A stretch of DNA of 56,748 nucleotides from a virus (lineage: Duplodnaviria; Caudoviricetes). The stretch covers positions 1 through 56,748 of the IMG/VR virus record IMGVR_UViG_3300030329_001316; one strand, written 5' to 3'. The position numbers and the translations under genes are program-made. Under the pieces are notes generated by a model. That model saw only the letters and a program-made list of their open reading frames with translations, had not been told where the DNA came from and made no database searches. This document shows positions 1 through 56,748 of this stretch, in pieces. The first letter of the stretch is position 1. The number at the start of each line of letters is the position of its first letter.

Positions 1-77
1 ATCGCATGCCCTATGGACGTAAGGAGTTAAATTATGGCAAATCCGTTATATGGACAAAATAAAGCTGATGGAAACAT
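1..77. repeat. Exact 77-nt repeat of 56185-56261 (end of capsid gene, RBS, start of decoration gene); circular junction
   Basis: Direct comparison: identical for 77 nt, then diverges (c vs t). 77 is a common assembler k-mer size. Confidence 0.95.
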
Positions 78-498
78 CGGATGGTTACAAAACTATGAAA
101 ATGGTGTTAAAGATCATGGAACTTTAGGTGATAATTTAGTTCTTACTGCTTATGATATGGTGAATGCAGTTGCACACACATGTGATCCAGCAGCTGCTAG
201 GTCAGTTACAACTGCTACCGCTGCTTTAATAGTAGCTGCAATGAAAGAAAAAGCTAGTGACAGCAAATGTGTTGCTGGTGATACTTTTCAAATGTGCTTT
301 ATTAATGGTGGTACAGCTGGCGCTGATGAATCATGCACTATGACTGCTGGTACAGGAGTTACTGTTGTAGGTAATGCAGAGGTTGAAAACCTTGATACTG
401 CTAGTGACGCTATTAGTTCAGGTTCATCATTATGGGCTGTTCACGTTACTAATGCTGCATCAGGCTCTGAAGCTGTTTCAATAATCAGACTAGCGTAA
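34..498 (+). CDS. Putative capsid decoration/auxiliary capsid protein, allele A
   Basis: Follows the major capsid gene across the junction; AAGGAG RBS; small and Ala/Thr/Gly-rich; homologous to 56218..56679. Confidence 0.6.
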   Translation: MANPLYGQNKADGNIGWLQNYENGVKDHGTLGDNLVLTAYDMVNAVAHTCDPAAARSVTTATAALIVAAMKEKASDSKCVAGDTFQMCFINGGTAGADESCTMTAGTGVTVVGNAEVENLDTASDAISSGSSLWAVHVTNAASGSEAVSIIRLA

Positions 499-567
499 GG
501 AGTAACTGATGGCTAATGTAAAACTAGGTTCACAAGCAGGTTGGAAATTTAACTATGCTGAAAACTT
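491..567. repeat. Exact 77-nt repeat of 56672-56748
   Basis: Direct sequence comparison. Confidence 0.95.
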
Positions 568-958
568 GGACTCTGATAGACAATTAACCCCAGGTGATTC
601 TGGTAAATTGTTTTTTGCAGATGGGACAAGTGCATTTACAGTTAATCTTCCACAACTTTCTGATGTTGAAGCTGGATGGACTTGCAAAATAATAGTAGAT
701 ACAGTAAATGAAGATATTTCTGTTGTAGGATATGGACAGCCTGCTGCTGGTGGCTCTGATGGAGACGCTAACAAAGTTTGTATAGCTACTTATTGTAGAG
801 ATGGAAACGCTACTACTTATGATGCAGATGCAGATGGTTTTACTATTGAAGCTGCTGGAAGTATAGGTGACTTTGTAATTATAACAACTAACGGAAGCCT
901 TTGGTTTGCTGAAGGCTATGCTAATGCTGCTGCTCATATTACAGCAATAGCAAGTTAA
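509..958 (+). CDS. Virion structural protein (head fibre/decoration-like), paralog 1
   Basis: MANVKLGS start; 'DSGKLFF...VNLP...AGW' pattern; aligns end-to-end with 974..1429. Confidence 0.55.
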   Translation: MANVKLGSQAGWKFNYAENLDSDRQLTPGDSGKLFFADGTSAFTVNLPQLSDVEAGWTCKIIVDTVNEDISVVGYGQPAAGGSDGDANKVCIATYCRDGNATTYDADADGFTIEAAGSIGDFVIITTNGSLWFAEGYANAAAHITAIAS

Positions 959-973
959 TGATGAAAGGAGAAA

Positions 974-1429
974 ATGATGGCTAACGTAAAATTAGGTTCT
1001 AATGCTAAATGGAACAGTTATGCTCAGAATTTAGACTCTGATTATCAAATGCTAGTAGGAGATGCAGGGAAAACATTTTTCGCAGACCAAACAAATGCTG
1101 TGAAAGTTAATCTTCCTGAATTATCTTCTGTTAGTGCAGGTTGGGGTTGTACTATTATTCTAGATGTAGAAGGAAGCGCAACTGTTAGCGTAGTTGCTTA
1201 TGGTCTTCCTCTTGCTGGTGGTACAACTGGTGATGCTGAAAGTGTAACTTACAGAGAATATCCTCGTGATGGCTCTGGTGGTGGAAATGCTACTAATTGT
1301 GATGGATTTGATATTAATACAAATGCTGTAATAGGGCATAGAGTTGATATTATAACCAACGGAACTCGATGGTTTGCGAGTTCTTTCCAAGGAGCTGGCA
1401 ATCACGGTGCTAACATAGATACTGACTAA
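974..1429 (+). CDS. Virion structural protein, paralog 2
   Basis: Shares MANVKLGS, NLDSD, GKxFFAD, VNLP, AGW, ITxNGxxWFA with 509..958. Confidence 0.55.
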   Translation: MMANVKLGSNAKWNSYAQNLDSDYQMLVGDAGKTFFADQTNAVKVNLPELSSVSAGWGCTIILDVEGSATVSVVAYGLPLAGGTTGDAESVTYREYPRDGSGGGNATNCDGFDINTNAVIGHRVDIITNGTRWFASSFQGAGNHGANIDTD

Positions 1430-1444
1430 GTGAATAAATAAATA

Positions 1445-1496
1445 GTTCGGGCACTCTCTATGGTGAGCTTCCCTCCCTGTAGAGGGTGTCTCGGAC
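1445..1496 (+). terminator. Long intergenic stem-loop (terminator or processing site) after the head genes
   Basis: GTTCGGGCACTCTCTATGG pairs with CTGTAGAGGGTGTCTCGGAC using G-U wobbles that work on the + strand; no U-tract. Confidence 0.5.
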
Positions 1497-1510
1497 ATTA
1501 AAAGGAAATT

Positions 1511-2197
1511 ATGGCAAGTTTTGAAGAACAAATAGAAGGTTTAGTAGGATTTGATATAGGAGTTGATGATGGTCCTTCAGCAGCAGAAATAACTCAATTT
1601 ATAAGAGATGGAGTTATTGATGTTATATGTAAGGTTATAGAAATAAAACCAGAAGAAGCATCATTATTTTCTAGAATAGATTATGATACTGGAAGCGGTC
1701 AAACTGTAAATAGTGGTCAAATTGTAAATGTTACCAGAGAACACGATGATACTACTATTTTAAGACCTGCTGATAGAATATCATCTAAAGATAGATATGA
1801 TGCTCAAGATACTAAAAGTTTAAAGTATAGATCTAAATATAATCCAGCATATTATGTTCTTGATAAAAAAGTACATGTATTACCTACAGCAGGTAGTAGT
1901 GGGAATAGGGGAGTAATAAATTTTATAGACTATGATATAGCAATTGATGAAGATGAAACAGGTACTAATTTGGAAAATTTCCCAAGTAAGTATTATCATT
2001 TAGTAAGTTTATATGGAGCAATTAAAACAGTGGAATCTAAATTAGCTCATATAGCTCAAGATGATGAAGATCAGGAACTTATAACTATATGGAATAGTAT
2101 TTTAAGTAATTTAAAAAATGATTATGGAGACTTTTTTGCTATGATGATAAAAGCTGCTCCAAAACCTCAACAAGGAGGACAAGCGCGTGAAAGTTAA
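1511..2197 (+). CDS. Head-tail adaptor/tail ring protein (T7 gp11/P22 gp4-like position)
   Basis: Position after head genes; 'PAYYVLDKKVHVLP' and 'FPSKYYHLVSLYGAIK' resemble podovirus adaptor motifs. Confidence 0.55.
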   Translation: MASFEEQIEGLVGFDIGVDDGPSAAEITQFIRDGVIDVICKVIEIKPEEASLFSRIDYDTGSGQTVNSGQIVNVTREHDDTTILRPADRISSKDRYDAQDTKSLKYRSKYNPAYYVLDKKVHVLPTAGSSGNRGVINFIDYDIAIDEDETGTNLENFPSKYYHLVSLYGAIKTVESKLAHIAQDDEDQELITIWNSILSNLKNDYGDFFAMMIKAAPKPQQGGQARES

Positions 2198-2468
2198 AGA
2201 AATTATGGAAAGAGCTGGAATAACAGAAACTGGTAGAGCACTCGCATATATAAAAGATGGTTTAGAAGAGTTGAATTTAGAGGGTGAAGCTCAAGTTAAA
2301 ACCGATAGAATTGATATAAAACAGAATAAAAGATTTTATACTTTCCCAGATGATATGGTGAAGGTATTACAAATAAGATGTAAGAATCACTTAAATAGTG
2401 AAGATGAATATAGAAAAATACCAAGACTTCTGCATGAACCTAAAATTGTTGATGCAGACGCAGAATAG
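2187..2468 (+). CDS. Adaptor/ring protein, N-terminal-half-like
   Basis: GTG start overlapping upstream gene; 'YIKDGLEELN...KRFYTFPDDMVKVLQIR' resembles adaptor N-termini. Confidence 0.45.
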   Translation: MKVKEIMERAGITETGRALAYIKDGLEELNLEGEAQVKTDRIDIKQNKRFYTFPDDMVKVLQIRCKNHLNSEDEYRKIPRLLHEPKIVDADAE

Positions 2469-2477
2469 GAGACAATA

Positions 2478-2933
2478 ATGGCGATAAGTAACGCAACAAT
2501 GACTGTTACGGTAACTGAATCAGTTTCGTTAAACGGTACAAATAGAGGAAACTCTATAACTAGAAGTATAAGTAATATCCATGATGTTATGGAAAGAATT
2601 ATAACAGTTCCAACATCTGAAATAACTCTATATACAACTCATAATACAGATGTGGCTGGACAAATATTTGATAATGGGTTTGTTAAGTATGCTAGATTTA
2701 CAAATAAAGATGCTAATAATTATATAACTCTAAGAATTACAAATGGTGAAAATGATGAGTTTGCATATAAACTACTTGCAGGTGAAACATTTATTTTAAA
2801 TTCACATTCAGCATCTACAGAAATGGCTGCAGGTGCTGCAGGTGCTCCAGATCAAGATATATTAAGTGTTGAAGCACAAGCTAATACAGGCGCATGTGAT
2901 CTTGAATATATAGTTGCAAGTGTAAACGCATAG
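2478..2933 (+). CDS. Virion structural protein (beta-rich)
   Basis: AGGAG RBS; in tail module; Thr/Asn-rich beta pattern. Confidence 0.45.
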   Translation: MAISNATMTVTVTESVSLNGTNRGNSITRSISNIHDVMERIITVPTSEITLYTTHNTDVAGQIFDNGFVKYARFTNKDANNYITLRITNGENDEFAYKLLAGETFILNSHSASTEMAAGAAGAPDQDILSVEAQANTGACDLEYIVASVNA

Positions 2934-2940
2934 GAGTAAT

Positions 2941-3342
2941 ATGGCAACAGTTAGAGAATATGGTTATTATATAAAAGGTAATAAATTAGCAGTAGTAGAA
3001 AGAGATACTTCATTTGATAATGATGTAAATTCTAAAGACTATGGTCCTGGTTCAGATAGAGCGCAATGGAAGTCTCCCCTTGCAGATGCTGATAAAGGAC
3101 TGGAAATTCAATTTACTTATCTTGATGATCAAGTAGTAGATGAAGGTAGTGATATTCAATTACCTAGATATTTAGCTAGAGCATTAGTTTATTATTTAAA
3201 AGCAAGAATGTTTGAAGATGCTGGAAACTCTAATATGCGCAAAGCCAATTTAAAAGAATTTCGTAAAATGATTGAAAAACAAGAAACCGCAAAAGTATCT
3301 GGACCTAGAATGATAGCTCCAGGGCCTTATGCAATAAGATAA
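2941..3342 (+). CDS. Adaptor/ring protein, C-terminal-half-like
   Basis: 'YGYYIKGNKLAVV...IQLPRYLARALVYYLKARMFED' resembles adaptor C-termini. Confidence 0.45.
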   Translation: MATVREYGYYIKGNKLAVVERDTSFDNDVNSKDYGPGSDRAQWKSPLADADKGLEIQFTYLDDQVVDEGSDIQLPRYLARALVYYLKARMFEDAGNSNMRKANLKEFRKMIEKQETAKVSGPRMIAPGPYAIR

Positions 3343-3345
3343 CAA

Positions 3346-3375
3346 GCCCATTCACGCACAGCCAGTGCTTAGGGC
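3346..3375 (+). promoter_or_regulatory. Stem-loop abutting the RBS of 3387..3725
   Basis: GCCC...GCAC-AGCCA-GTGC...GGGC immediately followed by AGGAGG. Confidence 0.4.
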
Positions 3376-3386
3376 AGGAGGTAGAC

Positions 3387-3725
3387 ATGGCAAATAAACA
3401 AGGTGGATTACAAGGATTCACAGTTCAAGAAGCACAAAACGCTTCTCTAGGTCAAGCAGGTGCCCTGCTAACAAATGATACAAGTAATGATATAGATGCT
3501 CCAACTGGATCACATTGGGTTGCTTTACAAATAGTTGATGATGTTACTTTTACAACATTAACTCAAGTAAGTAATAAATGGTTTGGTTCTGCAGCAGGTG
3601 CTACAGATCTTGATTCTAATGGTGACACTACATCAGGTATTACATTTCCAGCGGGTATGACTTTATATGGTAGATGGTCAAAATTTAATTTAGCTGGTGG
3701 AACTGTTATAGCTTACGTAGGTTAG
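3387..3725 (+). CDS. Tail hub/fibre-attachment-like structural protein
   Basis: Precedes the fibre genes; paralogous to 9396..9755 (NxxLGQxG, VAxxxV, GxxLxGxx). Confidence 0.45.
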   Translation: MANKQGGLQGFTVQEAQNASLGQAGALLTNDTSNDIDAPTGSHWVALQIVDDVTFTTLTQVSNKWFGSAAGATDLDSNGDTTSGITFPAGMTLYGRWSKFNLAGGTVIAYVG

Positions 3726-3727
3726 TT

Positions 3728-4495
3728 ATGGCTTTAGGTCTTTCAAACAGTTTATCAAAATCAGGTATAGTAACGCCTGGTATAGTTACTGATTCTTTAG
3801 TATTAAAACACAATTATTCTTCAGGAGAAGTGCATCTTGTAAGTGATGGTGCTGCATATTTTGATGGTAATGGTGATAGAATTAATATGGGAGTAATAAA
3901 TACCCCTTCAGGTGCATTTAGTATGGGGTGTTGGTTTAAAATACTAACAGGTCAATTAGAAGAACGCCCAACATTGATGGGAAGAGCAAGTTATGCTACA
4001 CATACTCATGGTGTGATATTAAGATTTTCAACTGATTCTTCTTCTAGTGATACGACAAAATTATCTACTGCAATTGGAAGTGCTGCTGCATCTACTAGTA
4101 AAGAGTGGACTTCAGCACCTACTAGAGATGTTTGGAATCATGCTATGATTACAGTAGATGGCGCATCTGATGGTTCTAAAACTTTAAAAATGTACTTAAA
4201 TGGAGTACTTGATAAAACTTCAACAAGTATAAGATATGCAGTAGATACTGATGCAACTACAGAGTTTCAAATAGGAAAAGCAGAGAATTTAAATGCAGGA
4301 GACTCAGAATTTAAAGGATATATATGTAATGCTGGTATGTGGGATACAGACCTAACACAAGCGCAAATACAGTCAATTATGTGGAAAGATTACGCTAGAT
4401 TATCTTCTAGTGAAAAAACAAATTTAGTATCATGGTGGAATTTAAGTAGCGATGCAAATGATTCCCATGGTTCAAACAATGGGACATTAGAATAA
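3728..4495 (+). CDS. LamG/concanavalin A-like lectin-domain tail protein
   Basis: 'FDGNGDRI', 'FSMGCWFK', 'WNHAMITVD', 'MYLNGV', 'FKGYICNAGMWDTDLTQAQI' fit LamG-3. Confidence 0.85.
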   Translation: MALGLSNSLSKSGIVTPGIVTDSLVLKHNYSSGEVHLVSDGAAYFDGNGDRINMGVINTPSGAFSMGCWFKILTGQLEERPTLMGRASYATHTHGVILRFSTDSSSSDTTKLSTAIGSAAASTSKEWTSAPTRDVWNHAMITVDGASDGSKTLKMYLNGVLDKTSTSIRYAVDTDATTEFQIGKAENLNAGDSEFKGYICNAGMWDTDLTQAQIQSIMWKDYARLSSSEKTNLVSWWNLSSDANDSHGSNNGTLE

Positions 4496-7400
4496 TGGCA
4501 GCTACAATACAAACAATGGACAAACCAACAAGAGTTAGAGGATTAGATACTTCTGGTAACAACAATCACGCACAAATATATTCAGGTAGAGCATTAGAAT
4601 TTGATGGTGTTACTGATTATTTATCAGTATCTGGATCAGCAACTCCTGTAGTTTTTGTGGATTATACTGCAGAATCAACTGCAGCTAATAGAGCATGGAC
4701 TGTAGCTGTTTGGATTAAATTTGATTCAGCAAGTACTAGTTATCAATACATTTGTGGAAATGATACTTCTTATGCAGATTCCGCTTGTTCTGCTTTTCTT
4801 GTAATGACTAGTGCTGAAAAATTAGCTTTTTATGATTTAGGTGCATCAACATGGAGACCAGCAAATACAATATTAAATTCAGGCACCTGGTATAGAGCAG
4901 TATGGGTATTTGATGGTGTTGGCACTGTAAATTTTTATGTAAATGGAGTTGCAGATGGAAGTGGAACTCTTACTGTAGGTGATAATAATAATGCTGATTT
5001 AGTTGCAAGTATTATAGGATGCCGTATAAATAGTGGGGTTTTTGAAAATGCGTGGACTGGTAAAATGTCTGATCTTCAAGGATGGCAAGGTGCTTGGACT
5101 CAAGAGGATATAACCTATGATTATCTTAATCCAGATCAATTAGTATCAAATAGAAGTAATACATCGATAGATAGCTCTAATCTTAAATTTTGGTACCCAA
5201 TGAATGAGGGGCATAGAGGTAATCAGTCTTATGTACTTGATGCTTCTAATACAGGACCAGTTGATGTTATATCTGGTTATGGAACTTTTACAGATAGTAG
5301 CAAATGGAGTGTACATGCTAGCACAGATGCAAATAATTACTGGGAAATTGATACGAATGCTCAAACAATGAGGATAGTATCGGATGGCACATATATTGAT
5401 GCTGCATTTCATGATACAACTATATTAGAATTAGGTCAAACATACAAAATTACTGTTGAAGTTACTAATGTAACATCTGGCTCAATAAGGATTCTGCCAC
5501 GAAGTGGTGGATTAAATCACACACCTTATTCTCAGGGAGTATTAAGCACTGTTGGTACTCATGAATTTTATTATCAAAGTGCTCAAAAAACTGGTATAGC
5601 TATTGCTAGAAATGCAGCTTGTGATATTACTATTAAAAATCTAACAGTAGAGGCTGTAAACGCTAAACATAACGCAACAACTGTATTTTATGGTGATGAG
5701 CAAATAACTGACGCTAAGAATAGAACTGGATTCTCATCTCATGAATGGACTCATTATGGTAGTGCTAGTGGAAATATAAATGTTTCTGGTGGTAAATTGT
5801 TTATAACTTGTAATAGTTCTGCTGGAGCTCAAGATAATCAAGGTGCTCAATTAGCAATAGCTAAGGTTGATGCAGCAGGTGGTTCTCATCCTATTGTAGC
5901 AGGTAGAACTTATAGAATACAAGCTGACTTAGATTTTACAACAATAGCAGATTCAGATTTGGTAATTAAATTTGTATTAGGAAACAATGGAACAACAATA
6001 ACAGCAAGTGATGGAAGTCCAAATGATGGAACTATTAATGCAACTGAACAAACATATTATGCTGATGTAACTACTGCAGATGCTACAGGAAATTTAAGAA
6101 TTAATTGTACCGCAGTTACTAATGATAGTGGTAGTGATAATATATTTAGTGTTGATAATGTATCTGTTAAAGAAGTAGGCACAGCAATGGGTTGGACAGA
6201 TGCAGACCAACAACTTGATATACCTCAAACAGCATTGCAATCTTATAACCAATTAGCTTGGCCACATGGTAAAGATTCTGCACATGTTGCTTTTTCTGAT
6301 GGAGATAGTGATTTAAAATTTACAACAGGTGCTTATAGTATATCATTTTGGTTTATGCCTAACTCAAATACTTTAGATGGATATGTTTTAAGTAAAGGAG
6401 CTTTTAATACATCAGGATATTATGTTTTTTATGATGCATCAGCACGAACGCTAAAATATTATACAAATCAATCTAGTGCTTCTCAAGCAAATACTTCAAG
6501 TGCTTTAACTTTAGGTAAATGGTATCATTGTGCTGTAACAATTACTAATAGTGGTACAGTTTCTAGGTGGTATATAAACGGAGAAGCAGAGACTCCAAAA
6601 ACTGATCATACAGTCGCAGTTGCGGATACTAGAAATTTTCAAATTTATAATAGAGGTGGTGGTGCTAATAACCCAGATTTTGGATTAACAGAAATATCTA
6701 TATGGAATAAACAATTATCTGCAGCAGAGGTAACAGAAATATATAATGAGGGTTTAGCTCTTGATGCTACAACCCATAGTGCTTCTAGTAATTTGTTGCA
6801 TTATTGGAGAAATAATGGATTAGGTACATGGACAGATATAGGTAAAGCTGGCTCTTTATTTAATGGAACTCCAACAAATATTACAGAAACAATGCTTATT
6901 ACAGCAGGTGCAGACAGTTCAAGAGATTCGCAAGGATTTTTAATGAACAGTCAAAGAAATACTGAATGTTTAAATTTACCTTTGATAAGGTATGATAGTG
7001 GTGGACCAGATTTAAGTGGCTCAAGTATAGTTAAAACAGAAGATGGTGTAGGTATTTCAGATTATGGAGCTTCAGATTGGTCAGTTGAATTTTGGTTTAA
7101 ATCTAAAACTTCTGGCGAACCTATGTTTATGGCTACTCATCAAGAGGCTTCTAATAGTGCTGAAGGATGGCATATAAGATGGTCATCAAGTCATACTATT
7201 TATTTTGTAGTATCAGATGGTACTGATGTCTTAGATACAGCAGTATCAAACGCTCTTGCAGTTGATGAATGGCATCATATTATTTGTTCTTATGACTATT
7301 CTGCTGATAAGAAATTTGTATATATAAATGGAGTTTTAAGACAAATTGAAACTGATACAAATATAGGTACAATAGCTCCAGATGCTGATTTACATATAGG

Positions 7401-7581
7401 TACAAGAAGAGGAGAGGGTACTCAATTTTTTATAGGACAAATTGATGATTTTAAAATATATAATAAACTTCTTTCAGATGGGGGTGTATCAACTGGAGTT
7501 TCAGATGCAGCCAATTTATCTACAGCAGCAAAAGGAGAAGTATTAAGAAATTATAAAGCAGGTAAAAGGAGTCACAAATAA
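4495..7581 (+). CDS. Multi-LamG tail fibre/receptor-binding protein with intervening CBM-like domains
   Basis: Three LamG repeats (WTVAVWIK..FYVNGV; YSISFWF..WYHCAVT..WYING; WSVEFWFK..WHHIICSY..YINGV..GQIDDFKIYNKLL). Confidence 0.85.
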   Translation: MAATIQTMDKPTRVRGLDTSGNNNHAQIYSGRALEFDGVTDYLSVSGSATPVVFVDYTAESTAANRAWTVAVWIKFDSASTSYQYICGNDTSYADSACSAFLVMTSAEKLAFYDLGASTWRPANTILNSGTWYRAVWVFDGVGTVNFYVNGVADGSGTLTVGDNNNADLVASIIGCRINSGVFENAWTGKMSDLQGWQGAWTQEDITYDYLNPDQLVSNRSNTSIDSSNLKFWYPMNEGHRGNQSYVLDASNTGPVDVISGYGTFTDSSKWSVHASTDANNYWEIDTNAQTMRIVSDGTYIDAAFHDTTILELGQTYKITVEVTNVTSGSIRILPRSGGLNHTPYSQGVLSTVGTHEFYYQSAQKTGIAIARNAACDITIKNLTVEAVNAKHNATTVFYGDEQITDAKNRTGFSSHEWTHYGSASGNINVSGGKLFITCNSSAGAQDNQGAQLAIAKVDAAGGSHPIVAGRTYRIQADLDFTTIADSDLVIKFVLGNNGTTITASDGSPNDGTINATEQTYYADVTTADATGNLRINCTAVTNDSGSDNIFSVDNVSVKEVGTAMGWTDADQQLDIPQTALQSYNQLAWPHGKDSAHVAFSDGDSDLKFTTGAYSISFWFMPNSNTLDGYVLSKGAFNTSGYYVFYDASARTLKYYTNQSSASQANTSSALTLGKWYHCAVTITNSGTVSRWYINGEAETPKTDHTVAVADTRNFQIYNRGGGANNPDFGLTEISIWNKQLSAAEVTEIYNEGLALDATTHSASSNLLHYWRNNGLGTWTDIGKAGSLFNGTPTNITETMLITAGADSSRDSQGFLMNSQRNTECLNLPLIRYDSGGPDLSGSSIVKTEDGVGISDYGASDWSVEFWFKSKTSGEPMFMATHQEASNSAEGWHIRWSSSHTIYFVVSDGTDVLDTAVSNALAVDEWHHIICSYDYSADKKFVYINGVLRQIETDTNIGTIAPDADLHIGTRRGEGTQFFIGQIDDFKIYNKLLSDGGVSTGVSDAANLSTAAKGEVLRNYKAGKRSHK

Positions 7582-8039
7582 TGGCACATTATGAAATGTA
7601 TATATGTTTAAAGAAAGAAACTTATGAGAGTAAAGTCCCTAGTATTTTGCAAGCAAAATTAGGTTATAAAATAGATGATGAGAATAAACCTACTAATGCT
7701 AATACTGTAGCACAAATAAAGGCCTGGCTTGATAGTAAGAGTATATCTTATGATGGAGTTACTTTAAAGGCTGACTTATTATCAGTTGTAGAAATGTCAG
7801 GACCAACTGAAGATTATTTACCTACATGGAAAGAGGCTACTTTTAAAGGAAATCTTGGAGCCCCTAGGTTATCTCATGATGGATCTTACGTTATTTTAAA
7901 AGGTGAGTTTTCTATGAAAGAAGGAGAGTTATCAGCTATAGCTAGTTTAGGAGACTCTATGGATTATCCTAATAACAGTGTATTAACTAAGACAGAAGCT
8001 CAAGAATTAGTAAACAGTTCAACATTTACAGGAGAATAA
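7581..8039 (+). CDS. Tail-fibre-associated protein with internal HeH/LEM(SAP)-like motif
   Basis: Follows the fibre gene; 'TVAQIKAWLDSKSISYDGVTLKADLL' fits the HeH/LEM pattern. Confidence 0.5.
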   Translation: MAHYEMYICLKKETYESKVPSILQAKLGYKIDDENKPTNANTVAQIKAWLDSKSISYDGVTLKADLLSVVEMSGPTEDYLPTWKEATFKGNLGAPRLSHDGSYVILKGEFSMKEGELSAIASLGDSMDYPNNSVLTKTEAQELVNSSTFTGE

Positions 8040-8040
8040 A

Positions 8041-8442
8041 ATGGACTTAATAGAAAGTATAAAAAAACATGAAGGTTATGTTGGTGTAGTATATAAAGAT
8101 TCTTTAGGTATAGATACTATAGGGTATGGTTTTGCTATAAAAGATTTAGAACTTGATGCAGATATATGTGACATTATTCTTGAGCGTAAGCTTAAAAACT
8201 TAAATGATAGAATTAAAAATAAATTTGATTGGTATAAATATATGCCACCAGAAATACAAAATGTAGTAACAGAAATGTGTTATCAATTAGGCGTAACAGG
8301 TTTCTCAAAATTTAGAAAAACAATTGCTTATTTACAAAATAAAGAATTTAAAAATGCTTCTATTGAAATGCTTGATAGTCGTTGGGCTAAACAGACTCCT
8401 AATAGAGCAAAAGCACTAAGTGAAAGAGTAGGTAAAGTATGA
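8041..8442 (+). CDS. Phage lysozyme/endolysin (T4-like, GH24)
   Basis: 'HEG...YKDSLGIDTIGYG' (E-x8-D-x5-T) and 'MLDSRWAKQTPNRA'. Confidence 0.92.
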   Translation: MDLIESIKKHEGYVGVVYKDSLGIDTIGYGFAIKDLELDADICDIILERKLKNLNDRIKNKFDWYKYMPPEIQNVVTEMCYQLGVTGFSKFRKTIAYLQNKEFKNASIEMLDSRWAKQTPNRAKALSERVGKV

Positions 8443-9218
8443 AAATATACAAACCAAACCCAGTTACGGGAGAAATGGAAGTTTTTCAAACTGATCAAAA
8501 TGATCCAAGATATCATGTCCCGCCTAGTAGACAAACTGAATCAAGGCAACCGTTAGGAGAACCTTTTCCTCAACCAGGTTTTAAAAGACCTAATCAAACA
8601 TATATGATGGGCGATACTCCTGCTAATCCTATAATACCTGAAAGAAATAGAATATATCGTGGTGGTGAAATTGTAAGTAATCCTACTACTCCTATATCAG
8701 TTGATCCAGTTGCTAATATTGAGCCTGTACAAAACGTTCCTGTAGATACTATAAATACTGTAATAAATCAAGATGTTAATATATTTGATGATGAAGGTAG
8801 TGGTTATGATAATATGTCTTTTGGGGATGCTTTTAATCAAGCCAGATCAGAAGGTTTAAGGATATTTGAATGGAAAGGTGGAGTTTATAACACTAATTTA
8901 AAGGAATCTGAAAACAAAATACAACCAAATAATAATTTAAGTGAAAGAGATTCTTTACTTAATGAATGGAATAATTCACCAGATTCAATGAAAGCACAAT
9001 GGGATAATGATTTTGAAAAATGGTTTAAATTTGTAACTTATAAAGCTGGAGATCCACATCCTTCAAATGAAGTTAATGTTCAAAAACAAACTTCTGATAT
9101 TAGGTTAGGTGGTATAGATTGGGGAAAACAAACCTATGAGGTTGTTGATCCTGATGATAATATAACAATATATAATTTTGGAGAAGGTCCTTTACCTGCT
9201 TCATATTTTAACGAATAA
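8439..9218 (+). CDS. Hypothetical protein, Pro-rich N-terminus, 'SFGDAFNQARSEGLRIFEWKGGVYNT' motif
   Basis: ATGA overlap with lysozyme; motif recalled from crAss-like phage proteins. Confidence 0.5.
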   Translation: MKIYKPNPVTGEMEVFQTDQNDPRYHVPPSRQTESRQPLGEPFPQPGFKRPNQTYMMGDTPANPIIPERNRIYRGGEIVSNPTTPISVDPVANIEPVQNVPVDTINTVINQDVNIFDDEGSGYDNMSFGDAFNQARSEGLRIFEWKGGVYNTNLKESENKIQPNNNLSERDSLLNEWNNSPDSMKAQWDNDFEKWFKFVTYKAGDPHPSNEVNVQKQTSDIRLGGIDWGKQTYEVVDPDDNITIYNFGEGPLPASYFNE

Positions 9219-9234
9219 TTAAGAAAGGCTTAAA

Positions 9235-9396
9235 ATGGACTTAGATACACTAAAATCAGCAATAATAGGTGGAGGAGGGATGAGTATCCAATTTATAGAA
9301 ATGTTGCCTGAAATGGTACGTATAAGCGTTGGAATTGCTACTATAGTATATTTTGTGTATAAAATTCAACTAATACGTAAGGAGTTAAGTAAATAA
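9235..9396 (+). CDS. Small membrane protein, holin-like (53 aa, not in ORF track)
   Basis: Translated by hand: MDLDTLKSAIIGGGGMSIQFIEMLPEMVRISVGIATIVYFVYKIQLIRKELSK; hydrophobic segment, basic tail; TAATG coupling to next gene. Confidence 0.55.
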   Translation: MDLDTLKSAIIGGGGMSIQFIEMLPEMVRISVGIATIVYFVYKIQLIRKELSK

Positions 9397-9755
9397 TGGC
9401 ACATAGAGGAATAATGCAATATAGTGGAGATGAAGGTAGTAATATCGCTTTAGGGCAGTTAGGATTTAAAGAACTTATTCCTAGCAGTGGAACTAGTGGT
9501 TCAGGCAATATAGGTACTAGTGGTGATAAAACTGGTGACACATTATTTGTTGCTATTAAAGTTGTAGGTCAAGCAAGTGTTGATTTTCTTTCTGACGACT
9601 TTATAACTATTACTGCAGAATCTTTACATGGTGATGATTTAACTGCTTGTAGATTGCTCCCAGGTGATATACTTTGGGGATGCTTTAATTACATAACAGT
9701 TACAGGGCAAGAAAGTAGTAATGCATTAAAATTATTGTGTTACTACGGAAGATAA
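9396..9755 (+). CDS. Structural protein, paralog of 3387..3725
   Basis: Shared motifs with 3387..3725; AAGGAG RBS. Confidence 0.45.
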   Translation: MAHRGIMQYSGDEGSNIALGQLGFKELIPSSGTSGSGNIGTSGDKTGDTLFVAIKVVGQASVDFLSDDFITITAESLHGDDLTACRLLPGDILWGCFNYITVTGQESSNALKLLCYYGR

Positions 9756-9774
9756 CAAATAAAAGGAGAATAAT

Positions 9775-10026
9775 ATGCCGTATGGTAAAGGAACATATGG
9801 GTCTAAAGTAGGAAGACCTAAAAAAAGAAAAACTAAAGCTAAAAGCGCTAAAAGAAAAATAGGTGGAGCTAAAAAAACGGCTAGTAGAGCAAGAAAAAGT
9901 AGAGTTGCAGCAAGCGCTAAAAGAGCTATAAGAGGTTCTAGAAAAGTAACGAAAAAAAACGTAACAGGCCGTTCCCCAAGTGGAGGCAGACCAATTAGTG
10001 GTGGTGGCGGTAAAAAGAAACCTTAA
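9775..10026 (+). CDS. Highly basic small protein (putative DNA-binding/condensing)
   Basis: MPYGKGTYGSKVGRP start; extremely K/R-rich with no acidic residues; AAGGAG RBS. Confidence 0.6.
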   Translation: MPYGKGTYGSKVGRPKKRKTKAKSAKRKIGGAKKTASRARKSRVAASAKRAIRGSRKVTKKNVTGRSPSGGRPISGGGGKKKP

Positions 10027-10050
10027 ACAATAAATAGAAAGGGAAGCAGT

Positions 10051-10830
10051 ATGGATAAAGGTGTTGTCAAAAGAGTTATAGTAACTCCAGATAAACATTT
10101 TCCTCTCCATGATCAACCATCAATCAACTGTCTAAAAAAGACAATTGAGATAGTAAAGCCTGATGCTTATATAGATTTAGGTGACGTAGGGGAGTGGAAC
10201 GCATTTAGTGCATGGAGGTTTAAAAGAAAAAAAGCTCCACCACTAGAGTATTTAATAGATGACTTTGATAAGGATGTTAAAGATGTCAATGATGGAATGG
10301 ATCAAATTGATGAAAGCTTGGATAAAGCAGGCTGCAAAGAAAAGCATATTACTGAGGGTAATCATGATAATTGGCTTAATTATGCAGTTGAAAAGTACCC
10401 CTATATACCTCAGTATAGATTTGCTAATGCTGTTAAGCTTAAAGATCGTGGGTACAAATATCATCAGTTTGGGAAACATCTTAAAATGGGAAAACTTTAC
10501 TTTTATCATGGTCATCAATATGGTGGTCAATACCATACTGCTAACCATATTAGGAAGTTAGGATGCAATGTAATGTATGGTCACTGGCACGATTTACAGC
10601 AAATGTCAGCGACACACATGGATGGACCAAAAAGCGCATGGAGTATAGGATGTTTAAAAGATATGGGACCGAAGTCAAATGAGTGGCTGGATAATAGAAG
10701 AATTAATTGGGCTCATGCTTTTGCTATTGTTGATTTCTATAAGGGTGGTTTATTTACGGTACACATCATCCAAATGATAAATGGTCGTACATCATTATGG
10801 GGTGAATTAATAGATGGGAATAAAAAATGA
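10051..10830 (+). CDS. Calcineurin-like metallophosphoesterase
   Basis: All five motifs present: PDKH, LGD, GNHD, HGH, GHWH. Confidence 0.9.
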   Translation: MDKGVVKRVIVTPDKHFPLHDQPSINCLKKTIEIVKPDAYIDLGDVGEWNAFSAWRFKRKKAPPLEYLIDDFDKDVKDVNDGMDQIDESLDKAGCKEKHITEGNHDNWLNYAVEKYPYIPQYRFANAVKLKDRGYKYHQFGKHLKMGKLYFYHGHQYGGQYHTANHIRKLGCNVMYGHWHDLQQMSATHMDGPKSAWSIGCLKDMGPKSNEWLDNRRINWAHAFAIVDFYKGGLFTVHIIQMINGRTSLWGELIDGNKK

Positions 10831-11834
10831 AATGGTTAAAAGACGCTGTAGTAGATACAGTAAAAGATATTAGTAAAGGTAAAGATAGCAAATTTGCAGA
10901 ATGGTGGGAACTCCCTTTGAAAGACAAATTATTGCATGCTGTACCAACTGTAGCTGATACTATTTTACCAGAATATCCTGAAGGTGGAACTCAAGAAGAA
11001 TTAAATGAGTATTATGAAAACCTGTATGGAAATGCCTCTATAGGAGGAAGTCTTATTAATTATTTGGGTAATCCTGAAGAAAAAGGCGGAACTTTAACAG
11101 GAGATGCTAGTTTGATAGCTAACTATCTTGCTGGTAATACTGAAGATATGCCTTTGTTTAGTTCTCAAGAAGAAATAGATAATTACTTATCTCTTGTACA
11201 TGCTAAACATGGTGGTGCTAAATACAAATCTGGGACAGATTATAGTAAAAAAGGTGTATGGTACGATAGCACAAATCCAGATTTTCATGCTGATGATGGT
11301 TGGCAATTTCTTAGATATGATCCCTTATTAGTGCAAGAAAATAGGGATAAAAAACAAGGAATGGCAGAACATATTCATAATAGGTTAGGTAGAGAAAGTA
11401 TAGTAAGAAGGAGATTAAATCCAGAAACTGGACAGTATGAATATCAAATAGTAGAAAATTGGGATCCTATAAAAGGTGATGATATGACTTATTCTCAGAT
11501 ATATGACTCTCTTAAAAAAATGGATATTGATTGGAACGATCCTAGAGCTCTATATAGCGCTTATAGAGACCTGTATCAACAATCAGGTTGGGCTGGACTT
11601 TATCCTAATCCAAGAGAAATTCCTGAAAACTTATTTGATGTAGCTATGCAGTATTCGCCTGATCTTTGGGCACCAGCACAACAAACAGCTATGAAATATA
11701 GAAAAGAATTTTTAGAAGGAAATGTACCTCTTCAGTTTTTACCTGATATGGAAGGATTACAATATTTAATGGAATTAGAAGAACAAGGTAAGTTAGGTTA
11801 CCCTATAACAGGAACATCTTATTTTGATAAGTAA
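10827..11834 (+). CDS. Hypothetical protein (acidic, Tyr/Trp-rich)
   Basis: 335-aa ORF coupled by ATGA overlap; no motif recognised. Confidence 0.6.
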   Translation: MKWLKDAVVDTVKDISKGKDSKFAEWWELPLKDKLLHAVPTVADTILPEYPEGGTQEELNEYYENLYGNASIGGSLINYLGNPEEKGGTLTGDASLIANYLAGNTEDMPLFSSQEEIDNYLSLVHAKHGGAKYKSGTDYSKKGVWYDSTNPDFHADDGWQFLRYDPLLVQENRDKKQGMAEHIHNRLGRESIVRRRLNPETGQYEYQIVENWDPIKGDDMTYSQIYDSLKKMDIDWNDPRALYSAYRDLYQQSGWAGLYPNPREIPENLFDVAMQYSPDLWAPAQQTAMKYRKEFLEGNVPLQFLPDMEGLQYLMELEEQGKLGYPITGTSYFDK

Positions 11835-11846
11835 GGATGGTAGATA

Positions 11847-12155
11847 ATGGATATATTAACAATATTGGAACAATTTGGAATACCCGTTGCGGTAGCGATG
11901 GCGTTCGGATTTTTTATATGGAGACAGAACAGGTTCATTCAAGAAACTCTAATGACAGAACTAGACCAAGACTTCAAGAGGTTGGAAGGTATTATTATTA
12001 AGTTAATTGATCAGCAAAAGTTAGTACAAATGGAACAAAAGAAATTAAATGGTATATTTAAAGCACAAGTTGAAATTATTGCTAGACTTTCTGGTAACGG
12101 ATTAAAGGATAAATTTCTTAGAATGATGGAAAAAGGTGGAATGGTAGATGAATAA
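11847..12155 (+). CDS. Holin-like membrane protein
   Basis: N-terminal TM 'FGIPVAVAMAFGFFIW' followed by coiled coil. Confidence 0.55.
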   Translation: MDILTILEQFGIPVAVAMAFGFFIWRQNRFIQETLMTELDQDFKRLEGIIIKLIDQQKLVQMEQKKLNGIFKAQVEIIARLSGNGLKDKFLRMMEKGGMVDE

Positions 12156-12291
12156 AACTAAACAATTTAAAATAGAAACTCCTATAGGTAGTGTTGAAAG
12201 TGATAGTGGTAATCATTTAGTTGATGTAGTTAGTGTAGTGTTCATAGTAGTAATATTTTTAATATTTAAAAAGTTATGGAATATGATATGA
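12148..12291 (+). CDS. Small membrane protein (47 aa, not in ORF track)
   Basis: MNKTKQFKIETPIGSVESDSGNHLVDVVSVVFIVVIFLIFKKLWNMI; overlaps both neighbours. Confidence 0.5.
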   Translation: MNKTKQFKIETPIGSVESDSGNHLVDVVSVVFIVVIFLIFKKLWNMI

Positions 12292-12506
12292 TAGGTTCTA
12301 AAGTTATAGTAAATATAGTAGCTAATAAACTTGTTAAACATTTCAAGTTAGATAAAATTATGTCATATGTATTTGATGATAATGAATTAGATTTGAAAGT
12401 AAAGCATTTAGAAGATAGGATTTCAATTCTTGAAAAAAATTCACATCCTCCAAGAGACTTTGTTGTATGTGAAGAATGTAAAAAAAAAATCAAAAAAGGG
12501 GATTAA
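12276..12506 (+). CDS. Hypothetical protein (start probably 12288) with coiled coil and CxxC
   Basis: ORF track; ATGA overlap at 12288; 'VCEEC'. Confidence 0.5.
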   Translation: MEYDMIGSKVIVNIVANKLVKHFKLDKIMSYVFDDNELDLKVKHLEDRISILEKNSHPPRDFVVCEECKKKIKKGD

Positions 12507-12507
12507 A

Positions 12508-12624
12508 ATGCCTAAAGTTGGTGGTAAAAAATTCTCGTATTCTAAAGCAGGTAAAAAGGCTGCTAAAGCTTACGCGAAAAGAACAGGTAAAAAAATGACT
12601 AAAAAAACAAGGAGAAAATACTAA
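12508..12624 (+). CDS. Small basic protein (38 aa)
   Basis: MPKVGGKKFSYSKAGKKAAKAYAKRTGKKMTKKTRRKY; internal ATG of track ORF 12430..12624 with upstream AAGGGG. Confidence 0.6.
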   Translation: MPKVGGKKFSYSKAGKKAAKAYAKRTGKKMTKKTRRKY

Positions 12625-12809
12625 TGTCAGGTTTTGGAAAAATAGTCGCTGGATATATATTCAACGATGAAATGAAAGATAAGATGATTAAGAAAATGAA
12701 TGAGAATGTAGATATTCCATTTATTTCAGAGAAAACAGAAGAAAAAATATTAGATGCTATTTGGGATTCTGTTGAAGAAGTAGTAAAAGAAGCTTTAATA
12801 GACGATTAA
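12624..12809 (+). CDS. Hypothetical protein ('NENVDIPFISEKTEEKI' family)
   Basis: TAATG coupled on both sides. Confidence 0.6.
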   Translation: MSGFGKIVAGYIFNDEMKDKMIKKMNENVDIPFISEKTEEKILDAIWDSVEEVVKEALIDD

Positions 12810-15800
12810 TGCCTAAAGCTGCTAAAAATATTCCTGCATTTGCAGGTGGGGAGATTTCTAAATATAACCCCAGAGATATACCTGATGAGGCCTTATCTAA
12901 AGCTCAAGATGTTATGATGGACAGAATTGGGTTGATAAGGCTCATGGGTGAAACTGACGCTGTTTTAGTAGAAAATGATGCTGATACTTTAGATGCTAAT
13001 ATAACTCCAGGGTATGGATTACATACATTCAGAAGTGATAAACATATTAGATTAAGTGGCAAAATAATTTCTACAGCTACTTATACTTATTCAGGTACAG
13101 CTTATACTAAATGTACTTGTGAACAAAATCATAAATTTGCACCTGGTCAACCTGGTTCTGGAGCAAACATATATATATTAGGAGCAAAAGGTAGTTTAAC
13201 TACAGCTAATCAAACAGCGTTATTCAAGAGACATAAAATTATACATGTTATAGATGAAACTAACTTTGTTATAGATTTAACATGGTCTAGTTTGAATGTT
13301 GATGTAACTGATGCTGAATGGATTTGGAATGATGGTTGGGGAAAAAGACCTCAGTTAAATAATGATGGTGAGTATGTTCTTTTAGTAGAAAATACTTATG
13401 ATCCTGATTTAACTGATTGGAGTTATTGTTCAACTGCTGACAATCCTAAAGCTAGTGATCCTATAGATGGTGAATTTATATATATGGCTCTTCAAAATGA
13501 TAATGCAATTAATCTATATCATTATAATTATGATGTACTATTAACTGAAGTTTTAACTTTATCAAATGAAAATTCAACTGGTTTAAATCAAAATGGTGTT
13601 AGACCTAGTATGATTTATATAAATAATGCTTTAAAAGTTTCAGAAGGTAAAATCAATGGTAACGGAAATAATAAAATACCAAAATTGTTTGGATATTTTC
13701 CTCCTCGTAAATTCTTTAAAAAAATAACTGATATACAGGATATAGCAGGTGGTGTAAAAATAGGTGTTAACAAAAAGGGTGATTGGAACGTTTATAAAGG
13801 TAGTAAAACTGATATTCCTGGAACTGGAAGTGGAGCAGCAGGTGAGGCAGGAAATGAATCTAATGACGGTTATTGTGAAACAGTTTTAGCAGCGCCTAGA
13901 GATTTGATGTTAAATGGCAATGCTGCTACACAAAGTGATTACAGTGGATTACAATTTCAAGTAAGTCAATATAATACTAGGAATGGTACTACCGCTAATC
14001 AATATGGAGGTATAAGTAGTCTTTTAGATGGCAAGCATGACGTTGCTACTGCTTTTGGTGGTACTATTCCTCCAGTTACTATTAATGCCCCAGAAATGGC
14101 TTTAAATAGTGGAGTTTCAACTAACCCTCTTACTGGCGCTAGACAAGTTTATCCAAAACATGAAAGAATGGTTCATATGATTGTTAGTGGAGATACTAAA
14201 ACTACAGGTGACTGGGATGGTACAGAAGAGCACACAAATCTAGGTTTTGGTATGAGCTGGGTATATGGTTCAAAAAATGAATATCAAGAATCTAAGATAT
14301 ACAAAAACAATCAAATTAGAATTAAAGCTGATAATACACCTCAAAATACTGGTAGCACTTATAATGAATTTACTTCTGCTATGAGTTATAGATTTGAATT
14401 TTTTATTAAACATAATCAATTTGATAGTAGTCAATGGGCAAATGCGCGTTATAATGAAACTACAGAAGATTGGGGTGATCCTAGATTAATAGGTGCTTCT
14501 ATATATATTACTAAAGACGCAGATGGTGATATTGATGATCCTTTATATTTAGGTACTCTTTATTTTGATTATAGAGAAGGATTTATAGATAGTTATGGTA
14601 ATAAATTTCCATGGACATTAACTTGGTATGAAGGTAATGCTGCATCTTATATAGGTACAAATGGTGGGTGTGGAGACACGTATAATAATACTGGTGATTA
14701 TGTTGCTAATACTGCTGCTAATTGGGATACTCCTTCAAATGTTGCAGATGATAATGACGCTATAGGGTGTTGTTTAAGAAGAGTCCCTACACTTACGTAT
14801 AAATTAAGGAACTATGGTTTAGAACCATATACTAAAGATTATGGATTTCAAGCAAGATGGAAAACATCGGTATTTGCTCAAAATAGATTATTTGTTGGTG
14901 GAGTTCAATTATTAGATGGACCTTCAGGAGAACTTGGTAGAGTCTATCCTGATAGAATGCTTATAAGTCCAGAAGTAAAATACGATTTATTTCCGCATGA
15001 TTCTTATATTGATTTGCAAACAAATGATGGTGATAGTATAGTTAAATTAGAGCATTATAAAGGGAAGTTATTACAATTTAAAAAGAATGTATTATATATT
15101 ATAGATCTAACTGGTGAGTTTTATTTTACTGAAGCAACACATATGTATATTGGAATTAAAAATCCTTGGTCTTCTGCAGTAACTCCTGGTGGAGTTGTTT
15201 GGGTTAATAATAACGGTCTATACATATATGATGGAAGTAAGATCATTAACTTAATAGAGAAGAAAATTAGTGCTTCTGAATGGGATGAATTTTGTGGAGG
15301 TCAAGATGGTTATACTTCACCTATGATAACATTTATTCCAAGACATAAACAATTATTAATTTGCAGAAGCCCTTATGCTGGAACTGATACAGGTCAATCT
15401 GGCGATGTATATATTTATGATGTAGAAACAGAATCATTTACTTTCGGTAAGTCTAGAGTTCCAAATGTAGTAAAAAGTAATTTTTCAATCAATTTTAATG
15501 ATAAAAGTTTATTAGGAGTTGGAAGTTTAAGCTCTTCAGAACAACCATTAGTAGTTACTACGACTCCAGGAGCTTATGCTAGTCGCGCTCAAGGTGCTTT
15601 TCATTTTACTGGAGGAACTGGTACTGCAGTTATGCAATATTATAAAGGTGGGAACTCAGAAGGTACTGGTGGTACTTGGACTACTTTTACAGGTACTATA
15701 AGAATAACAAGTGGATGGAATGCTACTGATCATGCTGCTCAAAATTTAGCTGATCAAATTTTAAGATCAGCCCAAGCAGATTGGGGTAGCGGTACAAACA

Positions 15801-16891
15801 CAGGTTGGATTGGAGATTTAAAAATAATAGGTGCACATGGATGGGCAGCAGAAGAAGATGAGGGATTAATAATTATAGAAGTTGAAGCTTTAGAAACTGG
15901 TGCAGCATATAATAGTGGTGCTGGTGATAGGGATGGTACGGGGCACAATTCATTTAGATTATTTACTGATGATGCTACTAGCAATGAGTGGTCTACTACA
16001 ACAAATAATGATGCACCTGAACCAGATGTAGGTACAACTAACGGTGTGACAGGATGGTTGACTGATGAGCATATGAGGTATGGTACTTCAGGTACTGTTC
16101 AAGTTGATACTGTAACTATAGATAGGCGGAGTTCTACCGCATCAAATGTTAGATATGATATAAATTTAAAAATATATAATGCAGGTGGAGGTGGTATATT
16201 ACATGAATATAATACTGTTTATTTTACCGATAGCGAAGATAATTCAGATCAAAATTTAGCTGTTTCTATAGCTAATATTCTAGGTGGTGCTCAAAATCTT
16301 TCACAAGATACTGGTGATGATTCAAGTAGAGCAGCTTTAACTTATATTGATGTTAACAATCCTAGTAGCGGATCTTTTACAATAACTTCAAAAGATGCTC
16401 AGCATAAATTTCAATTTTCTCTTACTACTGATTCAGCTATATCTTTAAAACAATTTAAATCTGATTCTAAAGCTAGTCGTAATATGCAGATAGTAACAAA
16501 GGAGTATGATTTTGAAGAGCCTAATGTTAGAAAGAAAATATACAAATTATATTTAACTTATAAATCTAACGACACATCTGCAAATAGTGCTAGTTTATCT
16601 GGTGTTAGAGTATATTATGCTATAAATGGAAGTAGTACTTATCATCCTATGAAAACAAAAGGTAGCTCTGATTCTGCTGGTACAGCAACTAACTTACCTT
16701 CATCAACATCATTTACTCAAGCAGAATTAATACCTAATCCTAATTTAAGCGCTAATAAACCTAATAAAGTTTATTCTATAAAATTTATGATATGTAGTAA
16801 AGAGGCTGCAGCTTCTACAACTAGAAGTAAAGTAGAAGACTTTGAGTTAAACGATATGTCTATAATATATAGAGTAAAATCGGTAAAATAA
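12809..16891 (+). CDS. Tail nozzle/stabilization protein (P22 gp10/T7 gp12-like) with large insertions
   Basis: N-terminal 'FAGGEISKYNPRDI', beta-propeller-like middle ('GDSIVKL', 'GVVWVNNNGLYIYDG'), C-terminal 'TKEYDFEEPNVRKKIYKLYLTY'. Confidence 0.7.
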   Translation: MPKAAKNIPAFAGGEISKYNPRDIPDEALSKAQDVMMDRIGLIRLMGETDAVLVENDADTLDANITPGYGLHTFRSDKHIRLSGKIISTATYTYSGTAYTKCTCEQNHKFAPGQPGSGANIYILGAKGSLTTANQTALFKRHKIIHVIDETNFVIDLTWSSLNVDVTDAEWIWNDGWGKRPQLNNDGEYVLLVENTYDPDLTDWSYCSTADNPKASDPIDGEFIYMALQNDNAINLYHYNYDVLLTEVLTLSNENSTGLNQNGVRPSMIYINNALKVSEGKINGNGNNKIPKLFGYFPPRKFFKKITDIQDIAGGVKIGVNKKGDWNVYKGSKTDIPGTGSGAAGEAGNESNDGYCETVLAAPRDLMLNGNAATQSDYSGLQFQVSQYNTRNGTTANQYGGISSLLDGKHDVATAFGGTIPPVTINAPEMALNSGVSTNPLTGARQVYPKHERMVHMIVSGDTKTTGDWDGTEEHTNLGFGMSWVYGSKNEYQESKIYKNNQIRIKADNTPQNTGSTYNEFTSAMSYRFEFFIKHNQFDSSQWANARYNETTEDWGDPRLIGASIYITKDADGDIDDPLYLGTLYFDYREGFIDSYGNKFPWTLTWYEGNAASYIGTNGGCGDTYNNTGDYVANTAANWDTPSNVADDNDAIGCCLRRVPTLTYKLRNYGLEPYTKDYGFQARWKTSVFAQNRLFVGGVQLLDGPSGELGRVYPDRMLISPEVKYDLFPHDSYIDLQTNDGDSIVKLEHYKGKLLQFKKNVLYIIDLTGEFYFTEATHMYIGIKNPWSSAVTPGGVVWVNNNGLYIYDGSKIINLIEKKISASEWDEFCGGQDGYTSPMITFIPRHKQLLICRSPYAGTDTGQSGDVYIYDVETESFTFGKSRVPNVVKSNFSINFNDKSLLGVGSLSSSEQPLVVTTTPGAYASRAQGAFHFTGGTGTAVMQYYKGGNSEGTGGTWTTFTGTIRITSGWNATDHAAQNLADQILRSAQADWGSGTNTGWIGDLKIIGAHGWAAEEDEGLIIIEVEALETGAAYNSGAGDRDGTGHNSFRLFTDDATSNEWSTTTNNDAPEPDVGTTNGVTGWLTDEHMRYGTSGTVQVDTVTIDRRSSTASNVRYDINLKIYNAGGGGILHEYNTVYFTDSEDNSDQNLAVSIANILGGAQNLSQDTGDDSSRAALTYIDVNNPSSGSFTITSKDAQHKFQFSLTTDSAISLKQFKSDSKASRNMQIVTKEYDFEEPNVRKKIYKLYLTYKSNDTSANSASLSGVRVYYAINGSSTYHPMKTKGSSDSAGTATNLPSSTSFTQAELIPNPNLSANKPNKVYSIKFMICSKEAAASTTRSKVEDFELNDMSIIYRVKSVK

Positions 16892-18750
16892 TGTCTGATT
16901 TATTAGCACAAATACATAGATTAAGAAATGAAAAAGCCAAAAAACCATCTTTTAAAGTAGGTTATCCAAGTTCTGCTGAAGGAGATAATGGTGATATTGT
17001 ATTTAGATCTACTGAAAAAGGACTTGGATTATATGGTAAAGTTAATAATGAATGGTTTAAGTTTGGTGATGGTTTAAGAATAGGTAGATTTGGAGCTGGA
17101 AGAAAGTATACTAATTCAGGGAAATGGGGCAAAGATTTAGAAGGCGATACCTTAACTATAGGTAATAAAAAAACAACCTTAACACCTGCTAGTTTAAAAA
17201 CTGCATTGTCATTAGATAATGTTACTAATGAATCTAAAGAAACTCAGTTTACTAGTCCTACATTTACTGGAGAACCAATTACATCTTATATAAAACATTC
17301 TGGGTCACAACTTCCAATTGCAGCTGAAGATGCAAGCGATGATTGTGTTATTGCTGCAACAACAACAGGCAGTGAATCTCATATCTCATATAGTTTTTGG
17401 TATGGTGGTGCAAGCAGATGGTCGATTGATCATGATATTGATGATCTCACTAAATTAAGCTTTTATGGTCCATATACTAGTAGTACTGGTAATTATAATA
17501 CCCAACCTGTAGCTTTGCAATTGCATGCTGATGGGACTTTAGATACTGCTGTAACTAATACTTATGGGCCTGAAATGATATCGTCTGTAAATAATAGGGA
17601 ATTTACAGGTACTAATGGAGACTGGGCTGTTCATGACCCTACTACTGCTGGTGGCGTAGCTATAGCAACTGCTTCTGGTAATGATTTAACTGTAACTATA
17701 GGTAATACTTCTACAGCAATTCAAGGAGTAAAATTAACAACATCATATTTTGATACCTTAACAGCAGGTAAAACTTATATTGTAACTGTTCATATGCAAG
17801 CAGCTTCTGGTTCTGGTGGACATGAAAATTATTACATTGGATTAGGTGGAGCAGTAAGTTCTGCTTTTAGTATTAGCGCTACAGCAAATCAAAAATATAA
17901 AAAAGAAATAACTGTAAGTTCTAATGCAGATTTACTTATATATAATACAAATGCTAGTGCTACTGGATTTAATATTGATAATGTTTCTATTAAAGAAAAA
18001 AATGTCCCTGTATTAAGTAGCAGAAATGAGGCTACAATAACAGGAGGAGAAGCTAAGGCTGCTAGTTTGAATTTAATTTCAGATGAAGGGGATGACAATG
18101 GTGATACTTGGAAAACTAATGCTACAGTTTTAAATACATATCAAATACAGAATAATGTTTCAGGTTCGCAAGTAACTCAATTTCAGATTTCACCTAATGC
18201 TACAGTAGCTAATGGTAATACAATTATTTATACACAGTTAAAATTAAATACAGAACCAGCTGCTGGCAGTGAAACTGGTAAGATTGTTGTACTTGATAGT
18301 GGAGTTTTTAAATATAGAACACCAGCACAAATATTAACAGAAACAGGCGCTAATTATCACTTTATGACTCATAATTGTGACTATGCTGGAACTGCTTCTG
18401 CTTTTTTACCTTTTGGAGGAAGCCAAACAGAATTAGGAACAGGGTTTGCTGGAGCAGGTCCTATAGATGATGTTCAGTTTGTCGCACCTGTTGCTGGAAA
18501 ATTAATTAAACTAATGTTTCAATCAGCATCAGCTGCAGGTTCTACAACTGCACAAATAAATGTGAATGGTAGTGACCAAGCTAATATGACTAGTGGTGTT
18601 ATTTGTAGTGCAACTACAACAGAAACTTTAACCTTAAATACTAGTGGAAATTCATTTTCTGGTGGTGATCTTGTAAAGATAAAATTAAATCCTACTAATG
18701 CCCCTGATGAGATGGCAATAACTAGTGTATGGATATTTGATAAAGTTTAA
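16891..18750 (+). CDS. Tail fibre/needle-like protein with CBM-like domain
   Basis: Mosaic beta-rich protein; 'LSLDNVTNESK' fibre motif; one domain similar to part of 4495..7581. Confidence 0.6.
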   Translation: MSDLLAQIHRLRNEKAKKPSFKVGYPSSAEGDNGDIVFRSTEKGLGLYGKVNNEWFKFGDGLRIGRFGAGRKYTNSGKWGKDLEGDTLTIGNKKTTLTPASLKTALSLDNVTNESKETQFTSPTFTGEPITSYIKHSGSQLPIAAEDASDDCVIAATTTGSESHISYSFWYGGASRWSIDHDIDDLTKLSFYGPYTSSTGNYNTQPVALQLHADGTLDTAVTNTYGPEMISSVNNREFTGTNGDWAVHDPTTAGGVAIATASGNDLTVTIGNTSTAIQGVKLTTSYFDTLTAGKTYIVTVHMQAASGSGGHENYYIGLGGAVSSAFSISATANQKYKKEITVSSNADLLIYNTNASATGFNIDNVSIKEKNVPVLSSRNEATITGGEAKAASLNLISDEGDDNGDTWKTNATVLNTYQIQNNVSGSQVTQFQISPNATVANGNTIIYTQLKLNTEPAAGSETGKIVVLDSGVFKYRTPAQILTETGANYHFMTHNCDYAGTASAFLPFGGSQTELGTGFAGAGPIDDVQFVAPVAGKLIKLMFQSASAAGSTTAQINVNGSDQANMTSGVICSATTTETLTLNTSGNSFSGGDLVKIKLNPTNAPDEMAITSVWIFDKV

Positions 18751-18761
18751 TAAAAAAAAGG

Positions 18762-18790
18762 TTGTTTATTAAAAAGCCATTTAATAAATT
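18762..18790 (+). promoter_or_regulatory. Sigma70-like promoter TTGTTT-N17-TAAATT for the ejection-protein operon
   Basis: Near-identical element at 46953-46981; intergenic, upstream of AGGAGG. Confidence 0.6.
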
Positions 18791-18813
18791 AACTTGAATA
18801 ATAGGAGGTAAAT

Positions 18814-19707
18814 ATGGCTACTTTAGGATCAGCCCTTCTCGCAAGAGATGTTAGCGTAGAACAAGCGAGGGAGCAACAATGGTTAAACGATTATTATAAT
18901 AAAATATCTGGCGCAAGTAAGTGGGGTGGATTGTTAGGTCTGGGTGGTCAATTACTTGGTAGTGCTCTAGGAGGTCCTTTAGGTGGTTTCCTTATGGGAA
19001 ATTTACTTAAATATGGTGATATGTATAGAAAAGGTGGCTTCGATAAGATTGGTAAACATTCTGGTGGAAAATTTTATAAACAACAAATGCAAGATACTTT
19101 AACTGATATTAATAAACAACAACAATTATTTAATTCATCTATGCTTATGGATCTAGGTAGTAACGCTCTTGGAGCTTTTGGTGCCGCTGGTGGAGTTCAA
19201 GCTTGGAAAGATGAAGGATGGGGAACATTAATGACTAGAGGTTCAGGACCAGGAGCTAAATCTGGATGGCTTGGTACAACCGAGAGAGCAGGCGGTAGCG
19301 GTATAGGTTTAGGAGGATGGAAAGGTATGAGAGTAGATCCTACTAAATATATAGATCCTTCTACAGGTGAAGTTTTTGATAAAAGTGCACAATTAACAGC
19401 GGGCGAGGTAAGCATGAGAAATCCTTATAAAATGAACCCTACTAAAGAGATTTGGTCAAATGAAAAAGGTGCAAGTATTAATTTACCTGGTTTAGAACCT
19501 CAAGAAGTTCCGTTTGAACCAGGTACAACTACACCTATATCGGGTGAGGCTTTCCAAAATTGGCAAAAACCTGCATTTTGGCAGTATCAATTAGGTATGA
19601 CACCTAAAACATCTCCATATGCATTAAATCCAAATTATACTGCACCGCAAAGTGGCCCTTATAGTCCTTGGATATTCGGTATTAATAATCCAGGCACTCA
19701 AAGCTAA
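18814..19707 (+). CDS. Gly-rich ejection/pilot (DNA transfer) protein
   Basis: 'GGLLGLGGQLLGSALGGPLGGFLMG' hydrophobic glycine-zipper; first gene of the internal-protein block. Confidence 0.55.
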   Translation: MATLGSALLARDVSVEQAREQQWLNDYYNKISGASKWGGLLGLGGQLLGSALGGPLGGFLMGNLLKYGDMYRKGGFDKIGKHSGGKFYKQQMQDTLTDINKQQQLFNSSMLMDLGSNALGAFGAAGGVQAWKDEGWGTLMTRGSGPGAKSGWLGTTERAGGSGIGLGGWKGMRVDPTKYIDPSTGEVFDKSAQLTAGEVSMRNPYKMNPTKEIWSNEKGASINLPGLEPQEVPFEPGTTTPISGEAFQNWQKPAFWQYQLGMTPKTSPYALNPNYTAPQSGPYSPWIFGINNPGTQS

Positions 19708-20189
19708 TGCCAAGTATATGGGAAACATTAGATGCTTCAAGTAATGCTTATACAGAAGCTACTACTCAAGAAGATTGGAAGCAACTTTTAAGTCCTCTCT
19801 TTGGTGGTGATGGTGGTGTTAGTTGGGGCGATTTCTGGTCAGATCATAAGGAAACGTTTTTAAACCAATTTAATTATGAAAAGACTATGGGAGCTAATGA
19901 GGATTTAGCAAGAAGAAGTTACACTAAAGGTTTAGAAAGTTATACTAGTCAAATGTATGACAAAATACAAGGACAAGGTAGAGCTAGAGGAAGAACTGGA
20001 TTTGCTGGTTCAGGTACAGGTTTAGGTTTACAAAAAAATACAGGTAATCTTTGGTCAGATTATCAAGAAGGTTTAATGAAAAGAAAAAATGATTTAAATT
20101 CTCAAATCTTAGGATACGGAGAAGATTTTAAAAGTGATGTATTAAATTATGTTAATCAATTATCTGCTGCTGGCGTATTTGAGGGATAG
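19707..20189 (+). CDS. Putative internal virion protein, paralog 1
   Basis: Shares GxxGFAG motif and C-terminal 'LxxxGxFE' with 20198..20893. Confidence 0.45.
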   Translation: MPSIWETLDASSNAYTEATTQEDWKQLLSPLFGGDGGVSWGDFWSDHKETFLNQFNYEKTMGANEDLARRSYTKGLESYTSQMYDKIQGQGRARGRTGFAGSGTGLGLQKNTGNLWSDYQEGLMKRKNDLNSQILGYGEDFKSDVLNYVNQLSAAGVFEG

Positions 20190-20197
20190 GAGAATAT

Positions 20198-20893
20198 ATG
20201 GCTAGAAATGAACCATTATTTGGAGATATAAAAGCTAAAAGAGGTGCTAGTCAGAAAATAGGTTCTGATATTGCATGGTCTGCCCTTCTTGAAGGTGTTG
20301 AAGGAGGTCAAGGTGGTGCTTATGGTGGATATATTCCTGGATTAGATCCAGCAGATTATACTGAAGAAGGTGGACACCCAATGTACTATCAATCAGATTT
20401 TGCAAACTGGGGACAAACTAATCCAAACTCTACAATTGATTTTGGTTCAGTAGCTATTGGATATGATCAGGCACAGAATATATTAAATAACCCAGCATTT
20501 GCAACTTATTATAATCAATTTGCAGATCAAAGTGCTGGCGCTGGAGCACCAGCTCATTGGTGGAACCAATACGGTAAATATTTCAAAGGTTTAGACAAAC
20601 CAGGTATATCAGAAGCTATAACCAAAAGAAAAGGTGCGATAGAAACTGAAGAATTAAGAATGAAAGCTTTAGATAATATAGAAAAAACTGGAGGTTTTGC
20701 AGGTAAAAGGGGATTTGCTGGAGACAGTGGTTTAATTAAAGCTCGAAAATCTATGCAGGAGGAAGCTATTAGGAGAAGTGATTTATCAAAACTAGGAGTT
20801 GAGTCATCTCTATGGGATGTCCATCAAAATTATATGTCTAATATGTATGATCAATTTGCAGCATTAGCAGGAGTAGGAGCGTTTGAGGATTAA
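20198..20893 (+). CDS. Putative internal virion protein, paralog 2
   Basis: See 19707..20189. Confidence 0.45.
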   Translation: MARNEPLFGDIKAKRGASQKIGSDIAWSALLEGVEGGQGGAYGGYIPGLDPADYTEEGGHPMYYQSDFANWGQTNPNSTIDFGSVAIGYDQAQNILNNPAFATYYNQFADQSAGAGAPAHWWNQYGKYFKGLDKPGISEAITKRKGAIETEELRMKALDNIEKTGGFAGKRGFAGDSGLIKARKSMQEEAIRRSDLSKLGVESSLWDVHQNYMSNMYDQFAALAGVGAFED

Positions 20894-20895
20894 TT

Positions 20896-22431
20896 ATGGC
20901 TAGATATCGTGTACCACAAGATATATATGGAGATCCTTTTAGTCAAGCTTTAGCAAGACTTGAAGAAACTGCTCGTGATGTATTTATTGATGAGCGTCAA
21001 AGAAAGGCAGATGCTGAAAGAGAATATAGAGCTACAATGGCTAATGTTATGATGAAAAATGCTCCTCATATTAATTGGTCTTCATTTGGTAACATGGTTG
21101 AAGATAACAATGCATTTCAATCTGGAGCAAATGTATATCAAGATTGGCTAACAACTGCAAAAGGTGGAGCTAATTACATTCCTGATGGTTCTGTTATATC
21201 ATCAACAGCAGCTAGTGATTTAAGTCCAGGCATCGATAAACCTTATGTTGATAAAACAGGTTTAGGAGTTACTAGTGAAGATGTTCTTATTATGGAGCAA
21301 TGGATTACTGGTGAAGGTGATCAAGCCAGAGGTATGGGATGGGATGGATTAATCAATCAAAAAGATATTGATGGAAACTATGTTATAGATGATGGTGATT
21401 TATTTGAACTTATGGATTTGGGTTTGGTAAGAGAGGGAGAAACATGGGAAGAAGCTAGAGATAAAATTAAAACAAGATGGGGCTGGTGGAAAAGTTCTTA
21501 CATGAGAGATAATGAATCTTTCCAAGGTATTAATGAATATGCTCAAATGGAAGTTGATGAAAGTAATAGAAGGACAGCAGCTAAAAATGAGTTAATAAAT
21601 AGTGATCCAGATTATTCTACAAATCAACAATATTTAAGCAATTTAAATGGTGTTTTACAAGGAGCTGTATTACAAAACTTTAAAGTTAAAGTTGAAGATG
21701 AAGACGGAGAAACACAAAATATTCCTACAGATTTTTATACAAACATAGCAATACCAGCTGGAACTCAAGTTTCTATAAATGGTGAAGTTGAAACTATTAC
21801 TCAATCAACTGTTTTACCTAATATATCAGTTTCAGATTTTAATCAAACTTTACTAATTAATCAGGCTCCTGGTGGTAATACAGATTGGGCTATAGGTGCA
21901 AATGAACTTAAAAAACTTACAGCTGTATCAACAGTTGAAGATTTAGTTAGATTTGCTACACCTTCATCTAGAATAGGTGGTCAAAGACCTTTAGATTTAA
22001 TAGGTAAAATTAGCCCTGCTATTGTGCAGGCAGCTAATAGTGTTATTCAAAAAGGTATATCTAATAAAAACAAAGAAAAGGATTATGGTGTAGACAATTA
22101 TAGAAGTATATCGGAATTAAGGCAAGAGAGCGTTAATGCTGCTATAGCTATGGATGGTATTAGGTTTTTAAATACAGATATAGGCGCAGATAATCCAGAT
22201 ATGGGTCATCCAGGTATGATACAAGCATTTGCTAGAGATATACAAGAAGGTACTAATTTTGCAACTTCTGGTCCAATGATAAAGAATTATGCTATAGACT
22301 TAGCTTTAAAAATACAAGACCAAGATGCTAGTGTTCATGAACAATGGATTTATAATTACTTAAGAAGTCTTTCTGCAACAGGCTCTATAGAAGAAGGTTT
22401 ATTTAATCATTTAAGAAACTTTGGGCAGTAA
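20896..22431 (+). CDS. Putative internal virion/ejection protein
   Basis: Position in the ejection block; N-terminal coiled coil. Confidence 0.45.
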   Translation: MARYRVPQDIYGDPFSQALARLEETARDVFIDERQRKADAEREYRATMANVMMKNAPHINWSSFGNMVEDNNAFQSGANVYQDWLTTAKGGANYIPDGSVISSTAASDLSPGIDKPYVDKTGLGVTSEDVLIMEQWITGEGDQARGMGWDGLINQKDIDGNYVIDDGDLFELMDLGLVREGETWEEARDKIKTRWGWWKSSYMRDNESFQGINEYAQMEVDESNRRTAAKNELINSDPDYSTNQQYLSNLNGVLQGAVLQNFKVKVEDEDGETQNIPTDFYTNIAIPAGTQVSINGEVETITQSTVLPNISVSDFNQTLLINQAPGGNTDWAIGANELKKLTAVSTVEDLVRFATPSSRIGGQRPLDLIGKISPAIVQAANSVIQKGISNKNKEKDYGVDNYRSISELRQESVNAAIAMDGIRFLNTDIGADNPDMGHPGMIQAFARDIQEGTNFATSGPMIKNYAIDLALKIQDQDASVHEQWIYNYLRSLSATGSIEEGLFNHLRNFGQ

Positions 22432-23828
22432 TGACTAGATTTAAATTTAGCAAAAAAGAAGTAAAGTATAATGATTTCTTAAAAGATAGCAAAGAAACTG
22501 AGATTAGAGACAGTATATTATCTTCAGGTATTGTAGATACTATCAAAACAGATCCTGGTTCATTAGAATTTTATACAGATTCATCAATAAAAGACGATAA
22601 ATCTCTAGACAATAGAATAATCAACAGTTTAACTGAAAGTTTTTATAGTAATATATCACAAGATGCAGCTAGACAAACTATAAAAGATTATGATCTAATA
22701 CATCAAGTTATTAAAGATGATCCTGGATTATCAAGTTATTATAATCAATATAATAATCTTAAGTCAGAATCAAAACTGTTAGACAAACAATTGAAAAGTT
22801 TTACATATACTCATGAAGATTTATGGTATCATGGTTTTGAAGATAATTCAATAACCTTAGAAGAGTATGACAAAAGAAGAGATAAATACGCAAAAGATGC
22901 GGAAAAATTAAAGAATCAAGCTCAACAAAAGTTTAATTATATAATGAAAGTTCTAACTAGGGAAGGTGCTGATCCTACTGCTGCAAGATGGTTTTATAAA
23001 ATGTATAATACTAGTGGTGGCACTATAATGCCTGATAATTTTTTATACGCCAATCCTGAAGTCCATGAAAAACTGATGGGCAATTGGGATTTTAAAATTT
23101 GGAATCCATTTACATGGGATTTGTGGGATCCAAGAAAATGGGATAATGATCTTCATGAGGGTGTAACTAATATAATGGGCCCATCTATAAATAGAAAAAC
23201 TGGTGAGTTGCAATGGAAAGATACATTTATGCCTGCTGGTCAATTTCCAGGCGGAGATAATGCTAAAGCACATTATAGTTATGTTACTAGAAACATGGAT
23301 GAAGCTACTTTAAAGGTGTTTAATGATTTTATGATGATACATGGAGACTATGAAAAAATTACTGAAGATTTTAATAATTTTAATCAAATGATGGGAAATG
23401 TTGGTAATGAAGGCTTACAGGTTAATATTCCTAGTGTAGATTTTTCTGGAGGATATGGTTCTGTATATTTTGCTTTATTACATGATAAAGAGGGTGTAGA
23501 TATTAGTGGTGGTACTTTAACAATAGAGCCAAGTCAAAAAAATGCAGCTTACAAAATAGCTCAAGATTACGATGAAAATAGAAAACAAATTAATAATTTA
23601 AAATCAGAGGCTAATTTATATATTAAAGATGCTTTAAATGTAGACATAGATAAAGAGTCTATAAGTTTAGGGCTTCTTTATACATTTGAAGAACTGTTAG
23701 ATGAAATGGATAAATCTTTTGATAAAACAAAAAGTTACTATGTAGACGAAATAGGTCTTGACCCTAAATTGGTAGATCTATGGTACCAAAATTTAAAAGC
23801 AGGTAATTTTTCAGATATTAACAAGTAG
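22431..23828 (+). CDS. Putative internal virion/ejection protein
   Basis: Helical/coiled-coil pattern; directly before the giant gene. Confidence 0.45.
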   Translation: MTRFKFSKKEVKYNDFLKDSKETEIRDSILSSGIVDTIKTDPGSLEFYTDSSIKDDKSLDNRIINSLTESFYSNISQDAARQTIKDYDLIHQVIKDDPGLSSYYNQYNNLKSESKLLDKQLKSFTYTHEDLWYHGFEDNSITLEEYDKRRDKYAKDAEKLKNQAQQKFNYIMKVLTREGADPTAARWFYKMYNTSGGTIMPDNFLYANPEVHEKLMGNWDFKIWNPFTWDLWDPRKWDNDLHEGVTNIMGPSINRKTGELQWKDTFMPAGQFPGGDNAKAHYSYVTRNMDEATLKVFNDFMMIHGDYEKITEDFNNFNQMMGNVGNEGLQVNIPSVDFSGGYGSVYFALLHDKEGVDISGGTLTIEPSQKNAAYKIAQDYDENRKQINNLKSEANLYIKDALNVDIDKESISLGLLYTFEELLDEMDKSFDKTKSYYVDEIGLDPKLVDLWYQNLKAGNFSDINK

Positions 23829-23833
23829 GTAGT

Positions 23834-26800
23834 ATGAGTTACTTAGACGCATTAAATACACTTGAAACGCTTCAAGATAATCAATCAAATGCTCCAATTG
23901 ATAATTGGACACCTCAATCATACTTTCAACAAGAAGGTTATGACACTAGCGCTTATGATCAATTATTGGCAGAAGGTAGAAGTGCTGGTGATAATATAAC
24001 AGATTTTGTTGGCTCTGCTTTATGGAACATAACAGATATGGCAACTTTTGGTATGGCTGATTATTTTAATCTTGATCAAGCTATTATGGGTGGTGAGTTT
24101 GAAGATGTATTTACTGATGATACTTATTCAGAAGCAGAAAAATTAGCATTTGGAGGTGGACTGCCTAGCACTGCATCATCTTATGGAGCATCTGTAGGTA
24201 CTGTAGCATCATTTATGCTTCCATTTAAATATCCAAAAATACCTGGTGTTGCTACTAGAATACCTGTAGCTCCTCAAGCTATTACAGGTCAATTTGTTTC
24301 TCAACCTGCAGCAAGAGGCGTTGCTAGAATGCTACCTGAAAATTGGTTTAAAGGTGGTGTAGGTATTAAAGGGGTTACACCTGTTAGTCAGGCTAAAAAA
24401 GCTACAGAAATATCTAAAAAAGCAGGACTTGAAGGTAATATAGCTGCAAATAATTTCAACCAACAATTAAGTAGAGGATTATTTGATAAAGTTTCAAGAG
24501 CTAGATATGATAAAACTATCTCTAATCCTGCTAATTTTGTTAAGGGAGCTAAAGATTTTATAGAGGAAGCAGTCGCTCAAAAAATTAGACAAGGTGTTAT
24601 TACTCAAAAACAAGGTAAAGCCATGGTTGAAATGTGGTCTAAGTATTACAGCAAAAGGCCTATACAGGACTTTATTGATGTGTTTTCAACAAGATTTCCT
24701 GGTACTACAGGGTGGGGTCTAGGTTCAATATTTCATGAGGCTTTAATGTTTGGTTCTATGGATGGTATAAGAGAAAGATTTCATTCTTGGGATGAAGATA
24801 GACCTTATGATTTTCATGCTCCTGCGCATGGTGCTGGATTAGGTGCTGCATTTGGTGGTATGAAATTAGTTTTACCTAAGTTAGGTTTAGGTTTTACTCA
24901 AGCTTCAGCTAAATCAATGTTTGGTAAAGACGCTTTAGGAAGATCGGATTTTAGAGCTGGTATGTCAGCATATTGGAAACCTGAAAAATTATTAAAAGAT
25001 AAAAGTTTACATGAATTAAGAACTATGTCTAAATGGTTTGGTAATGATAAAAGGTTTGGTGTTGATGGGGTATATTCAGCTAAAATAAAGATAGATAATG
25101 TATCAATGAACTTCAATTTTTCTAGACCTCAAGCTGAAGCTCGTAGATTTTTAAGAAAACTGGGTTTAGAAGTAACTGAAGAAAATCAAAAATTTATAAT
25201 AAAAGAAGCATTAAAACATCAAGGAAAATCATTAGGTAGAGATATGATGAAAGCAGCATTATCAGAAAAATGGAACTCTTTATCTTTTGTTCACGCTGGT
25301 GTAGGTAGTGCAATAATGAATTGGCAAGAATTAGGTAATTTATATCAAAATGGTTGGGATGGAGTAAATAAACAAGACTTTTTATTTAATATGATTCTTG
25401 GTGGTTGGTTAAATAGACATGGTTACGCAAGAAGAAAAGATTATAATGAAGCTAGAATGAAAAGATTAAGGTTTGGTTTAGAAAACATGGGTGTTAATAT
25501 GAAGTATTTAGGAGAGGTTATTCCTTCCTATAGTGCTGCTAGAGACAATCATATGGATCCATTTAGTTATGATACAAGACTAAAGAGAATAGCTGAAAAA
25601 ATGGACAATATGGGTATGTCTGTAGAGAATATTGAAAATATAAACAATCCCTTACCTTTAGGTGAAACTAGTGTTGCTTTTTCTAAAAGAGATTTATCTT
25701 TATTTAAACAAATATATAAGTTATATGCTATGTCTGGACAAAAGAAAGGTGTTGCTAGAGAATATGAGAATATATCAGAAAAAGATGCATTAGAAATACA
25801 GCGTACATTTCAAAAAGAATTTGGTGTAAAAACTTTATATGGTGCTCAAGAAATATTTTTAAGTACTGTTAATAAAGCTGAAGATGCTATGACAGAATCT
25901 ATTGTAGCTACTGGTGCTGAAATTTTAAACAATAAGAAAAAAGGTATAGATATTAAGCCTGAATCTAGTATTGTTCCTAAAGAAATTAATGTTGATTGGA
26001 AACTTCAAGAAGCTATTGAAACAGGTAAGTTTGACCATATTATAGGGGAAGGTAAAAAGAATTTAACTGAAGGTGAAAGAGTAGAGATATTAAATGAAAT
26101 GGATATGGCTGTTAATGAAATTAGAAATTTTATAGTTGAAAATCAAAGATTAGATGGAAGAAATATATCTAAAGAACCTTTTTATATAGATAAGAGTAAT
26201 TTTGAAAGTATTTATCAAGCTGTAAAAGGTAATGAAAGATTAGTTCAAGAAAAGATGGGAACCTCTAGTGTTAAATTTAGATTCTCAGATATGTTTGGAA
26301 TGGCTCAACAAATCAATATTGCCAAAGGTAAGAAAATGATTAACAATATTATTAATCAATTCAATAAAAATGTTAATCCTAATTGGAGCGAAATAGAGGC
26401 GGAGATAATTAAGTCTGGACTTTTTAAGAAAGATGGAATAAAACAAACCATTATTAAAGATATGTCAACCTTACCTATCATTGATGGAAAAACTTTAGTT
26501 GATAAGAATGGTGACACTTCTAGATTAAACGAATTGCAATTATTTAGAAACTTTATTAATCAAATATTAGCTGCTCAAGGTTATCCTGTTTCTGAGAATA
26601 TTAAAAAAGCTGACGGAAAATACGAGCATACAACTACCGTTCAACAGTTAACAGATTTAAAGAATTACTTAAAAAGTAAAGGTATTCCTGTAGATGCAAG
26701 ATTTATAGATACTATAGGTCATGAAGTTATTTTTGATATTGTAAAAAGAAATGTAGAAGGTAGTCAACTTTCTATGGGGGATTTAAATTTTGTTATGACA

Positions 26801-29800
26801 TTTAATACTGCTTTAGGTAGGCAAACTAATGAAACTGAAATGGTATCTTTATCTGAGTTCAGCCCTATTAAATCTGATAAAGCAAATGGTTATACTGTTA
26901 GGTTGCTTGAACATTCTCATCTTGGGCCTACAGAAAAAGCTGTTGCTCAAGCTTATAATCAGAGAGTTAGGGAAATTCATAGAAATTCAAAAACTGAATT
27001 AGCTGGAAACTTAGTTAACTTAAATGAAACTAATAGGATTTTCTTTAGAAATAAAGAAACTTTTAAAGTTATAGAGCAGAAGATGCAAAATGCGGACGCT
27101 ATGTCTAGTGAATCAGCTAGAAAAATATTAGTAGATGCTATTAATGCTATTGAAGGTTCAAGTACCTTTAAAGATATATTAGGTAATATAAGTTCTGATA
27201 ATTACAAAGATCCAGGAGCTAGAAAATACTTATCTCAATTGTTATCTCAAATGGATATACTTAAAAAAGTAAATAGAAATGGTCAGGATATTTGGACTAT
27301 TGATCAAACTAAAATTGATAATAAAAAAACAAGAGAAGAAATTTTAAAGTCTTTAAGAAATTATGGTGTAAACTTTAATAAGATAGAGCAAATAGTAGGT
27401 AATGCTAGAAAATATATTGATGAACAAATAGGCAGTCAAATAGGTTATTATGGAGATAATTCAGGTATAACTATTGATGGTTTCTTTAAAAAGTATTTTG
27501 CTAAAGATAGCCCTTATAACACAGATGTCGAATATGATTTAGTTAGAGATAATTTTATAAAGAATAAACTATATAATGATCCCATTGGTGAAAAGCCAGG
27601 TGAATTAAATAAAGACTTCTTTAGAGAGATTACTGATCGGTTGTCTTATAAAGAGGCTGACACTTTTAACGAATTATCTTGGTCTAAAAAAGGTGAAGTT
27701 GTTAGAGACGTTATGCAAATAGTTGATAACTATACTCAGTCAGAATCTTTTGAAGTATTTACATTCAATAGAGGTAATTTTGAAGCCAACAAAGTGAAGA
27801 AAAGTGGGTTTAGAAACCCATTAACAGACTTTTATTCAGAAATGGAATTGGGTATGCTCGGTTATTTAGACGGAGTTACATTTGCTGACATTGTTATTGC
27901 AGACAATTTTAAACCTTTGCAACGTATCGATATATTTGAAGCTAAGGCCAATCAAGAATTACTAGACCCTAAATTAATAGATATAAGAAACGAAAGAATA
28001 AAGGCTGTAAATAAAGAAATAGACGCTAAAAATATGTGGAAGTTTGTTTTAGGCAACTCTAAACAAGTTGTTTTATTTCCCAAAAGTAATTATAAAGAAA
28101 TCAATGAAGCGTTTAAAGAAGTTTATAAAAGAAATGTAAAAGATTTAGTAGACTCAAATGGAAGACCAAGATTAGGTTTTGAAAGAGCATATGATAAATT
28201 AGAAGCGTTACATAATAGAGTTTTAAAATCAACCGAGTTTGATTTAAATGTTCATACAGAAGCTTTAAGAGTTATGATTTTTGATAAGTTTTTAAAAGGT
28301 AGCCAAAGAAATGATTTTGTTAAATACTTAAATGCTGGTAAAGATGGTACAATAGAGAAGATAGTAAAAAGATTTAATTTAATATGGACTCCTTCTGCGA
28401 AAAGAACTTCTAGGGAACATTTGGAAATTGTTAGAGATTTCGTAAAGAATAATAATGTTTTTTCAGCTAAAGATAAAGTTATTATGGATAAGTATTTAGG
28501 TAGAGAACCTGGGAAAGAATATGGTGTTGCAGTAATAAATGATGTTGATCCACAATTTACAGCTGGAGAATCTTATACTAAAACATATTCTCAACAAGCT
28601 CAGTTTGAATCTTTTGTTAATAAGTATAAAAAAATGTGGAAAGACAATGGTATTAAACCACCTGAGTTTTCTGATTATACTGGAAATGCTAAAGAAGTTT
28701 CAACTTATGATAGTATAACCTTTATATCTAAAGATTTAGCAAGGTTTTTATCAATTGTATCAGGTAATAAGAGTAAGAGCGTATTTAAGCCTATTGTAAG
28801 CTCTTATGGTGAAAATACATACCTTTTTGGAAAGACTGTATTTGTGTATGACCCAAATCTAAATCCTTTATTTTCTAAAAGAGCAAATAGAGACCTTGAT
28901 ATGATCATGATGGGTACTGCAGATAAATTAAAATCTTTCTCTGAAAATTATTCAGAACTTACCCCTCAGGAATTACTTGATGGTGCAACAGTTAAAAACA
29001 TAATGAATATTCCTTTAGAGTCAGTTGGTATAGTTAAAGTTCCAGATAAAATAATACCTTCTAAACTTTCTGTAACAATACTACAAAATCAAATGAATGA
29101 TGCTGAAGTTAATGCTGTATATAAAGATTATCATAAGAGAGATTTAGAGAACGCAGTTGATATGATTAATGAGGTTTTAAGTAGGCCTTCATTTGAGGCT
29201 GAAGCTTTAAAATTATTAAGAGGCATGTCTGAACAAGATATGTATGAAATGATTTCTAATGGTGGGGCTGGTGAGCAGTTAGGGACTCTAATGAGTTATT
29301 TATCTATAGCTGGAGAATATGCTAGACCTTCTGCTATGGGGCCTGATATGCTTATGAATCAACTTAAAAAAGGATTAATTGATCAAGCTCTTGCTCCTTA
29401 TACTCAAAAAGATAATTCTACTGTTAAGACTAATTGGGGTCAAAAAATGGTACTATCTAAATCACCTTTTTATGAAGGCGCTAACGCTTTAGATCCAACT
29501 ATGGTTTCTAGTGATGGAAGAATTATATCTTTTGGAGAAACAGTACTAGCTCATTCTGCTAGAGGAGGTAATATTGAATTTGATGGTGCTAAGAAGATAT
29601 TTCTTAGAAGTAATAAAATGGAAAATGGTGAGTTTAAAAGTATTCCTGCAAAAGAAAAGGTAATTGAAATTGTTGGAAAAGAAATGGGTGAATTAGTTTG
29701 GAATAAAATGGCTCATGCTGAAGGGGATGCTTTAGGACAATTATTTGATTTTATAAAAGTTGCTGCTCCTGATTATCAAATTGAAATTCAATTTTTAAGA

Positions 29801-32608
29801 TACCCAAGAACTAAACCAAATGATTTTACTATATTAAGATTAAAAGATTTCTTATCTAGGGATGCTGGTAATCAAATGATATTAAACCCAATGGATGTTT
29901 GGAGAGTTTTTGAAGGTGATTATGATGTTGATATGGGTGATACTTTCTGGGGGACTACTAAAGAAATGCAAAGACATGCTGTAAGAGGGACATCTTATGG
30001 TATTACTGGAACTAATACTGACGGTATAGAGGCTATGAGTTCTAATATAGAACTTGCACCTACTGATCTTGTAAAAGGTAGGGAGAATTGGGAAAATTAC
30101 GATGCTAACGTTAGGATTATGGAGAAAGCTATTGGTCAGGTTCAAAATTTAACTGCTCCTTTAAATCATTTAAGTAATAAAGCTGTTGTTAGAGCTGACG
30201 GTAGAAAAGTTTTATTAAAGTTTCCTAGTGAAGTGCCAGGAGTTCGATATGAAATAGAATTAAATTTTGATTCAAAAGAATTTAAACAGTATATGGCTCA
30301 AAATTCTCAAGAAATTATAGATTTATTAAGAATTGACGGTTATGGTAAAACTTCTCGTAAAATACTATTTCCTGAAATGGAAGGTTCAGTTACTGCTGAA
30401 ACAGTAAATCAACAAGAAGTTGGATACAGAAATCAGGGAAGTCAAAATGATTTATCAACAAAGGTTCCTTTTAGAGCTTTTGTTAAGAGAAAAGTTAATG
30501 AAGCAACTGGTGAGGTGTTACCTAATTCAGAAGGCTTTAAAAATGATATTCCATTAGAACACTATGATGTTTTGGCAATAGAAGCACTTATTAATCATTA
30601 TAATAAACTACCAAGCGTTATGCCTGGAAGACAAAAATTCGGAGCTGAAGGTAAAAGAAGTGTTACTTATCAAGATTTATTAACTACATGGGAGAGTTAT
30701 GCTGGGGCATCTAGAAATATAGATGATGTAATATTTAAAGCTGTTTATTACCATAGAGGTGAGTCTGGTGAATACACATATAAACATAATACAGATTTAA
30801 TGAATAGATTGTTTGGGGGTGAAGGCAGATTATTAAAAGAAGTTAATTCTAAAAAGCAAGGATTTGAAGATCAAACTTATTTATGGAGAGCAGGCACTCT
30901 TGTTCCAAACAAAATGAAAGAAAACTATATAAATGCTACTGAAACAATGTCTGAAACAGGTTCATTTGCAGAAAGAGCTTTAAAGACTATATATAGAAAT
31001 CCATTAGGAGGCTCAGTAGAAAAGCATCTTATTTCTGGTGAAAATTTAAGAAGATATTTATACGTTGAAGATGTGTTATTAAATGGTAATGAAGTTGATG
31101 GAGCTTCTGTTGATAACGTTATTGCTTTACTTCCTCAAATGATAAAAGATATTAAAAAAGGTAGATCTAATATAATAAGATTAAAGAGAACTGCTGCTAA
31201 AGTTGCTGCTTCAGATAGAAAGCCTCAAGCTAAAAAGTATATATTAGAGAAGATTAATAGCCAAATAGAGCAATATGAAGAATTGTTAAAACCTTTATTA
31301 ACAAAAGAGTATAAAAAGAATCCTACAATAAAGAATTTACCAGATTTTAATCTTGTTGATATAACTACTAATGAAGATATATTAGAACAAACATCTCAAG
31401 CTTTTGCTATATGGAATTTATGGGGAATGACTCATAAACAGGGTGGAAAATTAAGTGGTATAGATGGTTATATTAAAAGAATGCAATCAAGTTACAAATC
31501 TCAATATAAAACACTATTTAATAGCGCAGGATTAGAACAGTTAGCGGGGAAACGTTTACGTGATTCCCAATTAACTGAGTATTTATTATCACCAAAAGAT
31601 ATAGAAACAATAGAAACGCAGATATATAAAGATATGTATACTGGTTTTACAAAATATGGACAAGCATTTTTATATAGGTTCGTTGGTTCAAACTTTAGAG
31701 TAAGTCAAAATGGTATAGGGGTTTATAATGGAAGACCTATTCCTTTATTCACTAAATCAAATACTAATTATAAAAGAATGATTAAATTTTTAGTTAAGTT
31801 GAGAAATAAGCAGATAGATGGAATGGATCCAAAGGTTGCTGATGATTTATTTATAAAAAAAGTAGATGATATAATTAAACAGGTAGCTAAGCAAGATTAC
31901 TTATGGAGATCTTTCTTCCAAAGAAAGTCACATTTAGAAGATATACCTGTTCAAGAGATGCATATGTTCCATATGGCTAGAAATAATCCTGAGTATAATA
32001 GTAGGCATTTACAAATGTTCCAAAGATATACTGCTTCACCTATAGCAAGAATATACGATAGTAGAACTTCTGCAGGTATGGGGAGAGATTGGGATAAATC
32101 GATGTCTTTCTTTAGAGATTTAATTAATGAAGCTGGTTTAGATGTGTCAAAAGATAAAGTAGAAACAGCAGTAAGGACCTTATCTTATATACAAGAATTA
32201 GAAATAAACAATATGTATATGACTCCATTTAAATATCTAAATTTAATGCAATCTATAGACCCTAAAATAAGGTCTGTAGTTAATAATGTTTTCCCTGGTT
32301 CAGTTAGCCATAAGAACGGTATAGAGCCAGCATTAAGGAATAAATTACAATATAATGATTTCTTTGCTCTAATGGGTGGAGGTGTTATGAATGGTCATGA
32401 TGGTATGACGTTTAATCCTTCATTCGGCTATAATAAGTATACATATTCAACTATTAAAAGACTTATAACGCAAGGTCAGTCAGTTATGAAATCTAATACT
32501 GGAACTAGATCATCAGAAGATATTAGAGATAATATTATAGTAAAAGAAATAAAAGATGAGGCATTAAAATCGAAAGATCAAAAACGAAGGGAGAATTGCG
32601 CTAAATAA
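23834..32608 (+). CDS. Giant virion protein with double-psi beta-barrel DNA-dependent RNA polymerase (crAss-like vRNAP)
   Basis: R1989-Y-P followed 40 aa later by G-D2029-Y-D-V-D (DxDxD); upstream 'YDSITFIS...FKPIV...GKTVF...GTADK' resembling the beta-type barrel lysines. Confidence 0.75.
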   Translation: MSYLDALNTLETLQDNQSNAPIDNWTPQSYFQQEGYDTSAYDQLLAEGRSAGDNITDFVGSALWNITDMATFGMADYFNLDQAIMGGEFEDVFTDDTYSEAEKLAFGGGLPSTASSYGASVGTVASFMLPFKYPKIPGVATRIPVAPQAITGQFVSQPAARGVARMLPENWFKGGVGIKGVTPVSQAKKATEISKKAGLEGNIAANNFNQQLSRGLFDKVSRARYDKTISNPANFVKGAKDFIEEAVAQKIRQGVITQKQGKAMVEMWSKYYSKRPIQDFIDVFSTRFPGTTGWGLGSIFHEALMFGSMDGIRERFHSWDEDRPYDFHAPAHGAGLGAAFGGMKLVLPKLGLGFTQASAKSMFGKDALGRSDFRAGMSAYWKPEKLLKDKSLHELRTMSKWFGNDKRFGVDGVYSAKIKIDNVSMNFNFSRPQAEARRFLRKLGLEVTEENQKFIIKEALKHQGKSLGRDMMKAALSEKWNSLSFVHAGVGSAIMNWQELGNLYQNGWDGVNKQDFLFNMILGGWLNRHGYARRKDYNEARMKRLRFGLENMGVNMKYLGEVIPSYSAARDNHMDPFSYDTRLKRIAEKMDNMGMSVENIENINNPLPLGETSVAFSKRDLSLFKQIYKLYAMSGQKKGVAREYENISEKDALEIQRTFQKEFGVKTLYGAQEIFLSTVNKAEDAMTESIVATGAEILNNKKKGIDIKPESSIVPKEINVDWKLQEAIETGKFDHIIGEGKKNLTEGERVEILNEMDMAVNEIRNFIVENQRLDGRNISKEPFYIDKSNFESIYQAVKGNERLVQEKMGTSSVKFRFSDMFGMAQQINIAKGKKMINNIINQFNKNVNPNWSEIEAEIIKSGLFKKDGIKQTIIKDMSTLPIIDGKTLVDKNGDTSRLNELQLFRNFINQILAAQGYPVSENIKKADGKYEHTTTVQQLTDLKNYLKSKGIPVDARFIDTIGHEVIFDIVKRNVEGSQLSMGDLNFVMTFNTALGRQTNETEMVSLSEFSPIKSDKANGYTVRLLEHSHLGPTEKAVAQAYNQRVREIHRNSKTELAGNLVNLNETNRIFFRNKETFKVIEQKMQNADAMSSESARKILVDAINAIEGSSTFKDILGNISSDNYKDPGARKYLSQLLSQMDILKKVNRNGQDIWTIDQTKIDNKKTREEILKSLRNYGVNFNKIEQIVGNARKYIDEQIGSQIGYYGDNSGITIDGFFKKYFAKDSPYNTDVEYDLVRDNFIKNKLYNDPIGEKPGELNKDFFREITDRLSYKEADTFNELSWSKKGEVVRDVMQIVDNYTQSESFEVFTFNRGNFEANKVKKSGFRNPLTDFYSEMELGMLGYLDGVTFADIVIADNFKPLQRIDIFEAKANQELLDPKLIDIRNERIKAVNKEIDAKNMWKFVLGNSKQVVLFPKSNYKEINEAFKEVYKRNVKDLVDSNGRPRLGFERAYDKLEALHNRVLKSTEFDLNVHTEALRVMIFDKFLKGSQRNDFVKYLNAGKDGTIEKIVKRFNLIWTPSAKRTSREHLEIVRDFVKNNNVFSAKDKVIMDKYLGREPGKEYGVAVINDVDPQFTAGESYTKTYSQQAQFESFVNKYKKMWKDNGIKPPEFSDYTGNAKEVSTYDSITFISKDLARFLSIVSGNKSKSVFKPIVSSYGENTYLFGKTVFVYDPNLNPLFSKRANRDLDMIMMGTADKLKSFSENYSELTPQELLDGATVKNIMNIPLESVGIVKVPDKIIPSKLSVTILQNQMNDAEVNAVYKDYHKRDLENAVDMINEVLSRPSFEAEALKLLRGMSEQDMYEMISNGGAGEQLGTLMSYLSIAGEYARPSAMGPDMLMNQLKKGLIDQALAPYTQKDNSTVKTNWGQKMVLSKSPFYEGANALDPTMVSSDGRIISFGETVLAHSARGGNIEFDGAKKIFLRSNKMENGEFKSIPAKEKVIEIVGKEMGELVWNKMAHAEGDALGQLFDFIKVAAPDYQIEIQFLRYPRTKPNDFTILRLKDFLSRDAGNQMILNPMDVWRVFEGDYDVDMGDTFWGTTKEMQRHAVRGTSYGITGTNTDGIEAMSSNIELAPTDLVKGRENWENYDANVRIMEKAIGQVQNLTAPLNHLSNKAVVRADGRKVLLKFPSEVPGVRYEIELNFDSKEFKQYMAQNSQEIIDLLRIDGYGKTSRKILFPEMEGSVTAETVNQQEVGYRNQGSQNDLSTKVPFRAFVKRKVNEATGEVLPNSEGFKNDIPLEHYDVLAIEALINHYNKLPSVMPGRQKFGAEGKRSVTYQDLLTTWESYAGASRNIDDVIFKAVYYHRGESGEYTYKHNTDLMNRLFGGEGRLLKEVNSKKQGFEDQTYLWRAGTLVPNKMKENYINATETMSETGSFAERALKTIYRNPLGGSVEKHLISGENLRRYLYVEDVLLNGNEVDGASVDNVIALLPQMIKDIKKGRSNIIRLKRTAAKVAASDRKPQAKKYILEKINSQIEQYEELLKPLLTKEYKKNPTIKNLPDFNLVDITTNEDILEQTSQAFAIWNLWGMTHKQGGKLSGIDGYIKRMQSSYKSQYKTLFNSAGLEQLAGKRLRDSQLTEYLLSPKDIETIETQIYKDMYTGFTKYGQAFLYRFVGSNFRVSQNGIGVYNGRPIPLFTKSNTNYKRMIKFLVKLRNKQIDGMDPKVADDLFIKKVDDIIKQVAKQDYLWRSFFQRKSHLEDIPVQEMHMFHMARNNPEYNSRHLQMFQRYTASPIARIYDSRTSAGMGRDWDKSMSFFRDLINEAGLDVSKDKVETAVRTLSYIQELEINNMYMTPFKYLNLMQSIDPKIRSVVNNVFPGSVSHKNGIEPALRNKLQYNDFFALMGGGVMNGHDGMTFNPSFGYNKYTYSTIKRLITQGQSVMKSNTGTRSSEDIRDNIIVKEIKDEALKSKDQKRRENCAK

Positions 32609-35475
32609 TGGATATTAAAATTGATAAATGTGGTCCAGTAGGGTTAACTAAAACACAAAATGATTATTTTGATACAATAATAGACTTTAAAAATAGATAT
32701 TCTAACCTTGTCGATGGAGATGCTTTAGGTCAAAAAGTTTTTCACCGTATGTTTCATGTTACTTTAGATCATATAACAAAATTAACTGATGCAGAACTTA
32801 GTAATAACTTTAAGTTATTTGAGAAAAAGATGAATATATTATCTAATCAAATAGAAAGTGGTAAAATTGCAAGTAAGTTAGGTAGAACTTTATGGACAAC
32901 ACAAGAACTTGCTGAAAGAAATCCTATTATGGCTCAAGTTTATGACAATTTCGTAAATACTTCTTTAAATTATAAAGGTAGGATTTTAAAGTCAGATAAT
33001 ATGTTTAAAGATATATTAGGTCATTTAAAAACTGAGTCAATCCAAAACTCATTATATAGTTCTCTAACCAAAAGAGATAAGTATGGTATGGGTAAAAGTA
33101 AAATGGAAAAAGTAGTTAAGGAAGCTCAAGAATTGCAAGAAAGATACGAAGAATATTCTATAGATGCTGAAAATGGTGTACCTGGTGCTCATGAGAATAT
33201 GTTAAGAACACAAAAAACTATTAGTGACTATTTAATTAATGGTGAAGGTAAAATATTTAATGATTTTGTTAATTTAATTGAAGTTGGATTACCAAAATTA
33301 GCTAAAGAAATAAATATATATAATAAGAAAAAATGGGAATTACAGGAAAAAAGTAAAGGTAAGGTTTGGCAGGGTACTAAAAGAAAGGATCTATTGAATC
33401 AGATTAAATCTAAAGTGGCTAATTTAACAATAGAATCAAAAGAGGTTATAGATGGTAGAGAAGTTGTTAGTAGAGTACCTATTAGTGGTAATATGCAGGC
33501 TGCTCTTATTAAGTATGTAGATTATACAACTACTTTACACAAGGTATTAAAAGATGGTGTTGATGCTTATGTAGATGGTGTTATGTTATCAATTGAAAGT
33601 CAGTATTCTCCTTCAGAAAGAGTATCTAGAGTAGATAAATTAAAAGATATAAAAAAGGTTTTAAAGGAAAATTTAACTCCAGATGAAAAAGTTGGTTATT
33701 TTCCACACTTTAGAATAGATATGGGTGCAAGATTTTTAGATAATTTAATGCCTAATGCAGATAAATTAGTTATGCAAACAATGGAAGGTCCTAATTGGAG
33801 TAAAAAAGGGATTGATAAAGCTATACAAGAGCTTGAAACATACGTTTCTAATAGATTAAAAGCTAGAGATGAGAATGTAGATCCTATGGAATATTCTAGA
33901 AACTTTCCTGCAGTATTAAAAAGATATGCTTCTGAAGTCAATAGATTCAACAACGTTGCATTTGTTCAAAAGTATACCAGAGAAGCTTTAGCTGAAGTTA
34001 AAAATATTTATAAAAAGGGTAAAGAATTAGATGGTATAGGTGAATACTTTGTTGATATGGTTGAAGATATGAATCAGGCTATGCTTGGTACTAGAGATAT
34101 AGAAAGTCCAGAATGGAATAATGTTAGACAAACTTTACTTGGATTAGAATACATGTCTAAATTAGGATGGAACTTTAGAACTGCTACTAAAAATGCTACT
34201 CAAGGTCTTTTAAATTGGGTCTTTTTAGGACCTAAAACAATGAGGGAATCAAAAGATTTTTATGAAAGAAAAGGTCAGACATTTGAAAATGATGTAAGAA
34301 TTATGATGGAAGAAGCTGGGTTGTCTTTTAAGACTGGAACACCAGAATTACAAGAAGCTATAGGTAGTTTTAAGAGTAGGCAAATTGTACGATTATCAGA
34401 AGGATTGTCTATAGAGTTTAAAAAACCTTCTTTTGGTGATAAAGCTGCTCAAAAGGTAGCTAATTTTGCTGGTAAAGGTGATAAGATATGGCATCCATCA
34501 TTCTTTATGCAAAAAGTAGAGAACTTTAACCGTATGAAAACATTTAAAGTTGCTTATTCTAAAATGTATCAAAGTTTAGAAGCTAGTTCAGGGTTTAGAG
34601 AGTGGGTTAGAGAAACTCAAAAAGGTGGAGAATCTCAATCAGTCTTTGAAAAGAATTTACAAACAAGAGCAAGAAATTATGCTATTAGAATGACTAATAT
34701 GTTGCATTTCGATTATGCTGATATATCTAAGTCTAAATTACTTAGACACCCTTTAGGTAGGTTTGTATTTCAGTTTCAACATTATGCACAAAAATTCTTC
34801 GAGTTAAATAAAAAGGCACTATATGATGATTTGAAATTAGCAGGTGCTAAACGTGATCTTTTTGGAGAAGAAGTTGGAACTGCAACAAGAATGGGGATGG
34901 TTTATGCAGTTATACCAGCTTTAATTAGTGGTATATCAGGTATGAATGTATTTAATCTTGTTGAACATGCTACTTTTGATAAATTTAAGAATATATTCCA
35001 TATGTTAACAGGTAATGAGGAAGAAATAAAACAAGCTTCGTTTGGTAGGGGAGCTGTAGGTACAGTAGGTTTTCCACTTTTATCTGATATATTAACTATA
35101 GGTGAAATAACAAGAATTTATGAACATGATGAAGATAGTTGGTTACAACTTCTAACAGGCTTTCACTCTTATAGAGAACAAGATAAAGAACTTAGATTAA
35201 TGAAACTTATAGGAATAATAAACACTCAGTTAAAAAGATCTGTATCTCAAACATGGCCATTAATTAAAGATGGACATCCAGGTACAGCACTTCAATTTGA
35301 AGCAGGTTTGTATCCAGATAAAGATGTTAAAAAGTTAACTGAAGCTTTTTACAAACAGGCTAGAACAATCGCTCCTGACCTTGCTGAATATTACGAAGAC
35401 ACTATGAGTGAATATAATCGTTTTATTAAGAAATCAAAAAGTCAAGAGCGAAGACGTTATTATAGAGCTTACTAG
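32608..35475 (+). CDS. Large internal virion protein (polyvalent/ejection-protein-like)
   Basis: 'KLGWNFRTATKNATQ', 'HFDYADISK...LGRFVFQFQHY' resemble C-termini of large podovirus ejection proteins. Confidence 0.6.
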   Translation: MDIKIDKCGPVGLTKTQNDYFDTIIDFKNRYSNLVDGDALGQKVFHRMFHVTLDHITKLTDAELSNNFKLFEKKMNILSNQIESGKIASKLGRTLWTTQELAERNPIMAQVYDNFVNTSLNYKGRILKSDNMFKDILGHLKTESIQNSLYSSLTKRDKYGMGKSKMEKVVKEAQELQERYEEYSIDAENGVPGAHENMLRTQKTISDYLINGEGKIFNDFVNLIEVGLPKLAKEINIYNKKKWELQEKSKGKVWQGTKRKDLLNQIKSKVANLTIESKEVIDGREVVSRVPISGNMQAALIKYVDYTTTLHKVLKDGVDAYVDGVMLSIESQYSPSERVSRVDKLKDIKKVLKENLTPDEKVGYFPHFRIDMGARFLDNLMPNADKLVMQTMEGPNWSKKGIDKAIQELETYVSNRLKARDENVDPMEYSRNFPAVLKRYASEVNRFNNVAFVQKYTREALAEVKNIYKKGKELDGIGEYFVDMVEDMNQAMLGTRDIESPEWNNVRQTLLGLEYMSKLGWNFRTATKNATQGLLNWVFLGPKTMRESKDFYERKGQTFENDVRIMMEEAGLSFKTGTPELQEAIGSFKSRQIVRLSEGLSIEFKKPSFGDKAAQKVANFAGKGDKIWHPSFFMQKVENFNRMKTFKVAYSKMYQSLEASSGFREWVRETQKGGESQSVFEKNLQTRARNYAIRMTNMLHFDYADISKSKLLRHPLGRFVFQFQHYAQKFFELNKKALYDDLKLAGAKRDLFGEEVGTATRMGMVYAVIPALISGISGMNVFNLVEHATFDKFKNIFHMLTGNEEEIKQASFGRGAVGTVGFPLLSDILTIGEITRIYEHDEDSWLQLLTGFHSYREQDKELRLMKLIGIINTQLKRSVSQTWPLIKDGHPGTALQFEAGLYPDKDVKKLTEAFYKQARTIAPDLAEYYEDTMSEYNRFIKKSKSQERRRYYRAY

Positions 35476-35714
35476 TTCTTTAGAGTATTTTCATTTACTT
35501 CCATATCAATTTTCATTTCATCTAATATTGAAAGTAAATCTTTTTTTAAGTTCTCAAAAACTATAATTATATCGTTTATTAATTCTATATTTCTTGGAAC
35601 TAATGTCACGTCATTTGCGTCTCTTTTTGCCATCATATCAATTGTTTTTGCTAACCCTTGCAATACATCCATTTGGTTTGATGCTTCCATATAAGCTTTA
35701 TTTTTGTTTTTCAT
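35472..35714 (-). CDS. Hypothetical protein
   Basis: Last gene of the - strand block; AGGAG RBS; converges on 32608..35475. Confidence 0.55.
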   Translation of the reverse strand: MKNKNKAYMEASNQMDVLQGLAKTIDMMAKRDANDVTLVPRNIELINDIIIVFENLKKDLLSILDEMKIDMEVNENTLKN

Positions 35715-36054
35715 TCTTCTCTCCTATTAAGTTAATAAAATGATCAAATTCTATTGCTACATAGATTTTAGATCTATTACGTTTAAATACTAATACAGGT
35801 TGTCTATCCTGTGAATTTCCTTCTGCTTGTTCTAAAGAACCCCACAGATTTAGTCTTTCTTGATTTTTACACTCAAAGCTATAAGGTATTACTTTCTTAG
35901 CTGCTGGTGATAATACAATGTCTTCTCCACTCATACCCATAACTTGGGATTCAATATCATTCGTCTCAAGAATCTCCGTATACACAGAGCGAAGGCGATC
36001 CCTCACTAAGTTCTGTAATTTCCTTCCTTTGTTTTTCGCTGAACGCACGTTCAT
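35698..36054 (-). CDS. Holliday junction resolvase-like PD-(D/E)xK nuclease
   Basis: 'SAKNKGRKLQ', 'GEDI', 'FECKNQE', 'PVLVFKRNR'. Confidence 0.75.
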   Translation of the reverse strand: MNVRSAKNKGRKLQNLVRDRLRSVYTEILETNDIESQVMGMSGEDIVLSPAAKKVIPYSFECKNQERLNLWGSLEQAEGNSQDRQPVLVFKRNRSKIYVAIEFDHFINLIGEKNEKQK

Positions 36055-36223
36055 AAGTCCCCTCTCTTACTTTTTTTAAAGCTCTTTCTTGTTGTACTTC
36101 TTTACTATCCCAAACACCTCTACCTAATAAGTAGTTTTCATCTTCTTCATCAGGATGTAGGTCTTTATATGTTTCTATCATAGTATCAATCTGTTTCTTC
36201 AATTTCATTAGGTCTTCTATCAT
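35966..36223 (-). CDS. Hypothetical protein
   Basis: GGAGG RBS; long overlap with the resolvase makes the C-terminus doubtful. Confidence 0.45.
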   Translation of the reverse strand: MIEDLMKLKKQIDTMIETYKDLHPDEEDENYLLGRGVWDSKEVQQERALKKVREGTYERAFSEKQRKEITELSEGSPSLCVYGDS

Positions 36224-36243
36224 AATATGCCTCCATTATTATT

Positions 36244-36312
36244 AAAGCGCAATCCCTGCATACGAAACATCGTTTACTTAAAGGAGATACCTGATATACA
36301 GGGACACACTTT
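36244..36312 (-). promoter_or_regulatory. Intergenic stem-loop
   Basis: On the - strand AAAGTG..TCCCTGTATA pairs with TATGCAGGGA..CGCTTT. Confidence 0.45.
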
Positions 36313-36445
36313 ATGTTACATTTCTTACAATTAGTCACGAGAAATCCACCAAGGACTATCTTTCAATATTCTTGCCCTTCTTTTATGAGTAGTTTCCTTT
36401 TTAGGATTCTTTTCTCTGTGTTCAATTATTTTTTTAAGTTGTTTT

Positions 36446-36637
36446 TTAGTCAATTTCTTTTCCATTGAATTTCTCCACTATTTTATCATATAGAGGATGT
36501 TGAATAGCTTCTTCAACAACAGGTGTTCCATATTGAGACATAGCCCAAGCTGATTCTTCTATCCATATACAGTTTTCACAACCTTTACATTCTCTCATAT
36601 GTTTTTGTGCTTCTTCTGTTTGTGCATACCAACTCAT
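36446..36637 (-). CDS. Small protein with CxxCxxC and DnaX(tau)-C-terminus-like tail
   Basis: 'ECKGCENC'; ends 'EEAIQHPLYDKIVEKFNGKEID'; AAGGAGG RBS. Confidence 0.5.
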   Translation of the reverse strand: MSWYAQTEEAQKHMRECKGCENCIWIEESAWAMSQYGTPVVEEAIQHPLYDKIVEKFNGKEID

Positions 36638-36885
36638 TTCTCCTCCTTAGCTTTTTCTTCATTCTTTTTAGCTTGTGCTTCTATAAGTTCATTAAGATAT
36701 TCTTTAAACTTCTCATCTTCACCACCAAATTCTATATAAGCTAAAAGAAGATCACTTATAGATTTAACTGATTCACCAAGTTGAGTCATATAATTCGCTA
36801 AGAAGTCAAATCTTCTTTGTATTTCTTTATTAGTTATATTTTTATTCTTTCCCATGTTCCCTCCTAATTTATTAGGGTATAACAT
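36634..36885 (-). CDS. Hypothetical coiled-coil protein (start probably MGKNK)
   Basis: AGGAGG before the internal ATG. Confidence 0.55.
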   Translation of the reverse strand: MLYPNKLGGNMGKNKNITNKEIQRRFDFLANYMTQLGESVKSISDLLLAYIEFGGEDEKFKEYLNELIEAQAKKNEEKAKEEK

Positions 36886-36956
36886 ACCGTTTTAAGCCAT
36901 GTTAATATAATCGCTTATTACTATATCACCCCGACTATACATTATACCCTAAATTG

Positions 36957-37241
36957 TTATGATAATTTCCAAGTATGTACAAGTTTACCGTATCTACCTA
37001 GTTTTTTAGTATTAGTTTTTGTTAATTTACCAGCATTAGTTAAGTCTGTAATAGCTCTTCTAATGCTTGTTATAGGCCAACTAACCTCTTGATCATGTGC
37101 AAAATCTTCAATATCAAATGGTGTAAGACCTTCATTTGGATATGTTTCAAATACAGCTAGAATCAAATCCTCTTGTTTTGTTGAAGTATTTCTACTTCTT
37201 TGCAGAGTTTCCCCTGTTTCATCATTAGTATTGTAATACAT
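36957..37241 (-). CDS. Winged helix-turn-helix DNA-binding protein
   Basis: 'GLTPFDI...PITSIRRAITDLTNAGKLTKT...GRYGK...W' wHTH pattern. Confidence 0.7.
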   Translation of the reverse strand: MYYNTNDETGETLQRSRNTSTKQEDLILAVFETYPNEGLTPFDIEDFAHDQEVSWPITSIRRAITDLTNAGKLTKTNTKKLGRYGKLVHTWKLS

Positions 37242-37248
37242 ATTTCTC

Positions 37249-39006
37249 CTAACTTGTTTTCTCTATTCTAACGTTATTAACACTTAATCTAGCATATAAA
37301 TGTTCTTTTTCTCTATTCTTATCAGATTTAATATCAATCATTTCAACTAAACCTGTTTCCTTATTCTTAAAAGGTTTTAGAGATATAAGTTTATTAGCAT
37401 TATACGCTATTCTAAACGAACCTCTAGAAGACGCTATATCCATACCTTCTTTGAAGGCTGCTTTACTTACTTCACTTACAGCAAATACTATAACATTTTG
37501 TCTTACTGCAAGTTCCATAATAGCTTGAGAAGCTTCTTCAACTTTCATGTTGTTATCTTTCTGTTTGCTCTTAAATAGCCCCAAATGATCAATAATTACT
37601 ATTTCTGGCTTAACAGGTAGCATTGTGATCCTTCTTTCTAATTCATGGGCATATGGAGCTGAATAGTCAACAGTAAGCCATTCAAAGCGTTTATCCATAC
37701 CATTTTTCATCTGTTTGTAATGTTCAGATAATTGCTGTTCATCCCATCCCATTTCTATTTGAACAAATCTAGACCATATTTGTCTTGGAGACATCTCCAT
37801 TTCAACAAAATACGTTGGTCTTTTGAAGTAATTTACCCAATTTTGAAGCAACATAGTCTTCATACTAGCAGGTGGAGCTTGTAATATAACTGTCTCACCT
37901 GGATATACTGGGAAACTTTGACCATATGGCTCACCTAGGTTAAGAGGTTTAAGATCCTGAGCGTAGAAGTTTATAAGTTCGTTCTCCATACTACTAGAAT
38001 CCATCATATTTTCACCCTTTATACCTCTATGTAAGGTACATTTAGAGTCACAATAAAACTTTATAACTGGATCATCACCACCATATCTATAACCTTGACC
38101 ATCATGTCCAGTATAACAACCTTCTATTATACCTTCCATTTCTTCAGGTTTAAATGGTTCGTCATCTAAACTTACTTTCTGTCTCCAATTTTCCATAATT
38201 AATCTTACTATATCTTCAGTAAAGTTCCATCTTAAGTGTGATGCTAACCTTAAAGCCACCATATGACGTTTACCCTTAGGTGCTCCATCCATCATTTTCT
38301 GTATACATGTAGTATTTACAGGGTCTCTACTATCTTTAACTTTTATGGGTGTATTTTCTTTAGGTTTTTCTTTATCTAATACATCAAATACTTCATTGTT
38401 ACACTCTAAAGTATGTTCTAATTCTATATCTCTTGGCTCTTTACACCATTTGTTAATAGTTCTTTCTAACACACTATTTTCATACAATGCTTTTTGTGGA
38501 AATGGAGTCTTCCATAAACCAGACTTAGTATTTTTAGTATTTGGTACACGTATTAATCTAGATTTATCAGTAACAGATGGATCAGCATACTCAAATATAC
38601 CATGTTTAGTAAGCTCTTCTTTAACTCTTATATGTAAATTCTTACTAGGTTTCCATTTAAAAGCTGATTCTGATATATGTATATGAAATCCTCTACCACT
38701 AAAGTAAACATAGTATGGAACAAATAGTTCATCTAAGCGTACAAGCAATGCTGCAGTCTTTTGTGATGCTTCCCAAACACTTTCACCATCTACATCTAAT
38801 ATAAACTCATTAGGCATATATATTAAACCATCATATCCAGATATAGTGTTATTTTGACTATAATACTCTAATACAGATTCATCATAATTATATAAAGACA
38901 TGAATGTATCTGAATCCATGCCTTGTAATTCTATTAATTCTTCTTCTCTTTGGAAATTATGTCTATTAGTAACTCCAAAAGCTACTTCTCTTATCATTTT
39001 AACCAT
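37249..39006 (-). CDS. Primase-helicase: AEP primase-polymerase + PriCT-like region + SF4 (DnaB-like) helicase
   Basis: AEP motifs 'LDVDG', 'FSGRGFHIH', 'D...RLIRVPNT'; helicase 'APPASMKT', 'EMEMS', 'IIDHL', 'RGS', 'KNR'. Confidence 0.85.
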   Translation of the reverse strand: MVKMIREVAFGVTNRHNFQREEELIELQGMDSDTFMSLYNYDESVLEYYSQNNTISGYDGLIYMPNEFILDVDGESVWEASQKTAALLVRLDELFVPYYVYFSGRGFHIHISESAFKWKPSKNLHIRVKEELTKHGIFEYADPSVTDKSRLIRVPNTKNTKSGLWKTPFPQKALYENSVLERTINKWCKEPRDIELEHTLECNNEVFDVLDKEKPKENTPIKVKDSRDPVNTTCIQKMMDGAPKGKRHMVALRLASHLRWNFTEDIVRLIMENWRQKVSLDDEPFKPEEMEGIIEGCYTGHDGQGYRYGGDDPVIKFYCDSKCTLHRGIKGENMMDSSSMENELINFYAQDLKPLNLGEPYGQSFPVYPGETVILQAPPASMKTMLLQNWVNYFKRPTYFVEMEMSPRQIWSRFVQIEMGWDEQQLSEHYKQMKNGMDKRFEWLTVDYSAPYAHELERRITMLPVKPEIVIIDHLGLFKSKQKDNNMKVEEASQAIMELAVRQNVIVFAVSEVSKAAFKEGMDIASSRGSFRIAYNANKLISLKPFKNKETGLVEMIDIKSDKNREKEHLYARLSVNNVRIEKTS

Positions 39007-39094
39007 CTAAATCCTCCCAATTCTCATGTACTAACCATATAAATAATATTGATATTACCCATATTACTGCAAGAATACCTATAAAAGTTATCAT
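38999..39094 (-). CDS. Tiny membrane peptide (31 aa)
   Basis: MITFIGILAVIWVISILFIWLVHENWEDLDG; AAGGAGG RBS; overlaps the primase start. Confidence 0.5.
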   Translation of the reverse strand: MITFIGILAVIWVISILFIWLVHENWEDLDG

Positions 39095-39252
39095 TTGCCC
39101 TCCTTTCTGAGCCTCATTTGATGCTCATATCTAGCTCTTTTGATCTTCATACGTATAGTTAAGTGGGTGTAATTATCACCCTTTAAGTTTTGCCCTAATT
39201 TTAGTTCTTTAGGGTCTATATTAATAAAATGCATAAACTCTGTTGCTCTCAT
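39091..39252 (-). CDS. Small basic hypothetical protein (53 aa)
   Basis: MRATEFMHFINIDPKELKLGQNLKGDNYTHLTIRMKIKRARYEHQMRLRKEGK; ATGA overlaps at both ends. Confidence 0.55.
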   Translation of the reverse strand: MRATEFMHFINIDPKELKLGQNLKGDNYTHLTIRMKIKRARYEHQMRLRKEGK

Positions 39253-39314
39253 AATTCCCCTCTAATTAATTCATCAATTAAAAACCAAATTAGTATTATT
39301 AAACAAAATATCAC
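39249..39314 (-). CDS. Tiny hydrophobic peptide (21 aa, GTG start)
   Basis: MIFCLIILIWFLIDELIRGEL; AAGGAGG RBS; ATGA coupling. Confidence 0.4.
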   Translation of the reverse strand: MIFCLIILIWFLIDELIRGEL

Positions 39315-39328
39315 ATATCCTCCTTGTA

Positions 39329-39358
39329 TATAGGGAGAGTTGTTATACCCTCCCTATA
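39329..39358 (-). terminator. Stem-loop downstream of SSB
   Basis: TATAGGGAG...CTCCCTATA inverted repeat. Confidence 0.5.
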
Positions 39359-39377
39359 ATTAACGATTACCTACTCA

Positions 39378-39914
39378 CTAGAAAGGTATATCGTCACTCT
39401 CGGAGGACTCAGAAGTTGTTGGTTCTTCTGATTTCTTGTTTTCCACTTTGGGTAAAACAAATGCCTTGTAATAGCTTTCGGCTTTACTTTTCCAATAATC
39501 AACATCAGATTGATTAAAAGATTCAGCAGCATTTTCAAACACTGTAGGAGCTGTTCTATTTAATATCTTTGAATATTTACCATCTTTATATAGATAAACA
39601 TTCATTTTCTTGCCTATTAAAGCTTCAGGGCTATCATCCATCTTTAATACTTTAGTTCCATCAGGACCTTCTAATGCGTTACTTATACCTGCATTAGCGA
39701 ATCTATACATTTGACCGATAGCAAATTCTTCACCATCAGCGCCAGTTTTAGCATAAACTCTCATATTAAAGTTCTCTGGATAGTCATCAAAGTATACATC
39801 TATGCATTTATTACCATTCCATTCAGCATATTCTGCTTTAGAAACTAATAATTCATGCCATCCAGTGTTATATTGGTTGTTACCACCACCAGATTTAATT
39901 GTTAAAGTTCTCAT
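39378..39914 (-). CDS. Single-stranded DNA-binding protein-like
   Basis: Acidic tail ending DDIPF; lies between ERF recombinase and primase-helicase. Confidence 0.7.
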   Translation of the reverse strand: MRTLTIKSGGGNNQYNTGWHELLVSKAEYAEWNGNKCIDVYFDDYPENFNMRVYAKTGADGEEFAIGQMYRFANAGISNALEGPDGTKVLKMDDSPEALIGKKMNVYLYKDGKYSKILNRTAPTVFENAAESFNQSDVDYWKSKAESYYKAFVLPKVENKKSEEPTTSESSESDDIPF

Positions 39915-39929
39915 TTATTCTCCTTTTAG

Positions 39930-40433
39930 TTAACTAATAGATTGAGCATCATCATCATATTGTGCTATACCTACCATAGCAGATAATCCATATCTTCTAC
40001 CATAAGTTACAGCTGCTCCAACGCCTTGTGCGTCTACTTTAGCCAACGGAAGTTTTATTTTACTTCTCATCCACTGACCTGATGCATGCATTAATGTTGT
40101 GGTTACACATACAGCGCCTTTAATTACTTCATTACCTTGACTAACAGATAATCCATTTTTAGATAAATATGGAAATGAAGATTTAATTACTGCATGTAAG
40201 TCTGCATAACTAGACTTAAAGAATGGATTTGTACTTTCTTTCTTTGCACCTTCCATTTCAGACTGAGCTTTAGCTAATGCTTCAGCTAGTTTATCTATTT
40301 CAGGCGATTTCCATTCATCATGTCTTCTATCATGTGCTGTGTCAAAAGATTTCTCTTCTGCTTCATTTTTGGCCTTTGCTTCTAATATATCTTTAGCAAT
40401 GCCATTTTGTTTAGAAACGTCAATATTATTCAC
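39930..40433 (-). CDS. erf: ERF-family ssDNA annealing protein (start probably GTG 40433)
   Basis: 'ALAKAQ...NPFFKSSYADL', 'QGVGAAVTYGRRYGLSAMVGIAQYDDDA'; AGGAGG upstream of the GTG. Confidence 0.9.
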   Translation of the reverse strand: MNNIDVSKQNGIAKDILEAKAKNEAEEKSFDTAHDRRHDEWKSPEIDKLAEALAKAQSEMEGAKKESTNPFFKSSYADLHAVIKSSFPYLSKNGLSVSQGNEVIKGAVCVTTTLMHASGQWMRSKIKLPLAKVDAQGVGAAVTYGRRYGLSAMVGIAQYDDDAQSIS

Positions 40434-40453
40434 GAACTTCCTCCTATTTGAAT

Positions 40454-40480
40454 GAATGGGGCAGATAGTCCACCCCATTC
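40454..40480 (-). promoter_or_regulatory. Stem-loop between E1 and ERF genes
   Basis: GAATGGGG...CCCCATTC inverted repeat; a second one, CCTTCG..CGAAGG, near 40504-40517. Confidence 0.45.
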
Positions 40481-40526
40481 TGTGTGCTATACGTTTAAGA
40501 AACCTTCGAATCGAAGGGCTTATAAT

Positions 40527-41186
40527 TTAAGAAACTAATTTCTTTTTATCAAGTATTAATGTTGAAAAGTTGAAAATTATTTCCTTAAAGTAAGGTTGTT
40601 TCATAACTATGTTCTTAATAGAATTAGATATAAAACTTCCACTCATATTACTACAATAAGATGTAGCTTTACGAGTGCATGGTTCAGGATCAGAATCTTC
40701 ATCAGAATACCAATCCTTCTCATACTTTTTAACAGTAATATTATCATATATATACTGTTGATATTGCTCTGCACCCATCCTACCATCTATAACAAATGAT
40801 GGTTTATCAGGGCATTGTGTTATCAATTTCACTATTTCCATACGAGCAGACATACTGTCTAATCCAAGTACTAATATGTCATCTTTCGTGCCTTCATAGT
40901 ATTTAAATTTACTATTTGAAAGCTCAACCTCAATAGAGCATTCTATTTTTTTAATATGTGTATATAAAGCATCTACTTTAGTTTTACCAATATCTTCTTC
41001 TACATATTGACTAACACCTACGTTTTCTATTCCTACTTTATCAAAATCATATAGATAGAAACTATTAGCACCAAGTCTTGCTAATTGTGTGGCTACGGAG
41101 CTTCCAATAGCCCCGCAACCTACAATGTGAAACTTAATACCCGATATATCTGCTATATCTTGACTTCTCATATTTCTCATAGCCAC
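40527..41186 (-). CDS. ThiF/MoeB-family E1-like ubiquitin-activating enzyme
   Basis: GCGAIGS nucleotide loop, 'YDFDKV..EN', 'IGKTKVDAL', 'GLDSMSAR', 'IDGRMG', candidate catalytic Cys170 in 'PEPCT'. Confidence 0.92.
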   Translation of the reverse strand: MAMRNMRSQDIADISGIKFHIVGCGAIGSSVATQLARLGANSFYLYDFDKVGIENVGVSQYVEEDIGKTKVDALYTHIKKIECSIEVELSNSKFKYYEGTKDDILVLGLDSMSARMEIVKLITQCPDKPSFVIDGRMGAEQYQQYIYDNITVKKYEKDWYSDEDSDPEPCTRKATSYCSNMSGSFISNSIKNIVMKQPYFKEIIFNFSTLILDKKKLVS

Positions 41187-42142
41187 ATACCTCCATAACT
41201 TTGGTTATAACATGCACTATCTATTAAAGCCTCAGCTATTGATTGATACTTAGGATCAATAACATGTATTAACTCATATGGTTCAGAATCCATACCAAGA
41301 AACTCTTTTAATTCTGCTTTATTAAGTTTATCTATCTCTATACCATAAGGTTCTAGCTGTTCATTAGTATGATTTATAGCTGTTTTAAACTTATGCATAT
41401 TCCATGCACCAGTATTTACTTGTCTAATATATTCAGCTATTTTACCCATTGCATACTCCCATTTAGCTTCAAATGTAGCAGCTTCTGCTTCTGTTGGTTC
41501 AATTTGTGTACAATCATCCTCTAATAGTTTGTAATTACCAGACATACCTCTACTATCATACCAACTATGTAAACTTAATTGTTTACCATTAGATGGTAGT
41601 TTAGTATAGCCAGTTTGATAAGAACTTAATGATCTAACTCTACACTTAGCTTTAACTTCAGTTACTATTTCAAGAGGTATTTCTACATCTTCTTTACCAA
41701 CTATCTCAAGTTCAACATCTTGATGGACCTCTAATGGTTTCCATACAGATATTCGACACTTATATTCTTCTTTAAGATTAACAACAAGAGCAAATGATAG
41801 ATCAGATTCTCCTTCACCATATTCATCTATACTAGATAGATCAGTACCACTCCAGAATGCTCCCATTGTGTGATGACTATGCCACCAACAGAATCTAAAG
41901 TTAGTATCCTTGTATTTTACAGCCATTTGTGTATAGTATTTAGCCAAATCTTCTTTATCAAGGTCACAAGTAGTGGCACCTATCTCTTGATTCATGATTT
42001 GAGGGTCTTCTATCCACCAATCACCATCTTTGTCTTGAGTAACTACACTCATACCACCTATTTCAGCTTTTTCACCATGATAAGCAGCTTTTGCATAGTT
42101 TATTATCTTATCCCAACAGTCTTTTAAGATATATACTTTCAT
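41177..42142 (-). CDS. JAB/JAMM (MPN+) metallopeptidase with C-terminal extension
   Basis: E27 ('EIGG') and H88-S-H90-x7-S98-x2-D101 ('WHSHHTMGAFWSGTD'). Confidence 0.9.
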   Translation of the reverse strand: MKVYILKDCWDKIINYAKAAYHGEKAEIGGMSVVTQDKDGDWWIEDPQIMNQEIGATTCDLDKEDLAKYYTQMAVKYKDTNFRFCWWHSHHTMGAFWSGTDLSSIDEYGEGESDLSFALVVNLKEEYKCRISVWKPLEVHQDVELEIVGKEDVEIPLEIVTEVKAKCRVRSLSSYQTGYTKLPSNGKQLSLHSWYDSRGMSGNYKLLEDDCTQIEPTEAEAATFEAKWEYAMGKIAEYIRQVNTGAWNMHKFKTAINHTNEQLEPYGIEIDKLNKAELKEFLGMDSEPYELIHVIDPKYQSIAEALIDSACYNQSYGGMWL

Positions 42143-43470
42143 TCTTCCTCCTCATTACGTTCGTTAATATGTTGTCTAAGTTCTTCAAGGTACGCCTCAT
42201 CCAGGCTTTCTTCCTGCTCACGATCACCTTGTATTGGCTGAAAACCACTATTTATATTACTTGTTGATGTGTTTACACCACCCATTCTAGTAGCCCATTG
42301 CAAGGTCATTTGTTCAGCTTGTTCTGGTGTTACTGGTTCAGGATGAGCATATTTATATTTCTCACATTGAGATCTAAATGTACATTCTTGTACATCACAG
42401 TAATCATTATGTCCATCTGGTTCATAATTACATTGATCTATATTATTTGTGCCAAACACTTTTCTGTATTCTTCAGATAGTTTAGCTGGTTCACCATGAT
42501 ACATCTGTTTAATATTGTTATGCGGACCTGTTATATTAGTATAAGTTGTAGCCCAATTAACAGATTGTAATACAAATGAAGCCATATCATACCTATTTAA
42601 TGCATTATATATATCATTTGCTTGATCACCATAACATACATTATTACCAAATATACCTGCTCTATAACCTCTACTACCAGATATAAATGGATATGCTAGA
42701 TAACCTTTCTCATCTGGTTGATCTACTTGACCTAATGTTTGAACACTAAAGCTTGGACAATCATAATTAGCATGTCTGGTCATAGTTCTAAGTGGATATG
42801 TAATATTATTAATATACAAATCTGTGCTACATTCTATATTTTCTATATGTTTAGCTTCACGTTCACTTTCTCTACCTGATGTCATATATACTTTCATTAT
42901 ATCTGGTCTTATTCTAAGTGTACTCACTAACATATATCTTTGACTAGAACGTGCATTTGGATGAACAAATAATTGATGATACATTTCTTGCATTATATCT
43001 ATATTATCTATCAATTCATCAGCCATTTGTATCTTTTCAGACATATAATTAGCATACAAGTTCTTTCTTTCAACAAGAATATCTGGGTCATCTAACCATA
43101 CTTCGCCTTGATATCTTAAATGATATAATATATTATCAATTTCTCTTAAAGATGCTTTTATTCTCTCCCATGAATGATTCTTAAACCAATCTTCTCTACT
43201 TAAATAATTATACATACCACTAGGTTTTCTTCTAAATCCAAGACCTCTCATCATAAGTTCAGCTACTCTTTCATAAGAACCACGCTTCCACTTAAATGTT
43301 TTAGTAATTTCTAAGTCACCTCTATATCTACTATTAAATTGTTGTAATTTTTCCATTACTTCAGCTTGAGGGCCATAATATACATGTTCCCCAAGATCTT
43401 CTACTTCTATCTCTTCTATGCATTGTTCTATTGTTCCATCTACAATGCAGTCATAATCTCTAAAATCCAT
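42139..43470 (-). CDS. Putative E2-like (UBC-fold) conjugating protein with C-terminal Cys cluster
   Basis: 'AYPFIS...NNVC279YGD...IYNAL...NWATTY' resembles prokaryotic E2 HPxI...CxG plus helices; lies between Ubl and JAB. Confidence 0.6.
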   Translation of the reverse strand: MDFRDYDCIVDGTIEQCIEEIEVEDLGEHVYYGPQAEVMEKLQQFNSRYRGDLEITKTFKWKRGSYERVAELMMRGLGFRRKPSGMYNYLSREDWFKNHSWERIKASLREIDNILYHLRYQGEVWLDDPDILVERKNLYANYMSEKIQMADELIDNIDIMQEMYHQLFVHPNARSSQRYMLVSTLRIRPDIMKVYMTSGRESEREAKHIENIECSTDLYINNITYPLRTMTRHANYDCPSFSVQTLGQVDQPDEKGYLAYPFISGSRGYRAGIFGNNVCYGDQANDIYNALNRYDMASFVLQSVNWATTYTNITGPHNNIKQMYHGEPAKLSEEYRKVFGTNNIDQCNYEPDGHNDYCDVQECTFRSQCEKYKYAHPEPVTPEQAEQMTLQWATRMGGVNTSTSNINSGFQPIQGDREQEESLDEAYLEELRQHINERNEEEE

Positions 43471-43496
43471 ATACCCTCCAAGGTTAATAAGTTAAT

Positions 43497-43562
43497 CCAG
43501 ACAGAAGCATTCTTAGTGTGTCGTTGTCAAATTCGCCATTTCTCACTAGTGCTCCTGCCTGG
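43497..43562 (-). promoter_or_regulatory. Structured RNA element between Ubl and E2-like genes
   Basis: On the - strand CCAGGCAGGAGCA pairs with TGCTTCTGTCTGG (13 bp with G-U); inner TAGTG/CACTA stem. Confidence 0.6.
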
Positions 43563-43579
43563 TACGTTATAACGTAATT

Positions 43580-43798
43580 TTACTGATCACCACCTGATTT
43601 GTTGTTATTAACAGCTGCAACAATATCACCTTCTTCAATAGCATGTGTATTTGTTACAGATACTCCATTAACAGCAACAGATGAGCCAGAAGCTATATCA
43701 TCTGGAAACTCATTTCTTAGTTGTTCAACAGTATCAGCGTTAGTTTGTCTCTCTACAAAGCCGCCACCTTGTAGAAATTTGATTGTTTTAGTTGCCAT
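43580..43798 (-). CDS. Ubiquitin-like beta-grasp protein (ThiS/MoaD/Ub fold), 72 aa, ending GG-DQ
   Basis: 'TVEQLR', 'VAVNG', 'IEEGDIV', 'KSGG-DQ'; AAGGAGG RBS before MATKTIK. Confidence 0.85.
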   Translation of the reverse strand: MATKTIKFLQGGGFVERQTNADTVEQLRNEFPDDIASGSSVAVNGVSVTNTHAIEEGDIVAAVNNNKSGGDQ

Positions 43799-43994
43799 GT
43801 GGGCCTCCTTTTTCATATGATTGGATTGATTTGTACTCATCAGCTAACTGATCAAAATAGTCATCAATTAGTTTGTAGTTATTTACTATTTGTTTCTCAA
43901 CTGTTTCTTTTACTTCACCATTTAGGTATTTAACAGTTTTCTTTAATATTACTGTATTTGCTTCAATATTGCCTATATCCATGAGATAGCCCAT
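43788..43994 (-). CDS. Hypothetical protein
   Basis: ORF track; overlaps the Ubl start. Confidence 0.5.
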   Translation of the reverse strand: MGYLMDIGNIEANTVILKKTVKYLNGEVKETVEKQIVNNYKLIDDYFDQLADEYKSIQSYEKGGPHGN

Positions 43995-44098
43995 TTAAAT
44001 ATATAATACCAACATCCTAGACTAAATGTCACTATAACTGCATATATTAACCAATTAGGCAATTTCATTATAAAATCTACTAGCCTGCTATCTTTCAT
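43973..44098 (-). CDS. Small membrane protein (41 aa, not in ORF track)
   Basis: MKDSRLVDFIMKLPNWLIYAVIVTFSLGCWYYIFKWAISWI; ATGA overlap with upstream gene. Confidence 0.55.
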   Translation of the reverse strand: MKDSRLVDFIMKLPNWLIYAVIVTFSLGCWYYIFKWAISWI

Positions 44099-44340
44099 AA
44101 ACCCATCCTCCCTGACATTCTCTTAACAATATCATTTAGTTTATCTACTTCATCACATGCATATTGACAATTATTGGCTACAATTTCAAGTTTAGCACTT
44201 AAATCTATAATTTCTTCTCTTGTTACCTTATCACCAGAGTTTATAGCTTTGTTTGCTTTACTAAAGAAAGATTTCTTCTGTTCTTCCTTCTTTTCATTTA
44301 ATTCCTTAGTTTTATCTTCATTTTTACTGAAAATACCCAT
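44095..44340 (-). CDS. Hypothetical coiled-coil protein
   Basis: AAGGAGG RBS; ends 'RMSGRMGL'. Confidence 0.6.
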   Translation of the reverse strand: MGIFSKNEDKTKELNEKKEEQKKSFFSKANKAINSGDKVTREEIIDLSAKLEIVANNCQYACDEVDKLNDIVKRMSGRMGL

Positions 44341-44467
44341 TATGCCTCCTTTATATCGATTAATTCATCGATTAGTTTATTTTCTTTTATTCTAAGACTA
44401 GCTTGCTTATTTTTAAGTTCTATAAGATCTTTTATCACATCTTCTTCAGTTCTTATAGGTGTAAATG

Positions 44468-44983
44468 TTAACATATCTCAAATCCTCCTGATTCTAGACA
44501 AAACTTAGCAAAATTCTCTACATTATCTTGTGAAAATGGATAACTAGACATAAATCTCTTATTTTCATCATCATCTTTAGCTAAATTCTCATTTCTGGTC
44601 TTAATATGCTTCTCCCATCTCTTAACAGTGCCATCTTTGAGTAATATTTCTAGTTTTGTGCCTATTTTAGCAGCTGTTTCTTGATCTATTAGCCTGCCAT
44701 CATTCCAATTTCCACCTTCTATTTGCTTTTCAGTCATAAAATCACTACATTGCATACAAACAAAGTCCCATAATGGTCTCCACCACCATACATTATTACG
44801 AAAATATACTCCAGGATTAGCTTTATGATAGTCATCCATCTCATTAAAGTATTTTTTACGCTTTTCTTCGTCTTCACTCTTCCACATATCACTATTTTCT
44901 CGATAGTATTTATACTCAGTATCTGGTTTGTGTATTATTGGGTTAACACCCCCTAAATCAAAGCCCATTTTAATATCCTCCAT
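44468..44983 (-). CDS. Conserved phage hypothetical protein ('YFRNNVWWWRPLW...FCLESGGFEIC')
   Basis: Distinctive motifs; probable start MGFDL after GGAGG. Confidence 0.65.
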   Translation of the reverse strand: MEDIKMGFDLGGVNPIIHKPDTEYKYYRENSDMWKSEDEEKRKKYFNEMDDYHKANPGVYFRNNVWWWRPLWDFVCMQCSDFMTEKQIEGGNWNDGRLIDQETAAKIGTKLEILLKDGTVKRWEKHIKTRNENLAKDDDENKRFMSSYPFSQDNVENFAKFCLESGGFEIC

Positions 44984-45046
44984 ATTTTTTCTATGTTTTT
45001 TCTTATTTTCATGATATTTATAGTAAATGATATATATATCTCAGCA

Positions 45047-45250
45047 TAATAGGGCTAATTGACCCTCGTTAGTGTATTAGTCTCTAAACGACTAATTGGC
45101 TGAAACCCACACAATGAAGTGTTATATCAGCTTTACTAGTATATAGGTACATTGCTACACTCGCCTGTCACTACAGCCCTATTAAATATAACAGCCTACT
45201 CGACCACTTTTTCAGGTCCTTTTGCCTCACTACCCATTTCCCTCGGCTGT
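45047..45250 (-). ncRNA. Candidate structured RNA
   Basis: 10-bp closing stem TAATAGGGCT/AGCCCTATTA enclosing ATTAGTC/GACTAAT and GCTGA/TCAGC stems; adjacent ACAGCC/GGCTGT stem. Confidence 0.45.
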
Positions 45251-45258
45251 CATGTCTC

Positions 45259-45420
45259 CTACCAATTCTCTGCTTGTTCTACTACTTCTCTAATCTCTAT
45301 CTCACACTCTTGACATACAGGATCATCTTTATCATGCCAATTACTATCACATACACCACATAATCTACCACCTAAGCCAACCATAAGTTTGTATACTACT
45401 TCATTTATCTGAGTTGCCAT
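45259..45420 (-). CDS. Small zinc-finger protein (53 aa)
   Basis: MATQINEVVYKLMVGLGGRLCGVCDSNWHDKDDPVCQECEIEIREVVEQAENW; GGAGG RBS. Confidence 0.65.
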   Translation of the reverse strand: MATQINEVVYKLMVGLGGRLCGVCDSNWHDKDDPVCQECEIEIREVVEQAENW

Positions 45421-45577
45421 ACTTATCCTCCATGTATTGTTTTAGTCTCTTTTTAGTACTAAGATATTTTCTTACCATTTCAGTTCTATGTTTATCAGGT
45501 ATATTTCTATCACACCTATCACAGAATAGTTTTTGTAGAGATGTCATCTTATCACTACAATAGATACACTTCATCAT
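45401..45577 (-). CDS. Small zinc-finger protein (58 aa)
   Basis: MMKCIYCSDKMTSLQKLFCDRCDRNIPDKHRTEMVRKYLSTKKRLKQYMEDKYGNSDK; AAGGAG RBS. Confidence 0.65.
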   Translation of the reverse strand: MMKCIYCSDKMTSLQKLFCDRCDRNIPDKHRTEMVRKYLSTKKRLKQYMEDKYGNSDK

Positions 45578-45612
45578 ATCATCTCCTTATTGGTTAAGAG
45601 TTTAAATAATTA

Positions 45613-45810
45613 TTGAGCAGTTTGTAGGGGCTTTCAGCACAATTACATCTATCGCCATAGATAACTATCTAAAGCATGCTCAGGCTAGAGACTGTGGTTG
45701 GCGTCTCATCTCCGTATTAGGGAACCTTTTGAGTGTTTAACTCTAGGCATTCATTGCACTTTTAATGCTGACAGTTTGCGTTACTGCTTAACAATTACAC
45801 CTACGTACGA
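45613..45810 (-). ncRNA. Candidate structured RNA (~200 nt)
   Basis: No ORF; stems TGAGCA/TGCTCA, ATCTAT/ATAGAT, GAGAC/GTCTC, GAGT/ACTC, GCATT/AATGC, GTAGG/CCTAC. Confidence 0.4.
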
Positions 45811-45831
45811 AATCTTCACATTTAATTTATT

Positions 45832-46240
45832 GAGTTGTGGCGGGATTTGGGTTACCCGCATGCTACCATATTAATATTGGCAGTGTTTCATCTACAAGAG
45901 TGATCAAGTATGCTACTCCTATCTCCATTAGGGCTGGTCACCCCGATAGGTCGTCACATATGGCTAGTTAAACCATAGACTAAATAATGCATCATGCTTT
46001 AATGTAAGTCCTGCTTACCGTATACACATTGTCTATTTCTAGACTGATGCACCCACTGGACAAGGATTCCCTTATCTAATTATTTGGTACAACAACTGTT
46101 CTAGCTTCTACTAGTTCTATAACACCACTTGATGTTACAGCGAGCACTACCTCTAACAGTCTACCTGCACACTCCTTATCAGAATGCTCCACAGGTTTCA
46201 CATCGTTAATCCACAGGTGATCAGGCCTGTATCATAACTC
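45832..46240 (-). ncRNA. Candidate large multi-domain structured RNA (~410 nt)
   Basis: Ends pair (GAGTT/AACTC); nested stems ATCAAGT/ACTTGAT, TGCATCA/TGATGCA, GTAAG/CTTAC, GTCTA-GAAA-TAGAC (GNRA on - strand), ACAGG/CCTGT, GCGGG/CCCGC. Confidence 0.55.
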
Positions 46241-46485
46241 TCAAATCTATCTCATTATTCATTGTATTATGTTGGTCACTTATAATACATAGCTAGTGTA
46301 CTAATGTGCCGTTTGTTATCTTACTAATGTTTGGTATAAGTTTATATATATAATGTACACAGGCATACACGCACAGATACTAGCATGATTCTTCATTCTG
46401 TGTAAAAAGCAGTATCTTATACATATATACACTGTATACACTATAATGTTGTTAAATTGTTCATTAAAGGACGAAATGCTAGGTA

Positions 46486-46785
46486 TTAAGTACCCAGCAT
46501 CTCATCAACTTCAGACAACTCTTCACCAAGAGAGTCTATCGCTTCAGTAGTTGGATCAAGCAACTCTAAACCATGCTTAGCTGCTATGTTCACCACTACC
46601 TGGAAGTGAGTAGACCACTTCTGTAGTACCTGTCTTTGCGAAGGAGTCTGCGTTCTAAACACAGGATCCCAACCAGACTTAGTACCAGCAGTAGCTAACT
46701 CCTTGAACATCTTAGATAAAGTGCGTTCATACTCTGCAGCCAACACCTTATGTGCTGTCTTATGTTTAATTAATCCTCTTGACAT
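46486..46785 (-). CDS. Hypothetical protein, first gene of the early strand
   Basis: AAAGGAG RBS; 99 aa. Confidence 0.65.
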   Translation of the reverse strand: MSRGLIKHKTAHKVLAAEYERTLSKMFKELATAGTKSGWDPVFRTQTPSQRQVLQKWSTHFQVVVNIAAKHGLELLDPTTEAIDSLGEELSEVDEMLGT

Positions 46786-46874
46786 ATAGTCTCCTTTAAG
46801 TTATTAAGATAATTTATTTTATCTCATAATCATTTATTTTAAATCAAAAATAACGTAATTTCCATTTTGGAAAT

Positions 46875-46890
46875 CCACCCGATAGGGTGG
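46875..46890. promoter_or_regulatory. GC-rich hairpin CCACCC-GATA-GGGTGG at the early/late divergence point
   Basis: Perfect 6-bp inverted repeat in very AT-rich DNA, next to TTCCA-TTT-TGGAA. Confidence 0.5.
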
Positions 46891-46952
46891 GTGTGTAATA
46901 TAATACCACATACTAAAATTGCACAATTTTTAAAAGTTGCCTAAAATAAACC

Positions 46953-46981
46953 TTGTTTTTAAATAATCCGTTTAATAAATT
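46953..46981 (+). promoter_or_regulatory. Sigma70-like promoter TTGTTT-N17-TAAATT for the packaging operon
   Basis: Matches 18762-18790. Confidence 0.6.
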
Positions 46982-46987
46982 TTGTCT

Positions 46988-47164
46988 ATGAAAAAGTATA
47001 TACTTACTATAATGTATAATGAAACAAATGATACTGTTGAATGGATACAGGAAGAACTTGAAGATATAGAGGTACTTACTGAGATAACTGAAGCTGATAT
47101 AGCGAAGTTAACTATCGAAGATGTAGATGCGATAATGTTAGATAAAGATTATGCAAAGGCATAG
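46988..47164 (+). CDS. Small acidic protein (probably leaderless, ATG 46988)
   Basis: Track ORF 46982..47164; ATG lies 7 nt after the -10 box, no SD. Confidence 0.55.
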   Translation: MKKYILTIMYNETNDTVEWIQEELEDIEVLTEITEADIAKLTIEDVDAIMLDKDYAKA

Positions 47165-47171
47165 ATCTAGC

Positions 47172-47195
47172 GCCCCCTTGACGGGGGCTTTGTTT
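47172..47195 (+). terminator. Intrinsic terminator-like hairpin directly before terS
   Basis: GCCCCC-TTGAC-GGGGGC followed by TTTGTTT. Confidence 0.6.
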
Positions 47196-47197
47196 AT

Positions 47198-47929
47198 ATG
47201 AGAGTATATAAAGTAAATAAAATAGAGCATACAGTTTTCGATGAAATAGATGAAGTACCTACTAATATCAACATCGTAAGTGACTGGCGCAGTGGTCAGA
47301 TAGGCGACTGGGTTAAGGCTGATGATGGGTGTTATATACAAATATTGCGCAAAGGTAAGATGGTCGTGCCGAAAGGGCGGAACAAGGTTAGGGAATATGT
47401 AGGCACGTGCACTGGGACTTTTCCAGTAACCTCCAAGGCGAAGATGGACACTTCGCGCAGACTCAACATTTACTCCTTTGGAGGGAGTAAGAGTTCTGCA
47501 GACGTTCTGCTAGATCGGACCGTACTAAGTAAGCATGAGCATCTCTTTGTTGTATATATAGCATCAGGACTTTCTCCTCAAGAAGCTTATATGAAGGCTT
47601 TTCCTACTGTTAATCCAGGATATGCTAAGCATAAGTCTGCTCAACTAGTTAAAACAAAAAGGATAACAACTGCTATGAAAGAAGAATTAAAGCCTATATT
47701 AGAAGAAATAGGTGTAGATGAAAAAGCGATATTAGAGAATATTAATAATATAGCACTTACTTCAGATAAAGATGAGACTAGATTAAAAGCATTATTTAAG
47801 CTATCTGATATAATGGACTTAGAGGATAAAAATAGAACTACAGTTACACAAGTATCTGGAGCATTATTTCAAGGATTTAAAAATAAAGATTTATTAACTG
47901 CTGAAAGACCAAAGGAAATAACTGAATAA
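47198..47929 (+). CDS. terS: Terminase small subunit-like protein
   Basis: C-terminal HTH 'FVVYIASGLSPQEAYMKAF...SAQLVKTKRI' and 'RLKALFKL'; upstream of terL. Confidence 0.6.
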   Translation: MRVYKVNKIEHTVFDEIDEVPTNINIVSDWRSGQIGDWVKADDGCYIQILRKGKMVVPKGRNKVREYVGTCTGTFPVTSKAKMDTSRRLNIYSFGGSKSSADVLLDRTVLSKHEHLFVVYIASGLSPQEAYMKAFPTVNPGYAKHKSAQLVKTKRITTAMKEELKPILEEIGVDEKAILENINNIALTSDKDETRLKALFKLSDIMDLEDKNRTTVTQVSGALFQGFKNKDLLTAERPKEITE

Positions 47930-49488
47930 TGGAAATGGTTGTAGATAGAGGACATAAGTTAGGGCAACCAGCTAGTCCAACGTGGGAAGAAAGTGTAGAA
48001 ACTGCAGGTAGCGTATATAATGCTTTATCTAAACCTTTACATGTTGGTTTGGATATGCTTAGTTATTTTCCTCCTGCTGATTTAGCTCACTCAGCTCTTT
48101 ATGCCGCAGAAGGTAGTCCTGGTATGGCCGCATTATATGCAGGTTTCTCTATTCCAGGATTAGGAGATTATGGTCAAGCAGGTCATTTAATTCATAAATA
48201 TGCTACAGCTCCTATACGTGTTCCAATGGGTAGGTTATGGACTAATGTAAAAATGCCAGTTGGATATGAATTACCAAGAATTGCTGATTTAAAAGGTGAT
48301 ACTGGGTCTTATTTTAAAGGTATAAAAACAGCATTATGGGATGATAAACCATTATGGTTACATAGATTAGATCATGATGCTTTTAAACTTGGTGATGATT
48401 TATATGCAAAAGAACTTACTAAAGGAAAAGGTGGGCCAATAATGAAACATATAGGCACCCACAATCAAGCAGTTAATAAGTCTGAATCACTTCTAAATTA
48501 TAAGTGGAGTGGAGATATAGAAGATATAGCAGCAAGGTATCATTTAAATAGAGCAGTATGGGGTTTGGGTGATAAAGCATTTAAAGGTACAAGACAAATA
48601 TATAATCCAAAGGCTGCGACAACTAAAAGGTATGAAAACGTTAAATATAATATAAAAAGAGGCGATATATTTAGAGAAGCAAAATCTGTTAATCCTTCTG
48701 ATAAAAAATACAAAGATTTAGGTAAGTTATGGGAATTTAATACTGATACTGAAATAGGTAAAAGATTATATAAAAATTGGAATGCTTTATTCACTAAACC
48801 TGGTTATGATAGGTATCATCCTATATTTGGTAATTTTGGAGTAACTACTAAAGATGGATTAAAACGTATGACAGATCCTACTGGAGAGTGGGATTTTGGT
48901 ATAAAAAGAGCATATAGTCGTGGTCCAACTGTAAAACAATTAGGAGAGACTGGTTCAAAAGGTTACACAAAAGATATGAATCTTTTTCATTACATAGTTT
49001 CAAATGATCTATATAAACATTTAAAACCGTTACCTATGTATGATAGAATGTTTGATACATGGGATTTTGCTCTTAATAATCCTACATGGGCAAATATATT
49101 TTCAAGTCCTACGAGTTTTGCAAGACACTATGGCTCTAAATTGTTCGGTTTAAGCCCTGTAAAAGTAATACAAGATGTGCCAGAGACATTAACGTATTCA
49201 AAATTAGGGGAAGATATATGGCTTCATCATGGGATAGTAGGTTTATTTAAACCAAAATATTTAAAAAATCTAGATCCTTCAAATTTAAAAACAAGAATAA
49301 GGCCACAGGATTTAAAATCGAAAGCAAGAAACATTAAACAACAGATGATTCAGAATCCATATCCTGCTGTAATAAATAATCCTTTTGGTAAATTCAAAGG
49401 GACAACAGGTAGGAGATTAAATTCTAAATCAAAACTTAAAAATTTTGAACGCAAACAATGGAATCATCCAAATCCTTTTGATAAATAA
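47929..49488 (+). CDS. Polymorphic-toxin-like protein with pre-toxin TG-like N-terminus and basic C-terminal region
   Basis: 'LHVGLDMLSYFPPADLAHSALYAAEGSPGMAALYAGFSIPGLGDYGQAG' resembles the PT-TG consensus. Confidence 0.5.
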   Translation: MEMVVDRGHKLGQPASPTWEESVETAGSVYNALSKPLHVGLDMLSYFPPADLAHSALYAAEGSPGMAALYAGFSIPGLGDYGQAGHLIHKYATAPIRVPMGRLWTNVKMPVGYELPRIADLKGDTGSYFKGIKTALWDDKPLWLHRLDHDAFKLGDDLYAKELTKGKGGPIMKHIGTHNQAVNKSESLLNYKWSGDIEDIAARYHLNRAVWGLGDKAFKGTRQIYNPKAATTKRYENVKYNIKRGDIFREAKSVNPSDKKYKDLGKLWEFNTDTEIGKRLYKNWNALFTKPGYDRYHPIFGNFGVTTKDGLKRMTDPTGEWDFGIKRAYSRGPTVKQLGETGSKGYTKDMNLFHYIVSNDLYKHLKPLPMYDRMFDTWDFALNNPTWANIFSSPTSFARHYGSKLFGLSPVKVIQDVPETLTYSKLGEDIWLHHGIVGLFKPKYLKNLDPSNLKTRIRPQDLKSKARNIKQQMIQNPYPAVINNPFGKFKGTTGRRLNSKSKLKNFERKQWNHPNPFDK

Positions 49489-51047
49489 TGGCTAATATAA
49501 ACACACAAAATGTATCTAAGGCAGAAGAGGCTTTAATGCTTGCTCAAAAAGATATGATTGCATTTGGTAAGTTATTTTTAGCTGATGATTTTATGAGAAG
49601 TGAAACTCCTCCATTCCATTATGAAGTAGCAGATGCTATTTCAGATATGGACAAAAGACAAACAGCTATTATATTACCTAGAGGGCATGGAAAGACTGTA
49701 CTTACTAAGTGTAGTATTATGAAAGATTTTTGTTTTGCAACAGGACCTTTATTTTATGGTTGGGTAGCTGCCTCGTCTAAAATCAGTGTTCCAAATTTAG
49801 ATTATATAAAATACCATTTGGAATTTAATGAAAAAGTTTCGTATTATTTCGGTAATTTAAAAGGTAAAAAATGGACGGAAGACGATATAGAACTAACAAA
49901 TGGATGTAAACTTATATCAAAATCAAATTTATCAGGAATTAGAGGAGGAGCTAAACTCCATAAAAGATACGACCTCATCGTTCTGGATGACTTTGAAGAT
50001 GAAAATAATACCATTACGTCTGAGTCTCGTGCTAAAATCGCGAATCTTGTTACCGCTGTTGTTTTCCCTGCTCTTGAGCCACATACGGGTAGGCTTAGGA
50101 TTAATGGAACTCCTGTTCATTTCGACTCCTTTATACAAAATATACTTGTCGGTAAAGAAAAAGCTGAAAAGCAAGGTGAAAAATATAGTTGGCATGTAAT
50201 CAGTTATAAAGCTATGCAACCAGACGGTAATTCTTTATGGCCTGGTTGGTTTGGTAAAAAAGAAATGGAACGTAAGAAAAAGTTCTATGCTGATTCAGGA
50301 CAACCACAAAAATTTTATCAAGAGTATATGATGGAAGTTCAAAATGCAGAAGATGCAATTTTTACTAGAGATCATATACAATTTTGGGACGGAAGATTTA
50401 AACATGACGAAGATACTGGAGTTAATTACATCATACTTGCAGATGGCACTGAAAAACCTGTTAACGTATTTGGAGGGGTTGACCCAGCTACGGACAGCGC
50501 TAGAAGAGATACTGACTTTAGTGTTATCCTCATTGTCGCTATTGATGGGGACAATAATTGCTATGTTCTTGACTATCTTCGTAATAGGTCATTACCTGTG
50601 CTTGGGATTCCTGGCGATGGTAAAAAAGGGATTGTGGATCATTTATTTGATTATAACAAAATTTATCACCCTTCTCTCTTTACGATTGAGGATACCGCAA
50701 TGTCTAAACCAGTATTTCAGGCACTTGTTTCAGAAATGAGAAGAAGAAATGATTTTGGAGTTAAGTATTGTGCTGAAAAACCAGGGAACAGAATGAGTAA
50801 GAGGGATAGAATACAAGAAGTATTAGCTCAAAGATTTGCAATAAGAAGTATGTTTTTAAGAAAAGATCAATATGATCTACAACATGAAATTTTTACATTT
50901 GGCCCTAGAATGGGTCATGATGATACAATAGATGCTTTAGCTTATGCATGTAAACATGCACATCCACCTAAGTCTATGAAACAAGATAGACATTCTGGTG
51001 TTTGGACTAAACATCGACCAGCTGCAAAAAGTTGGATAACAGCATAG
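49488..51047 (+). CDS. terL: Terminase large subunit
   Basis: Walker A PRGHGKT, Walker B LIVLDDFE, 'NGTP', nuclease 'GVDPA' and 'HDDTIDALAYA'. Confidence 0.95.
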   Translation: MANINTQNVSKAEEALMLAQKDMIAFGKLFLADDFMRSETPPFHYEVADAISDMDKRQTAIILPRGHGKTVLTKCSIMKDFCFATGPLFYGWVAASSKISVPNLDYIKYHLEFNEKVSYYFGNLKGKKWTEDDIELTNGCKLISKSNLSGIRGGAKLHKRYDLIVLDDFEDENNTITSESRAKIANLVTAVVFPALEPHTGRLRINGTPVHFDSFIQNILVGKEKAEKQGEKYSWHVISYKAMQPDGNSLWPGWFGKKEMERKKKFYADSGQPQKFYQEYMMEVQNAEDAIFTRDHIQFWDGRFKHDEDTGVNYIILADGTEKPVNVFGGVDPATDSARRDTDFSVILIVAIDGDNNCYVLDYLRNRSLPVLGIPGDGKKGIVDHLFDYNKIYHPSLFTIEDTAMSKPVFQALVSEMRRRNDFGVKYCAEKPGNRMSKRDRIQEVLAQRFAIRSMFLRKDQYDLQHEIFTFGPRMGHDDTIDALAYACKHAHPPKSMKQDRHSGVWTKHRPAAKSWITA

Positions 51048-51054
51048 GAGAATT

Positions 51055-51363
51055 ATGCCTACAGTAGGAGATTTAAGTTTCCCTTATACAAAAGAGGGAT
51101 ATGAAGCAGCTAGAAGAGCTTCATCAATGTTAGGAGTTCCAGTAAGTGAATATTCAGAGGTTCAACCTGAAGAAAGTTTATACTCAAATATTGGTGGTCA
51201 ATTAGGTTCTGTTTTTGGACAAGGTGTAGATAATAGAGGTGGATCAAGAATTATGAAAAGCCCTGGATTATCAACTCCAGACTTTAATACTGCATCTACT
51301 GAATCTGAACCTGGTAGAATGTCTTGGCAGAATAAAGAAAAAGATTTTAATATGGGGTATTAA
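51055..51363 (+). CDS. Hypothetical protein, N-terminus homologous to 12508..12624
   Basis: MPTVGDLSFPYTKEGYEAA versus MPKVGGKKFSYSKAGKKAA. Confidence 0.55.
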   Translation: MPTVGDLSFPYTKEGYEAARRASSMLGVPVSEYSEVQPEESLYSNIGGQLGSVFGQGVDNRGGSRIMKSPGLSTPDFNTASTESEPGRMSWQNKEKDFNMGY

Positions 51364-53684
51364 TGAAAAAAGTAGATAGAGTTTTAAGAATATTTGAATT
51401 AGCTGATAGTGATAGTAGGGCTCAATGGGAATATGTGAATCAGAAAGGTTTTGATTTTTCAAATGATAATCAATTATCTGAAGAAGAAAGAGTCACTCTC
51501 GAAGAACAAGGAATGCCTACCTTTACTATAAATAGGATTATGCCTGTAGTAGAAATGTTAAACTTTTATGCTACTGCTAAAGGTCCTAGATGGCAAGCTG
51601 TTGGTGTTGATGGTTCTGATACCGATGTTGCATCTGTATTTTCAGATGTAGCAGACTATATTTGGGATTTATCAGATGGTTCTACAATCTTTGCTAATTG
51701 TGTAAATGATTGTGTAACTAAATCTATCGGTTATCTTATGGTAACTATAGATAAAGATTCTGATCAAGGTATGGGTGATGTAGTTATAAAACAACCTGAA
51801 CCTTTTGATATTTTTGTAGATCCTAAATCTAGAGATATATTATTTAGAGATGCTGCATTTATAATGTGTAGAAAAATTTTACCTAAAGAACATTTAAAGA
51901 AACTGTATCCTGAACAAGTTAGAAAAATTAATGCCGCTTCATCTAATTATGATGATGAGAATAACTTAAGTGAAAAATCTACTGGCGATTATAAAAAAGA
52001 TTTTTCTTATAAAGATATAGATTCTAGTGAATCAGTAGATCCTAATACTGGAGAACATGATGAGTTGTTAGAATATTTTGAATTATATGAAAAGGTTAAA
52101 GTTCCTTTTGTTAATGTTTTTATGAGAGCGCCAATTAATCCTGAAGTTATGACTGAAATGAAGAAAGCGATTAATAAACAAATAGAATCTTTAAAAGAAG
52201 AATTATCAGTTAAGTTCTTAGAAACAAAACAACAATTAGATATGGCTTTACAGCAACAACAGATTCTTCCAGAAAGATATGAGTTAGAATTAAAGAAAGC
52301 TCAAGAAGAAATGGAAGTTCAAATAGAATCTACAAGAACAGAACTAGAAGGTAAAATGATGGCAGAAGCTACAAAGGTAGATAATGTTGTTGTTCCAGAA
52401 GAAGATTTTAAAATTATGCAACAAGAAGAATCTTTTAATAAAATGCTTGTAGATGCAGTTAAATTTTATAAAGAACAAATTAAATTAACATGTGTTGCTG
52501 GTGATAAGTTATTATATGAAAAAGAATTTCCAGAAGGTATAACAGATTATCCTATTATACCATTTCATTATAAATGGACTGGAACTCCTTTTCCTATTAG
52601 TGCTGTTTCACCTCTTATAGGTAAACAAAGAGAAATAAATAAGGCGCATCAAATACTTGTTCATAACGCATCTTTAGGAAGTAGTTTAAGATGGATGCAT
52701 GAAGAAGGTTCTATTGATGCAGACTATTGGGAAAAATATTCTAGTTCTCCTGGAGCATTACTTCCAATAAGACCAGGAGCTCAGGCTCCAACTGCAGTTC
52801 AACCTGCTCCATTGAGTAGTGCTTTCTATGATTTAATTCAAATGGGTAAAAATGATATGGAATATTTAGCAGGTATATATTCATCTATGATGGGAGATAC
52901 TGGTAAGCAGCATGAAACATATAGAGGTATGTTAGCTATGGATGAATATGGAACAAGAAGAATTAAACAATGGATGCAAAACTCAATTGAACCTGCTTTA
53001 AAACATACAGGTGAGATTGTAAAACAATTTACTCAAGCAGTTTATAGTTCACATAAAGTATTTAGAATGGTTCAACCAAATGCAATGCAGGGAGAAAAAG
53101 AAACAGAAATTAATATTCCTTTATATAATGATTTAGGTGAAGCTATTGGTAAGTTAAATGATTATCAAGCAGCTAAATTTGATGTTAGAGTTATAGCAGG
53201 TTCAACATTACCTGTTAATAGATGGGCATATTTATCTGAATTAAAAGAATTATTACAAATGGGTGTAGTAGATGATATTGCAGTATTATCTGAAACAGAT
53301 ATTAAGAATAAAGAAACTATTGCAAAAAGAAAATCTATGTATGCGCAAATGCAAAGTCAATTGTCATCGATGGAAGAATCTTTAAAAGATAAAGATGGTA
53401 CAATAGAAACTCTTCAAAGACAATTAGTTCAAGCAGGTATAAAAGGTAAGGTTCAAGATGCTGAGATGGAAATCACTAAACAAAAAGAACAATTTAAGGC
53501 TAACTTGAAAAAATCTTATTTACAAACTGAAGCAGAACAGAAGTTGGCTACTAGAATAATCAAGGAAGGTGCTACAAAAGCTAACAAGGCTTTACAAGAC
53601 AAAACTAACCTTGAAGGTGAAAAAATATCAATGGAAGCAAATAATATTATAAAAAACTTGCAAAATCAAGGTGAAGATTCTTAA
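51363..53684 (+). CDS. Portal protein (P22-like)
   Basis: 'PTFTINRIMPVV', 'FVDPKSR', 'YPIIPF', 'QREINK', 'KFDVRVIAG'; long C-terminal coiled-coil barrel; follows terL. Confidence 0.9.
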   Translation: MKKVDRVLRIFELADSDSRAQWEYVNQKGFDFSNDNQLSEEERVTLEEQGMPTFTINRIMPVVEMLNFYATAKGPRWQAVGVDGSDTDVASVFSDVADYIWDLSDGSTIFANCVNDCVTKSIGYLMVTIDKDSDQGMGDVVIKQPEPFDIFVDPKSRDILFRDAAFIMCRKILPKEHLKKLYPEQVRKINAASSNYDDENNLSEKSTGDYKKDFSYKDIDSSESVDPNTGEHDELLEYFELYEKVKVPFVNVFMRAPINPEVMTEMKKAINKQIESLKEELSVKFLETKQQLDMALQQQQILPERYELELKKAQEEMEVQIESTRTELEGKMMAEATKVDNVVVPEEDFKIMQQEESFNKMLVDAVKFYKEQIKLTCVAGDKLLYEKEFPEGITDYPIIPFHYKWTGTPFPISAVSPLIGKQREINKAHQILVHNASLGSSLRWMHEEGSIDADYWEKYSSSPGALLPIRPGAQAPTAVQPAPLSSAFYDLIQMGKNDMEYLAGIYSSMMGDTGKQHETYRGMLAMDEYGTRRIKQWMQNSIEPALKHTGEIVKQFTQAVYSSHKVFRMVQPNAMQGEKETEINIPLYNDLGEAIGKLNDYQAAKFDVRVIAGSTLPVNRWAYLSELKELLQMGVVDDIAVLSETDIKNKETIAKRKSMYAQMQSQLSSMEESLKDKDGTIETLQRQLVQAGIKGKVQDAEMEITKQKEQFKANLKKSYLQTEAEQKLATRIIKEGATKANKALQDKTNLEGEKISMEANNIIKNLQNQGEDS

Positions 53685-53687
53685 ATT
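53658..53687 (+). promoter_or_regulatory. Possible promoter TTGCAA-N18-TAAATT for scaffold/capsid
   Basis: Similar to the two TTGTTT..TAAATT elements. Confidence 0.45.
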
Positions 53688-53724
53688 TGCAACAAATTTC
53701 TTTTAAAAAAAAGGAGAATGAAAG

Positions 53725-54576
53725 ATGAATGAAGAAAATAATGAAGTAACTCAGGAATTAAATCCTGACTCTTCGAACGATTTCTTTGCTCAATTAGAGG
53801 ACTCTGTTAATGGAGTCGTCTCAGAGGGAAGTAACCAAGAAGAAACAGTTCAAGAGGTAACCCACCAAGAAGTTGGTGGCTCCACAGATAACTGGGATAA
53901 CGATAGTAATCCTTACAAGAAAAGGTATAAAGATTCAAGTAGAGAAGCAGTCAAATTAAACGACCAACTTCGTCAACTAGAACCATTTATGCCAGTGCTT
54001 GAAGCGATGAAAACAGATAGTGGTCTTGTTGACCATGTTCGTAATTACTTACAAAATGGAGGTCAGCCAACTCAAAATGTAAAGGAGTATCTGAATTTAA
54101 AGGATGATTTTTCATATGATCCTACAGAAGCTATTGAAGATCCAGCTTCTGATTCAGCTAAAGTTCTTGCAGCTCATGTTGACTCTGTAGTTCAACAAAG
54201 AATAGGGCAAGTTTTGACTCAAGAAAAACAAAACGCAGCTCAAGTTCAAGGTAGATTATTACAGAAAAAACAAGAGGATGAGTTTAAAACTAAACATGGT
54301 ATGACTGAAGAAGAGTTTGCTCAATTTAAGTCTTCGGCTCAAGAGAGAAAACTCACATTAGATGATGTTTACTTAATCCTTAACAAAGATAAAAGTAATC
54401 AAAATGTTGCTAATGCAACTAAGACAGAAATGTTAAGTCAAATGAAAAATGTAAGGAACATGCCGACAAGCGCTAGTGATTCAAATAGTCAAGGTTCTGG
54501 TAAAAAAGGTGCAGCCGATTCAATTTTTGATGGGCTGTTAGACCTTGATGGTAATGTAGATAACTTGTTCGGATAG
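53725..54576 (+). CDS. Capsid scaffolding protein
   Basis: Acidic, coiled coil, 'YKKRYKDSSREA'; between portal and capsid genes. Confidence 0.75.
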   Translation: MNEENNEVTQELNPDSSNDFFAQLEDSVNGVVSEGSNQEETVQEVTHQEVGGSTDNWDNDSNPYKKRYKDSSREAVKLNDQLRQLEPFMPVLEAMKTDSGLVDHVRNYLQNGGQPTQNVKEYLNLKDDFSYDPTEAIEDPASDSAKVLAAHVDSVVQQRIGQVLTQEKQNAAQVQGRLLQKKQEDEFKTKHGMTEEEFAQFKSSAQERKLTLDDVYLILNKDKSNQNVANATKTEMLSQMKNVRNMPTSASDSNSQGSGKKGAADSIFDGLLDLDGNVDNLFG

Positions 54577-54648
54577 ATTGGGTAAGACCATCTACCGAAC
54601 ATATAACGTCTGAACCGAAGGTATATTTAATATACAGTTGAGGGGACG
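54566..54648 (+). promoter_or_regulatory. Two stem-loops in the major capsid leader
   Basis: TGTTCGG..TAGAT/ATCTA..CCGAACA, then CGTC..GTATA/TATAC..GACG just before AAGGAG. Confidence 0.5.
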
Positions 54649-54667
54649 ACATTAAGGAGATGGTCCT

Positions 54668-56206
54668 ATGTCAGACTTATTTAGTCTAGAGACATATAGC
54701 GATACGGTTAGTACGAATGGCGTATCATCTGGTCCTCGTCATGGTACGGGATTAGATACTGGCGATCTTAGAAGAAAGTTTAACTTTGGTGATAGGGTTT
54801 CTGAACTAGCAATAGCTCAAGATCCTTTTTTTAGATTCCTTTCAAAAGCATCTAAAAAAGCTACTGATGATCCTTCTTTTAAATTCACAGAGAAACGACC
54901 TTCGTGGCATAAACGTTATGCTTATGTTTCAAATCATGGTACATCAGCCCCAGCTTCATATGCTGGTGCAGACGCAAATGTTGCATCAGGCGCAGTTGAC
55001 GCTGGTGATACCTATTATTTCACAATGATTACTGATTACAATTCTGCTGGTAATTTGCAGAATGTGTATGGTCAATCAACAAACGAAATCTCACCTGGAG
55101 ATGCTGGCACTCAGCCTGCATTCTTTTTACCAGGTCAGATTGTTAAAATACCTCACTCAACAGCGGTAGAAGGAACCTCTTGGGATGATACTAATGCTGC
55201 ATCAGGTACAGCACCTACAGATTATATTATTGCAAAAATAGTTTCAGTAGACACTTCAACATTAGATCGTGCTGCAAACTTAAAATGTACTATTATAAAA
55301 GGTTTAAATGCTGCAACTGAGTTAACTTCTTTTAAAACACATGGTGATGCTTTAGACGCATTCGATGTTTCAGGTAAATCTGTTGCAGATTATCTTGAAA
55401 GAAAAAGATGTTATGTAGTTGGTACTGCATTTGGTGAAGGTACTGGTTATCCAGAAACTTGGAAAGATCAGCCATACTCTACAGGCTATGGTCTAACTCA
55501 AATTTGGAAAACTTCAATGGCTATGACAAATACGTCTAGAGCTACTATATTGAAGTATGAGCCAAATGAGTGGGCTAGAGTTTGGAAAGAGAAATTAGTT
55601 GAGCACAAATATGATATTGAGCAATCTTTATTATTTGGTTCGCAATATACTGATAATGATGGTGTTAACTACACTCAAGGTGCAGTTGATTTTATTTCAA
55701 ACTATGGTAACGCATTTAGTTTAGATGTCAATTCTAAAACAGCTGATGATTTCTTAGATGATTTATCTAGCTATGTGGATCCAAGATACAATAGTAGTCA
55801 AGCAACAATTTTCTTTGTTAGCACTGCTGTTTATAATTGGATGCATAAATTAGGTGGATATTTCAAAAATAATCTTGAAATCTCATCTAACTTTAGATCT
55901 GACTTCGCTATGACTGGCAAGAAAAAAGTTATGGGTGTAGATATTACTACATTCTCAACACCTTATGGTGATATGAATGTGGCTAGAAACATCCACTTAG
56001 ATAGCACACAAATTAAAATGCTTGGTGTTAACATGAAGCATTGTGCTTATCGACCACTTGTTGGTAATGGATTAAACAGAGATACTTCAGTCTACGTAGG
56101 AGTTCAAACATTAGAGAACTCAGGTGTCGATCGTAGAGTAGATATGATTCTAACTGAAGCAGGTATGCAATGGGAAATGCCCGAATCGCATGCCCTATGG
56201 ACGTAA
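54668..56206 (+). CDS. Major capsid protein (HK97 fold, with insertion domain)
   Basis: Follows scaffold; 'FKFTEKR', 'GTAFGEG', 'TQIWKT', 'HKYDIEQSLLFG', 'TPYGDMNV', 'ILTEAGMQ'. Confidence 0.88.
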   Translation: MSDLFSLETYSDTVSTNGVSSGPRHGTGLDTGDLRRKFNFGDRVSELAIAQDPFFRFLSKASKKATDDPSFKFTEKRPSWHKRYAYVSNHGTSAPASYAGADANVASGAVDAGDTYYFTMITDYNSAGNLQNVYGQSTNEISPGDAGTQPAFFLPGQIVKIPHSTAVEGTSWDDTNAASGTAPTDYIIAKIVSVDTSTLDRAANLKCTIIKGLNAATELTSFKTHGDALDAFDVSGKSVADYLERKRCYVVGTAFGEGTGYPETWKDQPYSTGYGLTQIWKTSMAMTNTSRATILKYEPNEWARVWKEKLVEHKYDIEQSLLFGSQYTDNDGVNYTQGAVDFISNYGNAFSLDVNSKTADDFLDDLSSYVDPRYNSSQATIFFVSTAVYNWMHKLGGYFKNNLEISSNFRSDFAMTGKKKVMGVDITTFSTPYGDMNVARNIHLDSTQIKMLGVNMKHCAYRPLVGNGLNRDTSVYVGVQTLENSGVDRRVDMILTEAGMQWEMPESHALWT

Positions 56207-56261
56207 GGAGTTAAATTATGGCAAATCCGTTATATGGACAAAATAAAGCTGATGGAAACAT
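56185..56261. repeat. Copy of 1-77
   Basis: Exact match. Confidence 0.95.
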
Positions 56262-56679
56262 TGGTTGGTTACAAAACAAAGAGTCATATTTAAATCTAGG
56301 AACTACTACTGCAGTAGTTCTTGTAGCTCATGAAATGCTCGGTAAATCTGCGATAGCTGGAGATCCAAATGGTTCTGCTAGAACTGTTACTACACCTACA
56401 GCTGCTCAATTAGTTGCTGCAATGAAAGTAAAAGCTAGTGATAGTAAGTGTATTGCTGGTGATAGTTTTCAATTCTGTTTTATTAACACAGGAACTGCTG
56501 GTGAGAATGAAACTTACACAATGACAGCTGGAACTGGAGTAACTGTAGTAGGTTTTGCAGATATTGAAAATCCTGATACTACTCATGATGCTTTTAGTGT
56601 AGGCTCTTCATTATGGGCTGTTCAAGTTACAAATGCTGCTTCAGGTTCTGAAGCTGTTGATGTAATTAGATTAGCGTAA
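56218..56679 (+). CDS. Putative capsid decoration protein, allele B
   Basis: First 20 aa identical to 34..498, the rest divergent but colinear. Confidence 0.6.
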   Translation: MANPLYGQNKADGNIGWLQNKESYLNLGTTTAVVLVAHEMLGKSAIAGDPNGSARTVTTPTAAQLVAAMKVKASDSKCIAGDSFQFCFINTGTAGENETYTMTAGTGVTVVGFADIENPDTTHDAFSVGSSLWAVQVTNAASGSEAVDVIRLA

Positions 56680-56748
56680 GGAGTAACTGATGGCTAATGT
56701 AAAACTAGGTTCACAAGCAGGTTGGAAATTTAACTATGCTGAAAACTT
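56672..56748. repeat. Copy of 491-567
   Basis: Exact match. Confidence 0.95.

Follow-up and report, generated by a model that had tools for sequence, protein, structure and literature searches.

A phage cassette with the composition of a ubiquitin-like conjugation system, Bil-like gene order and a single-domain E1

Ubiquitin-like (Ubl) systems of bacteria act against phages, according to the portions of two reports on which the present comparison draws (PMC10557695; bioRxiv 10.1101/2023.09.04.556158). In the Bil system, as described in the same portion of PMC10557695, BilA ends with a tail that comes after a conserved Gly, and the JAB peptidase cuts after this Gly; BilB has an extended loop ahead of its Cys; the E1 architecture is IAD-AAD-CYS. 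For the Bub system, the excerpt of PMC11601596 describes oxyesters on a Tyr (E1) and on a Ser (E2), BubE (DUF6527) being always present. A phage-borne pair is described in the cited part of PMC1779556, i.e., TAPI (Ubl) and TAPK (JAB), which belong to tail assembly in phages of lambdoid and T1-like type.

The DNA analysed here (the window, 56,748 nucleotides in full) carries four genes on its minus strand, read as ORFs from the sequence: a Ubl gene (43580..43798, 72 aa), an E2-like gene (42139..43470, 443 aa), a JAB gene (41177..42142, 321 aa) and an E1 gene (40527..41186, 219 aa, GTG start). The sequence-only reading had described four consecutive co-directional genes, the last three overlapping, and the coordinates agree with it: the overlap is 4 nt between the 443-aa gene and JAB and 10 nt between JAB and E1. 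The Ubl gene is separated from the 443-aa gene by a spacer of 109 nt (43471..43579, minus strand), which contains the ribosome-binding site GGAGG ahead of the start of the 443-aa ORF. The Ubl start codon at 43798 is preceded by AAAGGAGG. A terminator-like hairpin (40503..40517, minus strand) is localized 10 nt past the E1 stop; it comes solely from a consensus scan, which gave 7 sites in the region vs. 3.2 expected. The source of the cassette is an uncultured marine tailed phage.

DNA-replication genes adjoin the four-gene set. In the related IMG/VR loci, ERF, SSB and primase-helicase genes are always beside it; a place in the early/replication arm had been proposed. The absence of an integrase also holds among the 56 window ORFs scanned (E <= 0.001-0.1). 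The domains, the motifs, the UBC-type fold of the 443-aa protein and the co-conservation of the genes all support the Ubl/E2-like/JAB/E1 operon first proposed. Our preferred reading, with a probability of about 0.65, is a Ubl conjugation cascade borne by a phage, having a Bil-like gene order and a single-domain E1 of the Bub/UBA5 kind.

The C-terminus of the Ubl is KSGG-DQ, i.e., G69 and G70 (43589..43594, minus strand) followed by a tail of two residues. The «C-terminal GG» of the sequence-only reading must thus be amended: the Gly pair is present and invariant, and two residues (DQ) come after it. Since the GG is not terminal, trimming is needed. G69 and G70 are found in 16/16 sequences, while the tails beyond them vary from 2 to about 30 residues; the surrounding NK[ST]GG is unchanged between clades having only 34-47% identity. 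The protein thus shares the conserved Gly-Gly which the ThiS, MoaD and ubiquitin modifiers have at the C-terminus, either from the start or once trimmed. The Pfam ThiS family matches the window Ubl with E 0.0032, under the family cut-off, and 14 of the 16 relatives (E <= 0.01). The nearest Atlas clusters are viral and ThiS-like, which is a lead only; when the Ubl profile was compared with the PDB, the matches to MoaD and ISG15 were not significant (E 0.47-1.7). These sequence hints point to a ThiS-like protein and a putative Ubl precursor. Among related phages, Ubl identity is 86-99% where that of the E2-like protein is 43-83%. Judged from the sequences, a conservation so far above that of the E2-like protein is a ubiquitin-like pattern.

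The JAB protein is made of a catalytic domain (residues ~1-150) and of a C-terminal part of ~170 aa without known family. It contains the upstream glutamate E27 (42062..42064, minus strand) and the zinc motif H88-x-H90-x7-S98-x2-D101 (41840..41881, minus strand) that characterize JAMM/MPN+ peptidases. E27, H88, H90, S98 and D101 are invariant in 18/18 sequences, so that the peptidase can be called intact, as had been claimed. Prok-JAB matches the window protein with E 9.7e-5 (22.7 bits, under the cut-off of 25) and all 18 relatives (E <= 0.01); the PADLOC JAB model matches the window protein with E 3.5e-8.

The E1 is a minimal ThiF-type enzyme: it consists of one adenylation domain, to which neither a CYS nor a UFD domain is added. 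It belongs to the ThiF superfamily (PF00899, 66.6 bits for a cut-off of 28.1, E 2.5e-18). The nucleotide-binding loop G23-C-G-A-I-G28 (41103..41120, minus strand) and Cys170 (40677..40679, minus strand; EPCTRKATSYC, in the predicted crossover-loop region) had both been pointed out before, and both are invariant in 17/17 sequences. Cys170, a candidate thioester site, is also present in 12/12 E1 homologues of crAss-like phages and Fpv3; it must be noticed that Y155 is as invariant as Cys170. No equivalog can be assigned (ThiF, MoeB, PRTRC_ThiF, UbaA or Cap2) by the NCBIfam cut-offs: the 23 NCBIfam matches are all far under them, the best being ThiS adenylyltransferase models (76.5 vs. 159 bits). 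The closest PDB relatives by sequence are TcdA, UBA5 and MccB (E 2.6e-5 to 1.5e-4). The PADLOC models of the Cap2 E1-E2 protein match with E 1.4e-16, only E1 residues ~2-131 being aligned.

The combination of E1, Ubl and JAB is also known from sulfur-carrier pathways, such as CysO/Mec+, QbsE/QbsD and TtuB/TtuC, which use thiocarboxylate donors. Accordingly, JAB could trim the Ubl and E1 adenylate it, a C-terminal thiocarboxylate then giving sulfur to the modification of a nucleic acid or a cofactor; the Cys of the 443-aa protein would be a persulfide relay or a part of the modifying enzyme. The ThiS matches of the Ubl, the rank of the ThiS adenylyltransferase models for E1 (well under cut-off) and the DNA-metabolism genes around the cassette are in favour of this explanation, and there are sulfur carriers that a JAB peptidase trims (Iyer et al. 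2006, the cited part of PMC1779556). However, rhodanese, cysteine desulfurase, ThiG, MoaE and PP-loop thiolase domains were found in none of the 56 window ORFs (E <= 0.001-0.1), in agreement with the earlier statement that genes for ThiG, MoaE, rhodanese and tRNA-thiolase are absent. Moreover, the ever-present partner has a UBC/RWD fold and an E2-like motif pair, and the enzymes lag far behind the Ubl in conservation. Sulfur transfer is thus unlikely, though it comes first among the alternatives.

The 443-aa protein belongs to a large unnamed phage family. Its regions are an N-terminal helical part (residues 1-125), a UBC/RWD-fold domain (~125-335), then a Cys4 cluster, a helix that closes with WATRMGG and a variable acidic tail. 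The domain (residues 125-335; 42466..43098, minus strand) is supported by an AF2 domain model (pLDDT 86, pTM 0.83) and by VIA-align. The model displays the N-terminal helix, antiparallel sheet and C-terminal helices of a UBC fold, at modest Z. In the wide VIA-align search, the best 50 matches are all of E2, RWD or UEV type, with Z 4.9-7.1, values which, like any up to 7.3 here, are within the range that unrelated models can reach according to the tool; 102-143 residues are aligned, covering model residues 7-204. Among these 50, the titles name 35 E2/UBC enzymes, one of which is the bacterial BilB (8tyz_C, at a similarly modest Z of 5.2), and 4 RWD domains. The full-length model gave the same E2/RWD picture. 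The UBC-type fold that had been proposed for this protein is thus supported; of the structural comparisons, VIA-align gave the E2, RWD and UEV-type matches while Foldseek gave nothing against the PDB for either the full-length or the domain model.

Two motifs had been read as E2-like, and both are in place. YPFIS (residues 260-264; 42679..42693, minus strand) corresponds to a family consensus [H/F/Y]-P-[Y/F]-[I/V]-S, which recalls the HPN of E2 enzymes, the asparagine being replaced by Y or F. Across 119 diverse family members, residue 260 is most often H (85), then F (27) and Y (4), and P261 is kept in 113. VCYGD (residues 278-282) contains Cys279 (42634..42636, minus strand), the candidate catalytic residue, which is invariant in 28/28 and 16/16 sequences and in 119/119 of the wider family. 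It belongs to a [V/I]-C-x-G-[D/N] motif, and the loop between it and the [H/F/Y]-P motif varies from 11 to 64 residues (119 members). In the model it is directly ahead of the first helix after the sheet, and the modelled order of secondary structures fits the placement of an E2 cysteine. C347, C358, C363 and C369 (42364..42432, minus strand) form a candidate single zinc site: the cluster is invariant in groups A1 and A2, C347 is present in 100/119 and C363 in 96/119 wider family members, and the confidence of the model is low at this place, where metal binding is presumed. WATRMGG (residues 392-398; 42277..42297, minus strand) is invariant in the near clade, with a variable tail after it; this conservation does not extend to the wider family.

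By sequence, the 443-aa protein matches no E2 family in Pfam (E <= 0.1), NCBIfam, PHROGs or PADLOC; single-family searches of the window with UQ_con (PF00179) and Prok-E2_D (PF14460) at E <= 10 gave nothing, and its profile matched no PDB sequence. Likewise, 76 of 77 wider family members have no Pfam match. One viral Atlas cluster (score 0.84), in which 13% of members have Prok-E2_D, is a lead only. The E2 identity is therefore proposed from the fold (Z at most 7.1, a level within reach of unrelated models) together with the motifs.

YPxxxP is a motif of RWD domains. The 443-aa protein could thus be a non-catalytic adaptor of RWD/UEV type that binds Ubl or E1, its Cys being structural and any conjugation being the work of E1 by itself or of a host factor. 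In favour of this are the non-catalytic Knl1 RWD domains, which are level with or above the E2 enzymes among the fold matches (Z 7.1-7.3, still in the range of unrelated models), the YP instead of HP in the near clade and the lack of E2 family match just described. On the contrary, 85/119 members of the wider family have HP in place of YP, and the single Cys of all 119, in [V/I]-C-x-G-[D/N], is at the place of the E2 cysteine by the order of secondary structures in the model. An adaptor is rather improbable.

The four genes are kept together in related phages. In IMG/VR, the Ubl is found in 30/30 loci with sufficient upstream DNA, and JAB plus E1 in 26/26 loci with sufficient downstream DNA. 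The complete set is present in 24 of 36 loci, the remaining 12 being cut by contig or locus ends; thus 24/24 complete loci keep all four, and the synteny search confirms the co-conservation on which the first reading depended. The family matches are far beyond chance, since the genes stay together as one block in dozens of phage contigs.

This constancy also bears on the possibility of an interference device, in which JAB and E1 strip or sequester the modifiers of a host Bil, Bub or CBASS system, or the Ubl is a decoy that jams the host cascade. The match of E1 to the E1 part of the Cap2 models, the action of bacterial Ubl systems against phages (cited portions of PMC10557695 and bioRxiv 10.1101/2023.09.04.556158) and the fast evolution of the E2-like protein in related phages speak for it. 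Yet a decoy or a deconjugase does not need all four parts, which every complete locus keeps, and a nearly invariant Ubl is in keeping with a modifier that has numerous partners of its own; interference is improbable and ranks below the two preceding explanations. That E1 is an MccB/TcdA-type adenylating enzyme whose substrate, a peptide or a nucleic acid, has no relation to the small protein, the neighbouring genes being coincidental, is suggested by the presence of TcdA and MccB among its closest solved relatives and is very improbable, given the strict co-conservation of the block, the overlapping coding regions and the invariant GG tail of the small protein.

For the preferred reading, i.e., a Ubl conjugation cascade, we infer the following chemical steps, E1 dimer, targets and role. 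The cascade would share its expression with the early genes of replication and recombination. The JAMM peptidase would remove DQ after Gly70 of the 72-aa modifier. The 219-aa E1, presumably a homodimer like MoeB, ThiF, UBA5 and BubCD, would adenylate Gly70 and then probably carry the modifier on the crossover-loop Cys170. The 443-aa protein would then take over the modifier at Cys279 of its UBC-fold domain. The N-terminal helical region, the Cys4 cluster and the acidic tail of this protein may choose the targets; if so, it would be a combined E2 and E3. The final attachment would be to lysines of host or phage proteins, and the JAB peptidase may reverse the modification too. A role in takeover or in counter-defence, as suggested at first, might be imagined for such a cassette and is speculative.

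Among known systems, PRTRC and CBASS differ from the cassette. For PRTRC, which combines a ParB-related protein with the PRTRC_A to F proteins, no model reaches its cut-off (only PRTRC_ThiF is seen, with 33.5 vs. 144.75 bits), and the scan of the window ORFs gave no ParB domain. Type II CBASS Cap2/Cap3 shares the E1, E2 and JAB chemistry, and the PADLOC Cap2 models are matched in their E1 region by the phage E1; in contrast, Cap2 has E1 and E2 fused and conjugates a CD-NTase, without Ubl, and neither CD-NTase nor CBASS effector was found in the window (PADLOC and ORF domain scan). TAPI/TAPK resembles the cassette in that a phage Ubl with a C-terminal Gly is beside a JAB peptidase; it differs by its localization in the tail module and, in the cited part of the source, by having no E1 or E2, whereas the phage cassette is in a replication module with the full enzyme set.

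The E1 can be compared with those of Bub and UBA5. In the excerpt of PMC11601596, the Bub E1 is also a single adenylation domain without CYS domain, with its candidate nucleophile on the crossover loop, and a JAB peptidase exposes the Ubl glycine, as is likely here. The differences are that the residue of the phage E2-like protein is an invariant Cys and that JAB and E1 are separate genes. DUF6527 (BubE) was found in none of the 56 window ORFs and the Ser/His E2 is lacking, so that the cassette is not a Bub system, though its E1 has the invariant Y155 besides Cys170, a Tyr of the crossover loop being a Bub feature. UBA5-UFC1-UFM1 and MoeB/ThiF have a minimal E1 of homodimer type; UBA5 matches with E 3.9e-5, only the Rossmann part being aligned, and the phage E1 is without the UFM1-interacting tail. 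By fold, the full-length 443-aa model also matches a UFC1 fusion entry (7nvk), with a modest Z of 5.3.

A related and unannotated cassette is present in crAss-like phages (cr128_1, bajarodcaudo virus 1) and in Flavobacterium psychrophilum phages (Fpv3/FpV4 group). It too sits in a replication module, adjoining primase and UDG genes. Its E1 is 29-33% identical to the present one, with a JAB-domain protein directly upstream and, upstream of JAB, a ~430-aa protein with an invariant YMHSH...CxGS motif. The 435-aa member of cr128_1 has a BFVD model which resembles the E2-like domain (probability 0.99), while there is no detectable sequence similarity between these middle proteins and the 443-aa family (hhalign probability < 1%). 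The candidate Ubl there corresponds to the N-terminal region of a protein of 200-290 aa, the first domain of which ends with KSG[G/A]; neither ThiS nor the Ubl profile of the present analysis gives a match to this candidate.

By its gene order, the cassette recalls BilABCD (bacterial ISG15-like, Types I and II), as far as the cited part of PMC10557695 describes it: Ubl, E2, JAB and E1 are in one operon, with a separate JAB gene. The Ubl has a Gly and a short, non-conserved tail, which JAB removes in Bil and is predicted to remove here; the E2 Cys comes after an extended loop, being catalytic in Bil and a candidate here. The differences concern the E1, which has one adenylation domain in 219 aa instead of the IAD-AAD-CYS described for Bil, and the E2-like protein, which with 443 aa has extra N- and C-terminal parts and no detectable similarity to known E2 families. 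The carrier is also different, i.e., a phage in which no integrase was found vs. a bacterial defence island. The cassette resembles a complete miniature ubiquitin-style tagging machine, a kind which until now has been studied in bacteria, as an anti-phage defence.

The phage-borne operon encoding the Ubl (a ThiS-like modifier), the E2-like protein, the JAB (a JAMM metallopeptidase) and the E1 (a ThiF-type adenylating enzyme) is real and strongly conserved. Its four genes are on the minus strand, i.e., Ubl at 43580-43798 (72 aa, start preceded by AAAGGAGG), the 443-aa E2-like protein at 42139-43470 (GGAGG before its start), JAB at 41177-42142 (321 aa, overlapping the preceding gene of the 443-aa protein by 4 nt) and E1 at 40527-41186 (219 aa, GTG start, overlapping JAB by 10 nt). 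An alternative in-frame ORF for the Ubl, extending to 43840, has no such site before its start. A terminator-like hairpin, located by consensus scan only, follows the E1 stop at 40503-40517. All motifs reported by the sequence-only reading were found in the four genes' sequences, with one correction: the Ubl actually ends in KSGG-DQ, so its GG is not C-terminal as had been claimed. Two small genes upstream of Ubl, at 44468-44983 (171 aa) and 43788-43994 (68 aa), are kept in many related loci and have no family match.

In IMG/VR, 36 distinct loci encode a relative of the 443-aa protein. The co-conservation of the four genes, whose lack would have counted against the sequence-only reading, holds in this synteny wherever the flanking DNA suffices: Ubl is encoded in 30/30 loci having at least 500 nt upstream of the E2-like gene, and both JAB and E1 in 26/26 loci having at least 3,500 nt downstream. 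The complete four-gene set is found at 24 loci, the remaining 12 of 36 being cut by contig or locus ends. The gene order is kept (Ubl, E2-like, JAB, E1, ERF, SSB, primase-helicase); at one locus, L031, Ubl is placed after the E2-like gene. Within loci, identity is 86-99% for the Ubl where it is 43-83% for the E2-like protein. The relatives were recovered from marine metagenomes, Tara <0.22 um fractions among them, and contigs of ~50-59 kb predominate. A family-pattern scan of 185,579 prokaryote genomes gave 23 pattern matches, none of them encoding a relative. Searches of 50,697 phage records by tblastn, with the 443-aa protein and with P0095, a distant member of its family, gave no match, and neither did Megablast of window positions 36000-48000.

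At one locus (L028:4890-6400) the E2-like gene is broken up into two ORFs that overlap (profile positions 2-300 and 270-419), owing to a frameshift or to an error in sequencing. Extra genes are found between E2-like and JAB at L021, and also at L016, L022, L003, L010 and L027. One of those at L021 (2699-3574) encodes a radical SAM protein of the spore-photoproduct-lyase type (Pfam SPL, E 3.4e-21). The other (3646-3936) belongs to proteins of ~95-107 aa with an acidic linker, an [I/M]YGG + 2 residues end and no Pfam match.

The window, an entire IMG/VR virus record of 56,748 bp from a tailed phage, is 100% complete as estimated by CheckV, with a G+C content of ~33% and clear strand blocks. Among its products are both terminase subunits (small and large), a P22-like portal, a major capsid protein of the SU10 type, a scaffold and a lysozyme, as well as RusA/PDDEXK, ERF, an SSB-like protein and a primase-helicase. 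Neither an integrase, of which the sequence-only reading had seen none, nor a DNA polymerase was matched among the 56 window ORFs scanned, and no tRNA genes were found in the window. Very large ORFs (1360, 619, 511, 465, 2924 and 955 aa) follow one another at 12809-35475 and have no Pfam or PHROG match. Two ORFs at 3728-7581, probably coding for receptor-binding tail proteins, have concanavalin-A-like lectin (Laminin_G_3) domains, of which the 1028-aa protein has three.

The most likely mechanism is a Ubl conjugation cascade (probability of about 0.65), of which we infer every chemical step. The JAB would trim the tail of the Ubl, and the E1 would adenylate Gly70 of the Ubl, with a probable thioester at E1 C170. 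The Ubl would pass on to C279 of the E2-like domain in the 443-aa protein, with the variable regions flanking this domain presumably selecting the targets. The JAB might also perform deconjugation. Such a cascade could serve host takeover, counter-defence or the control of replication or recombination proteins.

The ThiS match of the window Ubl is weak (E 0.0032, under the Pfam cut-off); ThiS is matched by 14/16 Ubl relatives, with 9.4e-5 as the best value. The NK[ST]GG motif is invariant even between clades that are 34-47% identical and is followed, in the relatives, by 2 to ~30 non-conserved tail residues. BilA is reported to have the same pattern of a conserved Gly plus a tail, and this tail is removed by the JAB peptidase BilC (PMC10557695). 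The Ubl profile gave only non-significant matches in the PDB (MoaD and ISG15), and the Atlas neighbours of the Ubl are viral ThiS-like clusters, taken as a lead only. In the JAB, the motif E27 + H88-x-H90-x7-S98-x2-D101 is invariant in 18/18 sequences. Prok-JAB matches 18/18 of them at E <= 0.01, and PADLOC JAB gives E 3.5e-8; residues ~150-321 match no known family.

The E1 exceeds the cut-off of Pfam ThiF (E 2.5e-18). It reaches no NCBIfam equivalog: the best model, ThiS adenylyltransferase, gives 76.5 bits vs. 159, and PRTRC_ThiF gives 33.5 bits vs. the 144.75 required. The PADLOC models of Cap2 (E1-E2) cover only its N-terminal half (E 1.4e-16). The GxGxxG loop, D110, R115, Y155, C170 and C178 are invariant in 17 phage sequences, and C170 and Y155 are still invariant (12/12) once the crAss-like and Fpv3 homologues are included. 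The E1, 219 aa long, is too short to include a second adenylation domain, CYS or UFD and is therefore of the MoeB/ThiF/UBA5/BubCD type; it presumably forms a homodimer. According to the Bub preprint (PMC11601596), the nucleophile of an E1 of this type can be a residue on the crossover loop (Tyr there). The E1, the Ubl and the JAB are all compatible with a sulfur-carrier pathway as well. This is unlikely, since no sulfur-handling enzyme is found among the 56 window ORFs scanned, in agreement with the absence of sulfur-relay genes stated from the sequence alone, and since the UBC-fold partner would be left unexplained.

In the conjugation cascade, the E2 step would fall to the 443-aa protein, for which Pfam, NCBIfam, PHROGs and PADLOC have no family. 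Searched with UQ_con and Prok-E2_D as single families, the window has no match at E <= 10. A word-based search gave 43 relatives, 27 of which were aligned with the window protein (near-clade alignment A1, n=28); the A1 profile gave nothing meaningful against PDB sequences. An exhaustive profile search gave 480 cluster representatives at E <= 0.001, 126 of these at <= 1e-30. The window protein and 118 of 148 newly listed representatives (at least 380 aa) make up a set of 119 family sequences, the 30 shorter ones being left out as fragments; a Pfam match is absent in 76/77 scanned members of this set. Cys279 and P316 are conserved in 119/119 and P261 and W306 in 113/119, position 260 is occupied by H (85), F (27) or Y (4), and the P261-C279 spacing ranges from 11 to 64 residues. 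The family signature, [H/F/Y]-P-[Y/F]-I-S ... [V/I]-C-x-G-[D/N] ... W, resembles at the sequence level the HPN-I ... I-C-L ... W pattern of E2 enzymes, and we infer that C279 is at the catalytic position of the E2-like domain.

The AF2 model of the full-length protein has a pLDDT of 73, and that of residues 125-335 alone a pLDDT of 86 and a pTM of 0.83. Foldseek found no PDB match at E <= 0.001 with either model. In the exhaustive VIA-align search, the match lists correspond to one superfold, and the domain and full-length models give the same picture. For the domain model, the titles name E2/UBC enzymes in 35 of the 50 rows listed, including the bacterial E2 BilB (8tyz_C) and ASFV I215L, and RWD domains in 4 further rows; the remaining rows (Knl1, Ltn1/RQC, FANCL, VPS37A, BRISC, SEA, Mediator) are presumably RWD/UEV-type modules. 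The Z values are 4.9-7.1 (102-143 residues aligned, model residues 7-204) and Z < 8 is possible by chance, therefore the case for an E2 fold rests on the uniform list, the coverage of the whole E2 chain and the sequence signature. Given a cysteine conserved in 119/119 sequences, it is quite unlikely that the 443-aa protein is a non-catalytic RWD/UEV-like adaptor.

Beyond its E2-like domain, the 443-aa protein has a helical N-terminal region, a Cys4 cluster (C347, C358, C363, C369) and a low-confidence acidic tail. The variable tails (window 42139-42276 and the C-termini of A1) have the cross-clade motifs TSTGNIHGGE, PIQGDREQ and ENPEPNNLEEE. F is the last residue of three distant E2-like homologues, reminiscent of the neighbouring SSB-like protein (39378-39914), which ends in DDIPF. 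The prediction of a complex of two E1, Ubl 1-70 and E2-like 1-340 (score 0.02, mark 0.32) speaks neither for nor against binding. That the cassette is an interference or decoy device is very unlikely. TcdA, UBA5 and MccB are the best solved sequence relatives of the E1 (E 2.6e-5 to 1.5e-4); an unrelated activity of the MccB/TcdA type is hardly credible.

Other proteins of the operon have GG-containing tails. In the 443-aa protein, WATRMGG (window 42277-42297) precedes the variable acidic tail; the C-terminus of the JAB is [Y/N]GG + 3 residues (window 41180-41200, YGG there). Both are conserved in the near clade and neither is kept in the distant clade. Most members of the wider family lack WATRMGG, which weakens the idea of its being a universal second modifier tail. 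The E1 and the JAB might also process the RMGG-tailed E2-like protein, the YGG + 3-tailed JAB and the small [I/M]YGG-tailed protein of the relatives, which would parallel the action of Cap2/Cap3 on the CD-NTase tail.

Homologues of the E1 (29-33% identity) are found in 76 phage records of Bacteroides crAss-like phages and Flavobacterium psychrophilum phages, with ThiF or thiamine biosynthesis protein as their annotation. In three records (bajarodcaudo virus 1, Fpv3 and cr128_1) a JAB-domain protein is directly before E1. Upstream of it is a 420-435 aa protein with an invariant YMHSH...CxGS, and the next gene upstream encodes a 200-290 aa protein, the first ~90 residues of which end in an invariant K..KSG[G/A]. 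These cassettes (L042:1511-5642, L043:1595-5606, L044:1090-5142) are beside primase and UDG genes, in the order KSG[G/A] protein, ~430-aa YMHSH...CxGS protein, JAB-domain protein, E1; their genes are annotated as hypothetical, metalloprotease or ThiF. The BFVD model of a 435-aa cr128_1 protein resembles the E2-like domain (probability 0.99), and the sole 435-aa CDS in the examined cr128_1 stretch lies upstream of the JAB gene. A nameless 420-aa BFVD entry, possibly the Fpv3 protein, whose length it shares, reaches 1.00. By hhalign, the crAss-like 433-aa and Fpv3 420-aa proteins have no similarity in sequence with the 443-aa family (probability < 1%). The 200-290-aa KSG[G/A] protein may be a fused Ubl precursor; those of crAss-like and Fpv phages match neither Pfam ThiS nor the Ubl profile. 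In all three phage groups the cassette sits among replication genes (primase, UDG, ERF, SSB).

Taken jointly, these results allow a tentative reading: an unrecognised Ubl system, standard in the replication module of several large, probably Bacteroidota-infecting phage groups (marine P22-portal/SU10-capsid podovirus-like phages, Crassvirales and F. psychrophilum Fpv phages) and built on a new E2 family of very high diversity (480 or more clusters at 50% identity), may redirect the cell by tagging replisome, recombination or host proteins. Bacterial Ubl conjugation has so far been characterised as an anti-phage weapon of the host (Bil and Cap2/Cap3, Bub being suspected). A complete cascade kept by phages, if true, would put the same chemistry in the service of the virus, as eukaryotic viruses use ubiquitin. 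It would follow the ubiquitin-like pattern of a near-invariant modifier and a fast-evolving E2. The cassette defines a large unnamed E2-like family, and its 219-aa E1, the smallest of such a cascade seen here, is informative on what E1-to-E2 transfer minimally requires. As cultured crAss-like and Flavobacterium phages have related cassettes, the question can be addressed directly by bench work.

In the openly accessible full-text literature, no Ubl/E2/JAB/E1 set was found described in bacterial tailed phages. The nearest published cases are the TAPI/TAPK pair of phage tails, a Ubl with a JAB, in Iyer et al. 2006 (PMC1779556), which also covers E1/E2/JAB operons of bacteria or plasmids, and Asgard-archaeal viruses, for which a preprint (bioRxiv 10.1101/2021.07.29.454249) reports E1 homologues only. 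Compared with the known bacterial systems, the cassette differs from each of Bil, Bub, PRTRC and CBASS in at least one defining feature. It is Bil-like by its gene order, its presumably trimmed Ubl and its putative Cys-type E2, and Bub- and UBA5-like by its single-domain E1.

What the first reader, a model, noticed from the sequence alone, without database searches (positions are those of the whole stretch)
43580..43798. Ubl is made as a blocked precursor (…KSGG-DQ) that would need JAB maturation
Seen: the di-glycine is followed by two extra residues, Asp-Gln, before the stop. Established: E1 adenylation needs a free C-terminal Gly, and JAB peptidases trim such extensions in Bil-type and some sulfur-carrier systems. 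Inference: the adjacent JAB is the maturase, which functionally links the genes and could act as a switch. Lys three residues from the mature end (K-S-G-G) would leave a short SGG tryptic remnant on substrates.
Basis: partly seen in the sequence, partly recalled or inferred. Interest (0 to 1): 0.75.

Follow-up and report, generated by a model that had tools for sequence, protein, structure and literature searches.

The report
Phage ubiquitin-like protein made as precursor
A marine phage encodes a small ubiquitin-like protein whose reactive Gly-Gly end is capped by two extra residues, next to a trimming protease, an activating enzyme and a probable transfer enzyme, so the phage appears to carry its own protein-tagging kit of a type studied so far only as a bacterial anti-phage defence.

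Summary
Window 43580-43798 (-) encodes a 72-aa protein ending K-S-G-G-D-Q-stop.

The Gly-Gly is conserved well beyond chance. Of 62 distant relatives that reach the C-terminus, 57 have GG at that position and 61 have the Lys at -4. Tails run from 0 to 97 residues, and 16 relatives end exactly at the glycine.

The gene opens a four-gene cassette that is syntenic in every related viral contig long enough to show it:
- the Ubl;
- a 443-aa protein whose core models as a UBC/RWD (E2-like) fold with an invariant Cys279;
- a JAB peptidase with an intact JAMM motif;
- a 219-aa ThiF-type E1.

A complex model places Ubl residues 59-72 in the JAB active site. The score was 0.80 against a best control of 0.00.

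The gene order and the tail trimming match bacterial BilABCD, where JAB pre-processing has been shown experimentally (PMC10557695). Here the cassette sits in a phage replication module, with a minimal E1 and an atypical E2-like protein.

Cleavage, conjugation and the proposed "switch" role are untested. A sulfur-carrier role is the main rival.

The parts
43580..43798 (-). Gene for the 72-aa ThiS/MoaD-like ubiquitin-like protein (Ubl precursor).
   Evidence: ORF. Pfam ThiS E 0.0032 at 18.4 bits, below the 22.5-bit cut-off. The nearest Atlas clusters are viral, and 17-25% of their members carry PF02597 ThiS. There are 46 close homologues and 82 profile hits.
43583..43588 (-). Codons GAT CAG for the two-residue tail D71-Q72 that follows Gly70. 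This is the proposed piece removed on maturation (loss of 243.086 Da).
   Evidence: KSGGDQ*.
43589..43600 (-). Codons for the invariant K67-S68-G69-G70. Gly70 is the proposed mature C-terminus.
   Evidence: Invariant in A4. GG in 57 of 62 and Lys at -4 in 61 of 62 distant relatives.
43804..43809 (-). AGGAGG ribosome-binding site, 5 nt upstream of the Ubl start codon.
42139..43470 (-). Gene for a 443-aa protein of no known family. It is the probable E2-like (UBC/RWD-fold) transfer enzyme, with an N-terminal helical domain and a C-terminal four-Cys module.
   Evidence: No Pfam, PHROG, PADLOC or NCBIfam hit. AlphaFold models. Structure search by VIA-align. Invariant residues.
42451..43098 (-). 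Residues 125-340 of the 443-aa protein: the modelled UBC/RWD-like core. It holds YPFIS (260-264) and the invariant Cys279 (codon 42634-42636).
   Evidence: Domain model with pLDDT 81.8. By entry title, 27 of the 50 best VIA-align rows are E2 enzymes, including bacterial BilB 8tyz_C (Z 5.3) and Cap2 7to3_A (Z 4.8). The top Z is only 7.4 and Foldseek found nothing. C279 is invariant in 25 of 25 sequences spanning both clades.
42277..42288 (-). Codons for R395-M-G-G398 of the 443-aa protein. The sequence QWATRMGG is invariant in the main clade and is followed by a hypervariable acidic tail. It is a possible second processing site (speculative).
   Evidence: The model is disordered from residue 397 onward.
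41177..42142 (-). Gene for the 321-aa JAB/JAMM metallopeptidase, the proposed maturase and possible deconjugase. Its start overlaps the stop of the 443-aa gene (ATGA).
   Evidence: Pfam Prok-JAB E 9.7e-5, below cut-off. PADLOC JAB models E 3.5e-8. JAMM motif HSHHTMGAFWSGTD at 41840-41881 and E27 at 42062-42064. Motif present in 28 of 28 homologues.
40527..41186 (-). Gene for the 219-aa ThiF-type E1-like adenylating enzyme. It has a GTG start that overlaps the JAB stop by 10 nt.
   Evidence: Pfam ThiF E 2.5e-18 at 66.6 bits, above cut-off. PADLOC Cap2-type E1-E2 models E 1.4e-16. NCBIfam ThiF PRK08644 E 2.1e-21, below cut-off. G23, G25, D47, D49, K70, D110, R115 and C170 are invariant across 13 sequences, including crAss-like and FpV4 E1s.

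Best explanation
The 72-aa ORF is a phage-encoded ThiS/MoaD-like ubiquitin-like protein (Ubl) made as an inactive precursor. Its reactive Gly70 is capped by Asp71-Gln72.

The proposed sequence of events is as follows.
- The JAMM peptidase encoded two genes downstream binds the Ubl and cuts after Gly70.
- The 219-aa ThiF-type E1 adenylates the freed Gly70 carboxylate, probably passing it to its invariant Cys170.
- The 443-aa protein encoded between the Ubl and JAB genes, whose core models as a UBC/RWD fold, takes the Ubl on its invariant Cys279 and transfers it to lysines of phage or host proteins during the replication phase of infection.
- The JAB may also reverse the tagging.

Shown here:
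- the sequence features;
- their conservation;
- the synteny;
- a complex model that passes its controls.

Inferred:
- cleavage;
- adenylation;
- thioester transfer;
- conjugation;
- the targets.

I hold precursor trimming by JAB at about 0.7, and protein conjugation rather than sulfur transfer at about 0.55-0.6.
For: Sequence...KSGG-DQ-stop.

Conservation: GG in 57 of 62 and Lys at -4 in 61 of 62 distant relatives. Tails are 0 aa in 16, 1 aa in 12, 2-10 aa in 20 and 12-97 aa in 14.

Synteny: Ubl, the 443-aa gene, JAB and E1 occur together in 28 of 28 related viral loci that reach that far, out of 38 loci fetched. The 443-aa, JAB and E1 genes overlap end to end.

JAB: the JAMM motif is intact here and in 28 of 28 homologues.

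E1: Pfam ThiF above cut-off. The nucleotide-binding and acidic residues and Cys170 are invariant in 13 of 13 aligned E1s.

E2-like protein: by title, 27 of the 50 best structural matches are E2 enzymes, including bacterial BilB and Cap2, and about 43 of 50 are UBC, UEV or RWD proteins by title plus my recall of chain identities. Cys279 and an [FHY]P[YF]IS motif 15 residues upstream of it are conserved in both clades. That motif's likeness to the E2 HPN motif is from recall.

Complex: JAB(1-170) + Ubl + Zn scored 0.80 (median of 0.88, 0.71, 0.80) against a best control of 0.00. In the calibration this mark was reached by 58 of 80 solved complexes and by 2 of 110 mismatched pairs. The runs agree in at least 89% of contacts and the partner pLDDT is at least 83. 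Ubl 59-72 contacts JAB 27, 29-30, 88, 90 and 98-101.

Precedent: BilC cleaves BilA after Gly97, removing Ala98. Bil Ubls carry up to nine residues after the glycine, and the gene order is bilA-bilB-bilC-bilD, that is Ubl-E2-JAB-E1 (PMC10557695, passages). Twelve BilA homologues have 2-9 aa overhangs (preprint 10.1101/2023.09.04.556158, passages).
Against: No experiment exists for this family.

The Ubl's beta-grasp fold rests on weak evidence: a below-threshold Pfam ThiS hit (18.4 bits against a 22.5 cut-off), language-model neighbours and the complex model's pLDDT. A profile search of PDB sequences found nothing.

The E2-like assignment rests on VIA-align Z values of 7.4 or less, which the tool itself calls middling. 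Foldseek found nothing for either model. I could not check that Cys279 superposes on the E2 catalytic cysteine.

The E1 has only the first half of the ThiF profile matched (residues 4-121). It lacks the extra domains of Bil E1s, and its best named relatives are sulfur-carrier ThiF enzymes.

The complex job used my own alignments and a riding zinc, unlike the calibration. JAB-Ubl complexes are solved, so the pass may reflect memory of those structures.

Within the closest clade the tail is fixed as DQ, so it might have a function of its own.
Confidence: 0.6

Rival explanations
1. Sulfur carrier. The Ubl is a ThiS/MoaD-type carrier that the E1 adenylates and that is then thiocarboxylated at Gly70. 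The JAB trims the tail, as JAMM enzymes do for some sulfur carriers. The 443-aa protein is the acceptor or insertion enzyme for a thio-modification of a nucleotide, of DNA, of tRNA or of a cofactor during phage replication.
For: The only family signal for the Ubl is ThiS. Two homologues are named 'molybdopterin converting factor small subunit' by a source. The best NCBIfam hits of the E1 are ThiF and MoeB sulfur-carrier adenylyltransferases. JAB genes occur in ThiS/MoaD sulfur-assimilation clusters (Iyer et al. 2006, PMC1779556, passages). Tails of the sister clade often end in Cys: C, SSC and CQ. The cassette lies among DNA-replication genes.
Against: None of the nine neighbouring genes scanned gave a rhodanese, cysteine desulfurase, ThiG/ThiH, MoaE or other sulfur-transfer domain. 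The E1 is 219 aa with no extra domain. The 443-aa protein models as a UBC/RWD fold, which is a protein-transfer scaffold. The gene order equals that of the conjugating Bil operons. All NCBIfam ThiF hits are far below their cut-offs.
Confidence: 0.2
2. The tail is not removed and the Ubl is not activated. In this view the protein is a non-covalent adaptor or a regulator of the E1/E2-like/JAB proteins, or the JAB acts on another substrate such as the RMGG site of the 443-aa protein. The GG would then be kept for structural or binding reasons.
For: DQ is fixed within the closest clade (25 of 25 complete main-clade loci), as if the tail were itself selected. The 443-aa protein has its own invariant RMGG followed by a variable tail, which offers another possible JAB substrate. 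No cleavage has been observed.
Against: Sixteen of 62 relatives end exactly at the glycine, and the other tails share neither length nor sequence. That is hard to reconcile with a functional tail. The complex model places the Ubl's own tail across the JAMM site. An intact E1 is always co-encoded.
Confidence: 0.1
3. The tail is trimmed, but by a host peptidase or by the E1/E2-like proteins. The JAB would serve only to remove the Ubl from its targets (a deconjugase, as proposed for Cap3 in CBASS).
For: In Bub systems a different protease (BubE) handles deconjugation while the JAB only matures the precursor (PMC11601596, passages). This shows that the two roles can be split between enzymes. One- or two-residue tails could be substrates of general carboxypeptidases (my inference).
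Against: Relatives carry tails of up to 97 residues, and possible crAss-like and FpV4 counterparts carry about 120-205 residues after a KSG[AG] motif. Such lengths call for an endopeptidase that recognises the Ubl. The complex model fits the precursor with residues 71-72 included in the interface.
Confidence: 0.05

Closest known systems
BilABCD (bacterial ISG15-like) ubiquitination operons, especially Type II Bil of Ensifer aridi (Chambers et al., PMC10557695; Hör et al., preprint 10.1101/2023.09.04.556158)
   Same: The gene order is the same: Ubl, E2, JAB, E1. The Ubl has a conserved C-terminal glycine followed by a short non-conserved tail (up to 9 residues in Bil), and the operon's JAB removes it before E1 adenylation. 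There is no E3 gene. BilB (8tyz_C) is among the structural matches of the 443-aa core, at Z 5.3.
   Different: This cassette is in a phage genome, inside the replication module, not in a bacterial defence island with CapH/CapP. The E1 is a 219-aa single ThiF-like domain rather than IAD + AAD + CYS domains. The E2-like protein is 443 aa with extra N-terminal helical and C-terminal four-Cys parts, and it matches no sequence family. The Ubl is a 70-residue ThiS-like domain ending [ND]K[ST]GG. No Bil model of PADLOC or NCBIfam was among the hits shown. No conjugation has been shown.
Type I Bub operons (BubAB / BubCD; PMC11601596)
   Same: A JAB domain cleaves a precursor directly after the conserved glycine of the Ubl to release an active Ubl. 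In Bub the extension is a whole E2 domain. This parallels the long extensions in some relatives found here.
   Different: Bub uses oxyester (Tyr/Ser) intermediates, fused Ubl-E2 and JAB-E1 proteins, and a DUF6527 serine protease. Here the genes are separate, and Cys170 (E1) and Cys279 (E2-like) are invariant.
Type II CBASS Cap2 (E1-E2) and Cap3 (JAB)
   Same: These are the best PADLOC matches of the E1 (E 1.4e-16) and of the JAB (E 3.5e-8). Cap2 7to3_A is a structural match of the E2-like core at Z 4.8.
   Different: No CD-NTase or CBASS effector was found in the window: 42 ORFs were scanned and none hit. E1 and E2 are separate genes here, and a dedicated Ubl is present instead of a cyclase C-terminus.
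   Same: A ThiS-like protein with GG plus a short tail, a ThiF-type E1 and a JAB peptidase that frees the glycine (for the gene clusters; the QbsE and CysO details are from recall).
   Different: No sulfur-transfer or acceptor enzymes were detected nearby, and an E2-like protein is present.
Lambdoid/T1 phage tail-assembly Ubl TAPI with JAB-NlpC/P60 TAPK (Iyer et al. 2006, PMC1779556)
   Same: A phage-encoded ThiS/MoaD-like Ubl with a conserved C-terminal glycine, followed by further sequence and predicted to be released by a phage JAB.
   Different: That pair sits in the tail-assembly module and has no E1 or E2. Here the cassette is in the replication module and has both.

Membership tests
ThiS/MoaD-type beta-grasp ubiquitin-like proteins | Beta-grasp fold or a family profile match | tested here: inconclusive
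   Pfam ThiS E 0.0032 at 18.4 bits, below the 22.5-bit cut-off. Atlas neighbours are viral clusters with 17-25% ThiS-annotated members. The PDB profile search found nothing. The Ubl folded with pLDDT 84-92 in the complex runs, but I ran no fold search on it.
ThiS/MoaD-type beta-grasp ubiquitin-like proteins | Conserved C-terminal Gly-Gly that is, or becomes, the C-terminus | tested here: met
   GG in 57 of 62 distant relatives, and 16 of 62 end exactly at the glycine. Invariant in A4.
ThiS/MoaD-type beta-grasp ubiquitin-like proteins | Co-encoded ThiF/MoeB/E1-type adenylating enzyme | tested here: met
   Pfam ThiF at 66.6 bits against a 28.1 cut-off. Present in the related loci that reach that far.
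JAMM/MPN+ metallopeptidases | E...HxH(x7)SxxD zinc and catalytic motif | tested here: met
   E27, H88, H90, S98 and D101. The HxHx7SxxD motif is found in 28 of 28 homologues. The Pfam Prok-JAB score is below cut-off (22.7 against 25).
BilABCD systems | Gene order Ubl-E2-JAB-E1 | tested here: met
   Window genes at 43798>43580, 43470>42139, 42142>41177 and 41186>40527, all on the minus strand. The Bil order is as stated in PMC10557695. The E2 identity of the second gene is only probable.
BilABCD systems | E1 with an inactive adenylation domain, an active adenylation domain and a mobile CYS domain | tested here: not met
   The E1 is 219 aa with one ThiF-type domain. The feature is as described in PMC10557695.
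BilABCD systems | E2 (UBC fold) with a catalytic cysteine | tested here: inconclusive
   UBC/RWD-type matches fill the VIA-align list, but Z is 7.4 or less and Foldseek found none. Cys279 is invariant. Its superposition on an E2 catalytic Cys was not checked.
BilABCD systems | JAB pre-processes the Ubl at the conserved glycine | not testable with these tools
   Only a complex model bears on this: score 0.80 against a best control of 0.00. Cleavage needs a bench assay.
BilABCD systems | Bacterial defence-island context, usually with CapH/CapP regulators | tested here: not met
   The window is a complete viral record with terminase, portal and head genes. The cassette lies between small early genes and the ERF, SSB-like and primase-helicase genes. 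No defence hits were found in the other ORFs.
Type II CBASS (Cap2/Cap3) | CD-NTase and effector genes alongside a fused E1-E2 | tested here: not met
   No cyclase or effector hit in 42 ORFs scanned with PADLOC. E1 and the E2-like protein are separate genes.
Sulfur-carrier pathways with JAB trimming | Sulfur donor or acceptor enzymes (rhodanese, desulfurase, ThiG/MoaE-type) in the cluster | tested here: not met
   No such Pfam domain in the nine cassette and flanking proteins scanned. Host enzymes could still supply these functions.

The most novel reading that the evidence does not exclude
Lytic phages of the sea carry and use their own complete ubiquitin-like conjugation machinery (a precursor Ubl, a JAB maturase, a minimal E1 and a new kind of E2) as part of the replication programme. 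If the similarly arranged primase-linked genes of crAss-like gut phages and Flavobacterium phages are true counterparts, they would do the same. The tags would go on host or phage proteins, for example to disarm host defences or to regulate replication proteins. In this reading, ubiquitin-type tagging is a weapon used on both sides of the phage-bacterium conflict. A bolder corollary concerns the E2-like protein itself. Its invariant ...TRMGG followed by a disposable acidic tail could be a second JAB substrate that is activated at its own glycine, much as CBASS cyclases are.
Probability: 0.35. Interest if true: 0.85.

Novelty: new variant of a known kind. Interest (0 to 1): 0.6.

Why it matters
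Ubiquitin-like tagging with E1, E2 and JAB enzymes has been demonstrated in bacteria only as anti-phage defence (Bil, Bub, CBASS).

Here the same logic, including the capped-precursor step, is encoded by the phage itself. It is conserved across dozens of marine viral contigs. The E1 and JAB also have relatives in cultured crAss-like Bacteroides phages and in Flavobacterium phages, whose neighbouring genes are arranged the same way.

If the cassette conjugates proteins, several things follow:
- it would be a phage offensive or regulatory use of ubiquitin-type chemistry;
- it would define a minimal E1 and a new E2-like family;
- it could be tested directly, because culturable phage-host pairs exist;
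- the natural K-S-G-G end gives a ready mass-spectrometry handle, Lys+SGG.

My searches of the held paper library found no description of a phage-borne cassette of this kind. Subscription journals and supplementary tables were not searchable.

Tried and rejected
DNA and protein searches of the cassette and the Ubl against 50,697 GenBank phage records found nothing. The JAB gave one partial hit.

Foldseek against the PDB found no match at E <= 0.001 for the 443-aa model or for its core domain. Only the slower VIA-align search pointed to the UBC/RWD fold.

PDB sequence searches were uninformative. The JAB gave only E > 0.2 hits. The Ubl profile gave nothing meaningful. The E1 gave only weak N-terminal matches to TcdA, UBA5, MccB and Cap2.

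Profile-profile comparison of our Ubl and E2-like families with the equivalently placed crAss-like and FpV4 proteins was not significant: E 0.0088 over 31 columns, and E 0.17, 0.23 and 0.46. Homology of those two components across the phage groups is therefore unproven. Only the E1 (29-33% identity, E down to 3e-19) and weakly the JAB are demonstrably related.

A scan of 185,579 species-representative bacterial and archaeal genomes with the Ubl alignment found no relative. That method is pattern-based and of limited reach.

I considered that the longer 86-aa frame is the real gene and rejected it on homologue starts and the ribosome-binding site.

I considered CBASS and rejected it because no cyclase or effector is present.

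The promoter and terminator scan of 39000-46500 was no better than shuffles for promoters (39 found against 41.3 expected) and added nothing.

Earlier notes of this scan on this genome: none.
Full report
WHAT IS THERE

The window is a complete 56,748-bp viral record with 33% G+C. It has terminase, portal and head genes on the plus strand. A minus-strand block holds early and replication genes.

In that block, 43580-43798 (-) encodes a 72-aa protein ending K67-S68-G69-G70-D71-Q72-stop. An AGGAGG site lies 5 nt upstream of its ATG. A longer 86-aa frame exists, but most homologues are 72 aa and begin MATK.

IS THE GLY-GLY MEANINGFUL

A word-indexed search found 46 close relatives, all from marine or other metagenomes. 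None has a curated family, and two are named MoaD-like by a source.

In a clean alignment of 27 full-length sequences, N65-N66-K67-S68-G69-G70 is invariant.

A profile search of 1.84 billion cluster representatives gave 82 hits at E <= 0.001. Twenty of these stop before the C-terminus (fragments, chimeras, repeat proteins) and were set aside. Of the 62 that reach it:
- 57 have GG, 3 have GA, 1 has AG and 1 has GV;
- 61 have Lys at -4, giving the consensus [ND]K[ST]GG;
- the sequence after the glycine is 0 residues in 16, 1 in 12, 2-10 in 20 and 12-97 in 14.

A strictly conserved glycine pair that is the true C-terminus in a quarter of the family, and is followed by unrelated extensions in the rest, is the signature of a Ubl or sulfur-carrier precursor.

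One qualification applies. Inside the closest clade the tail is fixed: DQ in 25 of 25 complete main-clade loci, with DE and DI as rare variants. The sister clade has C, SSC, LLV, CQ and SY. Some long tails in metagenomic representatives may be assembly or frame errors, and I could not check them.

THE NEIGHBOURS

Downstream on the same strand lie three genes:
- a 443-aa gene (42139-43470);
- a 321-aa JAB gene (41177-42142);
- a 219-aa E1 gene (40527-41186).

The last three overlap end to end. ERF recombinase, SSB-like and primase-helicase genes follow.

I fetched 38 related IMG/VR loci. The order Ubl, 443-aa gene, JAB, E1 is kept in all 28 that extend far enough. The other 10 end before the JAB position.

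The JAB has the full JAMM motif (E27, H88-x-H90, S98, D101), as do 28 of 28 homologues. Its Pfam score is just below cut-off. PADLOC JAB (Cap3-type) models match at E 3.5e-8.

The E1 passes Pfam ThiF. It matches Cap2-type E1-E2 models in PADLOC and ThiF/MoeB models in NCBIfam, far below their cut-offs. An alignment of 13 E1s, including distant ones, keeps the glycine-rich loop, D47, D49, K70, D110, R115 and Cys170 invariant. Reading these as ATP/Mg-binding residues and a crossover-loop catalytic cysteine is my inference from general E1 knowledge.

THE 443-AA PROTEIN

It hits no family library but has 43 homologues.

AlphaFold models of the whole protein (pLDDT 76.9) and of residues 125-340 (pLDDT 81.8) gave no Foldseek match.

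The exhaustive VIA-align search returned a list dominated by one superfamily. For the domain model, 27 of 50 rows are E2 enzymes by title. These include the bacterial BilB complex 8tyz_C (Z 5.3) and CBASS Cap2 7to3_A (Z 4.8). By title and my recall of chain identities, about 43 of 50 are UBC, UEV or RWD proteins. The rest are five Mediator entries, one SEA-complex entry and an actin-capping protein (a similar picture). The best Z is 7.4, which the tool warns is middling. The fold call is therefore probable, not secure.

Across both clades (25 sequences, down to 22% identity) Cys279 is invariant in V-C-[YV]-G-[DN]. It is preceded by [FHY]-P-[YF]-I-S, and four further cysteines (347, 358, 363, 369) are invariant. 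The position of Cys279, just before a helix that follows the sheet, is where E2 enzymes carry their catalytic cysteine (recalled). I did not superpose structures.

DOES THE JAB FIT THE UBL

A complex model of JAB(1-170), the Ubl and zinc scored 0.88, 0.71 and 0.80 (median 0.80) against a best control of 0.00. In the calibration that mark was reached by 58 of 80 solved complexes and by 2 of 110 mismatched pairs. The runs agree in at least 89% of contacts and the partner pLDDT is at least 83.

The interface lists Ubl 59-72, the whole C-terminal strand and tail, against JAB 27, 29-30, 88, 90 and 98-101, which are the catalytic residues.

The job used my own alignments and a riding ligand, unlike the calibration. 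JAB-Ubl complexes have been solved (for example BilC-BilA, per PMC10557695), so the pass may come from likeness. It supports binding but does not show it.

COMPARISON WITH KNOWN SYSTEMS

Passages of Chambers et al. (PMC10557695) state the following:
- Bil operons run bilA-bilB-bilC-bilD (Ubl, E2, JAB, E1);
- Type II BilA proteins carry up to nine residues after the conserved glycine;
- E. aridi BilC cuts between Gly97 and Ala98;
- the uncut form cannot be adenylated.

Hör et al. (preprint, passages) note 2-9 aa overhangs in 12 BilA homologues. Type I Bub JAB domains release the Ubl from a Ubl-E2 fusion at the conserved glycine (PMC11601596, passages). Iyer et al. 2006 (PMC1779556, passages) predicted JAB processing of phage TAPI Ubls and of fused ThiS/MoaD proteins.

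What differs here:
- the cassette is carried by a phage and placed in the replication module;
- the E1 is a minimal single domain, so the Bil E1 architecture is not met;
- the E2-like protein belongs to no described family and carries extra domains;
- no CBASS cyclase or effector and no defence hit occurs elsewhere in the genome.

I therefore do not file it as a Bil system. It works like one as far as can be inferred.

WIDER DISTRIBUTION

The E1 has 78 tblastn matches among GenBank phages at 29-33% identity, mostly covering at least 80% of the query. These are crAss-like phages (Steigviridae, including cultured Bacteroides phages) and Flavobacterium psychrophilum phages.

In the six records I opened, the genes after the primase are arranged as follows:
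- a 211-289-aa protein whose N-terminal ~85-105 residues end in ...NKKI[KR]SGA or ...KQVKSGG and are followed by about 120-205 further residues;
- a ~390-440-aa unknown protein;
- a 'metalloprotease' (Prok-JAB, weak);
- a 'ThiF' protein.

This looks like the same cassette with a much longer Ubl extension. However, profile-profile comparisons of the Ubl and E2-like components were not significant, so only the E1, and weakly the JAB, are demonstrably homologous.

Earlier notes of this scan describe similar phage cassettes (e1-6104650 and e1-5483636). I treat them as leads that agree with this reading, not as evidence.

RIVALS

A sulfur-carrier role (about 0.2) is favoured by the ThiS/ThiF-type similarities and by the cysteine-ending tails of the sister clade. 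It is weakened by the absence of sulfur-transfer domains nearby and by the UBC-like protein.

A non-processed adaptor (about 0.1) is hard to square with the 16 relatives that end at the glycine.

Trimming by another protease (about 0.05) is unlikely, given that some relatives have long extensions.

The 'switch' idea has no support either way.

VERDICT

The core interpretation is supported in silico. The mechanism is already known from Bil and Bub, but this is a phage-borne variant with a minimal E1 and a new E2-like protein. Interest is 0.6, mainly for the context rather than for the two-residue tail itself.

Noticed in passing
window 42139-42288 (-), residues 391-443 of the 443-aa protein: The sequence QWATRMGG (391-398) is invariant in all 32 main-clade homologues. 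It is followed directly by a hypervariable, acidic tail that the model predicts to be disordered. Sister-clade proteins simply end at about this position, without GG (...ATINAARRIQ*, ...LVNQGRR*). This may be a second JAB processing site, or an activatable C-terminus as in CBASS cyclases.
   Followed up: partly
L040 1511-5642; L041 1595-5606; L042 3523-7643; L043 3481-7890; L044 3486-7734; L045 3619-7494: crAss-like phages (DAC17, PhiCrAssBcn17, Kolpuevirus, cr111_1, bajarodcaudo virus) and Flavobacterium phage FpV4 carry a similar gene series after their primase gene. It comprises a protein with an N-terminal domain ending ...K[IV][KR]SG[AG] plus about 120-205 further residues, a ~390-440-aa unknown protein, a JAB 'metalloprotease' and a 'ThiF'. 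The records annotate the parts separately, and none of the records opened annotates a ubiquitin-like protein or a linked system.
   Followed up: partly
L016 7652-8521; L023 7673-8620: In some related phages a spore-photoproduct-lyase family radical-SAM gene (NCBIfam TIGR03886, E 2.7e-85) is inserted between the E2-like and JAB genes. It is absent from this window and is probably an accessory UV-repair gene. Only two loci were examined.
   Followed up: partly
window 43757-43768 (-), Ubl residues 11-14: A G-G-G-F loop near the N-terminus is invariant or nearly so in the close family (G11, G13 and F14 invariant, G12 at least 90%). It lies in the modelled JAB interface (residues 9-15). Its role is unknown.
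   Followed up: no
protein P0155: This 83-aa metagenomic protein joins the GPQAEV..FN motif typical of the N-terminus of the E2-like protein to the C-terminal half of a Ubl ending NKTGG-Q. It may be an assembly chimera or a natural recombinant.
   Followed up: no
window 23834-32608 (+) and 12809-16891 (+): These are very large ORFs of 2,924 and 1,360 aa in the structural region. Neither has a PADLOC hit. The 1,360-aa ORF also has no PHROG hit, and the 2,924-aa ORF was not scanned against PHROGs.
   Followed up: no
window 22431-23828 (+): A weak PADLOC hit to a pAgo model (E 2.2e-4, 17.6 bits) in a 465-aa protein of the structural block. It is probably spurious.
   Followed up: no
window 43804-43809 and the site upstream of 43470: The cassette genes have strong Shine-Dalgarno sites (AGGAGG, GGAGGG). 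The E1's only cultured-phage relatives infect Bacteroidota, which (recalled) rarely use such sites. The host of this phage remains unknown. No tRNA genes were found, and there was no match in species-representative genomes.
   Followed up: no
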